NCBI GenBank assembly: GCA_021773235.1
Contig: JAJFKL010000043.1
Span: 14,072 to 78,071 of the forward strand
Length of the DNA stretch: 64,000 bases
Reading direction: 5' to 3'
Source: Gammaproteobacteria bacterium
Lineage (GTDB): Bacteria > Pseudomonadota > Gammaproteobacteria > Eutrophobiales > Eutrophobiaceae
Part shown: positions 1 to 64,000 of the stretch, in pieces
Layout: the number at the start of each line of letters is the position of its first letter
Position numbering within the stretch: position 1 is the first letter of the stretch
Made by a program: the position numbers and the translations under genes
Notes under the pieces: model-generated
What the model was told of the DNA's origin: nothing
What the model saw: the letters and a program-made list of their open reading frames with translations, nothing else
Database searches by the model: none

Positions 1-226
1 GAATGTCATTATTCTTTTGATGTGTATTGAATTGATGTTGTTATCGGTGAATATGAACTTCATTGCTTTTTCTCATTTTCTTGGCGATATACATGGACAG
101 ATTTTTGTATTCTTCATATTGACTGTTGCCGCTGCTGAGGCAGCAATTGGGTTGGCGATTTTGGTTGTTATGTTTCGTAGCAAAGAATCGATTAATGTTG
201 ATGATCTGGATAGCATGAAAGGATAG
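1..226 (+). CDS. nuoK: NADH-quinone oxidoreductase subunit K, 5'-truncated by window edge
   Basis: Translation ...[32 protein letters not shown] matches the conserved C-terminal half of NuoK (about 100 aa). It lies immediately upstream of nuoL in canonical order. The true start is upstream of the window. Confidence 0.8.
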
Positions 227-229
227 TCA

Positions 230-2212
230 ATGATGAATAATATGGAACAAATCTATCTCGCTATTGTACTGGCCCCATTAATAGGCTCTTTGATTGCTGG
301 TCTATTTGGTAAGGTTATTGGAAGAAGTGGTGCGCATTGGGTCACTATAATTGGCGTTGGCGTATCCAGTATCCTTTCTATGGTGGCGTATAAATATCAT
401 ATGTTTGATGGTGGTGAGATTTATAATCAAACCTTATATACCTGGCTGAGTAGCGGTGGTATAGATTTTAAGATTGGATTTCTAATTGATTCACTCTCGG
501 TCACTATGATGGTCGTTGTAACGTTTGTTTCATGGATGATTCATATCTACACCATAGGTTACATGCATGATGACCCGGGTTATCAACGCTTCTTTAGTTA
601 CATTTCCTTATTTACTTTTGCCATGCTGATGTTAGTCATGTCAAATAACTTCCTGCAGTTGTTCTTTGGTTGGGAAGCAGTTGGCCTGGTCTCATACTTG
701 TTGATTGGTTTTTGGTATAAAAAAGAAACCGCCATTTTCGCAAACATGAAGGCGTTTCTGGTAAACCGGGTAGGGGACTTTGGTTTCTTACTGGGTATCG
801 CTGCTATTTTAATGACTTTCAATTCACTTGATTATGCCGAAATCTTTAGCAATGTAGCTCAGCATGCCGATTCAACCATAATCATACTTGGTGATGAGCC
901 TTGGTCATTAATGACCGTGATCTGTATCTGTTTATTCATTGGTGCAATGGGTAAGTCAGCACAAGTCCCACTGCATGTCTGGTTGCCTGACTCAATGGAA
1001 GGTCCAACACCTATCTCAGCATTGATTCATGCTGCGACGATGGTGACCGCTGGCATTTTCATGGTGTCGAGAATGTCGCCACTGTTTGAATTATCAGAAA
1101 CAGCACTTAGTTTTATATTGGTGATTGGATCGATCACCGCACTGTTCATGGGATTATTAGGCTTGGTGCAAAACGATATTAAACGTGTTGTGGCTTATTC
1201 CACTTTATCGCAGTTAGGTTATATGACTGTTGCTCTAGGAGCCTCAGCCTATGCAGCGGGAATGTTCCACTTGGTAACGCATGCGTTTTTCAAGGCATTG
1301 TTATTCCTTGGTGCCGGTGCAGTGATTATTGTCATGCATCATGAACAAGATATGAGAAAGATGGGCGGCTTATATAAAGTAATGCCAATCACCTGGATCA
1401 CTTGTTTATTTGGAACACTCGCATTGATTGGTTTTCCCGGCACGTCTGGTTTCTTTTCTAAAGATGCCATTATCGAAGCGGTTCACCACTCTACATTAGC
1501 AGGGTCTGGTTTCGCATATTTCTCAGTTATGGCCGGTGTGTTTATAACAGCCTTGTATAGTTTCCGATTATTTTTTATGACCTTCCACGGCAAGCAAAGG
1601 ATGGATATTGATACATGGAAGCATTTGCATGAAGCACCTGCTGTTGTGACCGTGCCGTTAATTGTTTTAGCTATTCCTTCGGTAATATTAGGCGCTTTCT
1701 TAATCGAGCCAATGTTATTCGGTGATTATTTTGGTGACGCAATTTATGTTGCGAGTACCGGTGACCATGACGTTCTTGCTCAGATGGGTGAAGGCTATCA
1801 TGGCATTGGCGGCTTTTTATTACACTCCATTCAGCATCCACTAGTCCTTATTTTGATGTCTTCAGGTATCTTTGTCGCTTGGCTATGTTATATCAAGTTC
1901 CCGGATGTCCCTGGAAAAGTCGTGAATAAAATAGGTCCTGTGCACAAATTACTGGTCAATAAATACGGTTTTGATGACTTCAATCAACTTGTATTCGCAA
2001 AAGGCTCGACAGGAATTGGTCAATTACTTTGGCGAATAGGTGATATCAATATTATTGATGGTTTTTTTGTCAATGGCACGGCGAGAAGTGTACGAATCTT
2101 TTCAAGTATTGTTCGTCATGTACAGTCTGGCTATCTTTATCATTACGCCTTTTCGATTATCATCGGCTTGCTTGTGCTGTTAGCTATATTTGTACATGGT
2201 GTTTTGGGTTGA
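230..2212 (+). CDS. nuoL: NADH-quinone oxidoreductase subunit L
   Basis: 660-aa polytopic membrane protein with antiporter-like NuoL hallmarks (WLPDSMEGPTPISALIHAATMVTAG) and typical length. Position K-L-M-N. Confidence 0.9.
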   Translation: MMNNMEQIYLAIVLAPLIGSLIAGLFGKVIGRSGAHWVTIIGVGVSSILSMVAYKYHMFDGGEIYNQTLYTWLSSGGIDFKIGFLIDSLSVTMMVVVTFVSWMIHIYTIGYMHDDPGYQRFFSYISLFTFAMLMLVMSNNFLQLFFGWEAVGLVSYLLIGFWYKKETAIFANMKAFLVNRVGDFGFLLGIAAILMTFNSLDYAEIFSNVAQHADSTIIILGDEPWSLMTVICICLFIGAMGKSAQVPLHVWLPDSMEGPTPISALIHAATMVTAGIFMVSRMSPLFELSETALSFILVIGSITALFMGLLGLVQNDIKRVVAYSTLSQLGYMTVALGASAYAAGMFHLVTHAFFKALLFLGAGAVIIVMHHEQDMRKMGGLYKVMPITWITCLFGTLALIGFPGTSGFFSKDAIIEAVHHSTLAGSGFAYFSVMAGVFITALYSFRLFFMTFHGKQRMDIDTWKHLHEAPAVVTVPLIVLAIPSVILGAFLIEPMLFGDYFGDAIYVASTGDHDVLAQMGEGYHGIGGFLLHSIQHPLVLILMSSGIFVAWLCYIKFPDVPGKVVNKIGPVHKLLVNKYGFDDFNQLVFAKGSTGIGQLLWRIGDINIIDGFFVNGTARSVRIFSSIVRHVQSGYLYHYAFSIIIGLLVLLAIFVHGVLG

Positions 2213-2266
2213 TACACAGAGCTTGAATAAAAAAATAGAAGAACTATAGAAAAATAAATTTAAACA

Positions 2267-3787
2267 ATGACATTAAATAGTTTACCCATTTTAAGCATCC
2301 TTATCTGGACTCCGATTATCGGTGGTATCTGGGCATTGATTGCGGGCGATCGACAGGAACAAACAGTTAAGTATTTTTCATTCGCAGTCTCCGTCATTAC
2401 CTTTATATTTTCTGTCATTCTATATTGTCAGTTCGATCCTTCTTATGCAGGCATGCAATTTATTGAAGAATCAGATTGGATAAAAGCCTTTGATATTAAA
2501 TATCACTTAGGCGTGGATGGGATTGCCCTACCATTAATAATGCTCACTAGTTTTACCACTATTCTCGTAATATTGGCGGCATGGGATGTGATTGAAAAAC
2601 ACATCTCTTATTATATGTGTGCCTTCTTGATATTGACTGGCTTAATGAACGGCGTCTTTGTCGCGCTCGATGCCATTTTGTTTTATGTCTACTGGGAAGC
2701 GATGTTAATACCGATGTTCTTGATCATTGGTATTTGGGGTGGGCCAAACAGGGTCTATGCCACAATCAAGTTTTTCCTATATACCTTCCTCGGCTCGGTA
2801 TTCATGTTGGTGGCTTTTCTCTATCTATACTCTCAAGCAAATAGTTTTAATATTGAAGCCTTACATGATGTACCACTGACGTTAACGGCTCAGAAATATA
2901 TTTTTGTGGCATTCTTTTTAGCGTTTGCGGTGAAGATTCCAATGTGGCCAGTGCATACATGGTTACCAGATGCACACGTAGAAGCACCAACCGGCGGTTC
3001 TGTGATCTTGGCAGCGATTATGTTGAAGATGGGTGGTTATGGTTTTCTGAGGTTCAGTTTGCCAATCACACCAGACGCGAGTCTTTTCTTTGATGATATG
3101 ATGATTGTTCTTTCACTCATTGCCATAGTCTATATCGGCTTTGTTGCACTGGTTCAGGAAGATATGAAGAAACTGATTGCCTATTCTTCTATATCGCATA
3201 TGGGATTTGTGACACTCGGGTTCTTTATACCTTTTAGTATTGTTGCCGCAAGCGGGTCATCATCAGGCGCTATCATGGGTATGGAAGGCGCAATGATGCA
3301 GATGATTTCGCATGGTTTTATCTCAGCAGCAATGTTCTTGTGTGTTGGTGTTATGTATGACCGCATGCATAGTCGAATGATTAAAGACTATGGTGGTGTG
3401 GTAAATAGCATGCCGTACTTTGCTGCCTTTATGATGTTGTTTGCGATGGCAAATGCTGGCTTACCAGGGACATCGGGATTTGTTGGCGAATTTCTAGTTA
3501 TCCTAAGTAGCTTCGAGGCCAGTTTCTGGATCGCGTTTACTGCAGCAATGACATTAATTTTAGGCGCCGCTTATACCTTATGGATGTATAAACGCGTTGT
3601 CTTTGGTGACGTTACTAAAGAATCTGTTGCCGAATTAAAAGATATTAACGGACGAGAAGCGTTCATTCTCTTCCTCTTGGCTGTAGTTGTTTTAACATTC
3701 GGTATTTGGCCTGCACCAATATTCGAAGTCATGCATGTGACAGTAGAACAACTGATCGAGCATGTACTCCAATCAAAGATTCTATAA
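2267..3787 (+). CDS. nuoM: NADH-quinone oxidoreductase subunit M
   Basis: 506 aa with motif WLPDAHVEAPTGGSVILAAIMLKMGGYG typical of NuoM. Follows nuoL. Confidence 0.9.
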   Translation: MTLNSLPILSILIWTPIIGGIWALIAGDRQEQTVKYFSFAVSVITFIFSVILYCQFDPSYAGMQFIEESDWIKAFDIKYHLGVDGIALPLIMLTSFTTILVILAAWDVIEKHISYYMCAFLILTGLMNGVFVALDAILFYVYWEAMLIPMFLIIGIWGGPNRVYATIKFFLYTFLGSVFMLVAFLYLYSQANSFNIEALHDVPLTLTAQKYIFVAFFLAFAVKIPMWPVHTWLPDAHVEAPTGGSVILAAIMLKMGGYGFLRFSLPITPDASLFFDDMMIVLSLIAIVYIGFVALVQEDMKKLIAYSSISHMGFVTLGFFIPFSIVAASGSSSGAIMGMEGAMMQMISHGFISAAMFLCVGVMYDRMHSRMIKDYGGVVNSMPYFAAFMMLFAMANAGLPGTSGFVGEFLVILSSFEASFWIAFTAAMTLILGAAYTLWMYKRVVFGDVTKESVAELKDINGREAFILFLLAVVVLTFGIWPAPIFEVMHVTVEQLIEHVLQSKIL

Positions 3788-3797
3788 ATGGTGAATT

Positions 3798-5228
3798 ATG
3801 AATGCTGACTTAATCATTGCACTACCAGAGATAACGCTACTTACATTGGCGTGTTTGGTATTGCTAGTGGATGCATTTAGTAAAGATCCATTACATCTGT
3901 TGACGTACTGGACTACTCAAGCAAGTTTGTTAGCTGTCCTGACGTTAGTATTGTATTACTTCCCAGACAATGCACAGATTGCTTTTAATGGTAGTTTTGT
4001 CAGTGATTCCATGAGCGCCATTCTTAAAGCATTTATGTGTGGTATTACCTTTGTGGTATTTCTCTATTCGCATGAATATCTAAAAGAACACAAATCCCTA
4101 AAAGGTGAATACTTCGTGCTTGGCCTGTTTGCAGTACTCGGCATGATGATTATGGCATCGGCCTATAGCTTATTATCTGTCTACCTTGGTCTTGAACTCT
4201 TATCGCTTTCTCTCTATGCCATGGTTGCCATGCAACGTGACTCAAAGACTGCTCCTGAAGCGGCTATGAAATATTTTGTTTTGGGTGCAATAGCATCAGG
4301 TATGTTGCTGTACGGTATTTCAATGATCTATGGTCTAACAGGCTCTCTGGATTTACTTACCATTGCTGAAAGAATTAATGTTGACGATACAAATCATATG
4401 TATCTGGTTTATGGCATGATATTTTTGATTATTGGTATTGCATTTAAACTAGGTGCTGCACCGTTTCATATGTGGGTACCGGACGTTTATCAGGGTGCTC
4501 CTACATCGGTGACCTTGTTTATCAGTACCGCACCTAAACTGGCGGCATTTGCTATGGCGATGCGCGTACTGGTTGATGGTTTAATGCCATTAGTTAGCGA
4601 TTGGCAATCAATCCTGATGATTTTAGCTGTGCTCTCCATGGCTACAGGAAATATTATTGCTATCGCGCAAACCAACATGAAACGCATGTTGGCTTATTCA
4701 ACTATCGCCCATGTTGGGTTCTTATTTCTGGGGCTGATTGCCGGAACAACATCGGGTTTTTCTGGCTCAATGTTTTATATCATCAGTTATGCATTAATGA
4801 GTATGGGTGCGTTCGGCATGATAATCCTGCTTGGCCGTAATGGTTTCGAAGCAGATATGCTTGACGATTTTAAGGGCTTGTCAGAAAGAAGTCCCTGGTT
4901 TGCCTTTGTAATGTTGTGCATCATGTTTTCAATGGCAGGGGTTCCTCCCTTCCTGGGTTTTTGGTCAAAATGGTTTGTATTAAAAGAACTCGTTGCATCA
5001 GGTTTTGTTGAGCTGGCAGCTATAGCCGTTTTATTTTCAATAATCGGTGCTTATTATTATCTTCGTATTATTAAATTAATGTATTTTGATAAACCAGATT
5101 CAATGACAGCGATTAAGTCATCAAAACAAATGCGCTTTGTTTTGAGTGTTAATGGTATTGCTATTCTTGCATTGGGGTTAGCGCCTAATGTATTGATGAG
5201 TCTTTGTTTGGTGGCATTAGCAGGGTAA
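3798..5228 (+). CDS. nuoN: NADH-quinone oxidoreductase subunit N
   Basis: 476-aa membrane protein, antiporter-like fold (APFHMWVPDVYQGAPT). Last gene of the nuo operon. Confidence 0.9.
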   Translation: MNADLIIALPEITLLTLACLVLLVDAFSKDPLHLLTYWTTQASLLAVLTLVLYYFPDNAQIAFNGSFVSDSMSAILKAFMCGITFVVFLYSHEYLKEHKSLKGEYFVLGLFAVLGMMIMASAYSLLSVYLGLELLSLSLYAMVAMQRDSKTAPEAAMKYFVLGAIASGMLLYGISMIYGLTGSLDLLTIAERINVDDTNHMYLVYGMIFLIIGIAFKLGAAPFHMWVPDVYQGAPTSVTLFISTAPKLAAFAMAMRVLVDGLMPLVSDWQSILMILAVLSMATGNIIAIAQTNMKRMLAYSTIAHVGFLFLGLIAGTTSGFSGSMFYIISYALMSMGAFGMIILLGRNGFEADMLDDFKGLSERSPWFAFVMLCIMFSMAGVPPFLGFWSKWFVLKELVASGFVELAAIAVLFSIIGAYYYLRIIKLMYFDKPDSMTAIKSSKQMRFVLSVNGIAILALGLAPNVLMSLCLVALAG

Positions 5229-5238
5229 ACGTTCTTGT

Positions 5239-5300
5239 CATTCCTGCGTAGGCAGGAATCCAGTCTTAATAATTACATTATTCTTTATTTTTAAATTGGT
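5239..5300 (+). terminator. putative rho-independent terminator of the nuo operon
   Basis: Inverted repeat attcctgc-GTAG-gcaggaat (8-bp stem) 11 nt after the nuoN stop, followed by a T-rich tract (ttctttattttt). Confidence 0.4.
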
Positions 5301-5879
5301 TTCGCCTACTACGGCGAGTCCGCTGCTCCTTCGCATCCATGCGATCGCAGCATAAGTACGTCCATGTACAAAACTTTTTATTGCTTGCCCAAGATATAAG
5401 TAATCAAAGACGACATACACGGATGTATTAGTGTCGCGAGAGGACAGGAGTCCGAAGCGATTAAGGGCACCCTAATGTCCTGTCCTGCGGATACCCTCAG
5501 CATTCTTCTATTTCAATGGCACGCGCATACGGACTCCTCGACTCTGTCTCCTGATTCGTTCTACCTCCTGCGTCCATGCAGTCGTGTCCTAATGCGCTCT
5601 CGCAACACACCCCTCAAGGGGGTACCGAGGTCCATGTTGCTCAACCATTGAAATACAAGAATGCCTCGGCAAGTCATAAGGGTATTGATTAAACCTACAC
5701 CATTTGAAGTATGTTAAGAGAGCGTAAAATTCATCCTTTTCGTTAAATTGAGTCAATACCAAATGATATTAACCACGTCTGCTTTTAGTGATGGGTTAAA
5801 ATGTTAATATTCAGCTACCGACCCAAAGCGGACATTATCGTTATAAAATAAAGTACATTTAAATTTTATATAGAATGCT

Positions 5880-6695
5880 TCATTCAGAACATTGACTAAC
5901 TTTATTGATAAGTTGCTTACTAATGCCATGTTCTTGATTGTGTTCTTGTAAGAATTTTGCTTCGATTGTATAAGCCAGTGCTTCCAGCTCGTTTTTACAT
6001 TCAGAATCATCATCAAGATTTTCTTGATACTGCAAATAATGTACTAACTCATGTAGTAGAATGCCTCGACCCACTTCAGTTTTCAAATCAACCGAATCAA
6101 GTAAGTAAATTGCTTCTTCATTAAAATTATATAGCCCGAGAATATTTAAATTCGATGCGTTAACACTAGCAGGAAGTTTTCCTCCAAATGCAACTTGGGC
6201 AATTATTTGTGGGTTAACAAAATTTAATTTCGGCAATTGTTCTATTTTATATTCGAATGATGAATGTTCATTAATCCAATCAAGCAACCCATGCATCAAT
6301 TGCTCAGAGGTAGAAAATATGCTTGTTTGTAAATCAATACGAGGATAAGTTTGTACTTGTTCTAAACTGTTATTTAATGTTACCTCATCTACAATACCAG
6401 TATTATCTGCGATAACATTTTGAGAGAGTATACTTGCAGTGAGTATCAATATTGTAATGACATTTGCAGAAGAGGGATCTTTAACGCGCTTTATTCCTTC
6501 TAAAAAATCAGCGCGTCTATCTTCCTTAATAATGTAATCGTTATTTTTAGCAAAATTAACTAAAGCTAGATAAGCTACAGGATGTTTGTATTCAAGGCCG
6601 CGTTCATAGATAAGAGATCGTTGTCCATTTAAAATACAGGGATGAACCATAAATCTTTTCTTAATCTCATCGATGCTGTTTTTTCTTTTTTTCAT
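5880..6695 (-). CDS. hypothetical protein with HExxH...E zinc-metallopeptidase-like motif
   Basis: 271-aa ORF. C-terminal HELVHYLQ...ELEALAY resembles a gluzincin HExxH + E arrangement. No other recognisable family. Confidence 0.45.
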   Translation of the reverse strand: MKKRKNSIDEIKKRFMVHPCILNGQRSLIYERGLEYKHPVAYLALVNFAKNNDYIIKEDRRADFLEGIKRVKDPSSANVITILILTASILSQNVIADNTGIVDEVTLNNSLEQVQTYPRIDLQTSIFSTSEQLMHGLLDWINEHSSFEYKIEQLPKLNFVNPQIIAQVAFGGKLPASVNASNLNILGLYNFNEEAIYLLDSVDLKTEVGRGILLHELVHYLQYQENLDDDSECKNELEALAYTIEAKFLQEHNQEHGISKQLINKVSQCSE

Positions 6696-6821
6696 ATATG
6701 TAGTAACAAATGAATATTTATATAGCAGGTTAATTAAATTGTCATCGATGAAATATGAGGAATATTTTTTAGATTAGCATTAGAGATTAAATACTGAACA
6801 GTAATTACCTATAATTTAATA

Positions 6822-7895
6822 CTAGTGAAGACCAAACTCTTTGCCGTTTAGCCTTCCATCCTCAACAAGCGTACATGCTGCTGAAAGCGATGGATGATGA
6901 TATTTGTTTGGTTCCTGTTTCATGATTTCAATGGCGTCTTTAAATGAAAGCGCTTGCCGGTATGGACGAACGCCCGCAATTGCTTCTAGAGAATCAGCAA
7001 CTGCAACAATCGAAACTTCGATTGGAATACTAGAGCCTATCAACCCATAAGGGTAACCCGAACCATCCTGATGTTCATGGTGTAACAATACTATATTTTT
7101 TATTTTTTCATCGAAGTCAACTTCACCAAGAATTTCATAGCCAACAACAGGGTGCCGCTTTATAAATTCCCATTCGAATGTTTCTAATGTAGAAGGTTTT
7201 GTTAAAATTTCGGTTGGTACAGAAATTTTTCCAATATCATGAATACTGGCACCGAGTTGAATCATATCTATAGACTCCTGATTCAAACCTAACAATTTGG
7301 CGATCTCAGTAGAGATTGCTGCAGTACGGCTCATATGCCCAACTGTATAGGGATCTCTTTTTTCAATAGTGGAAGTTAATGCAAATGCTGTTTTTTGTAA
7401 TGCTATAATAATATTATTATTTACATTAACTGTAGGAGTGTTGTCTATGAATTCTGCTAGTCGGTATGTGACATTATCAATATTGATAATTAACGGGGAT
7501 ACTGTCGTATATTTAGTATTAGATTCCTTAGTAAGCAAACGTAACTTGTAACGTCCTGGGTTATTTTCACGGATTCGCTTTAATACCATCTCCTGATCTT
7601 GTTTTAAAATTAAATTAGTTACACTTTTCTTATATAATTCATTCCGAGTATAACCGACCATATCTAAGAAAGATTCGTTAGCCGCAACAACTTTACCATC
7701 GACAGATACAACAAATGCTCCTATGACAAAGGGCAGACTATTAGCCATAGCTTCCACGCCACCCTGTCTAAAAACGCTCTCCATAAATATATTAAATACA
7801 TCTTTATACTTGCTATCAATAGATTTAAGTGATGAGCTCATTTGTGAATGTATATCCTTATAATTATTCAAGTCATGTATGTCAGGAGTGTGCAT
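6822..7895 (-). CDS. PAS-domain HD-GYP phosphodiesterase (c-di-GMP signalling)
   Basis: 357 aa. C-terminal HD-GYP signature (HDIGK...HHEHQDGSGYPYGL). N-terminal PAS-like region. Confidence 0.85.
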   Translation of the reverse strand: MHTPDIHDLNNYKDIHSQMSSSLKSIDSKYKDVFNIFMESVFRQGGVEAMANSLPFVIGAFVVSVDGKVVAANESFLDMVGYTRNELYKKSVTNLILKQDQEMVLKRIRENNPGRYKLRLLTKESNTKYTTVSPLIINIDNVTYRLAEFIDNTPTVNVNNNIIIALQKTAFALTSTIEKRDPYTVGHMSRTAAISTEIAKLLGLNQESIDMIQLGASIHDIGKISVPTEILTKPSTLETFEWEFIKRHPVVGYEILGEVDFDEKIKNIVLLHHEHQDGSGYPYGLIGSSIPIEVSIVAVADSLEAIAGVRPYRQALSFKDAIEIMKQEPNKYHHPSLSAACTLVEDGRLNGKEFGLH

Positions 7896-7914
7896 AGTGT
7901 TTCTAATATAAAGA

Positions 7915-8319
7915 CTAGTGTAGAAGATCTTTATTGTGAATTAATTTCAATATATCCAGTGTTGAAATTATACCGTTACATTCTTTTCCATTAATTTCTA
8001 TATCATTAACTAAAATATGATGAACATGATTATTTAACATTAGTGTAATGACATCATTGATACTTGCACCCTTAGAAACACTTAATAACTTATGACTACA
8101 TATTTCCCATGCATGGGTTGCTTTCGTATTTTTCTGTTCTTTTTCTGCGATTAAAATATTAGCTTCTGTTATTACGCCAAATATTTTCTTATCATCATCT
8201 ACCACTACTACGCAGGAATGGTTCAGCCAATCATTATTGTTTTTTATCTTTTCAATTGAGTCATTGAAGTCGGAGTATTTTATTGCGTTGGCTATATCAG
8301 AAGCGTAAATGTTATCCAT
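7915..8319 (-). CDS. CBS-domain protein
   Basis: 134 aa with two CBS-like repeats (VVVDDDKKIFGVITEANIL; HHILVNDIEINGKECNGIISTLDIL). Confidence 0.7.
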   Translation of the reverse strand: MDNIYASDIANAIKYSDFNDSIEKIKNNNDWLNHSCVVVVDDDKKIFGVITEANILIAEKEQKNTKATHAWEICSHKLLSVSKGASINDVITLMLNNHVHHILVNDIEINGKECNGIISTLDILKLIHNKDLLH

Positions 8320-8751
8320 GATATTTGTCCGTCCATGTGTAACTCAGATTTTACATTTTAGGTAATGTAAAAAAACATTGTTAAGTCCTTCAAAGTTCAA
8401 GGAATGACAGTTAACAACTACTGAATTTAAAAAATTCACAATTTGCTAGGATAAGTATAGTTCTTTATTGAAAATTAACAGAATTATTATTTAAAGTTCT
8501 GATATATAACAACTTATTATGCTACATAATTTTGATTATATTTAAGCTATAGAGCTCTATATTGCCTTTGCATCAACATGTAAAGTTGTCATAAGTGCGA
8601 TTAATGCTTTTGCAAAATGATACCCTTAGAGAATACATGAAATACCGCTTATGGCCGAATGCAGAGTTTTAATTTTAACGCTCCAAAGCGGAAGTTAAAT
8701 ATCTATTAATATGAAATGAAATAAATAGGGGTAGACCGCGATTTTCCTACG

Positions 8752-8970
8752 ATGCCAAAAATAATTCTAGAATCTGTGCTTACTTGCCCTGAATGTGATC
8801 ACTGTAAGTAGGAAACTATGCCTACTGATTCATGTTTGTATTTTTATGAGTGTGAATAGTGTCATTCGTTGCTTAAGCCACAAGCTGGGGGTTGTTGTGT
8901 GTTTTGTTCTTATGGGACTGTTAAATGCCCACCGATTCAAGAAGGGGGAAAGTCTTGTTGTAAATGGTAA
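8752..8970 (+). pseudogene. small Cys-rich GDCCVxC-type ORF interrupted by two in-frame TAG codons
   Basis: A single frame reads MPKIILESVLTCPECDHCK*ETMPTDSCLYFYECE*CHSLLKPQAGGCCVFCSYGTVKCPPIQEGGKSCCKW*. Both internal stops are TAG and there is no frameshift. Motifs CPxC, FYEC and GxCCVFCSYG recall the small Cys-rich GDCCVxC protein family. Confidence 0.4.
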
Positions 8971-9374
8971 TTAGTATTCAGCAAGAATAATGTTAATCGC
9001 TTCTTGCATGTGTTCTGTCCAGAGTGCTTCAAGTCCTGATGTGAATTCTGGGTCATGTTTCTTTACGGTTTCGCAAAGACTATCTAACCATAAATTATAA
9101 AGTTCTGGTTTTATATTGAGGTTATCTTCCTTGTGAGTCTTGGCCACCATTGCCAATGTATTTTGTGTTCTTTTGTCTTCCAATGGAAAACGTATCATGC
9201 TGGTGACGGTTGCCTTTAATAATTTCTTTTGTTTATAAAATCAGTATTGGCAAAGAGTGGTGGGATTTCATCTGAAATAGATAGAAAGAGATCATAAAAT
9301 GTATCGTAAAACCCATCTGTCTTTACACAGCGGTTGTAACTTTCTTTTACAATTTCGTATGTTTCTGTGCTCAT
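8971..9374 (-). pseudogene. single-domain globin-like gene, apparently frameshifted
   Basis: Minus-strand ATG at 9374 encodes MSTETYEIVKESYNRCVKTDGFYDTFYDLFLSISDEIPPLFANTDFINKRNY* (about 52 aa). A 75-aa ORF (8971..9198) in another frame continues ...KRTQNTLAMVAKTHKE...ALWTEHMQEAINIIL. Together they resemble a bacterial single-domain (Vitreoscilla-type) globin split by a frameshift near 9200-9230. Confidence 0.4.
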
Positions 9375-9422
9375 TATATGGTTATTGCGTATAGGGGAAG
9401 GGTGCGTTAAATAGTGATGTGA

Positions 9423-9839
9423 TCACTGATTACTGCGTGATCGAATGACTTCGGCCGGTATTCCTAATTGAAATATCAGATATTCTTTAAAGTCGGCTTC
9501 GTATGCTTGTTCATCAATACTTTCTTTCATACAAGTTAGCCATTGATCACGTTCATCTGTACCTATTGATAGATGTTGGTGTACAGAAGGGATGCTGATG
9601 GGGCCGTATTTTTCTTGATATCGTTTAGGGCCACCTAGCCAACCGCAGAGGAATCTTGCGAGTTTGTCGATTGATATTTCTATATCGTCGGGGTGCATAT
9701 TATAGATGGTGCTAAACCGAGGGTCGCTTCCCATACGGTCGTAAAAATTATCGACCAGTTTTCTTATGCCTTCTTCTCCTCCTGCTGCCTGAAAAGAGGT
9801 GTCTCCTGTGCCATAGCTCATATTATTTTCTTTACTCAT
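9423..9839 (-). CDS. glbO: group 2 truncated haemoglobin (trHbO)
   Basis: 138 aa with FYDRMGSDPRFSTIY...HQHLSIGTDERDQWLTCM characteristic of 2/2 haemoglobin group II. Confidence 0.8.
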   Translation of the reverse strand: MSKENNMSYGTGDTSFQAAGGEEGIRKLVDNFYDRMGSDPRFSTIYNMHPDDIEISIDKLARFLCGWLGGPKRYQEKYGPISIPSVHQHLSIGTDERDQWLTCMKESIDEQAYEADFKEYLIFQLGIPAEVIRSRSNQ

Positions 9840-9886
9840 TATTCAGTTCTTCACTTTTCCTAATTATTGTTGTTTATAAGCTAATG

Positions 9887-10687
9887 CTAGTTATTAGACT
9901 CTGTGCTTTGTTTTTCAGCAATAGCGGCTTCACTTGATGCCATCCAATAGCCAACCGCCATAAAGAGACTGCCACCGATAATATTTCCTATCGTGACCCA
10001 CAACAGGTTATAGAACATGCCTGCAAGGGAAATGGTGTCCGGGTGTTCAGATAACAGAGAGATACTTAGCAACGTCATATTAGCAACACTGTGTTCAAAT
10101 CCACTAGCTATAAAGGCAAGCAGACACCAAAAGATGGCGATACATTTTGCAACTTCATTTTTGAGTCTGGCTGCCATCCATAAGGCGAGACATACCAGCC
10201 AATTACATAGAACGGCTCTTGCAATAAGCTCAATCACTGGAGAATTCATTTTGTATTCGGCCACTTTATGTAGCAGGCCAATACCGCCGTGAAGTAATTC
10301 ACCACCGCCACCGGCAACAAACAATACGGCAAGCAACACAGAGCCAATAAGGTTTCCAATCCAAGCTGCAGTCCATACCTTGCTTAGATCTAGTAGGCTG
10401 GTCTGTTTCTTTAACCAACCGAGTACCATATACATGGTATGTCCGGTAAAGAGTTCGGAACCCGCAAATACTACTAATGTAAGGGCGATACCGAAGGTCG
10501 CTCCCATTATCAATTTTTGAAAAGCTGGTGGAACTTGTCCAGCGACACTGAATATCAAGATAATCCCTAGGCCAACATAGGCACCGGCCATCATTGCACC
10601 CACTAGAAAGGCCAATGGTGAATGTTTGAGTACTCTTGTCTTTTGAACTGCAACACCTGAAAAATAATCGATAGTTTCTGAATACAT
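9887..10687 (-). CDS. formate/nitrite transporter (FNT) family channel (NirC/FocA-like)
   Basis: 266 aa, 6 TM. FNT signatures (LALTLVVFAGSELFTGH; LCNWLVCLALW; FEHSVANM). Confidence 0.85.
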   Translation of the reverse strand: MYSETIDYFSGVAVQKTRVLKHSPLAFLVGAMMAGAYVGLGIILIFSVAGQVPPAFQKLIMGATFGIALTLVVFAGSELFTGHTMYMVLGWLKKQTSLLDLSKVWTAAWIGNLIGSVLLAVLFVAGGGGELLHGGIGLLHKVAEYKMNSPVIELIARAVLCNWLVCLALWMAARLKNEVAKCIAIFWCLLAFIASGFEHSVANMTLLSISLLSEHPDTISLAGMFYNLLWVTIGNIIGGSLFMAVGYWMASSEAAIAEKQSTESNN

Positions 10688-10791
10688 TAAATCTTCACCA
10701 TGGTTGTGATTTCAAAAATATGTTTTGACATATTAAAAGTTGCATATAAGATATAACAATAAATTATTCTTGGCAATATGGAGAACTGAAA

Positions 10792-11319
10792 ATGCAGGAA
10801 ATCGCTTGGACTATTACTTTGGTGTTGATGTTGGTCATTATCGCTACCTTTGTATTCGTTGTTCTAAACTCGGGGCAGGTAGCTGAATATGAACCTGTAA
10901 AGAAACGTTTTTATTCGGTACGTACTGGTTTGTTCTGGGTGCTTGCCGTTGGCTTTGTTGTCGTAATGTTAAGTTCATATCAAGGTATGCCATATGCTGC
11001 TCAGCATAGGTCTGAAAATCCTATTGGTACTCAGGTTATCGATGTTGAAGGTTTTCAGTGGTACTGGAAGTTAAGTAGTAATGAAGTAAAGGCAAACCAA
11101 CCAGTTGTTTTTAACGTCACCAGTGGTGATGCAAATCATGGTTTTGCAATCTATGACGAATCATTAACGTTGCTGGCACAAACACAAGCGATGCCGGGTT
11201 ATATCAATAAGCTTGAGTATGTATTCAAGGAGCCAGGTACTTATAAGATTCTTTGCTTAGAATATTGCGGTATGGCACACCATTCTATGGTGTCAGCTAT
11301 AGAAGTCGTAGCAGAATAA
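10792..11319 (+). CDS. haem-copper oxidase subunit II (CuA cupredoxin, single N-terminal TM; ba3-like)
   Basis: 175 aa with one TM helix then a cupredoxin domain. CuA ligand motif H...CLEYCGMAHHSM. Confidence 0.8.
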   Translation: MQEIAWTITLVLMLVIIATFVFVVLNSGQVAEYEPVKKRFYSVRTGLFWVLAVGFVVVMLSSYQGMPYAAQHRSENPIGTQVIDVEGFQWYWKLSSNEVKANQPVVFNVTSGDANHGFAIYDESLTLLAQTQAMPGYINKLEYVFKEPGTYKILCLEYCGMAHHSMVSAIEVVAE

Positions 11320-11334
11320 AATCAGGAGAATAAT

Positions 11335-12795
11335 ATGTCGTCATCAATTTCTGTAATTCATCCGAACTTAAGTGCAGGTGCTAGAAAGACGCTTTTAACT
11401 TATCTAGCAATCAGTGCCGTAGTATTTTTACTCATGATGGTATTTGGTGCGAGTATGCGCTATGAGCAAAGCGAGTGGCTAGGTATGGGGCCGCAGTATT
11501 TTTATCAGATCATGACCGCGCATGGTATCGGTATGATTGGTATAGTTGGCTTGGCTGCCAGTGCGGTAATGTGGTTTTTTCTGTCTCGTCACGTTCAGTT
11601 AAGTACGCCAATATTAGTTGCTAATCTGGTTTTCTTTTTGATTGGTGTTGTATTAATACTGGGTGCAATATTTATCGGTGGATTTGCAGCAGCCTGGACA
11701 TTTCTTTATCCGTTACCTGCGATGGGCAAAGGAGTATGGGGAAATCATGCCGCTGCCAGTTATTTAGTTGGCCTTTTGCTGATAGGCGTAGGCTTTCTAC
11801 TGCTCTATCTGGATACTGCACGCGGTATTATGAAGAAATATGGAAATCTCGGAAAAGCACTGGGGTGGCCACAATTGTTCTTTAATAGTCAGGATGAAGC
11901 ACCGCCATCGGCTGTTATTGCAAGTACCATGGTATTGATCGTCAATATTGCCGGTATAGCTGCAGGTGCAGTTGTGCTTGTACTAAGCTTGGTCAATCTT
12001 TATATGCCGTCATATGAACTGGATCCTTTATTAGTAAAGAATCTGATATATTTTTTCGGACATGTATTTATTAACGCTGCTATTTATCAGGCAGTCATCG
12101 CCGTGTATGAAATTTTACCGCTCTACACCAATCGGCCGTGGAAACCGACTAAGGTTTTTATATTGTCGTGGACCTTATCAACCTTGATGGTGATGTCGGT
12201 ATACCCTCATCATTTATTAATGGATTTCGCTATGCCTAAATGGGCACTCATCATGGGACAAATTATTTCTTATATGAGTGGTTTCCCGGTATTGGTTGTC
12301 ACGGCGATTGGTGCTTTGACCCTAATCTATCGTTCCGGGATTAAATGGGACGTGACATCACGTTTATTAATCTTATCTATGCTTGGTTGGGCTTGTGGTG
12401 TTATTCCGGCAATAGTTGATGGCACGATTAGCGTTAATAATGTTATGCATAATACCTTATGGGTACCGGGTCATTTTCATATCTATCTTTTATTAGGTTT
12501 ATTGCCGATGCTATTTGGATTTATGTATTACCTCGTTCAGAGTAATGGTAATAAAGTCGGTGCTGTCGATGATGTTGCATTTTGGTTTTATCTAGTAGGT
12601 GGGATGGGTTTTGTCACCATGTTTTTACTGAGCGGTAAAGAAAGTATTCCACGTCGCTGGGCGGCGCATTTAAGTGAGTGGGTGCCTTATGATCGAATTG
12701 CATCTGTTTTTGCAACGTTAGTTGTTATTGGTGCACTAGTTTTTGCCTATCGCTTTTTGACTCGACTAAGCCGGATAAATATCGCTACATCGTGA
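11335..12795 (+). CDS. haem-copper oxidase subunit I, B-family-like
   Basis: 486 aa, 12 TM. All six canonical His ligands are present (IMTAHG; FFGHVF; YPHHLL; VPGHFHIY). Short, with no subunit III gene, like ba3-type enzymes. In a gapless motif comparison from memory, the position of the cross-linked Tyr (H+4) is Asn (GHVFIN). Confidence 0.85.
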   Translation: MSSSISVIHPNLSAGARKTLLTYLAISAVVFLLMMVFGASMRYEQSEWLGMGPQYFYQIMTAHGIGMIGIVGLAASAVMWFFLSRHVQLSTPILVANLVFFLIGVVLILGAIFIGGFAAAWTFLYPLPAMGKGVWGNHAAASYLVGLLLIGVGFLLLYLDTARGIMKKYGNLGKALGWPQLFFNSQDEAPPSAVIASTMVLIVNIAGIAAGAVVLVLSLVNLYMPSYELDPLLVKNLIYFFGHVFINAAIYQAVIAVYEILPLYTNRPWKPTKVFILSWTLSTLMVMSVYPHHLLMDFAMPKWALIMGQIISYMSGFPVLVVTAIGALTLIYRSGIKWDVTSRLLILSMLGWACGVIPAIVDGTISVNNVMHNTLWVPGHFHIYLLLGLLPMLFGFMYYLVQSNGNKVGAVDDVAFWFYLVGGMGFVTMFLLSGKESIPRRWAAHLSEWVPYDRIASVFATLVVIGALVFAYRFLTRLSRINIATS

Positions 12796-13415
12796 ATCGA
12801 TACAGCCTTATTAGCACTACACTAGTTTTAATAATCTCTGCTGCCGTCTGGTGGCAGGGAACCAGTGGCTTTAAGGCTTTTACTAGCGAGGCGGCAAGAA
12901 GGATTGATGTTTTAGAATACCCGAGAAAGCTATCAGGACTAGATTTTGAGAATCAGACCTTTGAAAATATTAATTTTTCAGATTATAAAGGCAAGGTAGT
13001 TCTACTAGATTTCATCTATACCAGTTGTCCCGATATATGCTATGCCCTAGGTTTTTCTTTTAAATCAATCAAGGCAGAACTTGAAGAAGCAGGACTGCAA
13101 GAACAAATACAGATAGTTAATATTACTTTTAATCTTGAACAAGATACACCGGAAAGATTAAGCGCATATGTGCAACGTTATACGTCCGACCATGATATGT
13201 GGCACGGTCTTCGATTAAAAGATCCCGGTCAGTTAAAACAACTTTTGTCAGACTTTGGCGTTGTTGTCATTCCTAATGAACATGGTGGCTTTGACCATAA
13301 TGCAGCAATTCATATACTGGATAAAGAAGGTCGTCTGGTGGGTATTCACGATTATCAGTCTCAACAACAGATCGTTGCCCAGATACGTGAGCAAATTAGT
13401 GCAACTGTGTTATGA
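12792..13415 (+). CDS. SCO1/SenC family copper chaperone
   Basis: 207 aa. CxxxC motif (SCPDICYALG) and conserved His (DHNAAIHILD). GTG start overlaps the coxA-like stop (GTGA). Confidence 0.75.
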   Translation: MNRYSLISTTLVLIISAAVWWQGTSGFKAFTSEAARRIDVLEYPRKLSGLDFENQTFENINFSDYKGKVVLLDFIYTSCPDICYALGFSFKSIKAELEEAGLQEQIQIVNITFNLEQDTPERLSAYVQRYTSDHDMWHGLRLKDPGQLKQLLSDFGVVVIPNEHGGFDHNAAIHILDKEGRLVGIHDYQSQQQIVAQIREQISATVL

Positions 13416-14011
13416 GCCGCTCTATCTTGTTTTTCGTGTTGTTTTTATACCTGTTAAGTTATTCAATCATTGGTCAATGGTTTGAAGTCTCTATGGTAAG
13501 GCATGTATTAATTCAGATACCCTGTCTTGTTCTGGCGGGATACTTGTTTGGCCGTAAATCCCTTATTAATAATCGGTTTCTTATTTTAATAAACGATAAA
13601 GGCCTTGCCGGTATATTGATGTGTATTTTTATCGGTGGCTATTGGATGTTGCCACGTGCACTGGATGCGGCATTGGCAGGATCAAATATGGCATTGGTTA
13701 AATATATTTCATTACCATTTTTTGTAGGAATACCACTGGCAATTAGTTGGCAAAGAATTCACCCCATTGCCAGAGCAGTAATCAAGATTGAATTCCTGAC
13801 GATGTTGTTTCGTTTAGGTTGGCTCTATCTGGTTTCTCCAAATAGGCTGTGTAATTTTTACCAATTAAATGAACAAATAATTCTAGGTAAGTGTTTTCTT
13901 ATTATTGCTACATCGCTTTCGTTGTACTGGATTTTGCAATTGTTTGCAGAGGATTATCGAGAACAGGAAACGCTGAAAAAAAATAATCTATATGATCAGG
14001 CCAGTAGTTGA
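13412..14011 (+). CDS. polytopic membrane protein, possible cytochrome oxidase assembly factor (CtaG/Caa3-type?)
   Basis: 199 aa, about 6 TM. ATGA overlap with the upstream sco. Assignment is by context only. Confidence 0.35.
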   Translation: MSRSILFFVLFLYLLSYSIIGQWFEVSMVRHVLIQIPCLVLAGYLFGRKSLINNRFLILINDKGLAGILMCIFIGGYWMLPRALDAALAGSNMALVKYISLPFFVGIPLAISWQRIHPIARAVIKIEFLTMLFRLGWLYLVSPNRLCNFYQLNEQIILGKCFLIIATSLSLYWILQLFAEDYREQETLKKNNLYDQASS

Positions 14012-14415
14012 TTTAATTTAATTTTATTAGTGATGATGTCGTCCAGAGAATATCCATCAAGGACATTTAGAAAAGCCTCGGTTGCCTCATTTAGTACCGA
14101 CTTAAGGCTGCATGCAGGGACGAAAGGGCACGCAGGTTCTGAACAATTTACTACATCCAGTGTCTGTTCTGTATTACGTATTACTTCGCCAACGCTGAGT
14201 GAGTCGGGTTCGTATGCCAACTCAAGACCACCACCACGGCCGCGTTTGGAAATAACATAGCCCAGTTTTACCAGATGGTTGACCACCTTGATTAGATGGT
14301 TGCGGGAAATATTAAATGATTCGGCAATATCGGAAATATTGCCTAGTTTTTCGGGTCTTAATGCTAGATACATTAAGACTCGCAGAGAATAATCTGAATA
14401 GCGTGTTAGATGCAT
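13996..14415 (-). CDS. nsrR: Rrf2-family transcriptional regulator, NsrR-like
   Basis: 139 aa. N-terminal wHTH (MHLTRYSDYSLRVLMYLA). Three Cys with Cx4Cx5C spacing (CSEPACPFVPAC), the NsrR pattern as opposed to the IscR Cx5Cx5C pattern. Confidence 0.75.
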   Translation of the reverse strand: MHLTRYSDYSLRVLMYLALRPEKLGNISDIAESFNISRNHLIKVVNHLVKLGYVISKRGRGGGLELAYEPDSLSVGEVIRNTEQTLDVVNCSEPACPFVPACSLKSVLNEATEAFLNVLDGYSLDDIITNKIKLNQLLA

Positions 14416-14493
14416 AGTTATATTTTAGTCTATTAGACTAAATAAAGCATATTAAATGCAACATTAATGTGAGAGGTAAAATCTACACATAGA

Positions 14494-15372
14494 CTATGAC
14501 TTACCTAATATTTGTCCTACCTGAATAGCGTTCCCAGTAGCCAGATTCTCTAGCCAATTTAATTTATTCTTTTCAAACACAAGTATGACTGTTGAACCCA
14601 TGTTGAAGTGTCCAAATTCCTGTCCTTGTTCAAGGATTACTGGGTTATCTTTGTATTCTTTAATAATTAATTGACGGGTATAAGGTGGCGTTATCTGTCC
14701 TAACCATACGGTTTCCATGCTGCCGACGAAGATGGCACCGACCATAATCTGGGCCATTAGTCCTAAGTCCGTTTCAAAAATAGTAATAAATCGTTCGTTA
14801 CGCGCAAATAGGTTATCAACGTTTCTAACTGTCGCATTATTTACCGCGAATAAATCACCAGGGACATAGATTGATTTTATCAATTTGCCTCTAACTGGCA
14901 TGTGTATGCGGTGATAGTCTCTAGGTGATAGATATAAGGTCGTAAACAATCCATCGCTTAGTTTTGCGATGGTGTCTGTATCGTTGGCCAAGAGTGTATC
15001 GAGAGTATAGGTTTTCCCCTTGGCTTGTATTATGTTGTTGTTATCCAATTTTCCAATTTGACTAATGGCACCATCTACTGGACTAAGGATACTGCTTTTA
15101 TTCAAGTTCCATGTTCTTGCAGATTGTTTCAGATGACGTGTAAAGAAATCATTAAACGAAATATAGTCTTCTGCAGTTTCTCTTTCAGCTTGATTCAGCT
15201 CGACATTGTATAGATTGACAACTTGATTGATTAACAGGTTTTTCCAGGGCTTAAATTGAATCCTCGTTAGCCAATACATTAGCTTTGATAAACTATGTTG
15301 TGGAATAAGGTATTGAGGCCAGACTTTAATACAATCCATTATTCCAGAATTAGATGTTGGTGTTTCAGACAT
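14494..15372 (-). CDS. psd: phosphatidylserine decarboxylase proenzyme
   Basis: 292 aa. Conserved FFTR and the C-terminal GST autocleavage site (FGHFNMGSTVIL). Confidence 0.85.
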   Translation of the reverse strand: MSETPTSNSGIMDCIKVWPQYLIPQHSLSKLMYWLTRIQFKPWKNLLINQVVNLYNVELNQAERETAEDYISFNDFFTRHLKQSARTWNLNKSSILSPVDGAISQIGKLDNNNIIQAKGKTYTLDTLLANDTDTIAKLSDGLFTTLYLSPRDYHRIHMPVRGKLIKSIYVPGDLFAVNNATVRNVDNLFARNERFITIFETDLGLMAQIMVGAIFVGSMETVWLGQITPPYTRQLIIKEYKDNPVILEQGQEFGHFNMGSTVILVFEKNKLNWLENLATGNAIQVGQILGKS

Positions 15373-15374
15373 AA

Positions 15375-15863
15375 TTAATGATGGTGATGTGAGTGATCTT
15401 CACTGCTATGGTCATGACTAGTTCGGCGTTCTACTTTTGCTTCTATGGTTTGATTGTGTCCATCAGAAAATGAAAAGTTGAGTGTTGCAGTATCGCCGGA
15501 GCGTAACGGCTTATCTGGATCAAATAACATCAGATGCAAATCGCCAGGAGATAACGTAAGAGTATTCTTTGCAGGTATTTCTAATGATTCTTGTTTTTCC
15601 ATAGAAACCATATCGCCATTTAATACGCTACGGTGGATTTCAACCTTAGAAAAGTTTGGGCTAGAAACGGATATTAGTGTTATTGGTTTATCTGAGGCAT
15701 TGTGAATATTTGCATATCCTGCAAGGACAGATAGCGTTGGAGGTGCCTCACTAATCCATGCATCAGAAAAACTAACTGCCACATTTTCATTGGTAAATGC
15801 AGAGCTGGAAAAAAGTATTTGAAAAATAAATGTAATCAGTAGAAATAAATTAACTTTGTTCAT
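15375..15863 (-). CDS. periplasmic copper chaperone PCu(A)C (DUF461)
   Basis: 162 aa with signal peptide. H(M)x10M...HxM motif (EIHRSVLNGDMVSM...DLHLMLF). His-rich tail HDHSSEDHSHHHH. Confidence 0.6.
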   Translation of the reverse strand: MNKVNLFLLITFIFQILFSSSAFTNENVAVSFSDAWISEAPPTLSVLAGYANIHNASDKPITLISVSSPNFSKVEIHRSVLNGDMVSMEKQESLEIPAKNTLTLSPGDLHLMLFDPDKPLRSGDTATLNFSFSDGHNQTIEAKVERRTSHDHSSEDHSHHHH

Positions 15864-16503
15864 TTATGAAGTTTTTTATTGTAGTGAACTGTTGGATGAT
15901 TTTGTTTTTCTCGTGAGGTGGAGATAGTTTGCCAACCATTCGACCTAAAGGGTCGATTAGAAATATTGAAGCTGAATGATCCACCAGATAGTCTTCAGCT
16001 TGATTCTCGTTATTCAAATAATAAGCAACGCCGATTTGGCCTGTGAGGCTAGTTATCATTTCATTAGTACCACCGAGACCAATAAAATCGGGATTGAAAT
16101 AACTGACATACTGGGACAGTATTTCTGGTGTATCGCGTTCCGGATCGACTGATGCAAATATAAGCTGTAGATCATTATTATCGCCGACAAGCTCTTTATA
16201 GGAGTCGGCCATCACAGACATTGTCACTGGACAGACATCCGGGCAATGGCTGTAACCAAAAAAAATGAAAGACCATTTACCCTTTATCTGGTTTAAACCA
16301 AAACCATTCCCATCTTGATCAAGAACAGAAAACTCATTTATTTGTTTTGGGTTTGGCCAAAACAAGCCCTCTATATTGGAAACAGCTTGCTGAGACTGTT
16401 GTGATTGTTTTACTGAAATATAGAATCCTGCACTGGTCGCTAACATGGCGAGAATGGCCATTGCCGGGATTAAAAATTTGCTATTGCTGAGTTTATTTAA
16501 CAT
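15850..16503 (-). CDS. SCO1/SenC family copper chaperone (second paralog)
   Basis: 217 aa. FGYSHCPDVCP CxxxC motif and DHSASIFLIDP. Confidence 0.8.
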   Translation of the reverse strand: MLNKLSNSKFLIPAMAILAMLATSAGFYISVKQSQQSQQAVSNIEGLFWPNPKQINEFSVLDQDGNGFGLNQIKGKWSFIFFGYSHCPDVCPVTMSVMADSYKELVGDNNDLQLIFASVDPERDTPEILSQYVSYFNPDFIGLGGTNEMITSLTGQIGVAYYLNNENQAEDYLVDHSASIFLIDPLGRMVGKLSPPHEKNKIIQQFTTIKNFINEQS

Positions 16504-16852
16504 TGCAGTATTATACCTGAACTAGACAATGGGTTGATGTTCTTAAAAGACCTGCTTTTTGTGAATTACTGCGAAAATTTTAAAGAAAATGAAATAGAAC
16601 CCGTTATATTCACTATGAATTCATGGTGATTAAGCTAGATGATGTCAATTTATTAATATTTGGCTCATCTAACGTTTCAATTTTGACCGTATAAGAGCTT
16701 GATACGTTCAAATTTGATATATGTGATTATCCTGCTAAATCAATGATTTATTGAACTAAATATTTAATAAATAAGGTTAAGTGTGGCATCATTGGTCTTA
16801 CTAAGACGCACCACGGTAACAAATACGGAATGCAATAATCAGGGGTTATGCA

Positions 16853-18331
16853 ATGAGAGTTAATATGAAGGCAATTTCAATTTCGATTTTATCGATATTT
16901 TTATCATTTCCTAATGTTGTTTTGGCAGCGGGCGATGCACACTTGCAGGATTTTACTGCTCATTGGGCAGGCATCGTTTGCCTTGTCGTTTTTGTTCTCG
17001 CCTATAGTCTGGTTGTTTTTGAAGACCAACTTCATATGCGAAAGTCTAAACCGGTGATGGTTGCTGCGGGTATTATCTGGATGTTTGTTGCCATTGTTTA
17101 TACACAAAGTGGTGATCAACATACGGCTGAAATTATGATTCGTCATAACCTGCTTGAATTCGGTGAATTATTTCTGTTTTTACTTGCTGCGATGACCTAT
17201 ATCAATACCATGGCGGAACGTAATGTATTTGATGCCTTACGTGCTTGGCTGGTATCACAAGGATTCTCATTAAGAACTATTTTCTGGATAACTGGCGTTA
17301 TATCTTTTCTTTTATCTCCTATAGCTGACAACCTTACTACGGCATTATTGATGTCGACCGTGGTGATGGCAGTAGGGGGTACTAATACAAAATTTATTGC
17401 AATTGCCTGTATCAATATTGTGGTAGCTGCTAATGCAGGCGGTGCATTTAGCCCGTTTGGCGATATAACTACCTTAATGGTCTGGCAAAAAGGTGTTATT
17501 CCTTTCGCAACTTTCTTTGCCTTAGTAATTCCTTCAGTGGTCAACTGGATAATACCTGCAGTGATCATGTCAATGTTTGTTGCTAAAGATAGGCCAGATG
17601 CGATTGATGAAAAGGTTGAATTAAAAGAGGGTGCTTTTATTGTTGTTGGTATGTTCATCATGACTATCAGCATGGCGGTTAGTGCACATAATTTCCTACA
17701 TTTACCACCGGTCATAGGCATGATGACGGGATTGGGTTTACTCAAACTGTTTGGTTATTATCTGAAGATGAAGAATATGCGTGCTCTAAAACAGAAAAAA
17801 CAAGCGTATGAATACACTCCTGGTGCCGGTGCATTAGATGCAGAATCAATTAGTGCGAGCGATCATACTGAAGAAGAAACCTATGATATCTTTGGGATAT
17901 TGGCAAAGGCCGAGTGGGATACGCTGATGTTTTTCTATGGTGTTATTTTATGTGTCGGTGGTCTGGGTACCATGGGTTATCTTGCTGCACTCTCTCAGTT
18001 TATGTATATCGATCTGGGACCAACAACGGCCAACGTACTAGTTGGTATCGTGTCAGCCATCATTGATAATATTCCGGTAATGTTTGCGGTGTTAACTATG
18101 ATGCCGGAGATGGATTCAGCGCAATGGTTGTTAGTGACATTAACTGCAGGTGTAGGTGGCTCATTACTCTCTGTTGGTTCTGCTGCGGGCGTTGCGGTAA
18201 TGGGACAAGCTAGAGGCATATATACCTTTTTTGCCCATCTTAAATGGACTTGGGCAATTGCATTAGGTTATGCCGCTAGCATTTGGGTACACTTCTTGGT
18301 TAATGGCCGTTTTATAGGTGTGCCAGTTTAA
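16853..18331 (+). CDS. nhaD: Na+/H+ antiporter NhaD
   Basis: 492 aa, about 12 TM, NhaD/ArsB-superfamily architecture. N-terminal region as in vibrio NhaD. The start may lie at a downstream Met. Confidence 0.75.
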   Translation: MRVNMKAISISILSIFLSFPNVVLAAGDAHLQDFTAHWAGIVCLVVFVLAYSLVVFEDQLHMRKSKPVMVAAGIIWMFVAIVYTQSGDQHTAEIMIRHNLLEFGELFLFLLAAMTYINTMAERNVFDALRAWLVSQGFSLRTIFWITGVISFLLSPIADNLTTALLMSTVVMAVGGTNTKFIAIACINIVVAANAGGAFSPFGDITTLMVWQKGVIPFATFFALVIPSVVNWIIPAVIMSMFVAKDRPDAIDEKVELKEGAFIVVGMFIMTISMAVSAHNFLHLPPVIGMMTGLGLLKLFGYYLKMKNMRALKQKKQAYEYTPGAGALDAESISASDHTEEETYDIFGILAKAEWDTLMFFYGVILCVGGLGTMGYLAALSQFMYIDLGPTTANVLVGIVSAIIDNIPVMFAVLTMMPEMDSAQWLLVTLTAGVGGSLLSVGSAAGVAVMGQARGIYTFFAHLKWTWAIALGYAASIWVHFLVNGRFIGVPV

Positions 18332-18357
18332 TAATTAATAGCGTTTTCAATTAATTA

Positions 18358-18393
18358 AAAAGTCGAATGTCTTCTGGCATTCGACTTTTTTTA
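18358..18393 (+). terminator. rho-independent terminator after nhaD
   Basis: aaaagtcgaatgcc-agaa-ggcattcgacttttttt: perfect 10-bp stem followed by a T7 run. Confidence 0.65.
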
Positions 18394-18644
18394 TGTCTGA
18401 GTATTAATGTAAGAATCCAATGATCCATTTGGATTAGTTCTTAGAGAGTAGTGATTACCTGCAAAAAAATCCCCAATTGAGGTAATAGACCTAGTCTAAA
18501 TAGATGGTTATATTATTGACACAACAAGGATGTTGCTTGTGATTAAAGCTTAGTCTCTGATTGCTCGAATCTGACGGATACGGTCACGGAAGAATGAGCG
18601 CTAAGGATGGCGCAACCAACTATATCTTTTTACCGCAAACGCAT

Positions 18645-19631
18645 CTATTTGTAGTTCTCTGCATTGAACCATTTTATAGCATCTTCAAGACCTTCAATTC
18701 CGGGTCTTGATTGATAGTCTAATTTATCTTTTGCCTTATTACTGGAAAAAAACATAATTTTTTTAGACATTTTGACACTCTCTACAGTGGCTCTAGGTTC
18801 ATTATGAGTAATGCTGGCAATACGTTCCATTAGCCAGGCAATAGGCAAAACTAAATTATGGGGTAAGCTGATAGAAGGCGGCTTCATTCCTTGATTGATA
18901 CAAATATATTTCAATATCTGTGCTAACGACATATTGTCGCCACCAAGAATATAACGTTCACCAATGGTTCCTTTTTCCAATGCAAGTAAATGTCCATTCG
19001 CAACATCATCAACATGCACAATATTTAAACCCGTTTCGACATAGGCCGGCATGCGATTACGAATTGTATCAAGGACGATTCTCCCTGTAGGTGTAGGTTT
19101 GATATCGCGTGGCCCGACTGGCGTTGAAGGATTAACAATAACAACTGGGCTGGCCATATCTTTAACTAGTTTATGTACTTCTTGCTCAGCCAGGTATTTT
19201 GAACGCTTATAATGGCCAATCATATCTTCAAGTGTTACCGGCGTAGTCTCATCAGAAGGAGTGCCATCTTTATTAATGCCCAAGGTTGCGACACTACTGG
19301 TATAGACAATTTTATCAACACGGGCTTTAGTAGCAGCGATAATTAAATCGCGTGTCCCGTCTACATTTGTGGCATACATAGGAGCTGGATCAGGCAGCCA
19401 TAAGCGGTAGTCTGCAGCAATATGAAACAAAGTATCACATCCTGTGACAGCACTTTGTAAAGAATTAGAATCTCGTAGATCACCTTCAATAACTTCCAGG
19501 TCAATGCCATCAAAGTTACGTCTATCCGAACCTGGCCTGACCAATGCACGTACTTCGTGTCCGTTTTTAATGAGTAGTCGTAAGACGGAAGATCCTACAA
19601 ATCCATTCGCGCCAGTTATTAATGTTTTCAT
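18645..19631 (-). CDS. hpnA: hopanoid-associated NAD-dependent sugar epimerase (HpnA-like)
   Basis: 328 aa. Rossmann GxxGxxG (ITGANGFVGSSV) and YxxxK (YKRSKY). Typical HpnA size. Sits in the hopanoid cluster. Confidence 0.65.
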   Translation of the reverse strand: MKTLITGANGFVGSSVLRLLIKNGHEVRALVRPGSDRRNFDGIDLEVIEGDLRDSNSLQSAVTGCDTLFHIAADYRLWLPDPAPMYATNVDGTRDLIIAATKARVDKIVYTSSVATLGINKDGTPSDETTPVTLEDMIGHYKRSKYLAEQEVHKLVKDMASPVVIVNPSTPVGPRDIKPTPTGRIVLDTIRNRMPAYVETGLNIVHVDDVANGHLLALEKGTIGERYILGGDNMSLAQILKYICINQGMKPPSISLPHNLVLPIAWLMERIASITHNEPRATVESVKMSKKIMFFSSNKAKDKLDYQSRPGIEGLEDAIKWFNAENYK

Positions 19632-19649
19632 ATAGAACAGTTATCGATT

Positions 19650-22280
19650 TCAATCACGGTTTAACAATCTAGGACTCATTGAATTTAGCCATATTAATAG
19701 TGCAGGTAGTACTAGTAATGTAGAGATCATCATTGAGGCTAGCCCTAATGATAATAGTAATCCCATGCTTGCAGTACCTTGATGCGACGAAAAGGCCAAG
19801 TTCCCGATGCTACAGATAGTTGTCAATGAACTAACAATAACGCCACGAGAAGAACTAGTCATAAAAATATTTCTTTTAGTTTGCTGTTCCTGACGAAACC
19901 GGTCGGCAATATGAATGCCACTGTCGACACCAATACCTAGTAGCAAAGGTAGGCCAATAATGTTTGCAAAATTGAGTGGGATGTTAAATAACAGCATAAA
20001 GCCAAAGGTAAACGTGCCACCAATTAAAACAGATAGTAATATGATTAATGCATCTATTTTAATTTTCATTAACAAAATTAATAATATTGATATAGCAATA
20101 AATGCATAAGTAAATGCTGATTTGAACGCGGTTATAACAGCATCACCTGCTTCAATACTAATTACCGGGGAACCGATAACATTGTTATTAAATGCTTGTA
20201 GTTGTTTTACAAATCTTTTCATTGCAGCATTATTATTAAGGTTCTCAACAGGTAAAACTTGTAATTTGTAATGATTATCACTGACCCAACGATCATGGAT
20301 TTCAGCAGGGATATTGTTTGAACCTACTTCCTCGGCATTGAGGGCATCAGCTAAAGATCGCATCCTGCCAGGGAAACTATTCAACAATTGTTGTTCCACC
20401 AATTTAATTTCTTCGTTATTTTTAGACGTATTTAATTTTAGTAATAAATTATGCAGGTTGTTTTTTAGAGACAACAGCTCTTCATTTGCCGTATCTGCTG
20501 ACATGGACTCAAGCTTTTTGATTAATTTTTTTATTGTATCAAGTCGTTCGTCATTATTAATTCCAGAGATTGTGCCAGATGATGTGAGCGTTCCTAATAA
20601 TAAATTCATGTCATCAATAATAAATAATTTATCTTCCTGCTCTTCAGGTATAAAGCTATTTAGAGAAACGACATCATCTACTAATGACAATGATGTAACA
20701 TCATTTTTAGTTGATTGGATCTCAGCAGAATTTTTGTTAAGTAAAATACCACTCCATGGCGATGTTTTACTGTCTTTTAATAAATCACGATAGGTCTGTA
20801 CAGATTCATTATCAGGATCTTGAAGATTTAATGTGTTTGTATCGAAACTTATTTTATTATATTGAGAGCTCAGGCCAAGAATAATTATTAATGTGAGTAG
20901 TAGTATTTTTTTAGTATGTTTATAAGGAATGTTAATTATTATTTCTAATACAGGGTTGATGTGCTTATTCTGGGTGTCTAGCCTTGGTTTTGAATGAATA
21001 AAAGTTAAAAGTGCAGGTAATAATGTAAAAGTAAATATTAAACTGATAAACATGCCACTACCGGCAATCCAGCCTAATTCAGCCACGCCCAGATAATCAG
21101 TTGGGATAAAAGAATAAAAACCAATTGCCGTTGTTATCGCACAAAGGATTAATGACTTAAAAATATGGGTTATTGCCATTTGCAATGCATGACTACTATC
21201 AGCTATCGAAAGCTTCTCTTCTCGAAAACGCAATAGTAAGTGGATTGCAAAATCAATCCCCAGACCGATATACAGAACGGCGAATGCGACTGAGATAAGA
21301 TTTAACTCACCAATTGTTGCAGTTGCAAAAGCAGTAGTAGCGATTAAGCCAAATAGTAATGTAGTCAAACATGCAGAGACTAGCGATAGTGAGCCCAGTC
21401 CTATGGATAGAATAATCGCAACCAGGATCAAGGAGATTAAAATAGCTTGAATATTCGCTTCAGAGACACTCTTTAATTCTTCATAAGAAAGGACAGTGCC
21501 GCCTGTCAACCGGACTTGAATCGAAATATTATTAGCTAATTTTATTGACTCTATAGTTGTTCGGACATGTTCTATTATATCTTCGTCAGGTAATAAAGAA
21601 TTACTGTTATCTTTAACTTGCAAGACAATGAATTCACGATAAGTATCTTCAATCTCATCGTCAGGATTCATTAATCGTTGCCAGGATACTTGATGGCTTT
21701 CATCTTCGAGTGCGTGATTAATTTCAAGTAACAAAGGCTTAATGTTTATATCTTCGCCATCTTGTTTTGCCTGAATTGCATCGTTCAACATATTAAACAA
21801 GCCGCGTAGATTCTGGTCTTCTATCAAGGTCCCCAGGAAAGGCTGGATCGTTGCTAATCGATCAGACAGGTCTTGCAATTCATCAAGCTCTAGAAACAGA
21901 AAAGCGGACTGACGAAAGTAGGGCAAGATTGCGGGGTAATAGATATCGTTCAAGAACGTCGAATCATTTTTAAACTCGGAATACAATAGCTCTGCTGTGT
22001 CACGTGCCTGATCAGGCGTCTTTGCTTCTACAACAACAAGGATATTATCGTTAAATTGTGGAAATAATCTTTCGTACTCAATATCAAGTTGTCGCCAATG
22101 CAGATCCTTTGACAGCATGTCAGTGGTACTGGTACTCATATCAAGATTATCTTTGATATAAAATACGGCGGCGATGGTGAGCGCAACAATGCCAATGATT
22201 ATTGGAACCCGAAATTTCTCAATGAATTGCAACCAGCAAAGTATCATACGTTCGGATGCCGATGTATGGGTTTGATTCAT
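19650..22280 (-). CDS. hpnN: hopanoid biosynthesis-associated RND/MMPL transporter HpnN
   Basis: 876 aa. Two 6-TM bundles separated by large periplasmic loops, MMPL-type. Adjacent to shc and hpnG. Confidence 0.75.
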   Translation of the reverse strand: MNQTHTSASERMILCWLQFIEKFRVPIIIGIVALTIAAVFYIKDNLDMSTSTTDMLSKDLHWRQLDIEYERLFPQFNDNILVVVEAKTPDQARDTAELLYSEFKNDSTFLNDIYYPAILPYFRQSAFLFLELDELQDLSDRLATIQPFLGTLIEDQNLRGLFNMLNDAIQAKQDGEDINIKPLLLEINHALEDESHQVSWQRLMNPDDEIEDTYREFIVLQVKDNSNSLLPDEDIIEHVRTTIESIKLANNISIQVRLTGGTVLSYEELKSVSEANIQAILISLILVAIILSIGLGSLSLVSACLTTLLFGLIATTAFATATIGELNLISVAFAVLYIGLGIDFAIHLLLRFREEKLSIADSSHALQMAITHIFKSLILCAITTAIGFYSFIPTDYLGVAELGWIAGSGMFISLIFTFTLLPALLTFIHSKPRLDTQNKHINPVLEIIINIPYKHTKKILLLTLIIILGLSSQYNKISFDTNTLNLQDPDNESVQTYRDLLKDSKTSPWSGILLNKNSAEIQSTKNDVTSLSLVDDVVSLNSFIPEEQEDKLFIIDDMNLLLGTLTSSGTISGINNDERLDTIKKLIKKLESMSADTANEELLSLKNNLHNLLLKLNTSKNNEEIKLVEQQLLNSFPGRMRSLADALNAEEVGSNNIPAEIHDRWVSDNHYKLQVLPVENLNNNAAMKRFVKQLQAFNNNVIGSPVISIEAGDAVITAFKSAFTYAFIAISILLILLMKIKIDALIILLSVLIGGTFTFGFMLLFNIPLNFANIIGLPLLLGIGVDSGIHIADRFRQEQQTKRNIFMTSSSRGVIVSSLTTICSIGNLAFSSHQGTASMGLLLSLGLASMMISTLLVLPALLIWLNSMSPRLLNRD

Positions 22281-22329
22281 TATTTGTTATCCAGTTTTGA
22301 CAAGCTAAACGGAGCTTGTCTGATAATCA

Positions 22330-23076
22330 CTAGACTCTAAACACGTATTCTTTTTCATCATCGCGTTCTATATCAGGTGGGTAACTGAGACGTTTGTCAT
22401 CATAATACTGTCTTCGATGATCGCCTTCAGCTGCAGCATTATATGTGACGTAAAGTACTCTTCGTTGCTCATTCGTCATATTTGGTTCTGAACGGTGTGG
22501 TGCAAATGAATCAAAAAAGACAGCATCGCCCGGATTGGTTGTTACTGATACATAATCCAGAGCATCTTCTTCAAGTGGTTTCCATGCTTCGCCTATTAAA
22601 CCCTTATCGTGATATCCGCTTGCCATTTGTAGACAACCATTTTCAATGGTAGAAGCATCAACACTGACTAAGGCAGTAATATGTAATTTGGAATAACGAT
22701 CCCAACCGGCTTGTACATCTTGATGCGCTTTAAAACCATCACCGCCAGGCATCTTGAAATTGATTTTGTCTTTAAACAAGATTGCTTCATCATTAAATAG
22801 TTGTGATGTAATTTGTTGTATCTCACCACGCATGAAAAGGTCGCTGAAGCCCTGGTGAAAGGGTTCAATATCTTCCATTCGTGACAATATGCGATCTCCT
22901 GAGGCCAGTTTACTTTTTTCGAAATACATCATGTATTTACCGGGGACTTCAGGATAATTTGTAACTTCTTCAGTCCATTCAATAATTTCCTGCATTCGCT
23001 CAGCGTTATATAAATCTCGTATAACTAGAAATCCTGTGCTGTTGAATTCTTCGATTTGTTCGTTGCTTATTTTCAT
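22330..23076 (-). CDS. phytanoyl-CoA dioxygenase (PhyH) family Fe(II)/2-oxoglutarate oxygenase
   Basis: 248 aa. HxD...H facial triad (KAHQDVQ ... FAPHRSEPN). Confidence 0.65.
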   Translation of the reverse strand: MKISNEQIEEFNSTGFLVIRDLYNAERMQEIIEWTEEVTNYPEVPGKYMMYFEKSKLASGDRILSRMEDIEPFHQGFSDLFMRGEIQQITSQLFNDEAILFKDKINFKMPGGDGFKAHQDVQAGWDRYSKLHITALVSVDASTIENGCLQMASGYHDKGLIGEAWKPLEEDALDYVSVTTNPGDAVFFDSFAPHRSEPNMTNEQRRVLYVTYNAAAEGDHRRQYYDDKRLSYPPDIERDDEKEYVFRV

Positions 23077-23150
23077 GATAGATGGTGTTTTAAATTAATA
23101 ATGTCGCTCTTATAAACCAGTTAGTAATCTATGACAAGTGACAGTAACAA

Positions 23151-23870
23151 TTAACTGTCAGAATAGAGAAAATGACTGTCTTTTAGTAGTTGTGCAATTT
23201 CTGATAAAGATGCCAGTCCTTTTTTATAACCGCTTGCCAATGAAGATATCTCTCGAATTTGTTTAGGTTTCAAAATACAGGACAACATAAAATTAAAAAT
23301 TCTGGGCTGCCCCAGATTGTTGGTGTGTTTCAAAATCGCCTCCGGTATGGCTGTGTCAGCATCATCAGAAATTGTTCGTATCACAAGTAGGTCAAGGTTG
23401 TTTTCCGTTGCCGTTTCTGCAATCGCTGCGCTTTCCATATCCACGGCCAAGGCCCCTGTGTTTTGTGATAGATGTTGCTTGTCCGCTATGGACGCACAAA
23501 TTTCTTTACATGATGCAATATCACCACTAAAGATATTAGGTTCTGACGGAAGAAAATGTTCCGATACTCGGCTTAGCCAATCCTCGGATACCGAATAACG
23601 ATTCTCCCCATTAATAATGGAACTAGCCAGAATAACATCGCCTGACTTTAAAGAATTATCAATTGCTCCCGCGACTCCCCAACTTATCAAGGCATCTACT
23701 TTTAAAGCGACTAGTTTTTTTGCAGCAAAGAGAGCGGATTCATGACCAATACCAGACAGACATAAAAAAACATCTTGCTGTATTTCGATAGGCAGACCAG
23801 CTTTTAATTTTTTACTAGAAAGACACTTTGCCTCTGCAGGTAAAGCTGCAATGATGCCAATTCTGCTCAA
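23151..23870 (-). CDS. hpnG: hopanoid-associated phosphorylase/nucleosidase HpnG (PNP/MTAN fold)
   Basis: 239 aa. N-terminus RIGIIAALPAEA like MTA/SAH nucleosidases. The apparent start is TTG at 23870. Confidence 0.65.
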   Translation of the reverse strand: MSRIGIIAALPAEAKCLSSKKLKAGLPIEIQQDVFLCLSGIGHESALFAAKKLVALKVDALISWGVAGAIDNSLKSGDVILASSIINGENRYSVSEDWLSRVSEHFLPSEPNIFSGDIASCKEICASIADKQHLSQNTGALAVDMESAAIAETATENNLDLLVIRTISDDADTAIPEAILKHTNNLGQPRIFNFMLSCILKPKQIREISSLASGYKKGLASLSEIAQLLKDSHFLYSDS

Positions 23871-23887
23871 GACTTAATGTAGGGCGT

Positions 23888-24009
23888 GTCTAAAAATAGT
23901 GGTTTTTTCGTGAGTGCAAGGGTGCTTCGCGCGGAGAACCGGAGTGTATTAACTACACATGAGGATTCGAGCACGAGACAGCCACAGCAATCGTGGAAAA
24001 AATGCATTT
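23888..24009. repeat. intra-operon repeat element, copy A (between shc and hpnG)
   Basis: About 75% identical to 45505..45656. Shared blocks: gtgagtgcaagg, cgcgc-gaaccgga, tacatgagga, caatcg-ggaaaaa. Internal hairpin gtgta-ttaac-tacac here versus atgtat-aaata-atacat in copy B (compensatory change). Confidence 0.6.
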
Positions 24010-25977
24010 TTAGGTGTGCCCTGTGAGATTGCGGTAACGGGCTAGTGCCCAAAGCGGAAAATATTTCGTGTAACCATGATATTTTAAATAGAACACACGT
24101 GGAAATCCTGGTGCCGTATAACTGTCATCATACCAATGACCATCCGTAGACTGGTTTGCTATGAGATAGTTAATGCCGCGTTTTACAGCATCTGTTTCTG
24201 CTTCGCCGACTGCTAATAATGAAAGTAAAGCCCATGCCGTTTGGAAGGCGGTGCTTTTATATGGGCGGTAATGTCTTGGTGGGTAATAACTATCATTACT
24301 CTCTCCCCAGCCACCATCTTCATTTTGTATTTCTTGAAAGTACGTAACGGCTTTTCTAATGTATTCCTGTTGAGGATCTTCATCAGTCAGTTCAAGTGCC
24401 GTCAGTACCGACCAGGTACCATAGATATAATTTGTTCCCCAACGACCAAACCAGGAACCATCTTCTTCCTGATCCGATTTTAAAAATTTAATGGCATCGC
24501 TGATAGTTGTTGCATATTTCTCTTTATCGGCGAGGGACAATAATGCGATTACACGACCGGTTACATCGGCCGTAGGCGGATCGAGTAGGGCGCCATGATC
24601 TGCGAAGGGAATGGCATTGAGATAATACTGGGTATTATTCACTTCAAATGATCCAAAACCGCCACCGCTGGATCGCATACCCGCCACCCAAACTGCTGCT
24701 CGTTCAATAGCTTCCGTATACTTCTCATTGCCAGTACGATGCATCGCCCAGGCGACCATGGAAGTATCATCCAGATCAGGGTAAAAATAATTACTGTATT
24801 GAAACGCCCAGCCTCCACCAGCAAGATGCGGTCTTGGTATGCGCCAATCACCGGGTTCATCGCTTAGCTGTCGATCTTTAAGCCAATCGAGAGCATGTTC
24901 AATCTCCGGGGTGATGTTTGCTTCGGTTTCCGTTTCGATCATTGCCTGTCCGGCCAAACATGTGTCCCATACGGGAGATACACATGGTTGAACATACATG
25001 CTATTACCGCGTTTGGTTAATAATGCATCAATAGCTTGTCGTGCCAGCTTGCGATCAGGATGCTCTTTCGGATAACCCAAAGCGACCATCGACTCAAACA
25101 CATTAACCATTGCTGGAAAAATACCACCAATGCCATGTTCTTCATTCATCCGCGCCAGGAACCATTGTTCACATTTACGGATAGAGTATTGGCGTATAAA
25201 TTTTGGTACTAGTTTTTCTGCCATGCGACCAATATTGTCAAGCAACAGAAAAGCTCTACTAAGCGTTGTGGTTACTTTGAAATAATGTTGCTCATCTTCA
25301 GGCGGTGTTATGAATAATTCTCTAATATCAATGCCGCGAGAATTTACAGCTAAGGGTTTCATCGTGCATAAAACAAATAGAGGCACCATTACCGTACGTG
25401 ACCAATAAGAAACCTTGTCTATATGGAATGGAAACCACTTCGGTAAAATAATCACTTCTGCAGGAATAAAGGGAACCGCTCTCCACGGGACCTGGCCAAA
25501 TAAAGCCATCGTGATTCGTGTAAATACATTGGCGTGTGACGCGCCGCCATGATTCAAGATCATATTCTTGGCTCGAACCATGTGTTCATCGTGTGGGTCA
25601 TCGCCTGTGATCTTCAAGGCATAGTAAGCTTTGACTGAACAGCTGATATCAAAATCACCACCGGTATAGAGAGACCAACCACCTTCTTCATTTTGTTGGT
25701 CACGTAAATATTGTGCGATCTTTTGTTCGGTTTCATCGTCGATTTCACCGACGAAGTGATTCATTAAAATATATTCAGCAGGGATAGTGCAGTCGGCTTC
25801 GAGTTCATAGACCCAATGACCGTCATCGTGTTGTTGCTCAAGTAATTTTTCTTTAGCAGATGATATAGTTTCATCCAGATTATTTATGTTTTTAGATGAG
25901 TGAGATTCATCTAATGGATGATTGGTGATATTTTCGTTTCTTGTTTCGAGGTTCATTACTATCGTTTGACAATCCAC
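24010..25977 (-). CDS. shc: squalene-hopene cyclase
   Basis: 655 aa. Multiple QW motifs. Catalytic DxDDT motif (PDLDDTSMV). Terpene cyclase size. Confidence 0.9.
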   Translation of the reverse strand: MDCQTIVMNLETRNENITNHPLDESHSSKNINNLDETISSAKEKLLEQQHDDGHWVYELEADCTIPAEYILMNHFVGEIDDETEQKIAQYLRDQQNEEGGWSLYTGGDFDISCSVKAYYALKITGDDPHDEHMVRAKNMILNHGGASHANVFTRITMALFGQVPWRAVPFIPAEVIILPKWFPFHIDKVSYWSRTVMVPLFVLCTMKPLAVNSRGIDIRELFITPPEDEQHYFKVTTTLSRAFLLLDNIGRMAEKLVPKFIRQYSIRKCEQWFLARMNEEHGIGGIFPAMVNVFESMVALGYPKEHPDRKLARQAIDALLTKRGNSMYVQPCVSPVWDTCLAGQAMIETETEANITPEIEHALDWLKDRQLSDEPGDWRIPRPHLAGGGWAFQYSNYFYPDLDDTSMVAWAMHRTGNEKYTEAIERAAVWVAGMRSSGGGFGSFEVNNTQYYLNAIPFADHGALLDPPTADVTGRVIALLSLADKEKYATTISDAIKFLKSDQEEDGSWFGRWGTNYIYGTWSVLTALELTDEDPQQEYIRKAVTYFQEIQNEDGGWGESNDSYYPPRHYRPYKSTAFQTAWALLSLLAVGEAETDAVKRGINYLIANQSTDGHWYDDSYTAPGFPRVFYLKYHGYTKYFPLWALARYRNLTGHT

Positions 25978-26086
25978 AGCGATGTTAAATTAGGGCACAT
26001 AGTGACAATCATTAAAAATTATTAATGTTTGTCGCTACTCTCTTTCCCCTCATTCTTATCAGTGTTTGTCATGCAACGCGCTGATA

Positions 26087-27145
26087 TCAACAGAGTTTCT
26101 CATGAATGTCTGCCATAGGCAAACGACGGCCACTGAATCGGAAAAGGGTCTTTAAAGCCCACTCATTGCCAACAAAGAGGCTGGTGAAAAATATCGTCGC
26201 TTTGACGCTGCGGCGGCTTATTTTTACTTCTTGACCGGTAGTAAAATTAGGCTTTTGCCGGATCTTTTCAAGCGTTAATACAGCCATTCCCAAAGCCCAT
26301 AGACAAAAACGACGCAGGCCCTTTTCTTTAGCAGGTATTTTCAGGGTATACAGTAAGGCATTGTGAATATGAGCATGCGCAACACCAAGCAATTCAATCA
26401 AGGCCTCATCAAACCCGGCTTCATTTTTGCCAAGTACCTTATGGCGTATATCGACCCCATATTTATTGAAAATATCACGTGGTAACCAGCAAGCCCCGCG
26501 TTCATGGTCTTCCCAGATGTCCTTCAAAATATTGGTCATTTGCAATCCCTGACCAAATGACACGCCTAATTGCATCATTTCTTCTCTTTGGGCATCAATT
26601 TCAGGGGAATAATCACAGAATAATTCGGTCAGCATCTCTCCAACCACGCCGGCAACGTAATAACAATATTGCCCCATGTCTTTCAAGTCAGCCATTCCAT
26701 CCAGCGTCTCGGCATCTTGATAACGAACCATGCCCTCGGCCATGATTGAGACACAGCGTTCGAGTGCTGTTCGCTGTCGTTCATTAAAACCATGGGTGAT
26801 TCGAATCACTGGAGCTGTATTGGCAATTAGATCATGCTCTGCCTCAGTGGCGGTTGGGGATAATAAAGGAAACAGGCCTTCAGCAAAGGTTTCAGCGCCA
26901 TCAGTACCTTTCACTACTTGAATAAATTGCTCAGCGTATTCACGTTTCAAGGCGGCCGTCATCAATTTATCATCTTCAATCGTATCGGCTATACGACATA
27001 AGAGATAGGCATTGCCAACAACCTCACAGAGTGATTCTGGTAATTGTGGAATGGTCAGTGCAAATGTACGGGAGACGTGCTGCAATATCTCATTCTGATA
27101 GGCGATATCATCCAGCTCGGTCGTAAATTCGTTTTTAGACTTCAT
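26087..27145 (-). CDS. squalene synthase (trans-isoprenyl diphosphate synthase, head-to-head; SQS/HpnC-D family)
   Basis: 352 aa. Asp-rich motifs CRIADTIEDD and NILKDIWED, plus YCYYVAGVVGEM. Its length fits a single-enzyme squalene synthase. Confidence 0.75.
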   Translation of the reverse strand: MKSKNEFTTELDDIAYQNEILQHVSRTFALTIPQLPESLCEVVGNAYLLCRIADTIEDDKLMTAALKREYAEQFIQVVKGTDGAETFAEGLFPLLSPTATEAEHDLIANTAPVIRITHGFNERQRTALERCVSIMAEGMVRYQDAETLDGMADLKDMGQYCYYVAGVVGEMLTELFCDYSPEIDAQREEMMQLGVSFGQGLQMTNILKDIWEDHERGACWLPRDIFNKYGVDIRHKVLGKNEAGFDEALIELLGVAHAHIHNALLYTLKIPAKEKGLRRFCLWALGMAVLTLEKIRQKPNFTTGQEVKISRRSVKATIFFTSLFVGNEWALKTLFRFSGRRLPMADIHEKLC

Positions 27146-27439
27146 TCTTTAAAATAATCCATTAAAAAACAATGTGTTATAAAAAGCAGCTATAATATTA
27201 AGCCCTATCAGCATGAATCTTGTGCAAAGCATCAGAAATCATGATGTTACCGGGTATAATTCCAGAAAAATGATACAATTCAACAATTAGGGCGATTCGG
27301 TGCTGCACATTACAGCCTCAATTATACGGATGCAAATAATCAATTCTGAATCCCCAAGACTAATTTTAATGAATGGAATTTAAATGTCTGATAATTTTCC
27401 GGCATTTCACACACCTTATATATAAAAGAGAGTAAAAGA

Positions 27440-29119
27440 GTGAATTCAGTTTCTGACATCATTCCGTCGGCAGGCATTACTGACGCTGATAATCAACCGA
27501 AGCAAATTGATTGGCATGCCGGTTCAAATGGACAGTTATTTGAAGTAGAAGCCTTGCCGGAAAGACTCTGCTCGCTTGATGTGCCATTTTCACTGGTATC
27601 AGATCAATCTCAAATCAAATTAGGGCTCGGTGGCTCAATCCATCTCGATGATAAAGTTGAGGATGAAAACGCTTATCAACATTTGGCCTTTGTACCGAAG
27701 CAAACGATCCAGGCATTGGGCAATAAACAGTTTTGTCATGATTATGCGATTAAGTATCCGTACATGACGGGTGCCATGGCAAATGGTATCGCCTCTGTCG
27801 AATTAGTCGAGGCCATAGCCAAGGCGGATATGCTGGCATCATTTGGTGCTGCAGGTTTATCGTTGGCAGAAGTTGAAAAAGCAATTCAGCGTATACAAGC
27901 CTCTATCCCAAACAAACCATTTTGTTTTAACCTTATCTATAGTCCGAATGAAAAGGGTCATGAAGATGCCGTAGTCGATCTCTATCTACGCTATGGTGTT
28001 GATCTGGTAGAAACCTCAGCTTACATGAAACTCACTTTACCGGTGGTACGTTATCGTGTGAAAGGTATTCATAAAGATGCACAAGGTAATATCGTTGTTC
28101 CAAATCGAATTATTGCCAAGGCATCACGTGTTGAACTGGCGAGTAAATGGTTTAGTCCTCCACCAGAAAAATTACTCAATGAGTTAGTAGCTCAGGGCGC
28201 AATTACTGAAGCAGAAGCTGGGCTAGCCAAAGATATTCCGATGGCACAGGATCTGACTGTCGAAGCTGACTCAGGCGGACACACAGATAATCGTCCAGCA
28301 ATAACACTACTACCAACGATGTTGGCCTTACGTGATCAAATACAAGCGGAATATAATTATGCACATGAACTGCGTGTTGGTGCAGCAGGCGGTATTGCAA
28401 CACCTGCTTCTGCCCTAGGCGCCTTTGCGATGGGTGCGGCGTATATTGTTACAGGCACGGTAAATCAAGCCTGCAAAGAATCAGGTTCATCGGATATTGT
28501 CAGAGAGATGTTAGCCAATACAGGACAAGCCGATGTGACGATGGCGCCGGCAGTTGATATGTTTGAAATGGGTGTGAAGTTACAAGTTTTAAAACGCGGT
28601 TCTATGTTTGCCATGCGTGGGAATAAACTTTATGAGCTATACAAAAAATACGCATCGATTGATGAAATACCAGAAAAGGACAAAGCCAATATAGAAAAAA
28701 CAATTTTTAAAATGTCCTTAGAGGATGTTTGGCAAAAGACCTATGATTTTTTTAGTGAACGCGATCCTTCACAAGTAGAAAAAGCAAAGAATGACCCGAA
28801 ACATAAAATGGCATTAATTTTTCGCTGGTACCTTGGCTTATCATCGCGTTGGGCAAATGCCGGCGTAGCAGATCGTCAAGTGGATTATCAAGTCTGGTGT
28901 GGCCCTGCCATGGGTGCCTTCAATGAATGGACACGTGATACGTTTTTGGCAACAACGGAGAAACGTGATGCAGTAACGGTTGCAATGAATATTATGTTTG
29001 GTGCGGCATTCTTAAGTCGTGCGAATGGAATTTTAAAACAAGGTGTTGAGCTTGCTGGTGTATTAACCCAGTTCCAACCGATGCAACTTGATGCAATAGA
29101 AAAATATTTAACTGAGTAA
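27440..29119 (+). CDS. pfaD: PfaD-family trans-acting enoyl reductase (FMN/TIM-barrel, 2-nitropropane dioxygenase-like)
   Basis: 559 aa. Highly conserved PfaD block KYPYMTGAMANGIASVELV. Confidence 0.9.
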   Translation: MNSVSDIIPSAGITDADNQPKQIDWHAGSNGQLFEVEALPERLCSLDVPFSLVSDQSQIKLGLGGSIHLDDKVEDENAYQHLAFVPKQTIQALGNKQFCHDYAIKYPYMTGAMANGIASVELVEAIAKADMLASFGAAGLSLAEVEKAIQRIQASIPNKPFCFNLIYSPNEKGHEDAVVDLYLRYGVDLVETSAYMKLTLPVVRYRVKGIHKDAQGNIVVPNRIIAKASRVELASKWFSPPPEKLLNELVAQGAITEAEAGLAKDIPMAQDLTVEADSGGHTDNRPAITLLPTMLALRDQIQAEYNYAHELRVGAAGGIATPASALGAFAMGAAYIVTGTVNQACKESGSSDIVREMLANTGQADVTMAPAVDMFEMGVKLQVLKRGSMFAMRGNKLYELYKKYASIDEIPEKDKANIEKTIFKMSLEDVWQKTYDFFSERDPSQVEKAKNDPKHKMALIFRWYLGLSSRWANAGVADRQVDYQVWCGPAMGAFNEWTRDTFLATTEKRDAVTVAMNIMFGAAFLSRANGILKQGVELAGVLTQFQPMQLDAIEKYLTE

Positions 29120-29124
29120 TAGTA

Positions 29125-32100
29125 ATGTCTAAAAAAGAAAATAATCAGATGAAACCTCTTGCCATCGTAGGCATAGGTTGTCTCTTCCCTAAAGCAAATA
29201 ACGCCGAAGAATATTGGGCCAATATTCGAGAAGGCGTTGATGCGATTACAGATATTCCAGAATCACATTGGAAGCCTTCGGATTATTTTGACGAAGACAA
29301 ATCAGCACCAGACATGACCTACGGTAAACGCGGTGGTTTTATCAATGCGATGGATTTCAATCCACTGTTATACGGAATGAGTCCAAACAATATAGAAGCG
29401 ACAGACACGACTCAGTTACTCGGAATGATGGTCGCACGACAAGCTCTATTGGATGCGGGTTACTCAACAGGTAAGGATGCAGGCGATGGTCGTGAGTTCG
29501 ATCGTGATCGTACCAGTGTTATTCTCGGTATCACCGGTACTTTAGAATTAGTCATCCCATTAGGCGCAAGGCTCGGACACCCTATCTGGCGCAAAGCACT
29601 TGCCGATGCCGGCGTAGATCCTGAAACTACCGAAGATGTTGTCCAACGTATCGCTGATGGTTATGTGCCTTGGCAAGAAAATTCATTCCCGGGTTTATTA
29701 GGTAATGTTGCTGCAGGAAGAATAGCGAATCGTTTTGATCTTGGTGGTACTAACTGCGTGGTCGATGCAGCTTGTGCGAGTTCATTAAGTGCGGTTCATC
29801 TCGCAGCATTAGAACTCAGTGCTGGTCGTGTAGACATGGCCATAACCGGTGGTATGGATACATTCAACGATATCTTTATGTATATGTGTTTTAGTAAAAC
29901 ACCTGCATTATCACCAACGGGAAACAGTCGACCGTTTGCAAAAGAAGGAGACGGTACGATTCTTGGTGAAGGCTTGGGTGCCGTTATATTGAAACGATTA
30001 GAAGACGCTGAACGAGATGGCGATAAAGTCTATGCTGTTTTAAAAGGCATGGGTTCCTCTTCCGATGGCAAGGGTAATGCGATCTACGCACCCAGTGCAG
30101 AAGGACAAACCAAGGCGCTATGGAACGCGTATCGCGAAGCAGATGTTACGCCAAGAAGTATAGAGTTAGTTGAAGCACATGGTACCGGGACATCTGTCGG
30201 TGATGCAGTTGAAGCCAAGGCCTTGTCCGGTGTTTACAGTCAGGATAATGAAGATGAAACCTGGTGTGCCGTTGGTTCAGTAAAGTCGATGATAGGGCAT
30301 ACCAAGGCAGCAGCAGGTGTCGCCGGACTTATAAAAACGGCAATGGCATTAAAATATAAAGTCTTACCGCCAAGCATAAAGGTTGATGAGCCTTTAGAGA
30401 TTATTAATCCCGGAACGGCACCCATTTATCTTAACTCAGTAAAGCGCCCTTGGTTAAAAACACAAGCGACACCACGGCGTGCAGCGTTGAGTGCATTTGG
30501 TTTTGGTGGTAGTAATTTCCATTGCGTGTTGGAAGAAGCAGAAGAAACAAAGACAGAGATAGAATGGGACGGGCAAGTATTAATTATTGCACTCAGTGCC
30601 GATTCGAAAGCAGAATTAATAAATAGATTACCGGATGCTGCCATATTAGCTTCGCCAGAGCAGCTTCGATTCTTTGCCTATGATTCATGTCAATCATTTA
30701 AGGTTGATGCAGCTCATCGTTTAACCATTGTTGTTGATAAGACAAATACAGATGTCACAAAACACATTGCAGATGTTAAACAACAACTAAATGAATCATC
30801 TGAAACAACATGGCAAAGACCAAACGGAGTGATGTATAGCTCCGGTGAAACAGATAATAAAATTGCCTTTGTTTTTCCTGGACAGGGATCTCAATACGTA
30901 GGGATGTGTCGTGATCTGGCTTGTCAGTTTCCGCAATTCTCAGGGGCACTTGAAGAAGCAAACCATCTCTTTATTGAAGCGACAGGTAAACAAAGTCTAG
31001 CAGATGTCTTATATCCTATTCCTGTCTTTTCCAAGACGGATGAAAAAGAACAGGAAAGTACATTACGCCAAACACAGAATGCACAACCTGCAATTGGTGC
31101 GGTGAGTGTTGGTGTGTTAAATATATTAAATCATTTTTCTGTTGAACCAACGGCAGCGATTGGCCATAGCTATGGTGAACTTACCGCTCTTTCTGCAGCG
31201 GGAGTATACAATACAGAAACCTTACATCGTTTATCACGAATCCGTGGTGAACTCATGGCCGCAGGCGAGGGTGATCGAGGATCAATGTTGGCGGTGGTTG
31301 CGTCATATGAACAAGTCGAATCATTGCTCAAAGAAAATAATATAGAGCTGATTATTGCCAACCATAATTCGCCGAGTCAGGTTGTCCTTTCTGGCGCGAC
31401 AGATCAAGTTGAACGTTTTGCCAAGATCGCAAAAGTTGAAAAAATTCGTGCGATTAAACTACCCGTTGCAGCTGCCTTTCATAGCCCCTTTGTTGCTGAT
31501 GCAGCTAAACCCTTCGGGGAGGCGTTAGTGCCATTTAAATTTTCAACAAATAAATATCAGGTGCTTTCAAACACAACAACAGAAGCCTATCCAAAAGAAG
31601 CTGATGCAGCAAAGCAGCTACTAGCAAACCAGTTAGCAGCGCCGGTTCGGTTTGTTGAGCAAGTAGAAAGATTGTATGCGGAAGGGTTTAATACCTTTGT
31701 TGAAGTAGGACCAGGCAAAACATTGACGGGGCTCGTTGGTGCAATCCTGGCAGATAAAGATTTTACTGCTATTGCTGTAGACGCATCTGCAGGCAAGAAA
31801 CAAGGACAATATGACTTGGCTATGGCATTGGCCAGTCTCGCGACAAAGGGAGTTAATGTTGATCTAACAAAATGGGATGCACGATGTTCGGAGTTAGAAA
31901 GACCCGCAAAAGACGCCAAGCCAGCAATGACAGTATCGATCAGTGGTGCCAATGTAATGTTACCGCGAGAATCCAGATCACCAAGCAAACCCCGGCCACC
32001 CAGTAAACCAAAGAAGACCATTATCAATATGACGGATGAAGTAAAACAAATTCCACAAACGACTACTCCTGTTGTACCACAACAAAATAATGGCTTATTA

Positions 32101-35100
32101 CAAGCAACTCAGGAAAGTATTCTTGCCTTGCAAAAAATGCAGGAACAAACAGCGCGGTTACATCAGCAATATCTTGAAGGACAGGAAACAGCACAAAAAT
32201 CTATTCAGTCATTATTAGAACAACAACAACGATTGATGTCTGGGCAACCATTAGCTGCAGTACCTCAACAAGCAGCGCAACAGCCCACACAACAACAAAT
32301 AAAATTAAATGTCCCTGCTCAAGAAATAAGTGTTTCACCAGCACAGGTTGAAAAACCAATTGTTAAAGAAAGCGAAGAATCAAAACAAACAAGTTCTATA
32401 ACTACTGAACAATCAGATGTTGATATTAATAACCTGTTATTAAACGTGGTCTCAGAAAAAACCGGTTACCCACTAGAAATGCTAAGTCTCGATATGAGTC
32501 TGGATACAGATCTTGGTATTGATTCGATCAAACGCGTGGAAATTTTATCGGCACTGCAAGAAAAGTTACCCTGGTCGGCAGCAGTAAACCCGGAAGAATT
32601 AGGGACCTTTCAGTTCTTGCAACACATCGTTGAGTTTATTGTTGCTGGAAGACCTGCTCATGAAGCATCAACACAGATAGCGGTAGTAGTAGAGGCAAAA
32701 CAAGTTGTCGCAACCGATAGTAATTTTGAAAAAACACTATTGAATATAGTCGCAGAAAAAACGGGCTACCCGATCGAGATGTTGGATCTGGAAATGAATC
32801 TCGATAGCGATTTGGGGATTGACTCGATTAAGCGCGTAGAGATCTTGTCGGCATTGCAAGAAGCCATGCCAGAATTACCAGTGGTTAGTCCAGATGAATT
32901 GGGGCAGTTACAAACACTACGGTCAATAACAGAATTATTTGATTCAGAACAAACTGTAGCAACATCAGAACCATCTATACAGACTGCATCGTCAGCAACA
33001 ACTCAAAACAGTGGCTTTGCAGAAACATTATTAGAAGTTGTTGCAGATAAAACGGGTTATCCAACTGACATGTTAAGTCTAGATATGAATCTAGATAGTG
33101 ATTTGGGTATTGATTCAATTAAGCGAGTAGAAATACTCTCGGCCATACAAGAACGACTTCCTGAATTGCCTGCTGTAAGCCCAGATGAAATGGCCGCTTT
33201 GCAAACACTGCAATCTATCGTTGATGTATTTAATGTGGCTGACGTTGTTACATCGAGCGCACCGCAAAAAGCTGATTCAGACCTATCAGTAATTTTACTT
33301 GAGGTTGTTGCAGATAAAACAGGTTACCCCGCCGAGATGTTAAATCTGGAAATGAATCTGGATAGTGATTTAGGCATAGATTCTATCAAACGAGTTGAAA
33401 TCTTATCAGCATTGCAAGATAAAATGCCAAATCTCCCGGTAGTTGCCGCAGATGACCTTGCCGCCTTACAAACCCTGCAACAAATCATAGACTATATGAA
33501 TGAGCAAACGGGCGAGAAGGCCCCAGAAACGTATCAGGGACAACAGGTAGAAATAAGCAAGAGCAATGATGCCAAAGAATCAAGACTGGTTCGCAGTGTT
33601 GTACATACTACTCCTATCGAACATGCGGAGAAAAGAAAGACGATTGCATTTGATCAGGCTAAAGAGATTTGGTTAAGCAAAAACGGTGGTGCGTTAGCTA
33701 AGCAATTAGCAGAAGAATTAAAAAGCCATGGTTATAAGACACGACTCGTTGGCAAGAATGTAAAACCCAATGACAAGCAGGGTGCTTTAATTCTCTTTGC
33801 TGATAATAAGTCAGGTAAACAAGACCTGCTGGATGCTTTTACATTAATGCAAATATGCAGCGCATCGCTTAAAAAATCTAAAGGACTTCTGATTTCGATT
33901 ACTACACTGGGTGGTCGTTTTGGTTTCGATGGCAATATAAGCGGTAATGCTGAACAAGCAGGACTTTACGGGCTTATAAAAACAGCAGATAAGGAATGGG
34001 ATGACGTTAGTTGTAAATCAATTGATGCTGATTCAAGTACATTATCTATCCCCTTACTCTATGAAGAGGTCTTTCTTGAGGGTCCATTGGAAACAGCTCT
34101 GGTAGATGATGAGATTATCGAATTAACCTTACATGAAGAAGCATTTGGTGGACTTGAAACTGAACATACCCTGCTAAGTGAAAAAGATTTAATCGTCATA
34201 TCAGGTGGGGCACGTGGTGTAACAGCGGAGGTGGCAGTAAAAATTGCAGAGTCCTACCAATGTAATCTTTTATTGTTGGGTCGTAGTCCTGAACCGGAAG
34301 ACGAAGCAGAATGGTTGATGACATTAACTGATCCAGCAGCGATAAAAAAAGCAATTCTCGATAATTCAGATGAAAAGCTTAAACCGGCTGAATTGGAAAA
34401 GCGTTATCAATCGGTACTAGCCAATCGTGAGATAAGAAAGTCTTTACAACGCATTCAACAAACTGGCGCGAATGTTCAATACGCGTCAGTCGATGTTACT
34501 GATAATGACGCTGTTGCCAATGTAATTGATATGGCACGTATTGAGTTAGGTAATGTGACCGGCATAATCCATGCAGCCGGCGTTTTGGCAGATCGAATAA
34601 TTGAAGACAAGACGACTGAACAATTTAATTCGGTTTATTCTACTAAGGTCGATGGATTGCAAAGCTTACTCTCCGCAACACGAGATGATGAATTGAAACT
34701 AATGGTGTTGTTTTCATCGACCACGGCACGTCTGGGACGTAAGGGGCAGGTTGATTATGCCGCAGCGAATGAAGTACTGAATAAAATCGCGCAAACAGAA
34801 AATCAACAACGCAAAAACTGTAAGGTGCTGTCGGTTAACTGGGGTCCATGGGACGGTGGCATGGTAACACCTGCCTTGAAAAAACTATTCGCAGAAGAGG
34901 GCGTTGGTGTCATTGGTCTAAATGCTGGTGCAGATTATTTAATACAAGAGATAGAATCAACTGGTCCAGTTGAAACAGTTGTCCTCGGTGAAGCAGATAA
35001 TGTCCTTAAGAAAATACCATTAAATAATTCATTAGCCATAGAAGAACGTGGTGATTTAGCAATCGCCTTTGAGCGAGATCTATCTGTTAGTTCGTATGAC

Positions 35101-35907
35101 TTTCTAAATTCACATGTGATGAATGGTCAAGCGGTTCTACCTGTTGCGGTAATTGTTGAGTGGTTCGCTCATGGCGCATTGCATTTAAATCCGGGGATGC
35201 AATTTCATGGGTTTGATGATTTCCGTGTTTTAAAAGGAATTACCTTAAAGGCGAATGAAAATATTCATTTAAGAATTCTGGCAGGGACTATGGTACAGCA
35301 AGGCAATCTATCGCTGGTGCCTGTTGAGTTACGTTCGGATGAATTGTTACATGCTAGTGCCGTCATGGTATTGGTAGATGCTTATGAAAAAAATGCGTTA
35401 CCAAAATTGAAAGCAGTAAAAGGCACTTATCAATATCAACAAGGCGAGTATTATAAAAATGGACAACTATTCCATGGGCAACATCTACATGGCATACGAG
35501 AAGTAACACACTGTAGTGAAAAAGGTATTGTTGCCAATGTGAATTCTGCACCACCACCAACGGCATGGATGAAGCAACCAATTCGGTCCAGTTGGCTAAC
35601 CGATCCGCTAATATTGGATTCAGCATTTCAGATGATGATCTTATGGAGCTTTGAACAACAAGGGATTGGTTCATTACCGACTGCAATAGCACATTATCGT
35701 CAATTTCAACGCAGCTATCCAAAAGATGGTGCGAAGGTAATTGCTGATGTGATTGAGCAAACGAACCATCGTGCTAATGCATCAATCGAATTTCTTAATA
35801 GCAAAGGTACTTTAATTGCATTAATGGAAGGATACGAATGCGTGCGTGATAGTTCATTACAAACTGCATTTGGCGATAATGAACTGCTTGGCAAAGAAAA
35901 CGTATAG
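29125..35907 (+). CDS. pfaA: PfaA-like multidomain PUFA/PKS-type synthase (KS-AT-ACPx4-KR-DH)
   Basis: 2260 aa. KS active-site region DAACASSL and HGTGT. AT motif GHSYGE. Four tandem ACPs (DLGIDSIKRVEILSALQE x4, about 32440-33480). KR Rossmann ISGGARGVTAEV. PKS-type DH HxxxGxxxxP (HVMNGQAVLP). Confidence 0.9.
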   Translation: MSKKENNQMKPLAIVGIGCLFPKANNAEEYWANIREGVDAITDIPESHWKPSDYFDEDKSAPDMTYGKRGGFINAMDFNPLLYGMSPNNIEATDTTQLLGMMVARQALLDAGYSTGKDAGDGREFDRDRTSVILGITGTLELVIPLGARLGHPIWRKALADAGVDPETTEDVVQRIADGYVPWQENSFPGLLGNVAAGRIANRFDLGGTNCVVDAACASSLSAVHLAALELSAGRVDMAITGGMDTFNDIFMYMCFSKTPALSPTGNSRPFAKEGDGTILGEGLGAVILKRLEDAERDGDKVYAVLKGMGSSSDGKGNAIYAPSAEGQTKALWNAYREADVTPRSIELVEAHGTGTSVGDAVEAKALSGVYSQDNEDETWCAVGSVKSMIGHTKAAAGVAGLIKTAMALKYKVLPPSIKVDEPLEIINPGTAPIYLNSVKRPWLKTQATPRRAALSAFGFGGSNFHCVLEEAEETKTEIEWDGQVLIIALSADSKAELINRLPDAAILASPEQLRFFAYDSCQSFKVDAAHRLTIVVDKTNTDVTKHIADVKQQLNESSETTWQRPNGVMYSSGETDNKIAFVFPGQGSQYVGMCRDLACQFPQFSGALEEANHLFIEATGKQSLADVLYPIPVFSKTDEKEQESTLRQTQNAQPAIGAVSVGVLNILNHFSVEPTAAIGHSYGELTALSAAGVYNTETLHRLSRIRGELMAAGEGDRGSMLAVVASYEQVESLLKENNIELIIANHNSPSQVVLSGATDQVERFAKIAKVEKIRAIKLPVAAAFHSPFVADAAKPFGEALVPFKFSTNKYQVLSNTTTEAYPKEADAAKQLLANQLAAPVRFVEQVERLYAEGFNTFVEVGPGKTLTGLVGAILADKDFTAIAVDASAGKKQGQYDLAMALASLATKGVNVDLTKWDARCSELERPAKDAKPAMTVSISGANVMLPRESRSPSKPRPPSKPKKTIINMTDEVKQIPQTTTPVVPQQNNGLLQATQESILALQKMQEQTARLHQQYLEGQETAQKSIQSLLEQQQRLMSGQPLAAVPQQAAQQPTQQQIKLNVPAQEISVSPAQVEKPIVKESEESKQTSSITTEQSDVDINNLLLNVVSEKTGYPLEMLSLDMSLDTDLGIDSIKRVEILSALQEKLPWSAAVNPEELGTFQFLQHIVEFIVAGRPAHEASTQIAVVVEAKQVVATDSNFEKTLLNIVAEKTGYPIEMLDLEMNLDSDLGIDSIKRVEILSALQEAMPELPVVSPDELGQLQTLRSITELFDSEQTVATSEPSIQTASSATTQNSGFAETLLEVVADKTGYPTDMLSLDMNLDSDLGIDSIKRVEILSAIQERLPELPAVSPDEMAALQTLQSIVDVFNVADVVTSSAPQKADSDLSVILLEVVADKTGYPAEMLNLEMNLDSDLGIDSIKRVEILSALQDKMPNLPVVAADDLAALQTLQQIIDYMNEQTGEKAPETYQGQQVEISKSNDAKESRLVRSVVHTTPIEHAEKRKTIAFDQAKEIWLSKNGGALAKQLAEELKSHGYKTRLVGKNVKPNDKQGALILFADNKSGKQDLLDAFTLMQICSASLKKSKGLLISITTLGGRFGFDGNISGNAEQAGLYGLIKTADKEWDDVSCKSIDADSSTLSIPLLYEEVFLEGPLETALVDDEIIELTLHEEAFGGLETEHTLLSEKDLIVISGGARGVTAEVAVKIAESYQCNLLLLGRSPEPEDEAEWLMTLTDPAAIKKAILDNSDEKLKPAELEKRYQSVLANREIRKSLQRIQQTGANVQYASVDVTDNDAVANVIDMARIELGNVTGIIHAAGVLADRIIEDKTTEQFNSVYSTKVDGLQSLLSATRDDELKLMVLFSSTTARLGRKGQVDYAAANEVLNKIAQTENQQRKNCKVLSVNWGPWDGGMVTPALKKLFAEEGVGVIGLNAGADYLIQEIESTGPVETVVLGEADNVLKKIPLNNSLAIEERGDLAIAFERDLSVSSYDFLNSHVMNGQAVLPVAVIVEWFAHGALHLNPGMQFHGFDDFRVLKGITLKANENIHLRILAGTMVQQGNLSLVPVELRSDELLHASAVMVLVDAYEKNALPKLKAVKGTYQYQQGEYYKNGQLFHGQHLHGIREVTHCSEKGIVANVNSAPPPTAWMKQPIRSSWLTDPLILDSAFQMMILWSFEQQGIGSLPTAIAHYRQFQRSYPKDGAKVIADVIEQTNHRANASIEFLNSKGTLIALMEGYECVRDSSLQTAFGDNELLGKENV

Positions 35908-36019
35908 TTACAACATTCGTCTATTTCTTATTAAAAAAAGCTTTGTTTTAAAATCGGTAGGGGAGCTTGAAAGCTATTTCGCACTGCTTAGACTCATAAA
36001 CCGAGAATAGAATTTAATA

Positions 36020-37432
36020 ATGGTAAAACAAAATAAAGGATTAATTCGACCTTATAGCAGTTTAATGGCTGCGATATTTAGAGGTGCGGATATATTAATT
36101 GTTGGCGGTAGTCTTTGGGCGTTAACATGGTTCTTAAATATTCCTTGGAGTGATTTTTATACCATAGCGACATTCGCAGCTATGATCTTATTTATTTTGG
36201 TATCTGAAATTTCTGGCTTATATGGTTCATGGCGTTTTTCCTATTTGCAACAAGAGATATCACAAGTCTTTGTGACCTGGTTCTGGGTTGTCTTCGGATT
36301 GTTGATTTTGGCTTATGCAACCAAGACATCATCTATCTATTCAAGAAGAATACTACTGACGTGGATCTTTCTTACACCAATATTTTTGTCTTTTCTAAGG
36401 GTTTTCATACGAAAAATATTACATGAGATCCGAAACAGGGGAAGGAATACCCGGTCTGTTGCAATTATCGGCGCGGGTGACCAGGCGACTCAGGTAGCAA
36501 AAGAATTAGAACGGTTATCCTGGCTCGGCATAAATATAGTGGGTTACTTTGACGATGATTTCTCTGGTGGATACCGCCCTATTACCGGGGATAAAATAGA
36601 AGTCATTGGTAACACAATGGATGTTGTAAATCGTGCCAAAAATAATGAATTCGATATTATCTTTATCGCATTACCGATGTCGTATGAATCAACAATTAGT
36701 AGTCTTGTTGGGGAACTTTCAGATACCACAGCGATTACTTATATCGTTCCTGATTTATTTATTTCTGGTCTATTGCAGACCCGTTGGGGTTATATGGGAA
36801 ATATTCCATTTTTGAGCATTCATGACAGACCGTTTAATGATATTGATGGATGGGTAAAACGCGCTGAGGATATTATTCTCGCCAGCCTCATATTTGTATG
36901 TATATCCGTTCCTATGTTGATCATTGCGATGTTAATAAAACTCACTTCGACAGGTCCCGTAATCTTTAAACAAAAACGATATGGTCTTTCGGGCGATGAG
37001 ATACGCGTTTGGAAGTTTCGAACGATGCATGTTAAAGAAGACGGCGATCATATAAAACAAGCGGAAAAAAACGATGCACGTCTAACAAAACTCGGGAAGT
37101 TCTTAAGAAGAACATCACTCGATGAACTTCCACAATTCATTAATGTAATTCAAGGAAAGATGTCGATAGTCGGTCCAAGGCCGCATGCCGTTGCGCATAA
37201 CGAGCAATATAGAAAGGAAATCTTTGGCTATACATTACGTCACACGATCAAACCCGGTATCACCGGTTGGGCGCAGGTCAATGGCTGGCGTGGTGAGACC
37301 GACACCTTAGACAAAATGGAAAATCGAGTCGATCATGACCTTTGGTACATCAATAACTGGAGCCTGTTACTCGATTTCAAGATAATCTTCCTGACCATAA
37401 CCCGTGGTTTTGTTGGAGAAAATGCGTATTAA
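36020..37432 (+). CDS. polyprenyl-phosphate hexose-1-phosphate transferase (WbaP/WcaJ-like initiating sugar transferase)
   Basis: 470 aa. N-terminal TM helices, CoA-binding-like Rossmann segment (IIGAGDQATQVAKEL), C-terminal bacterial sugar transferase domain (DELPQFINVIQGKMSIVGPRP). Confidence 0.85.
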   Translation: MVKQNKGLIRPYSSLMAAIFRGADILIVGGSLWALTWFLNIPWSDFYTIATFAAMILFILVSEISGLYGSWRFSYLQQEISQVFVTWFWVVFGLLILAYATKTSSIYSRRILLTWIFLTPIFLSFLRVFIRKILHEIRNRGRNTRSVAIIGAGDQATQVAKELERLSWLGINIVGYFDDDFSGGYRPITGDKIEVIGNTMDVVNRAKNNEFDIIFIALPMSYESTISSLVGELSDTTAITYIVPDLFISGLLQTRWGYMGNIPFLSIHDRPFNDIDGWVKRAEDIILASLIFVCISVPMLIIAMLIKLTSTGPVIFKQKRYGLSGDEIRVWKFRTMHVKEDGDHIKQAEKNDARLTKLGKFLRRTSLDELPQFINVIQGKMSIVGPRPHAVAHNEQYRKEIFGYTLRHTIKPGITGWAQVNGWRGETDTLDKMENRVDHDLWYINNWSLLLDFKIIFLTITRGFVGENAY

Positions 37433-37560
37433 TTAATTAGTTGATGTTGCCTAATAGATGACATACATTTTTATCTCTGGACGGTAATGTATATGACTAT
37501 TCCCAATTGAACAGAAGCCCTCTTAATTATATAGCTTAATTGCTTAAGATATACTTCAAT

Positions 37561-37890
37561 GAAAAAGGCATTGTTGTTAATGTAAACTCAGCACCACCAT
37601 CGTCGGCTTGGATGAAATAACGTATGCTCTCTTATTAGACTCTTTCAGGTGATGATCTTGTGGAACGGTTGAGCAACTGGGGATTGGTTCATTACTCACT
37701 GTAATAGCGCCTTATTGCCAATAATATTGTAGCTAGCCGAAGGATGGTACAAAGGTTCTCTGATGTAATCGAACATTAAGACAATCGTGCTAATTCAACT
37801 ATTGAGTTGATAGATGATAAAGGGCAGTTAATCGCATTGATGAAGGGTGATGAATGTGTGCGTGATAGTTTGTTTCAGACTGCAGTTAAA
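37561..37890 (+). pseudogene. degenerate duplicate of the 3' end (DH-domain tail) of the PfaA-like gene
   Basis: About 70-75% nucleotide identity to 35518..35880. Translates to EKGIVVNVNSAPPSSAWMK*...HCNSALLPIIL*...IALMKGDECVRDSLFQTA versus the original EKGIVANVNSAPPPTAWMKQ...IALMEGYECVRDSSLQTA. Contains stops and indels. Confidence 0.7.
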
Positions 37891-37999
37891 GAATATAAAT
37901 TCAGTAATAGAAAATATTCTAATAGCTCTCACAATCTCTGTGTAAGGTAATGTTATAAAAAAGTTTAGAAATCAGTTTATTAATATGGAATATCAAAAG

Positions 38000-40141
38000 C
38001 TATATATGCGGTAAGTGCTCAAGTTTACGTCGGAATTCATCCGTTATTTTTTTTGCATCTACGTTATTACGCACAACACGAGGAGTTAATAGGACAACTA
38101 GCTCCGTTCGTCTTTTTTCGACACTTGTATTACCAAATAATTTTCCTATAAATGGAATTTTATACAAACCGGGGATGCCACCTTCATTTTCCGACTCAGA
38201 ATTACGTATTAAGCCACCTAAAACAATGGTTTGTCCTGTATTGATCGCGACAGTACTTTCTATTTGTCGTTGCTGAATGGTGGGGGCATCAATATTTGAT
38301 GATGTTGTCGCTACGGCATTACTGACCTCTTGGCGAATATCCATAGTAACAAGACCACTATTATTCACGCGAGGGGTAACTTCAAGTGTGACACCCGTAT
38401 TTCTGAATTGGATTTCATTAACCGTTGGCGCATTTGGATCCACATTACTGCTTGATTGCCGAGTAGGCACAGGTATTTCATCACCAACATTAATTGTTGC
38501 TGTCTGATTATCTAAAACCATTAATGACGGAGCGGAAAGGACATTAACTTCTGATTCAGTTTCTAATGCATTTAAAGCAACTTTAATATTTGATGCACTA
38601 TTAACAATGGAATAAGAAAATCCCGGTGCCAATGCCGACAAGCCTGCTGTGCCTGAATCGAGTTGCCCCTGACCAGTTCGACTTCGACCAACTTGATTGT
38701 TGAAGAACCATTCGACGCCATAACTTAAATCACCATTTAACGTGACTTCCAAAATGCTTGCTTCAATAAGTACTTGTAGCGGGATTACATCCAGCTTTCT
38801 AATTGCGGCTGCAACCATTTTATAATCACGCGAAGAGGCGAGTATGACTAATGCATTACGTGTGTCGTCTGCAATGATCTCTACGGAGCTATTAGAGTTA
38901 ATAGAAAGTCCTGAGTCACCAACGCTGACCGGTGCTATAGGTGTCGATGTTGTATTTTCGTTAGCATTTGCATTTTCGTCTGTGGTTATTTCAACAGGTG
39001 TCGTTCCTGGCGCCAATTGAGGTGCTGTCGATGACGATGTTGACGTGTCACCATCAAAGATATTACCCAAGATTTCGGCAATTTCTATTGCTTTGGCATT
39101 TTGTACATTATAAACATAGAGGTTTTGGCCTACTTGTTCGCCTTGTCTATCCAGCCGGTAGAGCCAAATTTCTGCTTCACGAAGGGCGGCTTGTGTTGAA
39201 CTGATTAATAATATTGAATTTAATCGTTCTAGTGCAACACTGCGTACCAAACCATCTAATAATTCATTAGAAGATGAGCCTTCAACGCCGCCTAATATTT
39301 CATCCAGTTCTGTTTTTAATGTTTCTGGATCCACATAATCAAGTGGATAGAGTCCGACAGACATGCCACGTAACCAATCGACATCAAAGATGTTAATGGT
39401 TTCCTGAAGCTGTTGTAGTTCATCAGGTGTACCGCCAATAATTAGCATATTTCTTTGCTTATCTACTCTGAGCTCACCACCGTCGGTTATGAAAGGCTCA
39501 AGTATTTTTTGCATTTCCTGAGCGGCAATAAATTCTAAGGGAACAATTCTGACACTGTACCCACTTTGAACTGATACTTCAGGAGTGGTAGGCGAGAGAT
39601 TTCCTTTTACAACTTTGGATTTTGGTAAGACTTTATAAATACCATTCGATTCTATTATTGCAGCATTGTTAATCGATAAGAGCTCTTCCAGTAGCGGGAA
39701 TAATTGTTCTTTCTTTAAAGGGTTTGCTGTTTCTATTGTGACTGAACCGCTTACTTGAGGGTCGATAACAAAATTTACATTAAGGACATCACTTAGAATA
39801 ACTTTGACGAACTCATTAATATCAGTACCTTGAAAATTAAGTGTAATGTCGCCTGCATCAGTTTGTGTAGTCGTTATGTCTTTAGGTGTCGATTCTCCAA
39901 CATATTTACCATCGCCAATTTCAATTATTTGTTGGCGTTTATCATTAACAGGATCCGAATTTCCGATTAATACTTCATCTTGAACAATAGGTTCAAATTT
40001 TTCTGATTGGGTAGTGCTGGCGGGTACTGGATCTTCCTTAACAATAGTTGGCGCTATCGTATATCCGAACATATTGCAGCCCGTTACTAGAACTAGGGTA
40101 GCACTAGATATGACAATTAAATTTAACAGCTTCTTCTTCAT
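38000..40141 (-). CDS. gspD: type II secretion system secretin GspD (XpsD-like), lipoprotein-type signal
   Basis: 713 aa. Lipobox LVTGC. N-domain repeats. C-terminal secretin motif GGIPGLYKIPFIGKLFG. Last gene of the gsp operon. Confidence 0.85.
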   Translation of the reverse strand: MKKKLLNLIVISSATLVLVTGCNMFGYTIAPTIVKEDPVPASTTQSEKFEPIVQDEVLIGNSDPVNDKRQQIIEIGDGKYVGESTPKDITTTQTDAGDITLNFQGTDINEFVKVILSDVLNVNFVIDPQVSGSVTIETANPLKKEQLFPLLEELLSINNAAIIESNGIYKVLPKSKVVKGNLSPTTPEVSVQSGYSVRIVPLEFIAAQEMQKILEPFITDGGELRVDKQRNMLIIGGTPDELQQLQETINIFDVDWLRGMSVGLYPLDYVDPETLKTELDEILGGVEGSSSNELLDGLVRSVALERLNSILLISSTQAALREAEIWLYRLDRQGEQVGQNLYVYNVQNAKAIEIAEILGNIFDGDTSTSSSTAPQLAPGTTPVEITTDENANANENTTSTPIAPVSVGDSGLSINSNSSVEIIADDTRNALVILASSRDYKMVAAAIRKLDVIPLQVLIEASILEVTLNGDLSYGVEWFFNNQVGRSRTGQGQLDSGTAGLSALAPGFSYSIVNSASNIKVALNALETESEVNVLSAPSLMVLDNQTATINVGDEIPVPTRQSSSNVDPNAPTVNEIQFRNTGVTLEVTPRVNNSGLVTMDIRQEVSNAVATTSSNIDAPTIQQRQIESTVAINTGQTIVLGGLIRNSESENEGGIPGLYKIPFIGKLFGNTSVEKRRTELVVLLTPRVVRNNVDAKKITDEFRRKLEHLPHI

Positions 40142-40245
40142 GAAGATGAAACTCCTTTAAGATTACCGTTTTATATTATTATTATTACTTTATTCTATGC
40201 TTTCTCAGCTGAATATAAAGCATTATTAGCAATGTATTACCAAAT

Positions 40246-40887
40246 TTATGTGCCAGGCGGTGTTGATGTTTTGATGGGGATTGGGGGTGTTTTTTTAGTT
40301 TGTTGGTTTATTCCTTCTTTAGGACTCGTTTTGTTATTTTTCGTAGCCGGCTGTTTTTGAGGTTTGCTAGTTTTTATTTCGAGTTCAAGGTTTTTAGTTT
40401 CATTCCCTTTTTTTAGCAATACTGCTCGTGGTTCGATGGTTTCTAATATCCAGCCTTCTATTTCTTCACCGAGAGCAAGACGTTGTAATGTCTTGCTCCG
40501 ATCGGACTGAATGATGGCGAGTTGTCTTCCTGGCGTGATGATTACTGCATTTAATGAATATTGTTCAGTTTTTTTCGGAGTCGCTTTTTTCTTTTGCTTT
40601 GACGGTTTGGTCTGCTTTACAGGTGCAACATAAACGTAAGGTTTTCTATCTGCGAAAAACAAAGGTCGATTGATGACTTCATCGAATTCTGAAATATCGG
40701 GCGCTACATACTGGATTGCTTCAGCTGGTGCTGCGTTGGTAATAGTAGGTTTTTTTTCAACATAAATACTGTTCGGTATCGCTACAGTGTTATTTAAATC
40801 TGCCCAGAGTAGGTAACCTAATATACAACACGTAAATAACAGTGTTATTTTTAAAAAAGTTAATCTAGATTGAGCTGGTTTATTCAT
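40246..40887 (-). CDS. T2SS inner-membrane component GspC/XpsN-like
   Basis: 213 aa. One N-terminal TM. HR-like segment (AVIITPGRQLAIIQSDRSKTLQRLALGEEIEGWILETIEPRAVLL). Lys/Pro-rich linkers. Positioned as xpsN, immediately before gspD. Confidence 0.5.
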   Translation of the reverse strand: MNKPAQSRLTFLKITLLFTCCILGYLLWADLNNTVAIPNSIYVEKKPTITNAAPAEAIQYVAPDISEFDEVINRPLFFADRKPYVYVAPVKQTKPSKQKKKATPKKTEQYSLNAVIITPGRQLAIIQSDRSKTLQRLALGEEIEGWILETIEPRAVLLKKGNETKNLELEIKTSKPQKQPATKNNKTSPKEGINQQTKKTPPIPIKTSTPPGT

Positions 40888-41462
40888 GCGGCAACTCGAT
40901 TCAAATACCCGGTAACATCAAAACGCACCTCTAGTAGTCCTGTATTTTTATTTTGTCTTTTTGATGAAACGTGTCGACGTTGTATCAATAGGTTGTCTGT
41001 AAACAAAAGTGGTTTATTATTTGTTAGTTTGTATAACACTGCTTGCAGTGCTTTCATGTCAACTTGCATGTGTACTTTTATGGTGACTTTAGGATAAACA
41101 TCATCATCTTTACCTGTAATAGCATGCGTGCTAACCAGATTTCCGCCGCTGGCTTCAACGATAGTTTTTAGCTTTTTTTGTAGTTCAGCTGCAATAATGG
41201 CGGGCACATCGCCTGTTAGAAAGTCCGCTTTATTCGCATTATTGTTGTTAAGTGTTTTAATTTCGTTTTCCAATACTTTTATGTTTCCAGCAGCCCCTGA
41301 AAACTTGCTCAATTGAAATGTAAGATCCTCGATGCGGTCAACATTCGCTTTTCTAGTTGTAAGGGCAGGTTGTATGAGAACAAAATAAAATACAGCGACA
41401 GTGATTAATGAAATTCCTGCGGAAAATAGACCGTGTTGCCAATGGGAGAGTTTTGTTTTCAT
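40884..41462 (-). CDS. gspM: T2SS protein GspM-like
   Basis: 192 aa bitopic protein between gspL and gspC/N. Assignment by position and topology. Confidence 0.55.
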   Translation of the reverse strand: MKTKLSHWQHGLFSAGISLITVAVFYFVLIQPALTTRKANVDRIEDLTFQLSKFSGAAGNIKVLENEIKTLNNNNANKADFLTGDVPAIIAAELQKKLKTIVEASGGNLVSTHAITGKDDDVYPKVTIKVHMQVDMKALQAVLYKLTNNKPLLFTDNLLIQRRHVSSKRQNKNTGLLEVRFDVTGYLNRVAA

Positions 41463-42535
41463 ATTCTCTCCTGTTTGAATTTAGCTGATAAATGAAATTT
41501 ATCTTTGCCAGTTGATCTATTTTGTGTGACAGGTGATCTGAATTGTACTTTGGTAAAGTATGCAGAAGAATCCAGTGTTTGAATAAGTGATGAAGCGTTA
41601 CTTGATTCACCCTGTAATTGCAAATCACCGGTTTTCATAACAAAACGTGTTAACCAGGTATCGTCGGGAATAATTTGTGTCACCTCATCGATGAGTTTGA
41701 GGCTACTTATTTCATTTGCGCGTTTATTTTTCAGAAATTGCATTTGCCCCAATATCTTTTCTTTGTCTTGTCGGAGTTCTTGTAAACGCATAGCCGTTTT
41801 TCTTTGTTTGACTATTTCCGATTCAAGCAGACTTAGATTCTTTTGTTGGTTAATTATTGGAGCAAATAACAGGGCGACTAAAAGTAAGCATGTTGTTGTC
41901 ACCAAAATAAGTAAGGCATTGTCAGATTTGACATTTTCCTGAGGTCTTTTTTCAGCCGAGAGCAGGTTAAGACGTGGGTTGTCATATTGGCTTACAGGTT
42001 TAATTGAGTCTAGTTCAATATCCCACGTGTTCAGTTCGCCGAGTATACTGTCAATTCGATCACGTGGTACTAAAAACAATTCAAGATGAACTTTATCTGA
42101 ATCTACATTATTTTCATTTAAAAGATAATCATAATAGGTTTGTTCTGGTGTGAATGGAGTTTTTCGATTCATTTCAAACGAAAGCACTTCTCTTAAATTT
42201 GAACTTGCTGCTTTGGGGAAGGCCATTTTTTTTGTTAAAAAGAGTTCGTCAGGAATTATCAGTGAGACATAACAATTGTGTTGTAAGTTTTCCTGTAACC
42301 AACTCAAAACAACAGCACGTTCTATATCATCAGTTTTAACAAACTGTCGTATCTCACTGGCTTCTTTTAAACTATTTGAGTATCGCTTAAATAAAACCTG
42401 CTGCTCTTTGAATTCTATCGTGATCAATGCAGGAACAGGGTTAAATACCTTGCTTATTGAAGCAGGGCAGAGGTAGCCTAGACCTTCTGTCCACCATGCA
42501 ATCGCATCATTAAACTTTAAAATACCAAACATCAA
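41459..42535 (-). CDS. gspL: T2SS protein GspL-like
   Basis: 358 aa. Cytoplasmic domain, one TM, periplasmic domain. Position between gspK and gspM. Confidence 0.6.
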   Translation of the reverse strand: MMFGILKFNDAIAWWTEGLGYLCPASISKVFNPVPALITIEFKEQQVLFKRYSNSLKEASEIRQFVKTDDIERAVVLSWLQENLQHNCYVSLIIPDELFLTKKMAFPKAASSNLREVLSFEMNRKTPFTPEQTYYDYLLNENNVDSDKVHLELFLVPRDRIDSILGELNTWDIELDSIKPVSQYDNPRLNLLSAEKRPQENVKSDNALLILVTTTCLLLVALLFAPIINQQKNLSLLESEIVKQRKTAMRLQELRQDKEKILGQMQFLKNKRANEISSLKLIDEVTQIIPDDTWLTRFVMKTGDLQLQGESSNASSLIQTLDSSAYFTKVQFRSPVTQNRSTGKDKFHLSAKFKQERI

Positions 42536-43486
42536 TTAGCTCTCTGTTTCTTCAAATTCTGATTCACTTTCTTTTTTACTACTTTCTGAGGATTCTTGCC
42601 ATGATAAAATGGAATAAGGTCTATTTATATATTGCTTCATTAACACAATAACTTCGAGTTTTGCATGTGTATCGTGAATGATTCCTTCACTGGAAATTGA
42701 AAAAATCTGGCCGATGGATTTAGACAAGTGCTTCGAGTCTATACCAATCAAGGGAGGAGGAGTCTGTGTGTCGGTAATATTCAACCTTGATTCTATAAAA
42801 TCATCCACTTGTTCCACACTGATGCCAGGTATCGCTAGTAATGCTTCTCTTGGAGCAGAATTTGGATTTATGCCGGCTTGATGTGAATGTATAGTTAGCG
42901 CAGGCTTCAATCTATTATAGATAGTAGTGGTCATGCCTAAAACCAATTGCAATTCATCCAATGAATTAAATGAACCGTCTTTTGCACCATACTCATAGTC
43001 GAGACGTTGATAATCATCATCTTCAGCACCATTAGTGCGTACTAAATTATCCTTGTCACGCCAGTCGAGAATTGCCTGTAGCAGTTGCAAATGATCTTCT
43101 TCGGTTGATTCAGAAGCATCGCTTGATTGAATTAAACCATACAAGAGATCGGAGCGGGCTGTATTTAAATCTATTTTTCCCGATTCATCAATTATTTTTA
43201 AGTTGATATTGCCTTGTTTAAATTCATGTGAATAATTAGTTCCGTCAGTTTTCCAGATCTGCTCTACCCTCGGTTTTAATAGCTCAGATACGGCCTGCCA
43301 TACACCCGCTTCTGCAATGGCTTTTGCTTGGTTTGAATGAACAAGGTTTGCAGTTAACCCGGTTTCTATTCTAACCATACGGCTATAACCAGTAGCTAAT
43401 ATAATGAGTAACGACAGCATCCACAGCACAATCACAAGAGCGATACCTGATTGACGACTTTTAGATTGAATTACTTTTTGTGTCAT
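42536..43486 (-). CDS. gspK: T2SS minor pseudopilin GspK
   Basis: 316 aa. N-terminal SGIALVIVLWMLSLLIILA hydrophobic segment typical of GspK. Confidence 0.75.
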   Translation of the reverse strand: MTQKVIQSKSRQSGIALVIVLWMLSLLIILATGYSRMVRIETGLTANLVHSNQAKAIAEAGVWQAVSELLKPRVEQIWKTDGTNYSHEFKQGNINLKIIDESGKIDLNTARSDLLYGLIQSSDASESTEEDHLQLLQAILDWRDKDNLVRTNGAEDDDYQRLDYEYGAKDGSFNSLDELQLVLGMTTTIYNRLKPALTIHSHQAGINPNSAPREALLAIPGISVEQVDDFIESRLNITDTQTPPPLIGIDSKHLSKSIGQIFSISSEGIIHDTHAKLEVIVLMKQYINRPYSILSWQESSESSKKESESEFEETES

Positions 43487-43490
43487 CTGA

Positions 43491-44168
43491 TTAAATTGGA
43501 GATTGAGAGGTTTTACTCAGAACAAATTGCGCTTGTCCTCTGACAAAATGTGAGTGCAACGGGATCTTTAGTTCAGGCCAGTCTTGATTTTCATCTGTGC
43601 CGAGAATTTTTATACTGATAAGAAGAGGTAAAAATTGATCGTTCTGCCATTCATCTTGCCATTGCGGTGATTGATCTGCTTTTTCACGACCAAAGTAGGC
43701 GATTTCAATATCTTTTATATCTTCCAATAGCGTTACTTGCTCAAAATTTTCATTATCAAATGGATAAACATCTCCTCCAGCATGACGGTAATAGAAATCA
43801 AGATGATTCATGTCATCAGTGTTATTTATTTTCAGCGAGACCAGTTGTACGCCACCACCACCACGATGAGCAGGCAAAGTTGTTGTAAAACTTATTTCAT
43901 TATTTTTACCAGAAAACAGGAGTTTTTGCTTTTTATTGTCAGACCATAACAATGGCGTCATTTGAGTGAGCTGTCGTTGAATAAACTGAGCCACAATTCT
44001 GGTCTCATCATTGAGTGCTATTTTACGTTCAGTTGACTGCCAACTTTTGTTTGCAGTGAAAATAGTGCTAAAGAGTAAGACTAATATTAAACTGAGCAAG
44101 GTCATTGCGATGATTACTTCAATCAAGGTAAAGCCACTAGCGATTTTTATTTTAATATTATTCTTCAT
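43491..44168 (-). CDS. gspJ: T2SS minor pseudopilin GspJ
   Basis: 225 aa. Prepilin-type N-terminus GFTLIEVIIAMTLL. Confidence 0.75.
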   Translation of the reverse strand: MKNNIKIKIASGFTLIEVIIAMTLLSLILVLLFSTIFTANKSWQSTERKIALNDETRIVAQFIQRQLTQMTPLLWSDNKKQKLLFSGKNNEISFTTTLPAHRGGGGVQLVSLKINNTDDMNHLDFYYRHAGGDVYPFDNENFEQVTLLEDIKDIEIAYFGREKADQSPQWQDEWQNDQFLPLLISIKILGTDENQDWPELKIPLHSHFVRGQAQFVLSKTSQSPI

Positions 44169-44593
44169 GAGACTGGAATCATTTTTAAAGTGCTCAATTT
44201 AATGGAGCGAGTTTTTCCAAGGCTGTCCCAGCTTACTTCAACTTCGACCTCACGTTTGACAATACGAAATCTAGTTTCAAGTGTTCCATAATCATCGTCT
44301 GGTATCTGAATATTAGTGTTCCAGTGGTATTTGTTATTTTCAACGCCTGAAAGCACGCCATTATCAGATAGTTCGTCTATTCCGATGCTAGCCAATTTAG
44401 ATTGAGCCACAATTACTGCGCGCGAATATTCATCACTTAATACCGTTGAACGTGCGCCAGTACTATAGATTTGAAAAATAACACCAAGGCTTAAGGCAAA
44501 TATAGAGAAAGCAACCAACACCTCTAGTAATGAAAACCCTTTATGCTTCTTAATCATGTTTTGGGAAGGATCTTGATTTTCCCGGTTAACCAA
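44165..44593 (-). CDS. gspI: T2SS minor pseudopilin GspI
   Basis: 142 aa. Prepilin-type N-terminus KGFSLLEVLVAFSIFAL. Confidence 0.75.
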   Translation of the reverse strand: MVNRENQDPSQNMIKKHKGFSLLEVLVAFSIFALSLGVIFQIYSTGARSTVLSDEYSRAVIVAQSKLASIGIDELSDNGVLSGVENNKYHWNTNIQIPDDDYGTLETRFRIVKREVEVEVSWDSLGKTRSIKLSTLKMIPVS

Positions 44594-45009
44594 TTTACAT
44601 CGATCAAATACTCTTTCTTTTCAAAAGCTAGTTTTATTTGACCACCGGTTGAACTGCCGTCTGGAAAAAAACGGATACGACCTTCCTTTTCAGATAGTTG
44701 CTCTGAACGGGCTGTAATTATAGAAAGGGAGGACGATTCAGGAATGGTTAATGTTTTTTCTTTTTCATCAACAGTGAATGTTTTATTTTCTATGTTTAAA
44801 CTGAGTGTTGTTTCATGCTGACGGGATATCGCAAGGCTACGCGTTTTCTTTAGATTAGAGGCTAACTCTCGCGTTGCTGTTTTAGTTTGACTGCTAGCAA
44901 TTACATTCGGTAAAAAGGGTGGCACTATAGTCAATATCAATGCGAGTATGACAAAAACAACCAAAAGCTCGAATAGTGTGAATCCAGTATTGGTGTGTTT
45001 GATTCTCAT
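44554..45009 (-). CDS. gspH: T2SS minor pseudopilin GspH
   Basis: 151 aa. Prepilin-type N-terminus GFTLFELLVVFVILAL. Confidence 0.75.
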   Translation of the reverse strand: MRIKHTNTGFTLFELLVVFVILALILTIVPPFLPNVIASSQTKTATRELASNLKKTRSLAISRQHETTLSLNIENKTFTVDEKEKTLTIPESSSLSIITARSEQLSEKEGRIRFFPDGSSTGGQIKLAFEKKEYLIDVNWLTGKIKILPKT

Positions 45010-45033
45010 AAGGTATTACACATCGCCGGATGT

Positions 45034-45456
45034 CTATTCCCAGTTATTAATGTCCTTATCATCTTTTTCCCCGCCAGTTGTATTATCAGCACCTAAGGTA
45101 TAGAGATCATAGGGGCCATTTTGACCTGGCTCGACATAATGATATGGATTACCCCAGGGGTCGGTCGGTACTTTCTTTTTCTTTAAATAGGGGCCATTCC
45201 AACTTTCAAACCCTGCCGGTTGCGTGGAGAGAGCCTGCAAGCCTTCATCAGAGCTTGGGTAACGACTATTGTCGAGATAAAACAGATCAAGTGCAGCGCC
45301 TATATCTTCAATTTGCAGTCTGGCGGTATCAGATTTTGCCCCACCTACGTACTTCATGACCTGAGGTCCGACTAAGCCAGCCAATAAGCCAAGAATGACA
45401 AGCACAACAAGTAATTCAATTAAGGTAAAGCCAATCTGTTTTTTTGTATTCATCAT
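45034..45456 (-). CDS. gspG: T2SS major pseudopilin GspG
   Basis: The track ORF (196 aa) is over-extended. The start is probably the internal MMNTKKQIGFTLIELLVVLVILGLLAGLVGPQVM (about 141 aa), the classic GspG N-terminus. Confidence 0.85.
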   Translation of the reverse strand: MMNTKKQIGFTLIELLVVLVILGLLAGLVGPQVMKYVGGAKSDTARLQIEDIGAALDLFYLDNSRYPSSDEGLQALSTQPAGFESWNGPYLKKKKVPTDPWGNPYHYVEPGQNGPYDLYTLGADNTTGGEKDDKDINNWE

Positions 45457-45504
45457 AAAATTAATATTAACCATGTGACAATTTATATTTAAGTTAAGGA
45501 TGCT

Positions 45505-45656
45505 TCTATAAATAGTAATTTTTCTGTGAGTGCAAGGAATCATTGCGCGCAGAACCGGAATGTATAAATAATACATGAGGAGATCCTGCTCTGTGAGCAT
45601 TTGAGCACAGTGTTGACACCGCAATCGCGGAAAAAGTGTATTTATAGAGGTGTTCT
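45505..45656. repeat. intra-operon repeat element, copy B (between gspF and gspG)
   Basis: Homologous to 23888..24009. Both copies abut the stop codon of the upstream minus-strand gene. Carries an extra about 25-nt insert relative to copy A. Confidence 0.6.
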
Positions 45657-46889
45657 TTAGACAACAAGTTCATTTAGTCCCAATATTGCAACAAGAATAG
45701 ATAATATAATGACTGCAATCATACCACCAAGCCCAAGTATAAGAACGGGTTCGACTAAGGTCAGCATGCGTTTAATCAAAGAGTTTGTTTCCTGATCATA
45801 AATATCGGCAATTTTTAATAGCATATTCTCTAATTGCCCGGTTTCTTCGCCTACTGCTATTAATTGTATCGCGAGTTGAGGAAAGCGTTGTTCTTTACTT
45901 AATGCTTCTGCAAGTCGACCGCCTTGTTCAAGATTGTGTGTGACCGTGTCCATTACTTCAGCAATGATGCGGTTATTGATAACCTCGCGCACGATGGACA
46001 CACCCATTAATAAAGGAACGCCATTACTGAGTAGCGTACCTAAAGTACGGGAGAATCGTGACACTTCAATTTTCGAGATCAATTCACCATAAAGCGGTAT
46101 TGAAAGAAGAAAGTTATCCCAGCGCCAACGTTTTTCTGGATCTTCAAGTTGTCGTTGAAATAACCAATAGCCACCCACAGCTAATATAGGAAAGGCCCAC
46201 CAAAAACTTTGGAATAGTTCTGCTGTTCCAAACACAAGCTGTGTTGATAAGGGGAGTGCTTGACCGACATCTTCAAATAAAGGCACAAATTGAGGCACGA
46301 CAAACACCATTAACGCGATCACAGATATTATGGCAATGAAAAATAAAATTAGTGGATATATTAATGCAGAAATAATGGTTGAACGCATTTCAGCGCTGCG
46401 CTCAAGATAATCTGATAATCGTTGTAAGACTACTTCTAATGCACCACCAGCTTCACCCGCACGGATCATGTTGAGATAGAGGCGACTAAAACTTTTGCCT
46501 TGCGCTTCCATTGCATCTGACAAGGATGAACCGCCTTGAACGCGGGTATAAATATTATTCACCAAAGAGGCAACAACCGGGTTAGAGCTGACACCTTCTA
46601 AGGTTTGTAAGGCCTGATCAAGTGGTAACCCTGCATGCAAGAGTGTAGCGAGTTCTCTTGTCATGATCGTAATATGATTGGCATTTAATTGACCGTTATT
46701 AAAACGCGGTAATTTGAATGAACGATTTGTATTTCTCTTTACTTTAGAGGCTTCAATTGCGCTGATTGGGATATGACCAGAGTTCTGTAATTTTTCAATC
46801 GCAATAGACTGCGAAGCAGCCTCCATTTCACCTTCCAATTTTTTGCCGCTACTCGTTACAGCTTTATAGAAATAAGTGGGCATGATCAT
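45657..46889 (-). CDS. gspF: T2SS inner-membrane platform protein GspF
   Basis: 410 aa. Two GspF repeats. 3 TM. Confidence 0.9.
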   Translation of the reverse strand: MIMPTYFYKAVTSSGKKLEGEMEAASQSIAIEKLQNSGHIPISAIEASKVKRNTNRSFKLPRFNNGQLNANHITIMTRELATLLHAGLPLDQALQTLEGVSSNPVVASLVNNIYTRVQGGSSLSDAMEAQGKSFSRLYLNMIRAGEAGGALEVVLQRLSDYLERSAEMRSTIISALIYPLILFFIAIISVIALMVFVVPQFVPLFEDVGQALPLSTQLVFGTAELFQSFWWAFPILAVGGYWLFQRQLEDPEKRWRWDNFLLSIPLYGELISKIEVSRFSRTLGTLLSNGVPLLMGVSIVREVINNRIIAEVMDTVTHNLEQGGRLAEALSKEQRFPQLAIQLIAVGEETGQLENMLLKIADIYDQETNSLIKRMLTLVEPVLILGLGGMIAVIILSILVAILGLNELVV

Positions 46890-48613
46890 TCACGAGTAAC
46901 GCGCATAACATCGTCTATTGTTGTAATGCCTTTTAGCGCTTTTTTAATGCCATCGATTTGCATGGTGTCCATGCCTTCATTAATCGCTTCACTTTGTAAG
47001 GTCGTGCCGTCAGCATGAGATAAGATAAGTCGTCGTATGGATTCAGAAATTAATAAAAATTCATTTATAACACTGCGGCCAAGATAACCATTATCCATAC
47101 AACCAACACACCCCACCGGCTCGTATAAGGTTATCTCATTACTTGTTTCATACTGGTCAAGTTTTAACTCGTCGATTAACTCTGGCAGAGGCTGAAAAGA
47201 TTTTCGGCATGCGCCACACAATACTCTCACCAGACGTTGTGCAAGAATGCCATTTAAGGTGGAGGTTAAGAGATAATCTTCAACTCCCATATCGAGTAAG
47301 CGAGTAAGCGAACTACCCGCATCGTTAGTGTGCAATGTAGAAAAGACAAGATGGCCGGTCAAAGCTGATTGCACAGCAATACTCGCCGTTTCAAGATCAC
47401 GCATTTCGCCAATCATTATAACATCGGGGTCTTGTCGGACAATGGAGCGCAGCGCATCACCAAAGTTAAGACCAATCTGCGGTTTTACCTGAATTTGATT
47501 GACCCCTTCGAGTTGATACTCCACAGGATCTTCTACCGTAAGTATTTTTTTGTCTGGCGTATTGAGTTGGTCTAGTGCGGTGTATAGCGTGGTCGTTTTA
47601 CCACTACCTGTCGGACCCGTGACTAAAATAATGCCATGCGGAAGTTTTAAAACTTCCTGCACCTTTTCTTTATTCGCTTTAGAAAAGCCGAGTGAATCAA
47701 AACTAAGACTGACATGTTCTTTATCAAGGATACGCATTACCAGACTTTCACCATGCATGGTCGGAACAGTCGACACACGTAAATCAATCAATTTACCTTG
47801 TGTACGTATCTGAATACGTCCGTCCTGTGGTAATCGACGCTCAGCGATATTCATCTTTGCCATAATCTTGACTCTGGAGATAACAGCAGCAGTTGAACGG
47901 GCAGGGGGTGCTTCAGCTTCCTGCAAAACACCATCAATGCGATAGCGTATTTTTAAGCGACTTTCAAAGGGTTCAATGTGAATATCTGAGGCACGTGACT
48001 CAATAGCATTATTAATGACTAAGCTAACGAGTCTTATAACGGGCGCTTCAGCAGCCAAATCTTTTAAGCGTTCAATTGAATCATCCTCAGTGCCATTCTG
48101 GTCAATATCAATCTCTTCAACGATATCTGCGAGTTTTGTTTGACCATCGCCATAGAATCGTTCCAACGCATTTTCAATTTGTGAAATTGAAGCAATCTTT
48201 GGAATGACTTCTTTATTCGTTGCCAGTTTAATTGCTTGCAATGTATAAGAATCGGTTGGGTCTGCCATTGCGACAACAAGACTTTCCTCCTGTTGTTCAA
48301 TTGGAATAACAAAATATTCTTTTAAAAATTTTGCAGGAAGAGCATCTTCCAATAGAGGTGTATTAGGGAAATCATCATTATTTATTTCAGCAAGATTAGT
48401 GACCTTGCTAAGAGTCGACGCCATGTCACGGTCGGAGATAAGTCCTAATTGAACCAAAAGAATACCTAAAGCAGTGCCATTTTCATTATGTAGTTCTATT
48501 ATTCGTGTTAATTCATCCTGCTTCAATTTTCCTTCAGACAGTAGGAATTGAATGACGTCGCCATTGTCAGCATTCTCAGTAGAAGTCTTTTGTTCAGGTA
48601 AAGTCATTAACAT
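46886..48613 (-). CDS. gspE: T2SS ATPase GspE
   Basis: 575 aa. Walker A GPTGSGKTT. Tetracysteine CGAC...CVGC. Asp and His boxes. Confidence 0.9.
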   Translation of the reverse strand: MLMTLPEQKTSTENADNGDVIQFLLSEGKLKQDELTRIIELHNENGTALGILLVQLGLISDRDMASTLSKVTNLAEINNDDFPNTPLLEDALPAKFLKEYFVIPIEQQEESLVVAMADPTDSYTLQAIKLATNKEVIPKIASISQIENALERFYGDGQTKLADIVEEIDIDQNGTEDDSIERLKDLAAEAPVIRLVSLVINNAIESRASDIHIEPFESRLKIRYRIDGVLQEAEAPPARSTAAVISRVKIMAKMNIAERRLPQDGRIQIRTQGKLIDLRVSTVPTMHGESLVMRILDKEHVSLSFDSLGFSKANKEKVQEVLKLPHGIILVTGPTGSGKTTTLYTALDQLNTPDKKILTVEDPVEYQLEGVNQIQVKPQIGLNFGDALRSIVRQDPDVIMIGEMRDLETASIAVQSALTGHLVFSTLHTNDAGSSLTRLLDMGVEDYLLTSTLNGILAQRLVRVLCGACRKSFQPLPELIDELKLDQYETSNEITLYEPVGCVGCMDNGYLGRSVINEFLLISESIRRLILSHADGTTLQSEAINEGMDTMQIDGIKKALKGITTIDDVMRVTRE

Positions 48614-48845
48614 TTTTTAATTAGTGTTTCAGATAGAATACTACGCATAAATTCATATTATATAAAACAGTGTTTAATCAAAATGTCTTAATCAATTTTA
48701 TCAGGTTAATTCCTAACCATACTCTGTGTTGGGTAGTTAATTCCACATTTTAATTCATCAATTTAGAGGATACCTCTAACCATACCCCATGTGTTCTAAT
48801 TCGTAGCAATAAAGCGACATAACAATAAATAACAAGATAACGGGG

Positions 48846-49841
48846 ATGTCTATATTGATGGGATGGAGTAAACAAATAATCTCTGCTTCGAAGTTATTAT
48901 TCATTTCTTTATTATGTCTGAGCTTACACTCATATGCTGATACGCAACGTATTATTGAATATGGATACGATGGTGCAGGTAATATAATCAGTATTAGCTC
49001 GACAAGAAATTTAAACTCGCCTGTCATCTCAGATGTATCACCAAACCGTGTGCGCATCAACTCAAACATAGCCTTTACAGCAACAGGTACTGATCTGAAT
49101 AACACGCACGTAACGACTGATCACGTTGACTTAGTCGTTAGTAATGTTAATACCGCTGCCACGACAATCACGTTTGAACTAGATGCCGCAAACAGTGTTC
49201 CACTAGGACAGCATACGTTAACATTTACGACGCTACTCGGTAGTGTAACAGCACTGGTTGAAGTAGTATCCGAGATTCCAACTATTATGGTATTACCATC
49301 ACCTCTTACGTTGGAACCGGGTGGTGAAGTTATTACACTCGATGTTTTTTTTACCGCCAGTGATATAGTTGATCAGACATTAAGCATTTCTATCCCTGAT
49401 CCAAACATTGCGACTGTCAATGTTAGCAGCATTACGATCCTTGCCGGGCAAACCAGCGCAGCACAAACGATTCAGATCACCAGTAATAATCTCGGTTTTA
49501 CTTCACTGGATATTACAACGCCTGATTTGGTGGATGGGCATGTCAATCTATTTGTCACAGATCGTTTCGTTCCCGGAGTAGGGACACACACAACAAATGC
49601 AAAACCTATAAGTTTATTTATTCCTTCAGCTATCAGTGGACAAGGAACCACACAGATATCGCCATTGGTCAGCCCAGTACTCAGTGTCAATGTTGCCGAC
49701 AGTGCAAACGAAGATGTGGTGGTGTCGCCGGTTGTCTCACCCGTGCTGAGTGTGTTGATCAGTAATGAGACAACAACAACTAATTTAATAAGCCCAGTTG
49801 TCACACCTGTAATCAGTATTTTAAAGGAAGAAACGCCATGA
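48846..49841 (+). CDS. secreted protein with N-terminal YD-like motif and Ig/IPT-like domains
   Basis: 331 aa. Signal peptide. RIIEYGYDGAGNIISI resembles an RHS YD repeat. Beta-rich Thr/Val repeats. C-terminal SPVxSPV repeats. First gene of the operon that ends in the giant RHS gene. Confidence 0.6.
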   Translation: MSILMGWSKQIISASKLLFISLLCLSLHSYADTQRIIEYGYDGAGNIISISSTRNLNSPVISDVSPNRVRINSNIAFTATGTDLNNTHVTTDHVDLVVSNVNTAATTITFELDAANSVPLGQHTLTFTTLLGSVTALVEVVSEIPTIMVLPSPLTLEPGGEVITLDVFFTASDIVDQTLSISIPDPNIATVNVSSITILAGQTSAAQTIQITSNNLGFTSLDITTPDLVDGHVNLFVTDRFVPGVGTHTTNAKPISLFIPSAISGQGTTQISPLVSPVLSVNVADSANEDVVVSPVVSPVLSVLISNETTTTNLISPVVTPVISILKEETP

Positions 49842-49903
49842 ACAATTCACTTCAATTTATTACGATTAAATTCATCAAACCCCGGTTTAATGGGAGGACA
49901 ATT

Positions 49904-51415
49904 ATGGAAACCTTGAATAATAAAAATCACTTGTCAGCAACCATTGGCGCATTACTGTTGGTATTAAGTCAATCAGTCACTGCGTTTGACAGTGGCAGTA
50001 CCGGTGCCGATGGTGTCTTAAACCCGACCATAGATACAGTATTAAATGTGCCCGAGCCAGACGGTATTTTTAATTTCACCAGTGTTAATATTCCCTTAGG
50101 TGTGACAGTGACCTTCGCACCTAATACGACCAATACACCAGTGACTTTTTTGTCTAGCGGTGATGTCCAAATTGATGGGACGCTAAGCGTGAATGGCGGT
50201 GATTCTTTTGATGTGGGTACTGCAGGTGATAGTAATCTTGCTGATGATGGGCAACCTGGGTTAGGTGGGCCTGGTGGCTTTAATGGTGGTACTGGCGGAG
50301 ATTTTGGAGCCTCCGAGCGTGGTAGTGATGGACAAGGACCTGGTGCCGGCGGTGGCGGACGATTTCGTACTGGCACCACAGGTTGCGGCGGTGCCGGCGG
50401 CAGCTTTTCGACTTCTGCTGACGATGGAAGTGTAGTTGGTTTTGGTTGTGTTGGAAATAACGGCTTACGTGGGCCGAATTATGGGACAAACGAGCTTTCC
50501 CCGTTGATTGGCGGTTCTGGCGGCGGCGGTGCTGCTAGTGGGACTGTCTATAGAGGTTCTGGCGGCGGCGGTGGCAGCGGCGCGATTCTTATTGCAGCAA
50601 CCGGCATTATTACTGTGAATGGTCTACTTAGCGCGAGAGGTGGAAACTCAGGCGATAGTGCTGGCACGAGTGTGGAAGGTATCGGTGGTACCGGTGGTGC
50701 CGGTAGTGGTGGTGCAATTCGCCTAATCGCTACAGAAATAACAGGTGTAGGTACGTTAAATGTTGAAGAAGGTGTACCCGGTGATTCCATATCACAAAAC
50801 GGAAGAGAAGGTGGAAAGGGTGGCCGCGGACGCATTAGACTGGAATCGCCTTTAGCCACGTTTGCAGGCAGTATAATTCCATCCAATAGCTCAAGTATCT
50901 TTTCTCTTAGCAGTGTTCCGGGCAACGTCTTTGTCGCCGGCATGCCCAGTTTGTCAATCACCACAGTTGATGGCCAAACTGCACCAGTGTTGCCTACCGG
51001 TAATCTTGATCCAGCTAATACCGACATTACCTTGCCGGTCAGCACAGTAAATCCTGTAACAATCAATTTTGCGACTACGAATGTACCTGTGAATGGTACG
51101 ACAGCCGTCGACTTAACAGTTGTCCCAGAGTTTGCAACTGCAATAACAGTAACTTCAACAGTCTTAGCAGGGGATACAAATTCAGCCACAGCCAGTGCAT
51201 CCGTGTCTATCCCGCCGGGATTAAGTGTGTTGCAAGCCGAACTGAGTTTCACTGTGACGGTGGCGATGGGTGAAGAATTTTCTCGCTTTGCAGAAGGTGA
51301 GCAGGTTGCAAAAGTAAAGCTTAATGTCAATCCTGAAGGTCAATCCGAAACAACGTTTGTCACAATCAGTGGGGAAGAATTTACCTTTCTCTCGAATGCT
51401 ATCGCAATGCGCTGA
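49904..51415 (+). CDS. secreted glycine-rich (GGxGG) beta-helix-like protein
   Basis: The track ORF starts at 49838 (ATGA overlap with the upstream gene). The signal peptide begins at an internal Met (METLNNKNHLSATIGALLLVLSQSVTA). Contains long GGxGGxG tracts. Confidence 0.55.
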   Translation: METLNNKNHLSATIGALLLVLSQSVTAFDSGSTGADGVLNPTIDTVLNVPEPDGIFNFTSVNIPLGVTVTFAPNTTNTPVTFLSSGDVQIDGTLSVNGGDSFDVGTAGDSNLADDGQPGLGGPGGFNGGTGGDFGASERGSDGQGPGAGGGGRFRTGTTGCGGAGGSFSTSADDGSVVGFGCVGNNGLRGPNYGTNELSPLIGGSGGGGAASGTVYRGSGGGGGSGAILIAATGIITVNGLLSARGGNSGDSAGTSVEGIGGTGGAGSGGAIRLIATEITGVGTLNVEEGVPGDSISQNGREGGKGGRGRIRLESPLATFAGSIIPSNSSSIFSLSSVPGNVFVAGMPSLSITTVDGQTAPVLPTGNLDPANTDITLPVSTVNPVTINFATTNVPVNGTTAVDLTVVPEFATAITVTSTVLAGDTNSATASASVSIPPGLSVLQAELSFTVTVAMGEEFSRFAEGEQVAKVKLNVNPEGQSETTFVTISGEEFTFLSNAIAMR

Positions 51416-51420
51416 GTAAT

Positions 51421-54400
51421 ATGCGCGTAAGGGACAAGGCACTAAGTAAAATGAACAAACAACAGAGTGAGACTAAACACACGACGTTATCGCGACGCGT
51501 GTCAATACGGAAGCGTAAATGGTTAGTCGGTGTAACAGCGATGACAATTATTGCTGGTATTACAGCAACAGCCGTTTTGGATTTTAGTAAACAACGCTCG
51601 CTTAAAAATGCTAAAACAGTCACGCCTGCTCACGTGACTGTTAATAATAAACTTGCTCAAGCTGCTCTTATTAATAATTACGCTCAACTCCCCTTACAGT
51701 TCGAACAAAACCGTGGTCAAACCAATGACGAAGTGGAATACGTCTCACGTGGCTCTGGTTATACCTTATTTCTAACCCCAACTGAAACCGTGCTGACGTT
51801 ACAACGAAGCAGCGGCAAACAAAACGAGCAAGCCGTTGTTAGAACCTCCTTTGTCAATGCCAATGTGCCAGTAGTCTTTAATGGCAACAACGTCTTGCCC
51901 GGCAAAGTGAATTACCTCATTGGCCGTGATGAAAGCAAATGGCTCACCGATATCCCGACCTATACCGATGTCATCGCCAAAGAGATCTACCCTGGCATCG
52001 ACCTGCGTTATCACGGTGACCAAAGGCAACTCGAATATGATTTTATTGTTGCACCGGGAGTCAATACCGATGACATCCAACTACAGTTTAGTGGCGTTGA
52101 CCTATTACGTATCGGTGAAGAAGGGCAGTTAGTTATCGAAACAGCACAAGGCACACTGCAGCACAAAAAACCGATCGTCTATCAAGACATCAGCGGTGAA
52201 CGAATTACTGTCGAAGGTAACTACCTTCTGAGTGAAAATAAAATAGTAAGTTTTAAGTTAGGGCAATACGATCCAAACCATGAACTAATAATCGATCCTA
52301 TCCTCGACTACTCGACGTACCTTGGAGGTGAAGCGGATGACAGAGGCCTAGCCATAGCGGTTGATGATGCAGGCAATGCTTATGTTGCGGGCACCACCGT
52401 ATCGGCAAGTTTCCCGGTCGTGAATGCTTACCAAACAAGCCTTAGTGGGAGTAAAGATACCTTTATCGCCAAACTGAATGCCAATGGTGATGCTTTGGTC
52501 TACGCGACCTACTTTGGTGGCAGTGGTGATGAAGATGACGACGATGATGATGATAGTGATGATGACTACGGTGAAGACGACGAAGACGATAATGACGAAG
52601 GCGATTCTGATAAAGATACCGGTAAAGACATTACTGTTGATGCCAATGGATATCTTTATATTACTGGCAGCACCAACTCCGATACTGACTTCCCCATCGT
52701 CAATGCCGTACAAAGTACTTACGGCGGTGGTGATCGCGATGCTTATGTCGCCAAACTCTCGGTCGATGGCAGCAGCTTACTTTTTTCCACCTACCTCGGT
52801 GGAAGTAATAAAGACAAAGGCTTTGGCATTGCTTTAAGCAATAATGGTAACGTCTTTGTTACGGGTAAGACCAAATCAAACAACTTCCCAACGACGGCCA
52901 ATGCTTATCAAACCAGCCATGCCGGTAACGGCGATGCGTATGTTGTGCAACTGGCGGGCGACGGTTCACAACTCAACTATGCTACCTACTTGGGTGGCTC
53001 TAAATCCGATAATGCAAAAGCCATTGCAATAGATAGTTCAGGGAATGCTGCTATCACTGGTGTTACCAAATCCAAGAATGATTTTCCGTTACACAATGCC
53101 CTGCAACCGAGCTTTGGTGGTGGCGGACGCGATGCCTATGTCGCACAACTCAATGCCAGTGGTAATGCACTAAACTACTCCACCTATTTAGGCGGTGCCA
53201 AAAAAGACAAAGGCCGCGGAATTACGATCGATAGTCATGACAACGTTATCGTAGTTGGTTTAACAAAATCCAAGACCGACTTTCCCTTAGTCAATTCTCT
53301 ACAGTCCACCTATGGTGGTGGCAGTGATGACGGCTTCATCAGCAAACTCAACAGTGCAGGCAGTGGCCTAACTTTCTCTACCTACCTCGGTGGTGAAAAG
53401 ACCGACAGACTAAATAGTGTTGTGGTCGATAGCAACGATGACATCTATGTTGTCGGCACCACCAAATCTACCAACGGAATTCCGACCACTGATGCCGAGC
53501 AGGCACAACTGTCTGGTAGCAAACGCGATGCCTTTATTACCAAACTGAGTCATGATGGCAGTAGTGTTATTTATGGTACTTACCTAGGGGGTAGCAAGAG
53601 CGACCGCGGTAAAGATATCGCCGTTGATGGACAAGATGCCTACATCACCGGTGTCACCAAATCCGATATTGATTTCCCCACCCTGAATGCTCTGCAACCT
53701 CTATTCGGCGGCAGTAATAAAGATGCGTTTGTTGTCAAAATAGCCGAAGAGGTTACCAATCAAGATCCAGAAATTACATCAACACCAATAACCGATGCAT
53801 TGGCAGGACAACTCTATAGCTATGATGTCGATGCGACCGATGCAGATGAAGACGATGTTTTAGTTTACAACCTACAAGTCTTCCCCACAGGTATGGTTAT
53901 TGATACCAACACAGGACTCATTAGTTGGACGCCGACTGTAATCGGGGTAGTCAATGTCACTGTTCAAGTCGATGACGGTAACAATGGTACTGCAACACAA
54001 AGTTACAGTATTAATGTTACCGATTCAGATGTGATCGCACCAACGATCACGATTACCTCACCGCAAGAGGGTTTAAACACCAATCAGGCAAACCAGACAA
54101 TCACGGGCACACTTGATGAAACGGCGACATTGACATTGAATGGTAATTTGGTTGCCGTTAATCTGGACTTAAGCTTTAGTGCTACTGTTACTCTAGTTGA
54201 AGGTGTAAATAGTTATACTTTTGAAGCCACCGATGCAGCAACCAATTTTGGTGCAGCGTCACTAACATTGAATTTGGATACAGTCTTACCTGTCGTCACG
54301 ATTACATCGCCACAAGATGGACTCGTTACTAATCAAACCACACAAACGATCATCGGTAGTCTAAGTGAACCTGCAACATTCACGATCAATGGACAAGCAG

Positions 54401-57400
54401 TTACCGTTAACCCTGATCTCAGTTTTAGCACTAATGTCATCTTAGTCGAAGGTGCGAATGCAATCACCATTGAAGCGACGGATGCCGTAAGCAATGTCGG
54501 CAATGCTGCGTTAACTTTAAACCTCGATACCGAACCACCCGTTATTACGATTAACGCACCACAAGATGGATTAATTACGAATCAATCAGCACAAACCATA
54601 ACCGGTAGTTTAAGCGAAACAACTACGTTAACGATCAATGGACAAACAGTCACGGTTAATCCTGACTTAACCTTTAGTACAGATGTCACCTTAGTTGAAG
54701 GTGCAAACAGTTATACTTTTGAAGCCACCGATGCAGCAACCAATCTTGATGCAGCGTCACTAACATTGAATTTGGATACAGTCTTACCTGTCATCACGAT
54801 TACATCGCCACAAGATGGACTCATTACTAATCAAACCACACAAACGATCATCGGTAGTCTAAGTGAACCTGCAACACTCACGATCAATGGACAAGCAGTT
54901 ACCGTTAACCCTGATCTCAGTTTTAGCACTAATGTCATCTTAGTTGAAGGTGCGAATGCAATCACCATTGAAGCGACGGATGCCGCAAGCAATGTGGGGA
55001 ATGCAAGCTTAACCTTAATCCTTGATACGGTTGCACCGGATATCACAATTACTGATCCGCTTGATGGCAGTTTAACCAACCTTGTTGATCAAACCATTAC
55101 CGGTAATTTGGATGAAATAGCAACACTGACATTTAATACGGCCAGCGTACCCGTTAACCCGGACAATACATTTAGCGTTGGCCCGGTTGCATTAATAGAA
55201 GGGGGTAACACGTTTACCTTTGAAGCGACAGATACGGCAGGCAATGTTAGCACACAATCGATAACAGTCACACTCGATACCATTGCGCCTGCCATTACCG
55301 TGAACGATCCGGTCGATGGCAGTGTCACCAATCAAGCAAACCAAACTATTACTGGCTCGGTTGATGAGGCTGGTGCCTTTAGGATTAACGGTACTGCTGT
55401 GACACTAAACTCGGACAATACTTTTAGTTCCGATGTGCTCTTGGTTGAAGGCGAAAACACGTTTACGCTTGAGATCACCGATGCGACAATGAATGTTAAT
55501 ACTCAAACCTTAACGGTAACATTAGATACTGTTGCAGCAGTAATCACAGTGGTAAGCCCACAAGAGGGGTTGGTTACCAACCAGGCAGCACAAACCATAA
55601 CGGGTAGCATAAACGAAACCGCAAGCCTAACAATTAACGGGCAAGCTGTGTCCATCAACCCGGACAATACTTATAGTTTTGCCGTTACCTTAATGGAAGG
55701 TGTCAATAGCTTTACTCTGGAAGCGATAGATACGGGGACAAACACAAGCACACAAAACCTAACTCTGAACCTGGATACCATTACACCGGTAGTCACGATT
55801 ACCAATCCGGCTGATGGTTTACTATCTAATAACCCAAGTCAACTGATAACGGGTAGTGTTAGTGAAGTGGCATCGTTAACCATTAATGGACAAGCAGTAA
55901 GCCTAAACCCGGACAATAGTTTTAGCTTTGGCCCAATCACTATGGCAGAAGGTGCGAATACCATCACCGCGATTGCGACGGATGCGGCAACGAATAGCAC
56001 AACCACTACCATTAATGTAAGTCTCGATACCGTGGCTCCGGTGATTAGCGTTACCAGCCCAGTTGATGGTGCGTTGACGAATCAAAGTCAAATTGTTGTA
56101 GCAGGGAGCTTAAGTGAACAAGGTAACCTCACAATAAATGGACAAGCTATCACAGTAAATCTGGATGGCAGTTTTAGTGCGATAGTTAGCCTTGTTGAAG
56201 GTGCAAATACAGTTACCTTAACGGCAAGCGATGCAGCAACGAATGTCAGTCAAAGTGTTCTAACCGTCAATAGTGATACGATTGCACCGATCATTAACAT
56301 TACGACGCCAATCAATCGCAGTAGCACTAACCAAGCAGCGCAATTGGTCACAGGCTCATTAAGTGAAGCAGCAACCTTATTAATAAACGGTCAGGCAGTC
56401 ACAGTGAACCCCGACTTAAGCTTTAGCTTTGGTCCGATCACATTGGCCGAAGGGGCAAACTCGATCAGCGTAAGCGCGACCGATGCGGCAACGAACAATA
56501 GTGCGGGTAACGTCAGTGTCACCCTGGATACAGTCATACCCACGTTAATCTTGGATAGCCCAACAGGGGACATCCTCACTAACCAATCAACCGTTAGCTT
56601 TAGCGGTAGCGTAGATGAAACGGTAAGTCTTACGATTAATGGTCAAGCGGTAACCCAAAATCCGGACAATACCTTTAGCGCAAATGTCACGGTAGCTGAA
56701 GGCAGTAATGTAGTCGATGTTGTTGCAACCGATGCAGGTGGTAATAGCGTCACACAAAGCATCAACATCACTATCGATACGATTGCACCAAGCACGCCGA
56801 TTATTAGCTTAACCAATCGCGGTAATCCGCTAAATGGAATCGTTATGGTGACGGGTTTACCCGGTGCCGCTGAGCCGGGAACATTAATACACGTTATTAA
56901 TCCCGTCACCAATTATGAAGCCTTGGTCTTGGCACAAAGCGATGGTAGCTTTAGTACCGATGTTGCTGGTTTCGCCAATGATATCTTTTCTATCATTACG
57001 ATGGATGCGGCAGGTAATATCAGCGCACCTGTAGTTTTGATTCCAAACCCACCATTAGCATTAACGCTGGATGCCATTGGTAACAAAACCGCGCCCTTAG
57101 GGCAAATTACTCGCTTTACGGTAACTGCAAATGACAGTGAAGGTAATGTAATCGCCTTAGGTTTAACGCCACTTCCATTACCCGCTGGTATGGAATACAA
57201 CATCGCAACAGGTGAATTCAGTTTCCGACCAACAAGCGGACAAGAAGGGGACTATAATTTAACCTTTAGTGCCTTATCGGGTGATGAGCGTGTAGTTGAA
57301 AATGTCACCGTTAATGTATCTGCACCAAACGCAGCAGATCCAACCGATTTAACCGGTCGTATTTTAGATGCCAGTAGCATGCAAGGTGGCACGATTGAAC

Positions 57401-60400
57401 CGATTGTCGGTGCAACCGTATCATTCCTCGCGACAGGCGTGAGTACAACGACGGATACACAAGGCTTCTTTACCTTAAGTGGTTTGCCTGCGAATGCAGA
57501 AGTATTTGATATCGATACCAGCACGGCACAAGCAGGACCGGGCGGTACCAGCTATGCCGGTTTCCGTGAACAGTTTCCGTTAGTGATTAACGTAACGAAT
57601 ATTGTTGAGCGACCGTTCTACTTACCACGGTTGGCAGCGGAAAGTTTAACTACCGTTGATCCTCTGGTAGAAACGATTGTTAATAACCCAACATTAGGCA
57701 TTGATTTAAGTATCGCTGCAGGAAATGCGATTAATGATTCAGATGGGCAACCGTTTACCGGACAGGTTTCGATTTCGGAAGTACCGCGTAATCTGGCACC
57801 AGCTAACTTACCCGAGTTTATGGATCCGACTTTATTATTCACAATCCAACCGGTCGGTGTGAGTTATACCGTACCCGCACCAATTACTATCGCCAACACT
57901 GAAGGCCATGCGCCTAATAGCGAAGTGGATCTCTGGTCGGTTGATCCGGATCTGGGTCAATTTGTGATCGTAGGTACCGGACAAGTTTCAGCAGATGGGT
58001 CTGAGATCGTAACGATCTCAGGTGGTATCCGTGCTAATGATTGGCATGCATTCCAGCCACCGAATCCGAATACCGGTGGTTCTGGTACTAATGGGAAGAA
58101 ACCATGCCCAACGTGTCCTGAGGAAGATCTTACTTCTACGGTTAGTTTGAACGACGGTCATATGGGAACGCGACATACGCTGCCAGCATATCGTTCGTTA
58201 GAAACTTCACGTGCGTTAACTTTTAGCTATCGCACCTTCAGAGCCTATCCGAGTCCATCAATTCCATATAATAGTGCTATCGATGTCCGTAGTACGGTAC
58301 CAGCAACAGTCTCTTATGATCTGGAAGTCGGTGGCCTGAAACAAGGTCAGGAAGTCTTTATTGATACTTCCGGCTTCAGTGAAGGACTAACTGAAGCATT
58401 TAGTACAGCGATATCATTTGATGCAGCAGAATTTGATTCAGGAATGTATGACTATCGTTTGAAAGTTACCAGTAATTTTAATGGCGGTTCACGTCAAAGT
58501 TTGATTGTTGAAGATGTCGTAATGGTTGTGAATGAACAGCAAAGTCCTTTTGGTGCAGGCTGGATGCTAGAAGGTTTGTATAGCCTTCGGTTTAATGAAG
58601 ATAACAGTGTCACCATGATTGCGCCGAATGGTAACTCCATTTCTTATGATGCCACAGCGACACCGGATCTGTTTGATTCTCCAGACAGCGATTACGCTGT
58701 TTTCAACCGTAACCCGGATGGCAGCTACACCCATACTGAAAAAGATGGTGTCAAAATGCACTTTAATGCCGAAGGACAAATTACCGAGCATGAAGATCGT
58801 AATAACAATATCACGGCTTATGCCTATGATGTTGACGGTAAGTTAATAACGATTACTGATCCAGTGGGCTTAATCACGACCTTTGCTTATGACATAAATG
58901 GCTTGTTAGAAACAGTAACTGATCCAGCTACACGTGTGACTAACTTTGAATACGATGCCACGGGTAATATGACCAAGGTAACTTATCCTGACAATACCTT
59001 CGAGACCTATGAATACGATAATCGTCACTTGATGACGGCACACGAAGATGAACGCCAAAATCGTTTTACCGATCGTTACGATGCCTTTGGTCGAATTATT
59101 GATGGTACCTTGCCGGATGGTACGGTTCGCGCGGGAATTGGACAGAACTCAGCAGCATTAATTGATGTTTCCAGCGGCGTTGGTACAAGTGTCAATCCAG
59201 CACCCGTCATGCGTCCAGCAGATGTTGATGGTGAATACGTTGATGGTCGTGGCAATCCTTCTAATAAAGAACTAGATCCACAGGGCCGTGCAACATTAGA
59301 AATGGACGAAATAGGGCGTATGACATTGCATACGCGCGACGCCGATTCCAATCCAACACAGACAACACGTCCGATAGGTTCCGTTGTAACTCGAACCTTT
59401 GATACCTTCGGTAATGTGCTAACGCAGAAAGAAGAGTTTAATACGGCGACGACAACGTATACCTACGATCCATTTAGTTTGGTAACAACAGTAACAAACC
59501 CACGTAACCACACGACAACAATCACGCGTGATCCGGCTGATGGTAACCCATTAACAATTGTAAATGAGTTAGGTCATACAACGACCATGGTTTATGACAG
59601 CCGCGGCCTTGTTACCTCAATGACCAGCCCGAACGGATTAGTAACGACGTATACGTACAACACCGAAGGCCTCATGGACACCAAGACTGAAACACCGCCA
59701 GTCAGTAGCCCGGGTAATGTGCGTCTTTGGACTTATGCCTATTACCCAACGGGACTTTTACAAACTGTGAATACACCCGATGGGATTACACTGACCTATA
59801 CTTATGATGACCGTAGCTTCCTGACCAGTGTTACCGATAATCTCAATCAATCGATTATCTACACCTACGATGACCATAAAAACGTGACTCGAACAGAAAC
59901 GCGCAGTAGCGATGGTAGCTTGGCCTTGCTCGTTGACAGCATCTACGATAATCGTAATCGCCTGACACAGACTAAAGCGCCGCACGTTGGCATCGAAGAA
60001 TCCATCACGCAACGCATACTCGATGAAAATAGTAATTTGATTGGCTTAATTGATCCAAACGGTAATCCCCGCAGTAATGTCTATGATGCTTTCAATCGAC
60101 TCGATAATAACACCCATAGAGAGGGGGGTATTACGGACTACACTTATGATGATCAAGATCGTATTACCAAAGTCGAAGCCCCGAACGGTGTCGTTACTGA
60201 CTATGAATACGACATCATCAGTCGTCGCACCAAAGAGATAAGCCCAGACCGAGGCACGATTACTTATGTGTATGACTTGGCTAACAACGTCACCACCATC
60301 ACCGAGGGCAGAGGCATTGTTGCCAGCATGACCTATGATGAATTGGAACGTGTGGGCACCAAGACCTACCCGAACACCATCATTGGTAAAAATGAGAATG

Positions 60401-62082
60401 TCACCTATACCTATGATACCTGTAACTTTGGTTTAGGCTTTCTCTGTACCCGTGCCGATGAATCGGGAACGTATGACTACAACTACGATGCCTATGGCAA
60501 TATGACCGATGGCACCTTCACCGAGATCGAAGGCACCGTCTATACTATGAGTTACCTGTATGACGATGGTGACCATATCATCCAAAGCACCTATCCAAGT
60601 GGCAGGGTCGTTGATTATGCAAGAGATGGCGTACGCCGTGTCGAAGCAATCGACACCACACTGAATGGCACAGCACAGAGTATCGTCAGCAACATCCAAT
60701 ACCGGGGTGACAACCAAATCACACAATGCACCTTTGGTAATGGATTGATTGATGAAAGAAGCTATGATCTACAAGGACGACTCACCAATCAATTACTGCG
60801 AGATGCCTTGAATACACTGATTGACGACAGGACATATACCTACGACAAAAATAGCAACGTGTTAAACATTGCGACGAACGTAGAGGATAATGCGTATCTG
60901 TACGACAAGTTAGATCGACTAACGAGCGACACCATTGATAACAACACACCGTTCGACTTCAGTTATGACTTGAACGACAATCGCTTGACTAAAAACTTAC
61001 AAGACCTGACCTTGCAAGAATTCTTTGAGCAACAGGAAAATAGTAATCGCATCAGCATACTGGAAACCGTGCAAGCGGGCGCGACGCCGATAGATACCAC
61101 CCCCAATCGCGACCTCATCTATAACGACGTGGGCAGACTCTATCAACTGATAGAAGAGGGCACCTTAAAGGCCGAATACATCTACAACGATGCGGGGCAA
61201 CGAACAAGGAAAACAAACTACCAAGCTGATGGTATCACTGTAGACAATATCACCATCTACCACTACGACCATATGGGTTATTTGATAACGGAAACGACAG
61301 AGCTTGGTGACCTTATCAAAGATTACATTTGGCAAGAAGGTATGACACCTGTTGCCCAAATCGACAACAACGCCGGAACAGAGAGTATTGTTTATTTGTA
61401 TACAGATCATTTGATGACGAACCGACTTGCAACAGACGACACACAAGCAGTTGTATGGCGTTGGGAAGGGGAAGCGTTTGGGAATACGGCGGCGCAGGAA
61501 ATCTCAGGAGTAAGTGTTAATCTCCGATTCCCCGGACAGTACTTTGATTCTGAGACGAATCTGCATTACAACATGGCTCGCTATTACGACCCACAACTTG
61601 GAAGATATATAACAAGTGACCCAATTGGGTTAAATGGTGGATTAAATACGTATGTGTATGTTAACCAAAATCCTATTCTATCTTCTGATCCAGAAGGTCA
61701 AGCATCGATTGGTGGAGTAGCTGCAACTGTTGTACTTGCTGTCGGAGCCGCAGCTAGGTTATGTAGTAAATTTCCCAAAGCTTGTAACAAAGCTCTTAAA
61801 TGTATGAGGAATCCAAAACTATGTAGAAAAAAAGCATGTAATAAGGTTAACAGGGCTATGCATAAAGTATGTGATTCAGCACGTTCTTGTAAAGGCGGTG
61901 ACTCATGCATGGTTATAATTAGAAAAGCTGCGCATTTATCTTCATGTTTAGCAATGAGATATGCAGTAAGATTATGTCATGGTCGTAATAACGACCCAAG
62001 ACCAACAGGCCATGCGCAAGCAATACGGGAAACTAAAGGTAGAATTAAAGATTGTTGGGATAAGTTTAAATGTTGCTCTTAA
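51421..62082 (+). CDS. giant RHS-family polymorphic toxin (SBBP beta-propeller repeats + Ig-like repeat array + YD repeats + RHS core + C-terminal toxin domain)
   Basis: 3553 aa. N-terminal signal-anchor. SBBP-type repeats (YVAGTTVSASFPVVNAYQT..., 52320-53730). Cadherin-like/putative-Ig segment. About 12 Ig-like repeats of about 80 aa (54016-56790). CarbopepD-reg-like segment. Many YD repeats (58740-61320). RHS core PGQYFDSETNLHYNMARYYDPQLGRYITSDPIGL (DPxGL at about 61618). Then an AT-rich, Cys-rich C-terminal domain of about 135 aa. Confidence 0.9.
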   Translation: MRVRDKALSKMNKQQSETKHTTLSRRVSIRKRKWLVGVTAMTIIAGITATAVLDFSKQRSLKNAKTVTPAHVTVNNKLAQAALINNYAQLPLQFEQNRGQTNDEVEYVSRGSGYTLFLTPTETVLTLQRSSGKQNEQAVVRTSFVNANVPVVFNGNNVLPGKVNYLIGRDESKWLTDIPTYTDVIAKEIYPGIDLRYHGDQRQLEYDFIVAPGVNTDDIQLQFSGVDLLRIGEEGQLVIETAQGTLQHKKPIVYQDISGERITVEGNYLLSENKIVSFKLGQYDPNHELIIDPILDYSTYLGGEADDRGLAIAVDDAGNAYVAGTTVSASFPVVNAYQTSLSGSKDTFIAKLNANGDALVYATYFGGSGDEDDDDDDDSDDDYGEDDEDDNDEGDSDKDTGKDITVDANGYLYITGSTNSDTDFPIVNAVQSTYGGGDRDAYVAKLSVDGSSLLFSTYLGGSNKDKGFGIALSNNGNVFVTGKTKSNNFPTTANAYQTSHAGNGDAYVVQLAGDGSQLNYATYLGGSKSDNAKAIAIDSSGNAAITGVTKSKNDFPLHNALQPSFGGGGRDAYVAQLNASGNALNYSTYLGGAKKDKGRGITIDSHDNVIVVGLTKSKTDFPLVNSLQSTYGGGSDDGFISKLNSAGSGLTFSTYLGGEKTDRLNSVVVDSNDDIYVVGTTKSTNGIPTTDAEQAQLSGSKRDAFITKLSHDGSSVIYGTYLGGSKSDRGKDIAVDGQDAYITGVTKSDIDFPTLNALQPLFGGSNKDAFVVKIAEEVTNQDPEITSTPITDALAGQLYSYDVDATDADEDDVLVYNLQVFPTGMVIDTNTGLISWTPTVIGVVNVTVQVDDGNNGTATQSYSINVTDSDVIAPTITITSPQEGLNTNQANQTITGTLDETATLTLNGNLVAVNLDLSFSATVTLVEGVNSYTFEATDAATNFGAASLTLNLDTVLPVVTITSPQDGLVTNQTTQTIIGSLSEPATFTINGQAVTVNPDLSFSTNVILVEGANAITIEATDAVSNVGNAALTLNLDTEPPVITINAPQDGLITNQSAQTITGSLSETTTLTINGQTVTVNPDLTFSTDVTLVEGANSYTFEATDAATNLDAASLTLNLDTVLPVITITSPQDGLITNQTTQTIIGSLSEPATLTINGQAVTVNPDLSFSTNVILVEGANAITIEATDAASNVGNASLTLILDTVAPDITITDPLDGSLTNLVDQTITGNLDEIATLTFNTASVPVNPDNTFSVGPVALIEGGNTFTFEATDTAGNVSTQSITVTLDTIAPAITVNDPVDGSVTNQANQTITGSVDEAGAFRINGTAVTLNSDNTFSSDVLLVEGENTFTLEITDATMNVNTQTLTVTLDTVAAVITVVSPQEGLVTNQAAQTITGSINETASLTINGQAVSINPDNTYSFAVTLMEGVNSFTLEAIDTGTNTSTQNLTLNLDTITPVVTITNPADGLLSNNPSQLITGSVSEVASLTINGQAVSLNPDNSFSFGPITMAEGANTITAIATDAATNSTTTTINVSLDTVAPVISVTSPVDGALTNQSQIVVAGSLSEQGNLTINGQAITVNLDGSFSAIVSLVEGANTVTLTASDAATNVSQSVLTVNSDTIAPIINITTPINRSSTNQAAQLVTGSLSEAATLLINGQAVTVNPDLSFSFGPITLAEGANSISVSATDAATNNSAGNVSVTLDTVIPTLILDSPTGDILTNQSTVSFSGSVDETVSLTINGQAVTQNPDNTFSANVTVAEGSNVVDVVATDAGGNSVTQSINITIDTIAPSTPIISLTNRGNPLNGIVMVTGLPGAAEPGTLIHVINPVTNYEALVLAQSDGSFSTDVAGFANDIFSIITMDAAGNISAPVVLIPNPPLALTLDAIGNKTAPLGQITRFTVTANDSEGNVIALGLTPLPLPAGMEYNIATGEFSFRPTSGQEGDYNLTFSALSGDERVVENVTVNVSAPNAADPTDLTGRILDASSMQGGTIEPIVGATVSFLATGVSTTTDTQGFFTLSGLPANAEVFDIDTSTAQAGPGGTSYAGFREQFPLVINVTNIVERPFYLPRLAAESLTTVDPLVETIVNNPTLGIDLSIAAGNAINDSDGQPFTGQVSISEVPRNLAPANLPEFMDPTLLFTIQPVGVSYTVPAPITIANTEGHAPNSEVDLWSVDPDLGQFVIVGTGQVSADGSEIVTISGGIRANDWHAFQPPNPNTGGSGTNGKKPCPTCPEEDLTSTVSLNDGHMGTRHTLPAYRSLETSRALTFSYRTFRAYPSPSIPYNSAIDVRSTVPATVSYDLEVGGLKQGQEVFIDTSGFSEGLTEAFSTAISFDAAEFDSGMYDYRLKVTSNFNGGSRQSLIVEDVVMVVNEQQSPFGAGWMLEGLYSLRFNEDNSVTMIAPNGNSISYDATATPDLFDSPDSDYAVFNRNPDGSYTHTEKDGVKMHFNAEGQITEHEDRNNNITAYAYDVDGKLITITDPVGLITTFAYDINGLLETVTDPATRVTNFEYDATGNMTKVTYPDNTFETYEYDNRHLMTAHEDERQNRFTDRYDAFGRIIDGTLPDGTVRAGIGQNSAALIDVSSGVGTSVNPAPVMRPADVDGEYVDGRGNPSNKELDPQGRATLEMDEIGRMTLHTRDADSNPTQTTRPIGSVVTRTFDTFGNVLTQKEEFNTATTTYTYDPFSLVTTVTNPRNHTTTITRDPADGNPLTIVNELGHTTTMVYDSRGLVTSMTSPNGLVTTYTYNTEGLMDTKTETPPVSSPGNVRLWTYAYYPTGLLQTVNTPDGITLTYTYDDRSFLTSVTDNLNQSIIYTYDDHKNVTRTETRSSDGSLALLVDSIYDNRNRLTQTKAPHVGIEESITQRILDENSNLIGLIDPNGNPRSNVYDAFNRLDNNTHREGGITDYTYDDQDRITKVEAPNGVVTDYEYDIISRRTKEISPDRGTITYVYDLANNVTTITEGRGIVASMTYDELERVGTKTYPNTIIGKNENVTYTYDTCNFGLGFLCTRADESGTYDYNYDAYGNMTDGTFTEIEGTVYTMSYLYDDGDHIIQSTYPSGRVVDYARDGVRRVEAIDTTLNGTAQSIVSNIQYRGDNQITQCTFGNGLIDERSYDLQGRLTNQLLRDALNTLIDDRTYTYDKNSNVLNIATNVEDNAYLYDKLDRLTSDTIDNNTPFDFSYDLNDNRLTKNLQDLTLQEFFEQQENSNRISILETVQAGATPIDTTPNRDLIYNDVGRLYQLIEEGTLKAEYIYNDAGQRTRKTNYQADGITVDNITIYHYDHMGYLITETTELGDLIKDYIWQEGMTPVAQIDNNAGTESIVYLYTDHLMTNRLATDDTQAVVWRWEGEAFGNTAAQEISGVSVNLRFPGQYFDSETNLHYNMARYYDPQLGRYITSDPIGLNGGLNTYVYVNQNPILSSDPEGQASIGGVAATVVLAVGAAARLCSKFPKACNKALKCMRNPKLCRKKACNKVNRAMHKVCDSARSCKGGDSCMVIIRKAAHLSSCLAMRYAVRLCHGRNNDPRPTGHAQAIRETKGRIKDCWDKFKCCS

Positions 62083-62563
62083 ATTAAATCGAGATTTTAA
62101 TATTGTGAATAAAGATGAATTATTAAATTGCTTAGAGAGTGCTTTTGCTAACATAGCTTACCCGAAGAATAGAGATTTCTATAAAGCTATAGCTGAAAAA
62201 GAATATGAAGATTATATTGACCCTGGGGAGAATAAAAGGTGGGAAGATCTTTCGAAAGATGAACTACAAAAGCATTACGATTTTATTTATTACCTGGATT
62301 CTGATGCTAAAGTTTATTACTTGCCTTCCTATATAAAATTAATTCTTGAAAACAGTAAGTGTAAAGAAGATGAACATTTTATAGATTTGTGCACAAGTTG
62401 TTTGTTTACACTGTTATCTGAGATTGATATCAAAACCTTAAATGCTAGGCAGCTTCAAATTATTAATCATTTTTTGAATTATTGCCGAGAGATTATTTAT
62501 CCAATATTTGATTTAAATATAACTCATTTAAAAAAAATACAGAAACATTTAGAAGGGAATTAA
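62012..62563 (+). CDS. candidate cognate immunity protein for the RHS C-terminal toxin
   Basis: ORF immediately 3' of the toxin gene. No in-frame ATG after the RHS stop, so the start is either ATG 62012 (71-nt overlap) or GTG 62105. AT-rich like the C-terminal domain. Confidence 0.4.
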   Translation: MRKQYGKLKVELKIVGISLNVALKLNRDFNIVNKDELLNCLESAFANIAYPKNRDFYKAIAEKEYEDYIDPGENKRWEDLSKDELQKHYDFIYYLDSDAKVYYLPSYIKLILENSKCKEDEHFIDLCTSCLFTLLSEIDIKTLNARQLQIINHFLNYCREIIYPIFDLNITHLKKIQKHLEGN

Positions 62564-62582
62564 CATATTAATAGAGACAAAT

Positions 62583-62936
62583 ATGTTATCAGAATATACA
62601 AAAAAGAGAGTCTCAATTGTATTATTGTTTTTTTGTTTTTCAACCAGCGTTCTATATTCCTATATACTATCATTTTCTGAACGTGGCCTTCCTTTTCTTG
62701 ATTGGTTCAACATTTCTCTCTATATTATATGGTTTGGAATACTGGCTTGGATTGCATGGAATATTCATAGAGATAAACCAAGAGCGAAAGATGTGGTTTT
62801 ATTTTTTTCTTGCCTAGTAATATTATTAACAGGGTTTGACCTTTATGAGAAAGATGGTTCTTTACTACTGGCAGGAATTAGTTTGATTGAAGCATCGTTT
62901 CTTTTTTCAGTCTATGTACTTCTTAAGCAAGAATAA
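62583..62936 (+). CDS. small membrane protein (3-4 TM), possible orphan immunity protein
   Basis: 117 aa, hydrophobic. Located in the toxin/immunity graveyard downstream of the RHS gene. Confidence 0.35.
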   Translation: MLSEYTKKRVSIVLLFFCFSTSVLYSYILSFSERGLPFLDWFNISLYIIWFGILAWIAWNIHRDKPRAKDVVLFFSCLVILLTGFDLYEKDGSLLLAGISLIEASFLFSVYVLLKQE

Positions 62937-62995
62937 TAATGATAAAAAGGTGTCGGTGATATATTTTAACCATCAAAACTATAGCAGCTATCAAC

Positions 62996-63142
62996 ATGAC
63001 AAAAGAAAAGACAGGCAAAGACAAACCTGAAGATAAGCCGAAACCACATTACGAGTTGGATGAACTCCTCGCTAAAATCACTCCGGAAAATATGCACCCT
63101 GAAATCTCGATCGGTCCACCTGTCGGAGATGAACTTCTATAA
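62996..63142 (+). pseudogene. MazE/PemI-family antitoxin, C-terminal fragment only
   Basis: 48 aa ...ELDELLAKITPENMHPEISIGPPVGDELL resembles the C-terminal tail of MazE ([28 protein letters not shown]). Lacks the N-terminal AbrB-type domain. No toxin gene adjacent. Confidence 0.35.
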
Positions 63143-63200
63143 GAGCTCACTGAGCTTCCCAGACATTACAGAATAATTTAGATGATTCTTCTAAATGGTC

Positions 63201-63473
63201 TTATTCATGGTCACATTCGCCATCAAATTTGGAAGCTTCTTCTGGAATAGAAACAGTAAGAAATTCTTCTATCACTTTTTCAGGTAATTCATGCGTATAT
63301 AAAATTTGGCGATCCAAGGATTTCAGTCGAATAAACTCTTTAATAGAGAGCAGCACAACATCATCGTGGCCCCGGTGCGTAATCACAACGGGATTACTTT
63401 GAGCTTCTTTTCTATACCGACCAAATTCTTTTCGTAATTCTGATGCGCTTATTCTATTCATAATAGATTCCAC
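63201..63473 (-). CDS. Phd/YefM-family type II antitoxin (no adjacent toxin)
   Basis: 90 aa with ISASELRKEFGRY...NPVVITHRGHDDVVLLSIKEF typical of Phd/YefM. No Doc/YoeB/ParE-like ORF downstream. Confidence 0.65.
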   Translation of the reverse strand: MESIMNRISASELRKEFGRYRKEAQSNPVVITHRGHDDVVLLSIKEFIRLKSLDRQILYTHELPEKVIEEFLTVSIPEEASKFDGECDHE

Positions 63474-63804
63474 TTCTCAACATCGACTAGATGCCTGATG
63501 GCTAATAATCATATCGATTAATCACTATTTTGAATAGAAGCTCTTAGTGAAATTTTTTATTGTCTGCGATTTAATTGGAACACTACAGCACGATGGAACG
63601 GCATCACCAGAATCAGTGGAACGGGTTAACCAGCACAGTGGAATATTTGGGTCAGCGCATGCAACTGCGTATTCCGGTTAAATGTTCCAGTCGTTCTGTT
63701 TTGATTGGTTCATCAATTCTGGTTTGATTGGCCCACCATTATTGAATGTGCCATGCTGTATATAATAATTATTAATAGTTAGTTATCGTTAGACGATTTA
63801 TAAT

Positions 63805-64000
63805 ATGGCTATGACAAGGAATGCGCTAAGTCGAACATCTCACCTTAAGCGAACATCTGTATCTCGACGTTCCTCCTGGAATAATTCATCGTTAAATCAT
63901 CGTGGATACAGACGAAAATCTGTCGTAATTACGACAAATAAATTCAAAGCACTTCCCGGCCAGTACTTTGATGCGGAGACCAATCTGTATAATAGGGGAC
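63805..64000 (+). CDS. orphan rhs C-terminal fragment (3'-truncated by window edge)
   Basis: ORF reaching the window end encodes ...KFKALPGQYFDAETNLYNRG. It matches the RHS core motif of the main gene (LRFPGQYFDSETNLHYN) at the nucleotide level (63952..64000 versus 61531..61580). The upstream about 45 aa show no RHS similarity. Confidence 0.5.
   Translation, partial: MAMTRNALSRTSHLKRTSVSRRSSWNNSSLNHRGYRRKSVVITTNKFKALPGQYFDAETNLYNRG

Follow-up and report, generated by a model that had tools for sequence, protein, structure and literature searches.

The stretch of DNA analyzed here (64,000 nt, hereafter the window) raises the question of how a decayed copy of the 3' end of an intact pfaA-like synthase gene came to lie downstream of a sugar transferase (ST) gene, and which of the two gene ends is the original one. 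The locus contains the following features:

27440-29119, plus strand: pfaD-like enoyl reductase (Pfam NMO and FabD_helical_ins), in the invariant left flank
29125-35907, plus strand: intact pfaA-like PKS/PUFA-type synthase of 2260 aa, KS-AT-4xACP-KR-DH by Pfam
35510-35907, plus strand: functional pfaA 3' tail, from the end of PS-DH to the stop; the duplicated segment, with four repeat blocks
35908-36019, plus strand: pfaA-ST spacer, both edges alignable with the L162 spacer
36020-37432, plus strand: intact initiating sugar transferase of the undecaprenyl-phosphate hexose-1-P transferase type, 470 aa (Pfam CoA_binding_3 and Bac_transf)
37433-37552, no strand: AT-rich filler of 120 nt between the ST stop and the relic, matching nothing compared
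37553-37925, plus strand: relic, a pseudogene fragment equivalent to pfaA 35510-35907, with indels and internal stops
37926-37970, no strand: right-hand breakpoint interval
38000-40141, minus strand: gspD secretin (Pfam), the right flank and last gene of the convergent T2SS operon
38000-48613, minus strand: convergent T2SS operon, gspE to gspD (Pfam)

The first-pass annotation had placed a decayed copy of the pfaA end at 37561-37890, with 70-75% identity. Comparison of 37433-37999 with the window by blastn gave a single non-self match, between 37560-37887 and 35517-35871, with 68.5% identity over 356 columns (29 of them gap columns) and an E value of 6.5e-36. The repeat is thus confirmed as real and far above chance, and the alignment is collinear and exceeds the 60% identity below which that annotation would have read it as low complexity or chance; its identity range was slightly high for the whole alignment. 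Four collinear blocks were found, with ungapped identities of 70-91%: 35510-35578 and 37553-37621 (78%, offset 2043), 35626-35647 and 37643-37664 (91%, offset 2017), 35651-35738 and 37669-37756 (76%, offset 2018), and 35744-35871 and 37760-37887 (70%, offset 2016). In a multiple alignment with orthologous tails the relic reaches the equivalent of the stop codon (TAG, 37923-37925); therefore its true extent is 37553-37925, a same-strand direct repeat of pfaA 35510-35907 including the stop codon and slightly longer than first described. Its 5' edge is abrupt, at 37552/37553: the first true block shows a z of 20, whereas 37428-37552 shows no similarity (z<1) to pfaA 35380-35515 of the window and eight relatives. 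The 120-nt filler resembles neither pfaA (z<1), the ST-rmlA spacer of L161, nor any locus compared, and 37926-37970 shows no similarity to the post-pfaA spacers of relatives. The order given by the first-pass annotation, with the intact tail and the transferase gene preceding the relic, was correct, and the relic begins at a sharp breakpoint. The Logan assembly of run SRR15505519 (L169, 8,449 nt) matches window 36588-45036 with 100.000% identity, across the gspD-relic-ST junction, which is therefore not an artefact of a single assembly. The relatives compared yielded no second genome that carries the relic; the sequence of L162 ends at the ST stop.

The homology of the relic to part of the functional gene is significant; it aligns to 20 orthologous pfaA tails and, in pfaA register, shows 56% protein identity. 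However, its reading frame is destroyed, with five or six internal stops and four indels (-26, +1, -2 and +2 nt), and it has neither a start codon nor the upstream part of pfaA. The longest ORF of the ST-gspD spacer has 56 codons, and no Rfam family or terminator-like site was found in the relic. At sites invariant in nine functional tails, private changes of the relic amount to 24, 15 and 18% at codon positions 1, 2 and 3, so that its substitutions appear evenly spread over codon positions and neutral-looking. Differences among functional orthologous tails number 13, 7 and 49 at the same positions, and this predominance of the third position points to purifying selection on the tail. The relic is a pseudogene remnant without function of its own, and annotation should flag it as such and not as a small ORF.

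The gene from which the copy derives is full length, with the Pfam domains ketoacyl-synt, Acyl_transf_1, four PP-binding, KR and a C-terminal PS-DH, and ends in the usual KENV C-terminus, common to L002, L004, L005 and L162. Upstream synteny, from hopanoid genes to pfaD-pfaA, is invariant in 22 related marine gammaproteobacterial genomes, and the pfaD-like enoyl reductase occupies an unchanged position in L001-L022, at 72-92% amino acid identity. Beyond the pfaA stop lies a hypervariable glycan-gene slot, which holds gmd/fcl, rml, Wzy-type, transferase or toxin-antitoxin (TA) genes, or pfaBC directly. In about 10 closely related genomes it shows at least five arrangements, among them pfaBC directly, gmd/fcl, rmlACDB, Wzy-type genes, TA modules and ST. 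In most relatives pfaA is followed by pfaBC, there a KS-CLF-AT-DH fusion; L001, L007, L009 and others show it directly after pfaA, with no ST and no tail duplicate, and several show gmd/fcl or rml between pfaA and pfaBC, that is, inside the synthase operon. No duplicated pfaA tail was found at other loci with a post-pfaA island. Within the clade, a hypervariable surface-glycan island has pfaA as its conserved left border. Neither pfaC nor pfaBC (KS-CLF-(AT)-FabA-type DH) was found across the 64-kb window, although it may lie elsewhere in the genome, and the window holds no further pfaA, pfaBC, gmd or fcl remnants; this two-gene pfaD-pfaA state is worth recording in the annotation. On the other side, only 75 nt separate the end of the relic from the gspD stop. 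Relatives L165-167 (gspD 92-94% amino acid identity, T2SS 90-92% nucleotide identity) show dinB, not pfaA, after gspD, and the homology of L173 and L174 from the gspD side ends at window 37971, 29 nt past gspD. The relic lies exactly at the synteny breakpoint with the T2SS operon, a context which the first-pass annotation had missed, as it had the role of pfaA as border of the island.

Amino acid identity of the ST is 91% to P0001/L162 and 89% to P0002/L161, and ST homologs adjoin or neighbour pfaA in L162, L021, L163/164 and L003. Identity is 63.5% to the close relative L003, as against 71-76% to the distant L021 and L163; the ST alleles are incongruent with the pfaA phylogeny, which points to allele exchange. 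Furthermore, downstream of the intact ST of L003 lie two displaced ST 3' fragments, in the same polarity as the relic and of a foreign allele type. By these comparisons the ST is a long-standing resident, and exchange concerns an allele or segment inside a standing hypervariable glycan island.

The present tail is nearest to that of the metagenomic relative L162 (84.7%, and 85.4% over its final 137 nt). The run of tail, spacer and ST is collinear with L162 and most similar to it, the pfaA-ST junction is common to both, and no match to the spacer was found in loci other than L162. In the FLNSKG region, the state of the present tail is derived and found also in L162, whereas the relic retains the common IDxKGQ state. 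Identity between the window and L162 is 80.8% upstream of 35510, where just 193 nt of L162 are available, and 84.7% downstream. The affinity of the window changes between about 35433 and about 35790, from L001/L004/L007/L009-like to L162-like (Fisher p 0.03-0.05; maximum chi-square permutation p 0.006-0.05 in four of seven comparisons, uncorrected), and the mosaic breakpoints would lie at 35433-35490 or about 35790, not exactly at 35510. Identity to the GTDB relatives does not fall grossly at 35517, and composition shows no anomaly; therefore any donor would be a close relative. Mosaic evidence that the tail may be imported is weak.

The first-pass annotation had raised the question of whether the ancestral tail of orthologous loci matches the relic and whether the transferase is absent there. 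The relic shows 67-71% identity to close-clade pfaA tails and 53-64% to distant ones; the ST is absent next to pfaA in L001, L007, L009 and others but adjoins or neighbours it in L162, L021, L163/164 and L003. The tail tree places the relic inside the close clade in a basal position, not as sister to the present tail, with bootstrap support of 10% or less, and its site pattern is slightly nearer to L004, L003 and L009 than to the window's own tail. As judged from this basal branch, the relic does not appear to be a recent self-duplicate. The basal position could be due to long-branch attraction, a point against one-sided import.

Repeat, decay, sharp edge, position at the synteny breakpoint and variability of the slot are all direct observations, and we consider it somewhat probable that the relic was once the 3' end of pfaA, now displaced and dead, and was left behind when one-sided recombination brought in the tail and ST. 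Which tail was resident, and the recombination mechanism, we infer. A segment of a close relative, comprising pfaA tail, spacer, ST and about 120 nt beyond, would have been anchored at one end by homology inside pfaA and joined without homology at the other, at the 35510-equivalent. Alternatively, a circularised fragment could have entered by a single (Campbell-type) crossover with the same product. Either route would leave pfaA intact with the incoming L162-like tail, and the resident tail, from the 35510-equivalent to the stop codon, would be displaced about 2 kb downstream, where it would have decayed neutrally because it had no promoter, no start codon and none of the rest of the gene. The decay would have lasted a time similar to that since the species-level lineages of the clade diverged, the relic showing about 18% private change at invariant sites and the lineages about 17-20% third-position divergence each. 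The same-polarity ST fragments of L003 favour one-sided import as an analogous case. The first-pass annotation was largely correct as to mechanism: the replacement of the ancestral tail that it proposed is in line with the footprint and the basal relic, but the mosaic signal remains weak; likewise, its cassette of transferase plus new tail agrees with the L162-like tail, spacer and ST, but the ST is no novel arrival.

A fairly unlikely alternative is that the relic belongs to the right-hand segment as the 3' stump of a second pfaA, the present pfaA-ST being the older resident; the stump would derive either from a donor gene arriving with T2SS-side DNA or from a resident copy deleted to the 35510-equivalent. 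This agrees with the relic abutting the synteny breakpoint, with dinB following gspD in the closest T2SS relatives, and with a post-gspD region that differs in every lineage. In addition, in the distant L020, pfaA-gmd-fcl is convergent on gspD, so pfaA-T2SS adjacency occurs elsewhere; the slight lean of the relic to L004/L003/L009 is also favourable, and the pfaA-ST adjacency, common to L162 and L021, may be old. However, a right-hand origin does not predict the affinity switch inside the intact pfaA and needs an extra prior event (a donor pfaA-tail/T2SS junction, or a whole second pfaA that vanished), the relic is not accompanied in the window by further remnants of pfaA, pfaBC, gmd or fcl, and L173 homology extends just 29 nt beyond gspD.

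Intragenomic tandem duplication of pfaA tail, spacer and ST by unequal or slipped recombination, followed by deletion of the second ST, is unlikely. The copies are direct repeats in the same orientation, about 2 kb apart, the age of the relic is comparable with the clade radiation, and an old duplication would likewise give a basal-looking branch. Nevertheless, two events are required, the filler between ST and relic matches nothing upstream of 35510 or downstream of the ST, and the mosaic signal is left unexplained, as is the FLNSKG state of the window and L162 unless the duplication predates their split.

Phage e14, at icd of E. coli, is an element that carries a surrogate 3' end for its target gene. 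Such elements leave the target gene intact but with a replaced 3' end, followed by their cargo and the displaced old 3' end. The islands found here in relatives include TA modules and an AAA/DUF4143 ATPase, as mobile islands typically do. That the locus is the scar of a site-specific integrative element of this kind, targeting the pfaA 3' end and later reduced to the ST, is nonetheless very unlikely: 35908-37999 shows no integrase, excisionase or tRNA-like target, the ST is its only gene, and other loci with a post-pfaA island lack the duplicated tail. The repeat that flanks the island of L003 is a small GC-rich element, also found at window 5603-5633, and not a pfaA duplication; the empty sites of L001, L007, L009 and others (no cargo, no duplicate) fit the other models just as well.

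Chance similarity, low complexity or an assembly chimera, suggested by the metagenome-type contig and the AT-rich region, can be ruled out by the E value, the z of 20 for one block, the collinear match to tails from 20 genomes and the identical independent assembly, and because a chimeric join would yield an intact tail instead of stops and indels.

The relic is an ordinary recombination scar, a fresh example of a kind already known, and of little importance alone, as a dead fragment recording one recombination event. It serves as a marker that, in an uncultured marine gammaproteobacterial clade, a surface-glycan island under rapid exchange has its fixed border at the end of a Pfa-type synthase gene and, under one-sided import, that exchange is sometimes one-sided and duplicative, besides clean double crossovers. 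The broader proposal that the pfaA 3' end is the habitual recombination anchor of a modular locus, a lipid synthase with a swappable glycan cassette, is quite unlikely. If true, a glycosylated secondary lipid would have its sugar part diversified by one-sided cassette replacement, with the ST as recurrent neighbour and the displaced 3' ends (pfaA tail here, ST tails in L003) as footprints, in a polymorphic glycolipid system that would evolve as rhs/cdi loci do. The sugar-nucleotide genes between pfaA and pfaBC in relatives are a more interesting lead, with a possible glycolipid product; to our knowledge, glycan genes inside the pfaA-pfaBC operon have not been described previously.

Among Pfa-like synthases of secondary lipids, Type I clusters have a pfaBC fusion and Type J clusters consist of two genes, pfaD and pfaA (Shulse & Allen 2011, PMC3098273). 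The order pfaD (ER) to pfaA (KS-AT-ACPn-KR...) is shared with both, relatives of the window adding pfaBC, and distant homologous loci were found in Geobacter/Geomonas and planctomycetes, taxa listed for Type I. This comparison covers the host gene, not the relic, in a window without pfaBC within 64 kb, and the window's pfaA differs by its C-terminal PS-DH domain.

Homology-facilitated illegitimate recombination (HFIR) is defined in PMC3240628, and PMC5361080 invokes it to account for displaced 3' ends and immunity arrays. Its products are known from naturally transformable bacteria and from conjugation in E. coli (PMC3240628; de Vries & Wackernagel 2002 and Prudhomme et al. 2002, as cited in PMC5361080). 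The abrupt junction of such products usually shows microhomology. The locus would be similar in an incoming end anchored in conserved pfaA and in the non-homologous cargo of spacer, ST and 120 nt, and is similar in the sharp far junction at 37552/37553; it differs in that a Campbell-type crossover accounts for it equally.

C-terminal displacement is described for rhs, cdiA and T6SS effector loci (Kirchberger et al. 2017, PMC5361080, and, cited there, Jackson et al. 2009, Poole et al. 2011 and Koskiniemi et al. 2014). In these loci too, an older, displaced 3' end lies downstream of the intact gene in the same orientation, and the same mechanism is proposed. The likeness drawn by the first-pass annotation is only formal, since both ends here are orthologous alleles of one DH-domain C-terminus and not alternative toxin domains, the breakpoint falls in the middle of PS-DH with no demarcating motif, no immunity-like gene follows the relic, and the displaced end is dead, without evident selective value. 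The target of diversifying selection here is the adjacent glycan genes and not the PKS.

O-antigen and capsule loci, such as pneumococcal cps and the enterobacterial O and K loci, show gene remnants at their borders and exchange through conserved flanking genes. Here also a conserved flank gene adjoins a hypervariable set of genes (sugar-nucleotide, Wzy-type, initiating transferase), the transferase alleles do not follow the phylogeny of the flank, and border-gene fragments are present (the relic in the window, the ST fragments in L003); the difference is that the flank gene is a Pfa-type lipid synthase.

The Pfa genes of the window are pfaD and pfaA only, at 27440-35907 (all 64 kb searched), and no remnants of pfaBC, the fused synthase gene (KS-CLF-AT-FabA-DH) that usually follows pfaA in relatives, or of gmd, fcl or rml were found in the 64-kb window. 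The region shows the following features:

27440-29119, pfaD
29125-35907, pfaA-like synthase gene encoding 2260 aa with the domains KS-AT-4xACP-KR-DH
36020-37432, initiating sugar transferase gene (ST) encoding 470 aa with CoA_binding_3 and Bac_transf domains
between ST and the gspD stop, a gap of 567 nt
38000-40141, minus strand, gspD, the T2SS secretin gene, convergent with ST

Hopanoid genes adjoin pfaD-pfaA upstream and are divergent from them (window 18645-29119; positions ~1-4500 in the related pfaA loci L001-L022); this set contains shc, a squalene/phytoene-synthase-family gene, a PNP_UDP-family gene, an MMPL transporter and an epimerase. Within pfaA, identity to L003 and L009 drops to 50-70% at 33508-34600, where L001, L004 and L007 hold 80-90%, and all are similar further 3'; the dip reflects either mosaicism among lineages or misaligned tandem ACP repeats. 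The listed gspG ORF (45034-45624, minus strand; 196 aa, TTG start) shows an N-terminus about 55 aa longer than its relatives (139-143 aa), and the true start is probably internal to it. Divergent from the T2SS operon, 48846-62082 contains two genes of 331 and 525 aa that match no Pfam family and one encoding a 3553-aa Rhs-repeat protein, which carries DUF7948, SBBP beta-propeller, 11 Glucodextran_B and Ig-like repeats.

A blastn search of the ST-gspD gap against the whole window gave a single non-self match, the pfaA 3' end (68.5% identity over 356 columns, E 6.5e-36), and a repeat search split the similarity into four blocks, collinear and on the same strand, that are offset by 2043, 2017, 2018 and 2016. 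Alignment with orthologous tails shows that homology reaches the stop-codon equivalent, so the copy, here called the relic, spans 37553-37925 and corresponds to pfaA 35510-35907 (the tail). It is interrupted by five to six internal stops and carries indels of -26, +1, -2 and +2 nt, and in restored register its protein identity to pfaA is 56%. This confirms the decayed copy of the pfaA 3' end that the first-pass annotation placed downstream of ST, at the position reported there, with slightly wider coordinates and a slightly lower identity than it estimated. The 5' edge of the relic is abrupt: the ~120-125 nt after the ST stop scored z<1 against the pfaA of the window and eight relatives, and the first real block scored z=20. 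An extension of the relic back to the ST stop, suggested by two short matches of similar offset (D10 and the ACTATTCC 8-mer), was rejected because its semi-global score equalled that of shuffles (z<1).

For a codon-position comparison, nine functional close-clade tails were used, and private relic changes were counted at sites invariant in all nine. The functional tails differ mostly at third positions (on average 13 differences at position 1, 7 at position 2 and 49 at position 3), and the private relic changes are even over the three positions (24, 15 and 18%), a pattern that points to neutral decay. About 18% of the sites that are invariant elsewhere have decayed in the relic, which is comparable in magnitude to the third-position divergence per lineage among species-level lineages; the relic is therefore old, roughly of the age of the close-clade radiation, whose lineages show 53-67% pairwise third-position identity. 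In the spacer, no Rfam family matched at E<=1, no terminator-like site was found, promoter-like sites are fewer than shuffle expectation and the longest ORF has 56 codons. The best-supported explanation of the relic is the one-sided replacement proposed in the first-pass annotation; its direction, that is, which tail was resident, and its recombination pathway are what we infer.

Scanning species-representative genomes with the DH tail as query yielded 22 close loci, which all belong to marine Gammaproteobacteria or 'Thiotrichaceae' MAGs. Wherever the upstream sequence is long enough, pfaD-pfaA on the plus strand is preceded by a squalene-hopene cyclase gene and one of the squalene/phytoene-synthase family, both on the minus strand. 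Downstream, pfaBC (KS-CLF-AT-FabA-type DH) directly follows pfaA in L001, L007, L008, L009, L011, L014, L015, L017, L018 and L019, is separated from it by inserts of 1.2-3.5 kb in L006, L010, L013 and L016 and of 9 kb in L005, and is absent within 10 kb in L003, L004, L020, L021 and L022. Insert genes encode GDP-mannose dehydratase, GDP-fucose synthase, RmlACDB, a Wzy/O-antigen-ligase-type protein and epimerases, as well as Fic, HipA, PIN and AAA/DUF4143 proteins. Since the upstream side is invariant and the content after pfaA is varied, pfaA forms the conserved left-hand edge of a polysaccharide-type island that is hypervariable. Inside the synthase operon, between pfaA and pfaBC, gmd and fcl are found in L010 (11020-14520), L013 (11011-14066, with one more epimerase) and L016 (11011-14458), and L005 (6896-16186) contains rmlA/C/D/B, gmd-type genes, HipA and TPR genes. 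These sugar-nucleotide genes are a more intriguing lead than the relic and raise the possibility of a putative glycosylated lipid product.

In L021 and the metagenomic contig L162 a homolog of ST comes immediately downstream of pfaA; in L163 and L164 one follows gmd-fcl, and in L003 one is located where a 7-kb island has its far end. ST shares 63.5% identity with its counterpart in the close relative L003 and 71-76% with those of L021 and L163, which are distant; because it is nearer to the distant loci, the ST phylogeny is incongruent with that of pfaA. The exact ST protein had no database record, and a metagenome scan for closer ST relatives gave only transferases of <=43% identity, save one partial of 63%. 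Searching for closer relatives with the pfaA-tail protein gave only short fragments of <=83%, the best contig (L175) being a noisy 4x long-read that ends 120 nt after pfaA.

In L003, two fragments of an ST 3' end, at 19470-19553 and at 19616-19778, lie downstream of an intact ST (18009-19421), and the latter fragment extends through the stop codon. The fragments show 75-81% identity to L163/L021-type alleles and <=69% or no match to the ST of L003 itself. The L003 fragments have the same geometry and polarity as the relic, with the intact gene upstream and the displaced older 3' end downstream, and they give this locus family a second case of a displaced 3' end; no pfaA-tail duplicate was found in the other loci. 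A 128-nt direct repeat of L003 was rejected as a second pfaA-edge scar because it is a GC-rich hairpin-containing element also present at window 5603-5633. Its copies of ~105-128 nt flank a 6.4-kb island (11026-11153 and 17580-17684), are ~94% identical besides a 23-nt hairpin indel, and their hairpin core, CCCC-TTGA-GGGG, occurs once in the window (5603-5633, minus strand); it may be a small REP/MITE-like element.

On the T2SS side, the nearest operon relatives, L165 (ERZ27250962 k141_463680), L166 (Ga0675948_0000614) and L167 (SRR23274245), with GspD 92-94% identical in amino acids and 90-92% identity in nucleotides, show gspD followed by dinB-SRAP-DUF2237 and more genes, and none of these post-gspD genes is found in the window. 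Other post-gspD neighbours are MatE, a MobC/relaxase-like pair with a type I R-M system, and a 256-aa gene without assignment; pfaA-gmd-fcl convergent on gspD is found only in the distant L020. The relic is thus placed at a synteny breakpoint. Homology of the T2SS-side relatives L173 and L174 continues to 37971, 29 nt beyond the gspD stop, so the right-hand breakpoint lies within 37926-37970. At such a position the relic could have come with the T2SS-side DNA, or be a deletion stump on it, which we consider doubtful. Our own suggestion that gspD was clipped by the rearrangement was withdrawn, because its short C-terminus is common to L173/L174 and similarity to them extends 29 nt beyond the stop. 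GspD C-termini are of two kinds, the short '...KLEHLP(H/P)I*' of the window and L173/L174 and a longer '...AS*' in the others, the short one being common to the window and a relative more distant overall (81% nt) than those with the long form (90-92% nt). The DNA after gspD is a second rearrangement hot spot, with six different neighbours among the sampled lineages (window 37971-38040; L165-L167, L170-L174 and L020), and one close relative, L167, shows a PDDEXK_3 nuclease-family gene (4629-4994) between gspG and gspH of the T2SS operon.

The relic belongs to the 'long-form ...KENV*' tail type by alignment, with 67-71% identity to close-clade tails (window, L162, L001-L005, L007 and L009) and 53-64% to more distant ones. 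In a neighbor-joining tree with negligible bootstrap it is basal to the close clade, apart from the present tail of the window, and where the window differs from L004, L003 and L009 it sides with the other genome at 28 vs 18, 30 vs 24 and 33 vs 23 sites, respectively. Given this basal branch and a site pattern leaning slightly to other genomes, the relic is not a recent self-duplicate. An origin by tandem duplication and later deletion is improbable. The present tail groups with L162, both with the derived 'FLNSKG', and the relic has the common 'IDDKGQ' state. In L162, moreover, pfaA, spacer and ST are arranged as in the window (tail 83% nt, ST 87% nt, spacer alignable at both edges); apart from those spacer edges, 35908-36019, 37433-37552 and 37926-37999 had no homology to any locus.

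The contig L162, Ga0316204_10122667 of JGI sample 3300032373, covers 591 nt of pfaA, 193 of them upstream of 35510. Identity of the window to L162 is 80.8% upstream of 35510, 84.7% downstream and 85.4% in the last 137 nt; to L001, L004, L007 and L009 it is 84-85, 80-81 and 70-76%, respectively. Informative sites gave a Fisher p of 0.03-0.05 against L001, L004, L007 and L009 (uncorrected; 193 upstream nt), and maximum-chi-square breakpoints fell at 35433-35490 or ~35790, where four of the seven comparisons reached a permutation p of 0.006-0.05 (uncorrected). These values are suggestive of an affinity switch within pfaA around 35510. No gross identity step was found at 35517 against longer GTDB relatives, and the base composition of tail and ST is uniform with nothing foreign, so any donor would be a close relative. 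The proposal that ST and a new tail were imported as a cassette agrees with the co-linear tail-spacer-ST of L162; ST itself is no newcomer to this neighbourhood, as its homologs recur near pfaA in relatives (L021, L162, L163/L164 and L003).

Starting from the observed repeat, its decay and sharp edge, the variable slot, the synteny breakpoint and the co-linearity with L162, the one-sided replacement may have proceeded as follows. An incoming segment from an L162-like relative, containing the pfaA tail, the spacer, ST and about 120 nt, would be anchored by homology inside pfaA, and its far end would be joined illegitimately at the equivalent of 35510; a circularised copy with one crossover within the tail could produce the same structure. 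Either way, pfaA would remain intact and the displaced resident tail would then decay. A degraded integrative element with a surrogate 3' end is very improbable, as no integrase is present. Finally, L169, a Logan assembly contig of run SRR15505519, matches window 36588-45036 at 100% identity, the gspD-relic-ST junction is therefore independently assembled, and artefact or chance is practically negligible as an origin of the relic.

The host cluster can be likened to Type I (with pfaBC) and to the two-gene Type J of Shulse and Allen (PMC3098273): the pfaD-pfaA of the window without pfaBC, against the pfaBC right after pfaA in most relatives, recalls partial Type J against Type I. The one-sided mechanism, homologous at one end and illegitimate at the other, has been defined as homology-facilitated illegitimate recombination (HFIR; PMC3240628), and HFIR has been proposed for displaced effector ends, immunity arrays and rhs 'orphan' 3' regions (PMC5361080). 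The likeness to rhs/cdi loci drawn in the first-pass annotation holds formally, since the relic is also a C-terminal displacement; however, unlike in rhs/cdi arrays, the two ends of pfaA represent alleles of a single DH domain, a demarcation motif and an immunity gene are absent, and what was displaced is dead. The relic is better filed as a gene remnant bordering an exchangeable glycan locus, probably from an HFIR-like event, and is a fresh example of an already known kind of remnant.

What the first reader, a model, noticed from the sequence alone, without database searches (positions are those of the whole stretch)
48846..51415. Two uncharacterised secreted proteins precede the RHS gene in one operon
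Gene 1 begins right after its signal peptide with a lone YD-like repeat (YGYDGAGNIISI), followed by Ig/IPT-like beta domains and SPV repeats. Gene 2 is a GGxGG-rich, probably beta-helical protein. Both are tightly spaced with the giant RHS gene (6-bp gap before 51421). They could be chaperone/usher-like partners, components of a Tc-toxin-like A/B/C assembly, or adhesin co-factors. No known family was recognised.
Basis: partly seen in the sequence, partly recalled or inferred. Interest (0 to 1): 0.55.

Follow-up and report, generated by a model that had tools for sequence, protein, structure and literature searches.

The report
Conserved secreted partner pair of RHS toxin
Two unannotated secreted proteins upstream of a giant RHS toxin gene belong to a gene cassette conserved across several bacterial phyla and sometimes next to a type II secretion system, so they may help explain how signal-peptide-bearing RHS toxins are exported or displayed.

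Summary
Two co-oriented ORFs with signal peptides lie directly upstream of a 3553-aa RHS gene.

- **Gene 1 (331 aa):** signal peptide, one true YD hairpin, two Ig/TIG domains, then a disordered tail with three SPV repeats.
- **Gene 2 (503 aa from the start with a ribosome-binding site, 49904):** signal peptide, an invariant N-terminal motif, a glycine-rich beta-helix and an Ig-like C-terminal region. It matches nothing in Pfam, NCBIfam or PHROGs, and no solved structure significantly.
- **Family size:** the gene 2 family has about 5300 representative clusters (50% identity).
- **Synteny:** in 39 of 47 informative loci from several diderm phyla, a gene 2 homologue is followed (median gap 44 bp) by a giant exported protein. 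In 58 of 61 it is preceded by an Ig-rich protein.
- **Co-variation:** a YD-tagged upstream protein pairs with an RHS giant (18 of 20). A beta-helix-tagged upstream protein pairs with a non-RHS giant (16 of 16). Gene 2 stays constant.
- **T2SS link:** type II secretion genes flank the cassette in the window and in 9 of 86 related loci.

Best reading: a three-part exported module, probably T2SS-dependent, in which gene 1 docks on the RHS shell and gene 2 is a common adaptor. The mechanism is inferred. Chaperone–usher and Tc-toxin membership are not supported.

The parts
48846..49841 (+). Gene 1 (331 aa; the identical database protein starts at 48858): short member of the class A 'YD-tagged TIG-stalk' family
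   Evidence: ORF. Homologous to the first ~290 aa of ~980-aa upstream proteins in related loci (E=1e-31). Family alignment.
48846..48938 (+). Gene 1 signal peptide (aa 1-31, predicted cleavage SYA|DTQ)
   Evidence: Sequence, read by eye. AF2 models a helix at 3-28.
48948..49007 (+). Gene 1 single YD repeat, modelled as a beta-hairpin (aa 35-54)
   Evidence: Y41, D42 and G45 are invariant in 22 homologues. The family profile hits YD repeats of solved Rhs and teneurin-like structures at E down to 2e-19. Hairpin in the AF2 model.
49020..49556 (+). Gene 1 tandem Ig-like domains (TIG-like aa 59-141; second Ig aa 147-237)
   Evidence: Pfam TIG E=0.012. pLDDT 82-95. Foldseek finds tandem Ig proteins.
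49569..49838 (+). Gene 1 disordered Ser/Pro/Val-rich tail with three SPV repeats, equivalent to the inter-domain linker motif of the long homologues
   Evidence: pLDDT below 40. Repeats at aa 271, 293 and 315. Motif matches in L003.
49904..51415 (+). Gene 2 (503 aa from the SD-supported start; longest ORF starts at 49838): member of an undescribed Gly-rich beta-helix plus Ig family
   Evidence: SD sequence GGGAGG. More than 2000 homologues with no Pfam domain. 5301 representative clusters.
49904..50023 (+). Gene 2 signal peptide (aa 1-27) and near-invariant mature N-terminal motif FDSGSTGADG (aa 28-40)
   Evidence: Invariant or near-invariant S30-G37. Modelled as disordered.
50024..50923 (+). 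Gene 2 glycine-rich beta-helix (aa ~41-340)
   Evidence: AF2 model with blocks of pLDDT 75-98. 32.6% Gly in aa 100-320. The same module is repeated 6-8 times in giant proteins P0144 and P0183.
50945..51409 (+). Gene 2 C-terminal Ig-like region, read as two beta-sandwich domains (aa ~348-502)
   Evidence: Beta strands in the AF2 model. Best PDB fold matches are CBM21/Ig-like, E about 0.03.
51421..62082 (+). Giant Sec-exported RHS polymorphic toxin (3553 aa): DUF7948, SBBP propeller, He_PIG, 11 Glucodextran_B/Big_13 repeats, CarboxypepD_reg-like, DUF6531, YD shell, Rhs core, Cys-rich C-terminal domain
   Evidence: Pfam and NCBIfam hits.
61979..62563 (+). DUF6714 protein, candidate immunity gene
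   Evidence: Pfam E=3.7e-11. Its position immediately after the toxin domain matches the small ORFs after RHS genes in related loci.
38000..48613 (-). Complete type II secretion cluster (GspE, F, G, H, I, J, K, PilN-type L, T2SSM_b, unknown 213 aa, GspD), divergent from gene 1 across a 232-bp spacer
   Evidence: ORFs. Pfam hits. Same divergent layout in L085. T2SS genes lie next to the cassette in 9 other loci.

Best explanation
Genes 1 and 2 are dedicated partners of the giant RHS toxin. Together they form a conserved cassette: an Ig-stalk protein with a variable N-terminal tag, a constant Gly-rich beta-helix/Ig protein, a giant exoprotein, and an immunity gene.

**Shown**
- All three proteins carry Sec-type signal peptides (read by eye from the sequences).
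- The gene order is conserved across Gamma-, Beta- and Deltaproteobacteria, Nitrospirota and Verrucomicrobia.
- The whole cassette duplicates as a unit.
- The N-terminal tag of the upstream protein co-switches with the type of giant protein, while gene 2 stays constant.
- T2SS clusters are found next to the cassette more often than a rough background estimate predicts.

**Inferred**
- After Sec export the three proteins assemble in the periplasm or on the cell surface.
- The exposed YD hairpin of gene 1 docks on the YD shell of the RHS protein by beta-sheet extension, as TcB and TcC jointly build one shell (from my own knowledge of Tc toxins).
- Gene 1's Ig domains form a stalk or spacer.
- Gene 2 is the common adaptor or presentation subunit that links the giant protein to its export route, or to the cell surface or target.
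- Outer-membrane passage is by the neighbouring T2SSM_b-type T2SS.
For: **Synteny**
- 39 of 47 loci with enough downstream sequence have a same-strand ORF of at least 1000 aa within 700 bp of the gene 2 homologue. The median gap is 44 bp and complete sizes are 1324-3100 aa.
- 58 of 61 loci have a same-strand upstream ORF of at least 250 aa.
- The cassette is tandemly duplicated as a unit in L085/L088.

**Co-variation**
- YD-tagged upstream protein with RHS giant: 18. YD-tagged with non-RHS giant: 2.
- Beta-helix-tagged upstream protein with RHS giant: 0. Beta-helix-tagged with non-RHS giant: 16.
- Fisher p=4e-8.
- The two classes are interleaved at four or more places on a neighbour-joining tree of gene 2.

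**The YD tag is real**
- It is modelled as a hairpin of moderate confidence (pLDDT blocks 59-78).

**Export**
- Signal peptides are present in gene 1, gene 2 and all giant proteins examined.
- T2SS genes lie within 10 kb in the window and in 9 of 86 other loci. They occur in at least three different gene orders and in both cassette classes.
- The binomial p is 2e-7 to 1e-3 for an assumed background of 1-3%.
- The T2SS subtype is T2SSM_b in all three cases where the M gene was in view: the window, L038 and L085.

**Module context and the open question**
- The gene 2 beta-helix module also occurs inside giant proteins that carry Big_5, TSP3_bac and Laminin_G_3 domains.
- A 2026 paper on bacterial teneurin-like YD toxins states that no delivery machinery is evident for them (PMC13018210).
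Against: - No physical interaction has been modelled or measured. The docking idea rests only on co-variation and the Tc-toxin precedent.
- About 90% of related loci show no T2SS genes within the 10-kb flanks. Examples are L001-L005, L086 and L087.
- The RHS protein is about 390 kDa and carries a closed shell. As far as I know that would be larger than any established T2SS substrate.
- The N-termini of the giant proteins are heterogeneous, so no common docking domain for gene 2 was identified.
- The co-variation statistic is not phylogenetically corrected. The neighbour-joining tree has no support values.
- The window's gene 1 is a short form (331 aa against about 980 aa in the closest syntenic relative, L085) and may have reduced function.
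Confidence: 0.5

Rival explanations
1. Periplasmic assembly factors. Genes 1 and 2 stay in the periplasm and act as folding or holding factors or secretion pilots for the giant multi-domain protein. They would resemble the substrate-specific T2SS chaperones encoded next to their substrates in Acinetobacter, rather than being part of the final extracellular complex.
For: - The accessory genes are encoded tightly next to the substrate, and each duplicated RHS gene has its own copy.
- T2SS adjacency is seen.
- Substrate-specific T2SS chaperones are a known precedent (PMC4713064, title and abstract listed).
Against: - As far as I know, the Acinetobacter chaperones are small and membrane-anchored.
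- Gene 2 is a 50-kDa beta-helix/Ig protein with a cleavable signal peptide. Its module recurs inside giant proteins with Big, TSP3 and Laminin_G domains.
- Long gene 1 homologues are ~100-kDa strings of TIG domains, which look more like surface stalks than chaperones.
Confidence: 0.17
2. Surface fibre or adhesin complex exported by a route other than the T2SS. The three proteins build a cell-surface adhesive or toxin-presenting structure, but outer-membrane passage uses some unidentified pathway. The T2SS adjacency would then be incidental or regulatory.
For: - Most related loci lack nearby T2SS genes.
- All components are built from domains typical of surface adhesins: Ig/TIG, beta-helix, Big_13 and He_PIG.
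Against: - No alternative transporter gene (Omp85/TpsB, usher, T1SS, autotransporter barrel) recurs in the flanks. The only recurrent neighbour families are the cassette itself, a PAP2-like gene, a Sel1 protein and T2SS genes.
- T2SS adjacency is retained in at least three different gene orders.
Confidence: 0.2
3. Tc-toxin-like tripartite toxin. Gene 1 and/or gene 2 play the role of the A component, a receptor-binding translocator that takes the toxin out of the RHS shell and into a target cell.
For: - Three co-transcribed genes end in an RHS shell protein.
- A YD segment on a separate polypeptide recalls the split TcB/TcC shell.
- The family profile also touches TccC2 and YenC2 YD repeats.
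Against: - No TcA, TcB or SpvB domains were found.
- No helical pore-forming region appears in either model.
- Gene 2 also serves non-RHS giant proteins that have no shell.
- All parts carry Sec signals. [quoted passage not shown]
Confidence: 0.05
4. Functionally independent neighbours. Genes 1 and 2 are ordinary secreted adhesin-like proteins that merely travel with giant exoprotein genes, for example on the same mobile island.
For: No direct interaction evidence exists, and some loci carry transposases nearby.
Against: - The order, orientation and short spacing are kept at 40-50% identity across phyla.
- The cassette is duplicated as a unit.
- The tag co-switches with the class of giant protein.
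Confidence: 0.08

Closest known systems
Sec-dependent RHS / bacterial teneurin-like polymorphic toxins (e.g. WapA; the TLPs of PMC13018210)
   Same: A giant signal-peptide-bearing protein with a YD shell, Rhs core, polymorphic C-terminal toxin and downstream immunity gene. A CarboxypepD_reg (TTR-like) domain and a DUF6531 plug precede the shell. Homologous giant proteins hit the TEN_YD-shell family.
   Different: - Searching the TLP paper for operon, upstream, neighbour and accessory terms turned up no upstream partner genes, and the paper says no delivery machinery is evident.
- Here two conserved secreted partners and a recurrent T2SS neighbourhood are found.
- The N-terminal region here (DUF7948, SBBP, Big repeats) differs from the TIP or lipoprotein N-termini reported for TLPs.
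Tc (ABC) toxin complexes
   Same: A multi-gene toxin in which YD repeats from two polypeptides (TcB and TcC) build one shell. That is the precedent for the proposed docking of the gene 1 YD hairpin onto the RHS shell.
   Different: - There is no TcA-like translocator and no SpvB or TcB domains.
- All parts here are Sec-exported.
- Here the RHS shell is encoded in one protein.
- The constant partner (gene 2) also accompanies non-RHS giant proteins.
T6SS Rhs effectors with PAAR/VgrG and EagR chaperones
   Same: An RHS toxin accompanied by dedicated accessory genes encoded immediately upstream.
   Different: - There is no PAAR, VgrG or DUF1795 domain, and none of the window genes I annotated is a T6SS gene.
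- The proteins carry signal peptides, which T6SS effectors lack as far as I know.
T2SS substrates with adjacent dedicated accessory proteins (Acinetobacter LipA/LipB, CpaA/CpaB) and T2SS-secreted Ig-like adhesins (InvL)
   Same: Sec-exported substrates encoded beside specific helper genes, and an Ig-domain adhesin that uses a T2SS (PMC4713064 and PMC9245377, listed).
   Different: - Here the helpers are large secreted beta-helix/Ig proteins, not small membrane-anchored chaperones.
- Here the substrates are 1300-3500 aa.

Membership tests
Chaperone-usher pathway | PapD-like periplasmic chaperone (two Ig-like lobes; Pfam PF00345/PF02753) | tested here: not met
   No such Pfam or NCBIfam hit in gene 1 or gene 2, even at E<=1.
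Chaperone-usher pathway | Outer-membrane usher: ~800-aa beta-barrel (PF00577) | tested here: not met
   Gene 2 models as a beta-helix plus Ig-like region, not a barrel. No usher hit in the cassette proteins.
Tc (ABC) toxin complex | TcA-type translocator and TcB (SpvB, TcdB mid domains) encoded with the TcC RHS protein | tested here: not met
   None of these domains appears in gene 1, gene 2 or the RHS N-terminal region.
Tc (ABC) toxin complex | YD shell assembled from two polypeptides | not testable with these tools
   Gene 1 carries one YD hairpin. Whether it joins the RHS shell needs a complex prediction or an experiment.
T6SS Rhs effector | PAAR or VgrG-binding N-terminus, EagR/DUF1795 chaperone, no signal peptide | tested here: not met
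   No PAAR, VgrG or DUF1795 hit. An N-terminal hydrophobic signal segment is present. None of the window genes I annotated is a T6SS gene.
Two-partner secretion (TpsA/TpsB) | Omp85-type TpsB with POTRA domains, and a TPS domain at the TpsA N-terminus | tested here: not met
   No such Pfam hit in gene 2 or the RHS protein. The gene 2 model is not a barrel.
RHS / YD-repeat proteins (for gene 1) | YD repeat motif | tested here: met
   One repeat with invariant Y41, D42 and G45 across the family. The profile hits YD repeats of solved Rhs structures at E=2e-19.
RHS / YD-repeat proteins (for gene 1) | Closed YD shell with Rhs-associated core and C-terminal toxin | tested here: not met
   Only 1-2 repeats are present, followed by Ig domains. 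There is no core or toxin. Gene 1 is YD-tagged, not an RHS protein.
T2SS substrates | Sec or Tat signal peptide | tested here: met
   Signal-peptide-like N-termini, read by eye, in gene 1, gene 2, the RHS protein and all homologous giant proteins examined.
T2SS substrates | Secretion abolished in T2SS mutants | not testable with these tools
   Only genomic adjacency is available: the window, plus 9 of 86 related loci.

The most novel reading that the evidence does not exclude
The cassette defines an unrecognised, T2SS-coupled export and presentation system for giant Sec-dependent exoproteins, present across diderm phyla.

- A constant Gly-rich beta-helix adaptor (the gene 2 family, about 5300 clusters) would serve every cassette.
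- An exchangeable tagged stalk protein would match the cargo, with a YD tag for RHS cargo.
- Together they would mount the cargo on the cell surface or deliver it.

If so, this would be the missing delivery machinery for signal-peptide-bearing RHS and teneurin-like toxins.
Probability: 0.3. Interest if true: 0.8.

Novelty: new variant of a known kind. Interest (0 to 1): 0.62.

Why it matters
RHS/YD polymorphic toxins are well understood when they ride on the T6SS or in Tc complexes. How the many signal-peptide-bearing RHS and teneurin-like toxins of diderm bacteria leave the cell and reach a target is still open. A 2026 structural paper on bacterial teneurin-like proteins says so explicitly (PMC13018210).

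This locus supplies concrete candidates:
- a very large family with no Pfam, NCBIfam or PHROGs match and only 'hypothetical protein' labels from sources (gene 2);
- a YD-tagged stalk family (gene 1), both with strict synteny to giant exoproteins;
- a recurrent T2SS neighbourhood.

The hypothesis can be tested directly in cultured carriers. It would also give a functional context to thousands of hypothetical proteins.

Tried and rejected
**Family and structure searches that found nothing useful**
- Pfam, NCBIfam and PHROGs scans of gene 2, including all 38 aligned family members one by one: no family.
- PDB sequence search with the gene 2 profile: only chance-level hits.
- Foldseek of the gene 2 model against the PDB: nothing at E<=0.001. 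The best hits are CBM21/Ig matches to the C-terminal domains, plus one tailspike at probability 0.09.
- Foldseek against viral models: giant-virus 'collagen-like' Gly-rich proteins (E 1e-7 to 1e-10, TM 0.33-0.39). I judged this a shared glycine-rich solenoid prediction, not informative about function.

**Homology tests that were negative or limited**
- Gene 1 against gene 2: no similarity. Their merging in my clustering was caused by fused or over-extended ORFs.
- Class B upstream N-terminus against class B giant N-terminus: similar by eye, but the HMM search was negative.
- A common N-terminal docking domain across giant proteins: not found. The N-termini fall into several unrelated clusters.
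- Profile search for gene 1 relatives in the word-indexed database: only 22 hits, because the family is too divergent for the prefilter.

**Other**
- The exact-sequence look-up of the window's own gene 2 protein found no contig, and no source names exist.
- Six literature searches found no description of this cassette. The 2012 polymorphic-toxin survey uses 'T2SS' only as a label for signal-peptide-bearing toxins.
Full report
**1. Observation**

The + strand carries three co-oriented ORFs:
- 48846-49841 (331 aa)
- 49838-51415 (525 aa)
- 51421-62082 (3553 aa)

The third is an RHS protein. It has DUF7948, SBBP propeller repeats, He_PIG, eleven Glucodextran_B/Big_13 repeats, a CarboxypepD_reg-like domain, DUF6531, RHS/YD repeats and an Rhs-associated core. 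A DUF6714 ORF follows at 61979-62563.

Gene 2 most likely starts at ATG 49904. A GGGAGG ribosome-binding site lies 7 nt upstream, and the identical database protein is 503 aa. That leaves 62 nt after gene 1. The gap to the RHS ATG is 5 nt. Terminator-like hairpins across 48400-51700 are no more frequent than in shuffled sequence. One operon is therefore plausible.

**2. Anatomy of gene 1**

A signal peptide (…SLHSYA|DTQ, read by eye) is followed at once by RIIEYGYDGAGNIISI. On its own this scores weakly as a YD repeat (E=0.16). Family-level evidence is much stronger:
- In an alignment of 22 homologues at 23% mean identity, Y41, D42 and G45 are invariant. Many homologues carry a second YD repeat just before it.
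- The family profile matches YD repeats of solved Rhs, Tse15, Tse5, teneurin-like and TccC/YenC structures, with E down to 2e-19.

The AF2 model (mean pLDDT 69) shows four parts:
- a beta-hairpin at 35-54
- two confident Ig-like domains at 60-141 and 147-237
- a disordered tail at 242-331

Foldseek returns tandem-Ig proteins such as LigA, titin and S-layer SbsC. The tail holds three (V/I)SPxx(S/T)PV(L/I)S(V/I) repeats. These correspond to a linker motif that separates TIG domains in long homologues.

The window's gene 1 aligns with the first ~290 residues of ~980-aa proteins found upstream in related loci (E=1e-31 against L003). Short forms of 285-360 aa also occur in other loci, many of them from Nitrospirota.

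**3. Anatomy of gene 2**

The signal peptide (…SVTA|FDSGSTGADG) is followed by a near-invariant mature N-terminus (S30-G37), which is modelled as disordered. The AF2 model (mean pLDDT 80.8) then shows short beta strands alternating with Gly-rich loops at about 40-340, which I read as a beta-helix, and beta strands at about 348-500, which I read as two Ig-like sandwiches. The protein is 18.7% Gly overall and 32.6% Gly in residues 100-320.

Nothing described matches it:
- Pfam, NCBIfam and PHROGs give no family, even when all 38 aligned members are scanned one by one.
- The PDB sequence search gives only chance-level hits.
- Foldseek against the PDB finds nothing at E<=0.001.
- Viral-model hits are glycine-rich 'collagen-like' giant-virus proteins, which I regard as a shared solenoid prediction.

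The family is nevertheless large. More than 2000 proteins were found in the word-indexed search. An exhaustive profile search found 5301 representative clusters at E<=1e-3 and 1399 at E<=1e-30, typically 450-530 aa. Two giant proteins contain 6-8 copies of the beta-helix module. The one that could be scanned, P0183, also has Big_5, TSP3_bac and Laminin_G_3 domains. I take this as a sign that the module works outside the cell.

**4. Conserved cassette**

Gene contexts of gene 2 homologues were collected from NCBI genomes and metagenomes. A further 79 loci came from one-genome-per-species contigs. They all show the same order: an Ig-rich protein, then the gene 2 homologue, then a giant protein.

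- Among loci with at least 4.5 kb downstream, 39 of 47 have a same-strand ORF of at least 1000 aa within 700 bp. The median gap is 44 bp and complete sizes are 1324-3100 aa.
- 58 of 61 loci have a same-strand upstream ORF of at least 250 aa.
- Hosts include Gamma-, Beta- and Deltaproteobacteria/Desulfuromonadota, Nitrospirota and Verrucomicrobia.
- All giant proteins begin with signal-peptide-like N-termini.
- On one 154-kb contig the whole unit is tandemly duplicated: stalk protein, gene 2 homologue, RHS and a small ORF.

**5. Two classes with coupled partners**

Upstream proteins fall into two classes:
- Class A: signal peptide, 1-2 YD repeats, then TIG domains.
- Class B: signal peptide, a beta-helix-like N-terminal domain, then TIG domains, about 1250 aa in total.

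Class A pairs with RHS giant proteins (18 RHS, 2 non-RHS). Class B pairs with non-RHS giant proteins of about 2110-2150 aa carrying Big_7, Big_13 and CarboxypepD_reg domains (0 RHS, 16 non-RHS). Fisher p=4e-8.

On a neighbour-joining tree of gene 2 homologues the two classes are interleaved at four or more places. The upstream protein and the giant protein have therefore switched together several times, while gene 2 remained. The tree has no support values and the test is not phylogenetically corrected.

The logic that follows: the YD tag is matched to the RHS cargo, and gene 2 is the common component.

**6. Link to type II secretion**

A complete T2SS cluster lies at 38000-48613 on the minus strand, divergent from gene 1 across a 232-bp spacer. 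It comprises GspE, F, G, H, I, J, K, a PilN-type L, T2SSM_b, a 213-aa unknown and GspD.

The same divergent layout occurs in L085, where the gene 2 homologue is 46% identical and the stalk protein is 979 aa. T2SS genes also lie directly upstream and co-directional in L034 (GspD and pseudopilins) and within the upstream flank in L010, L021 and L036. They lie directly downstream and co-directional in L055, L026 and L038 (GspG/F/E, an L-like gene, T2SSM_b, GspD).

That makes 9 of 86 other loci, in at least three gene orders and in both classes. I estimated the background for a random 21-kb window at roughly 1-3%, which gives a binomial p of 2e-7 to 1e-3. Flanks were limited to 10 kb, and giant genes use up most of the downstream flank, so the fraction is a lower bound. 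Several complete contexts clearly lack a nearby T2SS: L001-L005, L086 and L087.

**7. Mechanism**

The best-supported reading is a three-part exported module.

Shown:
- Sec signals on all parts
- strict synteny
- duplication of the cassette as a unit
- coupling between tag and cargo
- enrichment of T2SS neighbours

Inferred:
- The gene 1 YD hairpin docks on the RHS shell by beta-sheet extension. From my own knowledge of Tc toxins, TcB and TcC jointly build one YD shell, which gives a precedent.
- The Ig domains act as a stalk.
- Gene 2 is a common adaptor or presentation subunit.
- The T2SS takes the proteins across the outer membrane.

Weak points:
- No interaction evidence exists.
- No common docking domain was found in the giant proteins.
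- A ~390-kDa protein with a closed shell would, as far as I know, be an unusually large T2SS substrate.

**8. Comparison with known systems**

The cassette is not any of the following:
- a chaperone-usher system (no PapD or usher; gene 2 is not a barrel)
- a Tc ABC toxin (no TcA, TcB or SpvB; Sec-exported)
- a T6SS Rhs effector set (no PAAR, VgrG or EagR; none of the window genes I annotated is a T6SS gene)
- a two-partner secretion pair

The cargo resembles Sec-dependent RHS and teneurin-like toxins. For these, a 2026 study reports no evident delivery machinery, and my term searches of that paper turned up no upstream partners (PMC13018210). Six literature searches found no description of the cassette.

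**9. Verdict**

Conserved partnership holds and no known family fits. The specific chaperone/usher and Tc suggestions do not hold, gene 2 is not RHS-specific, and the T2SS neighbour was missed.
- I rate this as a new variant of a known kind: a polymorphic RHS toxin cassette with a previously undescribed accessory pair.
- Interest is 0.62. The main reason is that it makes the open question of Sec-dependent RHS delivery directly testable.

Noticed in passing
window 38000-48613 (- strand): Complete T2SS cluster of the T2SSM_b subtype (GspE, F, G, H, I, J, K, PilN-type L, M_b, an unassigned 213-aa protein, GspD). It is divergent from the cassette. The same layout occurs in ENA contig L085.
   Followed up: yes
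window 61750-62563: The RHS protein ends in a ~120-aa Cys-rich domain with a hydrophobic stretch after the DPxGL core; no family was found for it. The next ORF is a DUF6714 protein and is probably the immunity gene. Its longest start overlaps the RHS 3' end by 104 nt.
   Followed up: partly
window 52525-52620 (RHS aa ~369-400): A poly-Asp/Glu low-complexity insertion (DDDDDDSDDDYGEDDEDDNDEGDSDKD) lies inside the SBBP propeller region of the RHS protein.
   Followed up: no
window 19650-37432: Lipid-related block: an MMPL (HpnN-like) protein, squalene-hopene cyclase, squalene synthase, and a PUFA-synthase-like PKS (2260 aa) with an adjacent NMO/FabD-insert protein. The closest RHS N-terminus is in a Methylococcales MAG (L007), so the window may come from a methanotroph-like gammaproteobacterium.
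   Followed up: partly
window 63201-63473 (- strand): A Phd/YefM-type antitoxin gene (Pfam E=1.4e-11) lies just downstream of the cassette.
   Followed up: partly
L085 and L088 (ENA ERZ21788729 contig_20): The whole cassette (stalk protein, gene 2 homologue, RHS, small ORF) is tandemly duplicated next to the T2SS. In the second copy the giant gene is called as separate ORFs (265 aa with DUF7948, 74 aa, and 2512 aa with SBBP and the YD shell).
   Followed up: partly
P0144 (7437 aa) and P0183 (4063 aa), from the representative library: The gene 2 beta-helix module is repeated 8 and 6 times inside these giant proteins. P0183 also carries Big_5, TSP3_bac and Laminin_G_3 domains; P0144 was too long to scan.
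   Followed up: partly
L006, L021, L055 and 7 other loci, ~3 kb upstream of the gene 2 homologue: A ~444-aa protein with a weak PAP2 match lies about 3 kb upstream of the gene 2 homologue, mostly on the opposite strand. A ~190-aa Sel1-repeat protein sits upstream in 4 loci. Neither is present in the window.
   Followed up: partly
class B loci, e.g. L008:6016-9822 and L008:11535-17885: The N-terminal domains of the class B upstream protein and of its giant partner look by eye like the same beta-helix motif type (…GVVV.F/MG…L.V…FTS..D…GDW.G). This would mirror the YD tag / YD shell pairing of class A, but an HMM test found no significant similarity.
   Followed up: partly

Follow-up and report, generated by a model that had tools for sequence, protein, structure and literature searches.

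How RHS and teneurin-like toxins that do not depend on a T6SS leave the cell that makes them and enter a target cell is an open question. It is raised again by the stretch of DNA analysed here (64 kb, hereafter the window), in which a single reading frame encodes a giant RHS protein. A NuoM cluster places the source among unclassified marine gammaproteobacteria. The initial annotation described the RHS protein as a polymorphic RHS/YD toxin whose core is autoproteolytic and whose C-terminus is a toxin module, a prediction with which its RHS repeats, core and mobile tip are all consistent. We asked what the rest of the protein and the genes around it suggest about its delivery.

Architecture of the RHS protein

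The reading frame is uninterrupted from the ATG at 51421 to the stop at 62080-62082 (3,553 aa, ~379 kDa), and ORF reading together with Pfam and NCBIfam profiles confirmed both its extent and the domain order first proposed for it. From N- to C-terminus the protein comprises a Sec-type N-terminus, DUF7948, an SBBP propeller, ~14 Ig-like domains, a transthyretin-like (TTR) domain, a ZU5-like domain, a plug, the YD shell with its core, and a C-terminal domain (Table 1). The hydrophobic stretch at the N-terminus is WLVGVTAMTIIAGITATAVL, followed by ATA|V, and could be either a cleaved Sec signal peptide or a signal anchor. Across the SBBP subfamily this segment has 20-22 residues, and its length means that it could be an uncleaved inner-membrane anchor. 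In related loci, every giant protein encoded 3' of gene B starts with a Sec-type signal.

Table 1. Features of the cassette and its surroundings, with positions in the window and the evidence for each.
Feature	Positions	Strand	Evidence
Complete Xps-type T2SS operon, gspE-F-G-H-I-J-K-L(PilN-type)-M-C/N-like-D	38000..48613	-	Pfam; NCBIfam
Gene A, 331 aa: signal peptide, single YD repeat (YGYDGAGNIISI) at mature N-terminus, Ig/TIG-like domains	48846..49841	+	sequence
Gene B, 525-aa ORF: signal peptide, Gly-rich right-handed beta-helix, two C-terminal Ig-like domains	49838..51415	+	
RHS aa 1-93: basic n-region, 20-residue hydrophobic segment, linker	51421..51699	+	sequence
RHS aa 94-780: DUF7948 and seven-bladed SBBP beta-propeller	51700..53760	+	Pfam; blade motifs
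RHS aa 785-1965: Ig-like stalk	53773..57315	+	Pfam; repeat parsing
RHS aa ~1976-2060: transthyretin-like (CarboxypepD_reg) domain; aa ~2060-2215: conserved beta domain	57346..58065	+	
RHS disordered linker with Cys pair (CPTCP, aa 2229/2232), then plug-like beta domain (aa ~2241-2370)	58081..58530	+	AF2 model; Cys positions
RHS YD-repeat shell and RHS-associated core with aspartyl autoprotease motifs	58558..61701	+	Pfam, NCBIfam; PDB sequence and fold matches
RHS aa 3428-3553, C-terminal cargo: hydrophobic segment, then conserved Cys-rich domain	61702..62082	+	relatives; conserved pattern; GC
Candidate immunity gene, DUF6714, 152 aa from GTG 62105	62105..62563	+	Pfam E 3.7e-11
117-aa protein, reads as four transmembrane helices	62583..62936	+	sequence; GC 0.31
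Start of orphan RHS C-terminal cassette (...LPGQYFDAETNLYNRG), cut by window end	63805..64000	+	read from sequence; too short for Pfam

Pfam placed DUF7948 at aa 94-294 (E 5e-65) and SBBP in six stretches (E 1e-39) within a propeller that spans aa 295-780. The blade start 'Y(S/A)TYLGG' occurs seven times (aa 297-718), and blade 2 carries a poly-acidic insertion (aa 369-400). In a protein homology search the DUF7948+SBBP module proved very common and extracellular, with 7,973 matches, mostly in proteins of 700-1,400 aa. The longest match in our homology searches had 1,498 aa, and the query's own 3,553-aa entry was absent, so that the lack of RHS proteins among these matches is biased by length and is not used here as proof of a rare fusion. 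The propeller had been likened to that of TcB. We rejected this comparison, since the protein has no SpvB or TcdB domain and its propeller is misplaced for a TcB, with ~1,500 residues between it and the shell that follows. Features of a Tc BC component (SpvB, TcdB_toxin_midN/midC, a TcA partner) were found in none of RHS, A or B, and Tc structures scored below teneurins and T6SS Rhs proteins in fold comparisons.

The stalk begins with a He_PIG domain, continues with 11 Glucodextran_B/Big_13-type repeats and one divergent Ig-like domain, and ends with a second He_PIG. Pfam reported Glucodextran_B-type Ig domains in 11 stretches (E 4e-146), Big_13, and He_PIG twice, while repeat parsing delimited 11 units of 83-84 aa (aa 872-1787); the earlier count of 'about 12' repeats was thus a fair one. 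A tandem duplication of 498 nt lies within the stalk (54157-55109, 87% matches).

Between stalk and shell, the protein recalls bacterial teneurin-like proteins (TLPs). The match of the TTR domain to CarbopepD_reg_2 was weak (aa 1990-2026, 21 bits against a Pfam cut-off of 32.2). The beta domain after it gave ZU5-like fold matches, carries a GG.R..WH motif at its C-terminal end (aa ~2205-2215) and sits where TLPs have their 'TIP' domain. A profile of the TTR-junction matched only transthyretin-like parts among PDB sequences, and neither the TLP sequence nor its TTR-TIP region; a scan of genome contigs for the junction region found one relative. In an AF2 model covering TTR, beta domain, linker, plug and shell (pLDDT 86.8), residues 261-281 had low pLDDT and strands occupied 281-410 (model numbering), with a regular beta-hairpin spiral from about aa 2380. 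The Cys pair of the linker and the G/T-S that follows it are conserved in relatives. The model shows a teneurin-like core, in keeping with the resemblance noted initially, but the NHL propeller that defines TLPs is missing between plug and shell. Pfam found no NHL match in the protein, whose sole propeller is the N-terminal SBBP one, and this places it outside the strict TLP definition. In the model the plug-like domain passes directly into YD hairpins, and relatives have unrelated insertions there or none. We take this as evidence that the position of the teneurin NHL propeller may be an insertion hot spot in bacterial relatives.

The shell was recognized by RHS_repeat (Pfam, nine stretches, E 2.8e-50) and YD_repeat_2x (NCBIfam TIGR01643, 125.9 bits), and the core by Rhs_assc_core (NCBIfam TIGR03696, aa 3352-3427, 89.7 bits against a cut-off of 32.5). 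PGQYFD (aa 3371) and DPIGL (aa 3400) were found where the initial annotation had put them, and a second motif, DPEG, follows at aa 3423; the core is predicted to be an aspartyl autoprotease that cleaves its own chain. The C-terminal part of the shell is nearest by sequence to T6SS Rhs structures in the PDB (8qja, E 6e-41; 7q97, 1e-39). By fold, teneurins were the top matches, and T6SS Rhs and TLP structures were also found. Among relatives the shells are 50-68% identical, yet the C-termini are unrelated.

The claim that the N-terminus lacks a PAAR/VgrG module of T6SS type also held: PAAR, DUF4150, VgrG, SpvB and TcdB-mid gave no match in the RHS protein at E<=0.01 in Pfam or NCBIfam. A cryptic PAAR domain was ruled out, as only 93 residues precede DUF7948 and these form the signal or anchor. 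No T6SS gene was found among all window ORFs of at least 100 aa.

The C-terminal cargo and the genes that follow

The C-terminal domain has 126 aa, 13 of them Cys, and a pI of 10. A search of 1.84 billion representatives gave 43 relatives, each with the domain at its very C-terminal end, on at least four unrelated scaffolds (classical RHS, DUF6531-RHS, DUF642-Ig-TTR-RHS and Golvesin_C), and a pattern of C, K, R, D and H residues is conserved across them. By sequence, the cargo is a rare, unannotated family, Cys-rich and basic, and a mobile module. Other cassette relatives carry the known toxin modules Tox-WTIP, PT-HINT or EndoU in the same position. GC content falls in steps from 0.45 in the core to 0.39 in the C-terminal domain and 0.28 in the immunity candidate. 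We used only this sharp drop at the tip; the higher GC content of the 50-62 kb region was rejected as proof of recent transfer, since it could be compositional, given the Gly-rich B and the Thr/Ala-rich stalk.

The DUF6714 profile begins at residue 44 of a 194-aa ORF, which corresponds to the GTG at 62105. The putative immunity protein is acidic (pI 5.1) and has no signal peptide, although the cargo is Cys-rich; a literature search on DUF6714 found nothing. The 117-aa protein encoded after it matched no Pfam or NCBIfam family and may be either a second or alternative immunity candidate or the remnant of another toxin/immunity module. The RHS gene is thus followed by low-GC small ORFs and an orphan RHS tip.

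Partner genes A and B and the adjacent T2SS operon

The RHS gene is the last of a three-gene cassette, A-B-RHS. A, B and RHS share one orientation with the small gene(s) that follow, at close spacing, and each of the three starts with a Sec-type signal. Both A and B, conserved partners of the RHS family that lie co-oriented upstream of it, had been missed by the initial annotation. The window's own gene A had no Pfam match; its relatives match RHS_repeat, TIG and Big_2, and most members keep the YD motif right after the signal peptide. Gene B, for which the public call starts at ATG 49904 (503 aa), is one of an unannotated family with more than 2,000 members.

This arrangement is strongly conserved across ~80 related loci (given L numbers here). 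An A-like gene lies directly 5' of B in 43 of 54 loci, and a TTR-junction or RHS shell is encoded within the next three genes in 20 of the 26 B-family loci with at least 6 kb downstream; in three more of the 26, an Ig/TTR giant is cut short at the contig end or broken by a small antisense ORF. The same order recurs in L002/L090, L020, L092, L007, L008, L091 and many metagenome loci, and the cassette is present in the complete genomes of Sulfuriflexus mobilis (AP018725.1) and Ectothiorhodospiraceae bacterium 2226 (CP054689.1). In two loci, L016 and L083, protein A and not RHS carries the DUF7948/SBBP module, and this switch is Rosetta-stone-type evidence that A and RHS work together. We propose roles for A and B from their synteny, their signal peptides and this one domain swap. 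The cassette loci showed no holin, endolysin or Omp85 gene. A scan for promoters and terminators returned fewer sites than shuffled sequence and was dropped.

Divergent from the cassette lies the T2SS operon, also overlooked at first, which like A and B bears on delivery. Pfam recognized T2SSE+MshEN, T2SSF, T2SSG, GspH, N_methyl pseudopilins, T2SSK, PilN, T2SSM_b and Secretin+N0. NCBIfam equivalogs scored at or above their cut-offs for GspE (655.6 against 630), GspD (489.9 against 351), GspM_XpsM (130.8 against 60) and GspG, and GspF scored 423.1 against 424. Substrates of a T2SS carry a Sec or Tat signal, fold in the periplasm and depend on the Gsp machine for export; to our knowledge, no universal sequence motif marks them.

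T2SS genes were found within the fetched flank of 7 of the 33 B-family loci that had at least 9 kb of flank. With an expectation for such adjacency of roughly 1-3%, itself a rough estimate, five independent cases gave a binomial p of 2e-5 to 3e-3, figures to be read with the partly shared ancestry of the T2SS-linked loci, whose counts are not fully independent. The arrangement varies: the operon is divergent in some loci, A-B heads gspF-E...D in L011/L023, and the order is gspD...A-B-giant in L010/L018. All four evaluable loci with a DUF7948/SBBP-type RHS protein, namely those whose upstream region is visible (the window, L090, L004 and L092) combine a T2SS with the A-B-RHS layout, and their GspE proteins are 74% (L090), 54% (L004) and 51% (L092) identical to that of the window. 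Most A-B-RHS loci (e.g. L007, L008, L009 and L091) have no T2SS gene within 10 kb, so that the link may be specific to a subfamily, or the T2SS may be encoded elsewhere.

Routes of export and comparison with known systems

On balance, we consider it probable that the window encodes a Sec-exported, T6SS-independent, teneurin-like RHS/YD polymorphic toxin with secreted partners A and B, most likely exported by the adjacent Xps-type T2SS. A protein of 379 kDa with a folded RHS cocoon would be an unusually large T2SS cargo, judging from known secretin dimensions.

The most serious rival, although we find it rather doubtful, is that the Sec-exported toxin reaches the surface or the medium without the T2SS, by way of an inner-membrane signal anchor, by lysis or vesicles as for Tc toxins, or by an unknown pathway formed by A and B; the neighbouring T2SS would then be a general secretion system and the linkage mere hitch-hiking. 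The many cassette loci without a nearby T2SS fit this view, as do the resemblance of the window's T2SS to a standard Xps-type general system, the long hydrophobic N-terminal segment of the SBBP subfamily, and the finding that no delivery machinery is evident for TLPs (PMC13018210). However, T2SS adjacency recurs in at least five arrangements and lineages, with GspE proteins 39-74% identical to the window copy, and it extends to every evaluable SBBP-type locus. In L011/L023, moreover, the T2SS operon begins with A and B in the same orientation, and no lysis or Omp85 gene was seen in the cassette loci.

It is unlikely that A, B and RHS form a self-contained three-part toxin with the logic of Tc ABC, in which A and/or B translocate the cargo and the T2SS exports the parts. 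The conserved gene order, the fibre-like beta-helix of B and the exchange of the SBBP module between A and RHS would suit such a toxin, and the lone YD hairpin of A could dock onto the YD shell. But A and B are unlike TcA: both are far smaller, neither matches VRP1, TcA_TcB_BD or neuraminidase-like domains, and no pore-forming or membrane-insertion element is evident.

A non-toxin role, as a giant adhesin or cell-cell recognition protein whose YD shell is structural as in metazoan teneurins, appears very unlikely. The first 2,000 residues consist entirely of adhesin-type modules, and teneurins lead the fold matches. Metazoan teneurins, however, lack the DPxGL...DPxG autoproteolytic core that is intact here (PMC13018210); other RHS scaffolds bear the same mobile C-terminal cassette, EndoU, Tox-WTIP and PT-HINT occur in relatives, and low-GC small ORFs and an orphan RHS tip lie downstream. 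Scarcely credible is a T6SS effector with its PAAR, VgrG or adaptor partner encoded elsewhere: the C-terminal part of the shell is closest by sequence to T6SS Rhs structures, and the cargo family also occurs on classical RHS proteins with PF03527 or DUF6531, but a Sec-type N-terminus is incompatible with loading onto a T6SS spike in the cytoplasm, ~2,200 residues of extracellular-type domains precede the shell, PAAR, DUF4150, VgrG and EagR were not found, the 64 kb hold no T6SS gene, and the NCBIfam RHS_core equivalog scored 151 against a cut-off of 2000.

For a toxin exported by the T2SS, motifs and model suggest that the YD shell would close round the 126-aa C-terminal domain in the periplasm, where the DPIGL...DPEG aspartyl site would sever the enclosed cargo from the chain; shell and stalk may be parted by a further cut, close to the ZU5-like domain or to the linker with the Cys pair. 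The conserved gene linkage points to the T2SS as exporter of the folded proteins, and the product might be released or held at the surface. The propeller, on its stalk of ~14 Ig domains, would then bind a ligand on the target-cell surface, with A (YD hairpin and Ig) and B (beta-helix and Ig) as putative co-secreted adaptor or tether parts of the same complex. Finally, the basic Cys-rich cargo with its hydrophobic leader would be released into or onto the target, and sibling cells would be protected by the cognate DUF6714 protein or possibly by the four-helix protein.

A bolder proposal, possible but tentative, is that A, B and, in the SBBP subfamily, a dedicated Xps-type T2SS are the missing delivery apparatus of Sec-dependent RHS and teneurin-like toxins, and so make up an extracellular system of three proteins that is widespread but has not been described before. 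A YD cocoon loaded beforehand would pass out through the T2SS; A, with its orphan YD hairpin, and B, with its beta-helix, would then hold it at the producer or dock it on the target. If true, this would answer the point left open by the 2026 TLP paper (PMC13018210). The unannotated partners A and B and the T2SS operon beside every evaluable SBBP-type member are testable delivery candidates, and experiments are feasible because cultured carriers of the cassette exist (Sulfuriflexus mobilis and Ectothiorhodospiraceae bacterium 2226). The locus also adds an unannotated family of Cys-rich basic cargo and, at the junction of stalk and shell, a ZU5-like candidate processing domain.

TLPs share a 'superfold' of FN-plug, NHL beta-propeller and YD shell, and ahead of the plug they have a transthyretin-like domain followed by a 'TIP' domain (Raoelijaona et al., 2026, PMC13018210; structures 9ifo/9pt5). 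The window protein differs in that its propeller is of DUF7948/SBBP instead of NHL type and N-terminal, ~1,500 residues from the shell, in that a profile of its TTR-junction found no sequence similarity to the TTR-TIP region, and in that its shell is nearer to T6SS Rhs by sequence; accounts of TLPs mention neither genes A and B nor a T2SS linkage. With T6SS Rhs proteins (RhsA 7q97, Tse5 8cp6, RhsP 8h8a, VgrG-Rhs 8qja) it shares a YD shell, a plug, aspartyl autoproteolysis and an encapsulated toxin, all predicted here, whereas those proteins have no signal peptide; they bear PAAR, prePAAR or VgrG or depend on Eag chaperones, and the window has none of these. Like the TcB-TcC cocoons of Tc toxins (4o9x, 4igl), it is predicted to combine a YD/RHS cocoon and the same autoprotease with a variable C-terminal toxin in a multi-gene locus.

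WapA of Bacillus subtilis and the X. perforans bacteriocin Bcn-A are likewise T6SS-independent RHS toxins that have an export signal at the N-terminus, a toxin at the C-terminus and a cognate immunity gene, a candidate for which is present here. In WapA, cell-wall-binding repeats provide the anchor to a Gram-positive wall. Bcn-A (1,398 aa), according to the text cited here, works from cell-free supernatant and requires small ORFs nearby, which lie downstream; the same cited text mentions neither an SBBP/Ig stalk nor A-B partners for WapA or Bcn-A (PMC7259588).

Sec/T2SS-type RHS toxins are already proposed in the literature, in reports that the initial annotation had missed: signal-peptide RHS toxins were listed as 'T2SS/Sec-dependent' (Zhang et al., 2012, PMC3482391), and the gspG-linked Xanthomonas XRhs F VIII and Ralstonia RRhs F II are predicted T2SS substrates (bioRxiv 10.1101/2025.05.08.652813). 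Descriptions of these classes include neither an A-B pair nor a DUF7948/SBBP head nor an Ig stalk of 11 repeats. For the class of Zhang et al. no signature genes of the neighbourhood are listed, and the Xanthomonas and Ralstonia families are linked to gspG, whereas a whole gspC-M/D operon adjoins the cassette in the window. With them the window protein shares a signal peptide and RHS repeats, two optional features (a beta-propeller and an N-terminal ZU5-type processing domain), a variable C-terminal toxin with its immunity gene, both putative here, and a Sec/T2SS route predicted from sequence or neighbours.

The giant RHS protein and its domains

The giant RHS protein is encoded by a single unbroken ORF and has a predicted mass of ~379 kDa. 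Profile searches recovered every element that the initial annotation had listed for it, and the feature is real and was correctly described. The same searches bore out the reported absence of a PAAR/VgrG-type N-terminus: PAAR, DUF4150 and VgrG gave no match in the protein, nor did SpvB or TcdB-mid.

Features of the window; aa positions refer to the RHS protein
Feature	Position	Strand	Evidence or remark
MMPL transporter gene (hopanoid set; with the PUFA-type synthase in region 18645-35907)	19650-22280		
Squalene-hopene cyclase gene	24010-25977		
SQS/PSY-family gene	26087-27145		
Enoyl-reductase-like gene	27440-29119		beside PUFA-type synthase
PUFA-type synthase	29125-35907		2,260 aa, KS-AT-4xACP-KR-DH; adjoins hopanoid set
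Complete type II secretion (T2SS) operon	38000-48613	-	directly upstream of cassette, divergent
GspE ATPase	46886-48613	-	N-terminal MshEN-type domain, Pfam MshEN E 2.7e-17
Gene A	48846-49841	+	
Gene B	49838-51415	+	
RHS gene	51421-62082	+	ATG 51421, stop 62080-62082; 3,553 aa
DUF7948	aa 94-294		profile search, E 5e-65
SBBP repeats, seven blade motifs	aa 297-718		profile search, E 1e-39, and motif positions
He_PIG, two			profile search
Glucodextran_B/Big_13-type Ig units, eleven	aa 872-1787		profile search, E 4e-146
Transthyretin-like (TTR) sandwich	aa ~1976-2060		AlphaFold2 model
CarbopepD_reg_2	aa 1990-2026		profile search, weak match
Second beta domain	aa ~2060-2215		AlphaFold2 model
Disordered linker with Cys pair CPTCP	aa 2229/2232		AlphaFold2 model
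Plug-like beta domain, then YD hairpins	aa ~2241-2370		AlphaFold2 model
RHS_repeat, nine stretches			profile search
Rhs_assc_core	aa 3352-3427		profile search, well over curated cut-off
PGQYFD; DPIGL; second DPEG	aa 3371; 3400; 3423		core motifs
117-aa ORF	62583-62936	+	directly after DUF6714 gene; GC 0.31
Short ORF	about 62997-63144		by eye resembles antitoxin remnant
Phd/YefM-type antitoxin gene	63201-63473	-	Pfam E 1.4e-11; precedes orphan RHS fragment
Orphan RHS core fragment (...LPGQYFDAETNLYNRG)	63805-64000	+	begins just before window end

Repeat parsing resolved the stalk into eleven units of 83-84 aa, one divergent Ig-like domain and the second He_PIG. Two of the Ig units make up a 498-nt tandem duplication (54157-55109, 1.9 copies) that still has 87% DNA identity, which indicates that the stalk was recently expanded by this duplication. 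Relatives at loci on other contigs have fewer Ig units (proteins of 2,879 aa in L020 and 2,776 aa in L092). The second SBBP blade carries an insert of ~30 mostly Asp/Glu residues (GDEDDDDDDDSDDDYGEDDEDDNDEGDSDKD; 52525-52620, aa 369-400). Homologue searches never recovered the window’s own 3,553-aa entry, though it is present in the collection, and their longest match was 1,498 aa; architecture statistics drawn from these searches therefore under-count giant fusions.

An AlphaFold2 model of aa 1961-2700, based on an alignment of 32 sequences, was confident (pLDDT 86.8) and resolved the junction before the shell. The CPTCP pair supplies two of only five Cys outside the cargo, and a Cys pair followed by G/T-S recurs among relatives. 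We liken it to the plug-loop Cys and the cleavage site between G and S of the bacterial teneurin-like protein (TLP) of B. inaquosorum (PMC13018210). Between plug and shell, relatives have unrelated insertions or none; in the family sharing this TTR junction, those at the teneurin NHL position are LamG-like, jelly-roll-like or a ~300-aa alpha/beta domain. The same family includes a subgroup with lipoprotein signals (L005/L006 10001-15545; proteins P0148, P0153, P0155, P0158 and P0160), where the coding sequences of five different proteins all break at one identical position (...SQSIGL, then stop), each leaving two ORFs.

Cargo tip and downstream genes

The cargo, the last 126 aa, begins after the second DPxG and has a hydrophobic leader, 13 Cys and a pI of 10. 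When 1.84 billion representative proteins were searched exhaustively with HMMER, 43 relatives emerged, all 43 with the domain at the extreme C-terminus, and their alignment shows about ten conserved Cys along with conserved K, R, D and H. The long carriers of the family differ in scaffold, and it is borne by classical RHS proteins with PF03527, by DUF6531-RHS proteins, by a 3,028-aa DUF642-He_PIG-Glucodextran_B-TTR-RHS member of the window’s own RHS family, and by a non-RHS Golvesin_C protein. In these respects the putative toxin domain behaves like a polymorphic-toxin tip. GC content is 0.45 in the shell, drops to 0.39 in the tip and to 0.28 in the next ORF, and is 0.31 in the following one.

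The first ORF after the RHS gene matches DUF6714 (E 3.7e-11) and encodes an acidic protein without a signal peptide; because the profile begins at an in-frame GTG (62105), the 104-nt overlap of its longest version with the RHS gene is probably unreal. The 117-aa ORF behind it reads as four transmembrane helices and is therefore an alternative immunity candidate; should membranes be the target of the hydrophobic, Cys-rich cargo, it could be the true one. The RHS core fragment at the window end is a typical orphan cassette, and the region 3’ of the toxin gene gives the impression of an accumulation of decayed toxin/immunity modules.

Genes A and B and the type II secretion operon

Genes A and B lie ahead of the RHS gene in the same orientation, with hardly any DNA between the genes, and all three products carry Sec-type signals. 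Neither A nor B matched Pfam or NCBIfam. In A the signal peptide leads directly into a single YD repeat (YGYDGAGNIISI), followed by Ig-like domains; a YD motif in this position is the hallmark of the A family, of which a short variant matches RHS_repeat, TIG and Big_2. Of the 8,000 candidates scored for B, 2,039 are homologues at E<=1e-5.

Scanning metagenome contigs with the B-family alignment gave 80 loci, and more were added via the junction region and contig look-ups; all were annotated by tblastn with the window proteins and by all-against-all clustering. The order A-B-RHS is conserved: where 1.5 kb or more was available upstream (54 loci), 43 have an A-like gene directly before B, and where 6 kb or more followed B (26 loci), the next three same-strand genes include the TTR junction or an RHS shell in 20. 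Three more of these 26 contain an Ig/TTR giant interrupted by the contig end or a small antisense ORF. All giant proteins downstream of B begin with Sec-type signals, and the C-termini of several are known toxin modules (Tox-WTIP, PT-HINT, EndoU). The full window architecture of A, B and a DUF7948/SBBP-Ig-TTR-RHS protein recurs with different tips in L020, L002/L090 (a Gammaproteobacteria MAG) and L092, with shell identities of 68%, 61-62% and 50%, and is fragmented in L001 and L004. Two complete genomes, Sulfuriflexus mobilis and Ectothiorhodospiraceae bacterium 2226, have the cassette. L016 and L083 carry the DUF7948/SBBP module on A and not on RHS, a swap that speaks for A and the RHS protein acting in one assembly.

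Rhodanese-like and transglutaminase-core (cysteine-protease fold) genes lie directly upstream of A in L010 (4137-6043), L016, L018 and L047, between the T2SS genes and A in L010 and L018, and may encode further accessory or processing factors. In a short-A subgroup (L035, L037, L040, L050, L051, L060, L067, L072) a ~750-aa multihaem-cytochrome and TPR protein precedes A, itself preceded by a ~150-aa ORF in L035, L037 and L050.

In the window’s T2SS operon GspE, GspG, GspM and GspD scored over their NCBIfam equivalog cut-offs and GspF at its cut-off, accompanied by GspH-K pseudopilins, a PilN-type GspL and a GspC/XpsN-like protein. The MshEN-type c-di-GMP-binding domain of GspE suggests that secretion may be under c-di-GMP control; the NCBIfam c-di-GMP motif scored under its cut-off. 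The rest of the 64-kb window holds chromosomal housekeeping genes, namely nuoLMN, the hopanoid set and the PUFA-type synthase, the last two unrelated to the RHS finding; it holds no T6SS genes.

Among the 33 B-family loci whose fetched flank extended for 9 kb or more, 7 had T2SS genes within it. Against an estimated background of 1-3%, five independent cases gave binomial p values of 2e-5 to 3e-3, on a rough background estimate and with loci that are not fully independent. The arrangements varied: divergent T2SS and A-B, as in the window; A-B heading gspF-E-pilMNOP-like-gspD-pseudopilins on one strand (L011, L023); and gspD-pseudopilins-rhodanese-transglutaminase-like-A-B-giant (L010, L018). 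GspE identity to the window copy ranged from 39% to 74%. The most telling observation is that all four loci with a DUF7948/SBBP-type RHS and a visible upstream region (window, L090, L004, L092) read T2SS, divergent A-B, then RHS. With the putative substrate genes placed beside the machine and divergent from it, the layout is reminiscent of pulA/pul and lapA/hxc, and an uncleaved signal anchor would be compatible with T2SS, as in PnlH of Dickeya.

Proposed mechanism and comparison with known systems

The evidence best supports an RHS polymorphic toxin that is exported by Sec and does not depend on a T6SS; in front of its shell, which has intact autoprotease motifs and a modular tip, lies a teneurin-like TTR/plug region. 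We propose that the folded proteins would be exported through the T2SS, with A and B serving as adaptor or tether, and that the propeller on its Ig stalk would bind the target. A second processing step may occur near the ZU5-like domain or the Cys linker, and the tip would be toxic, with protection by the DUF6714 or the four-helix protein. The main rival keeps the toxin and denies the T2SS step. T2SS adjacency is recurrent, but in many cassette loci, both complete genomes included, the 10 kb around the cassette contain no T2SS gene. A Tc BC component was rejected on the lack of SpvB and TcdB-mid domains, and a T6SS Rhs was ruled out by the lack of PAAR and VgrG and by the Sec signal. The initial annotation, which had likened the protein to teneurins, Tc BC fusions or a WapA-like surface toxin, was partly right in its interpretation; it had overlooked genes A and B and the T2SS operon.

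Both the repeats and the core of RHS polymorphic toxins are present. The protein reads as working like the TLPs (Raoelijaona et al., 2026, PMC13018210), and its fold is closest to teneurins, but it lacks their defining NHL propeller between plug and shell, and its post-TTR domain has no demonstrable sequence homology to the TLP ‘TIP’ domain. Sec/T2SS-exported RHS toxins are not a new idea. RHS toxins that combine a signal peptide with beta-propellers and ZU5 have been classed as ‘T2SS/Sec-dependent’, with no signature neighbour genes (Zhang et al., 2012, PMC3482391), T2SS export has been predicted for gspG-linked Xanthomonas and Ralstonia Rhs families (bioRxiv 10.1101/2025.05.08.652813), and the RHS bacteriocin Bcn-A of X. 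perforans is active in supernatant (PMC7259588). The cited RHS and TLP literature describes neither the A-B pair nor the cargo family, nor the linkage of a whole T2SS operon to the SBBP subfamily. The value of the locus lies more in the conserved partners and the secretion operon than in the size of the giant protein, as together they bring within experimental reach how RHS and teneurin-like toxins outside the T6SS are delivered.
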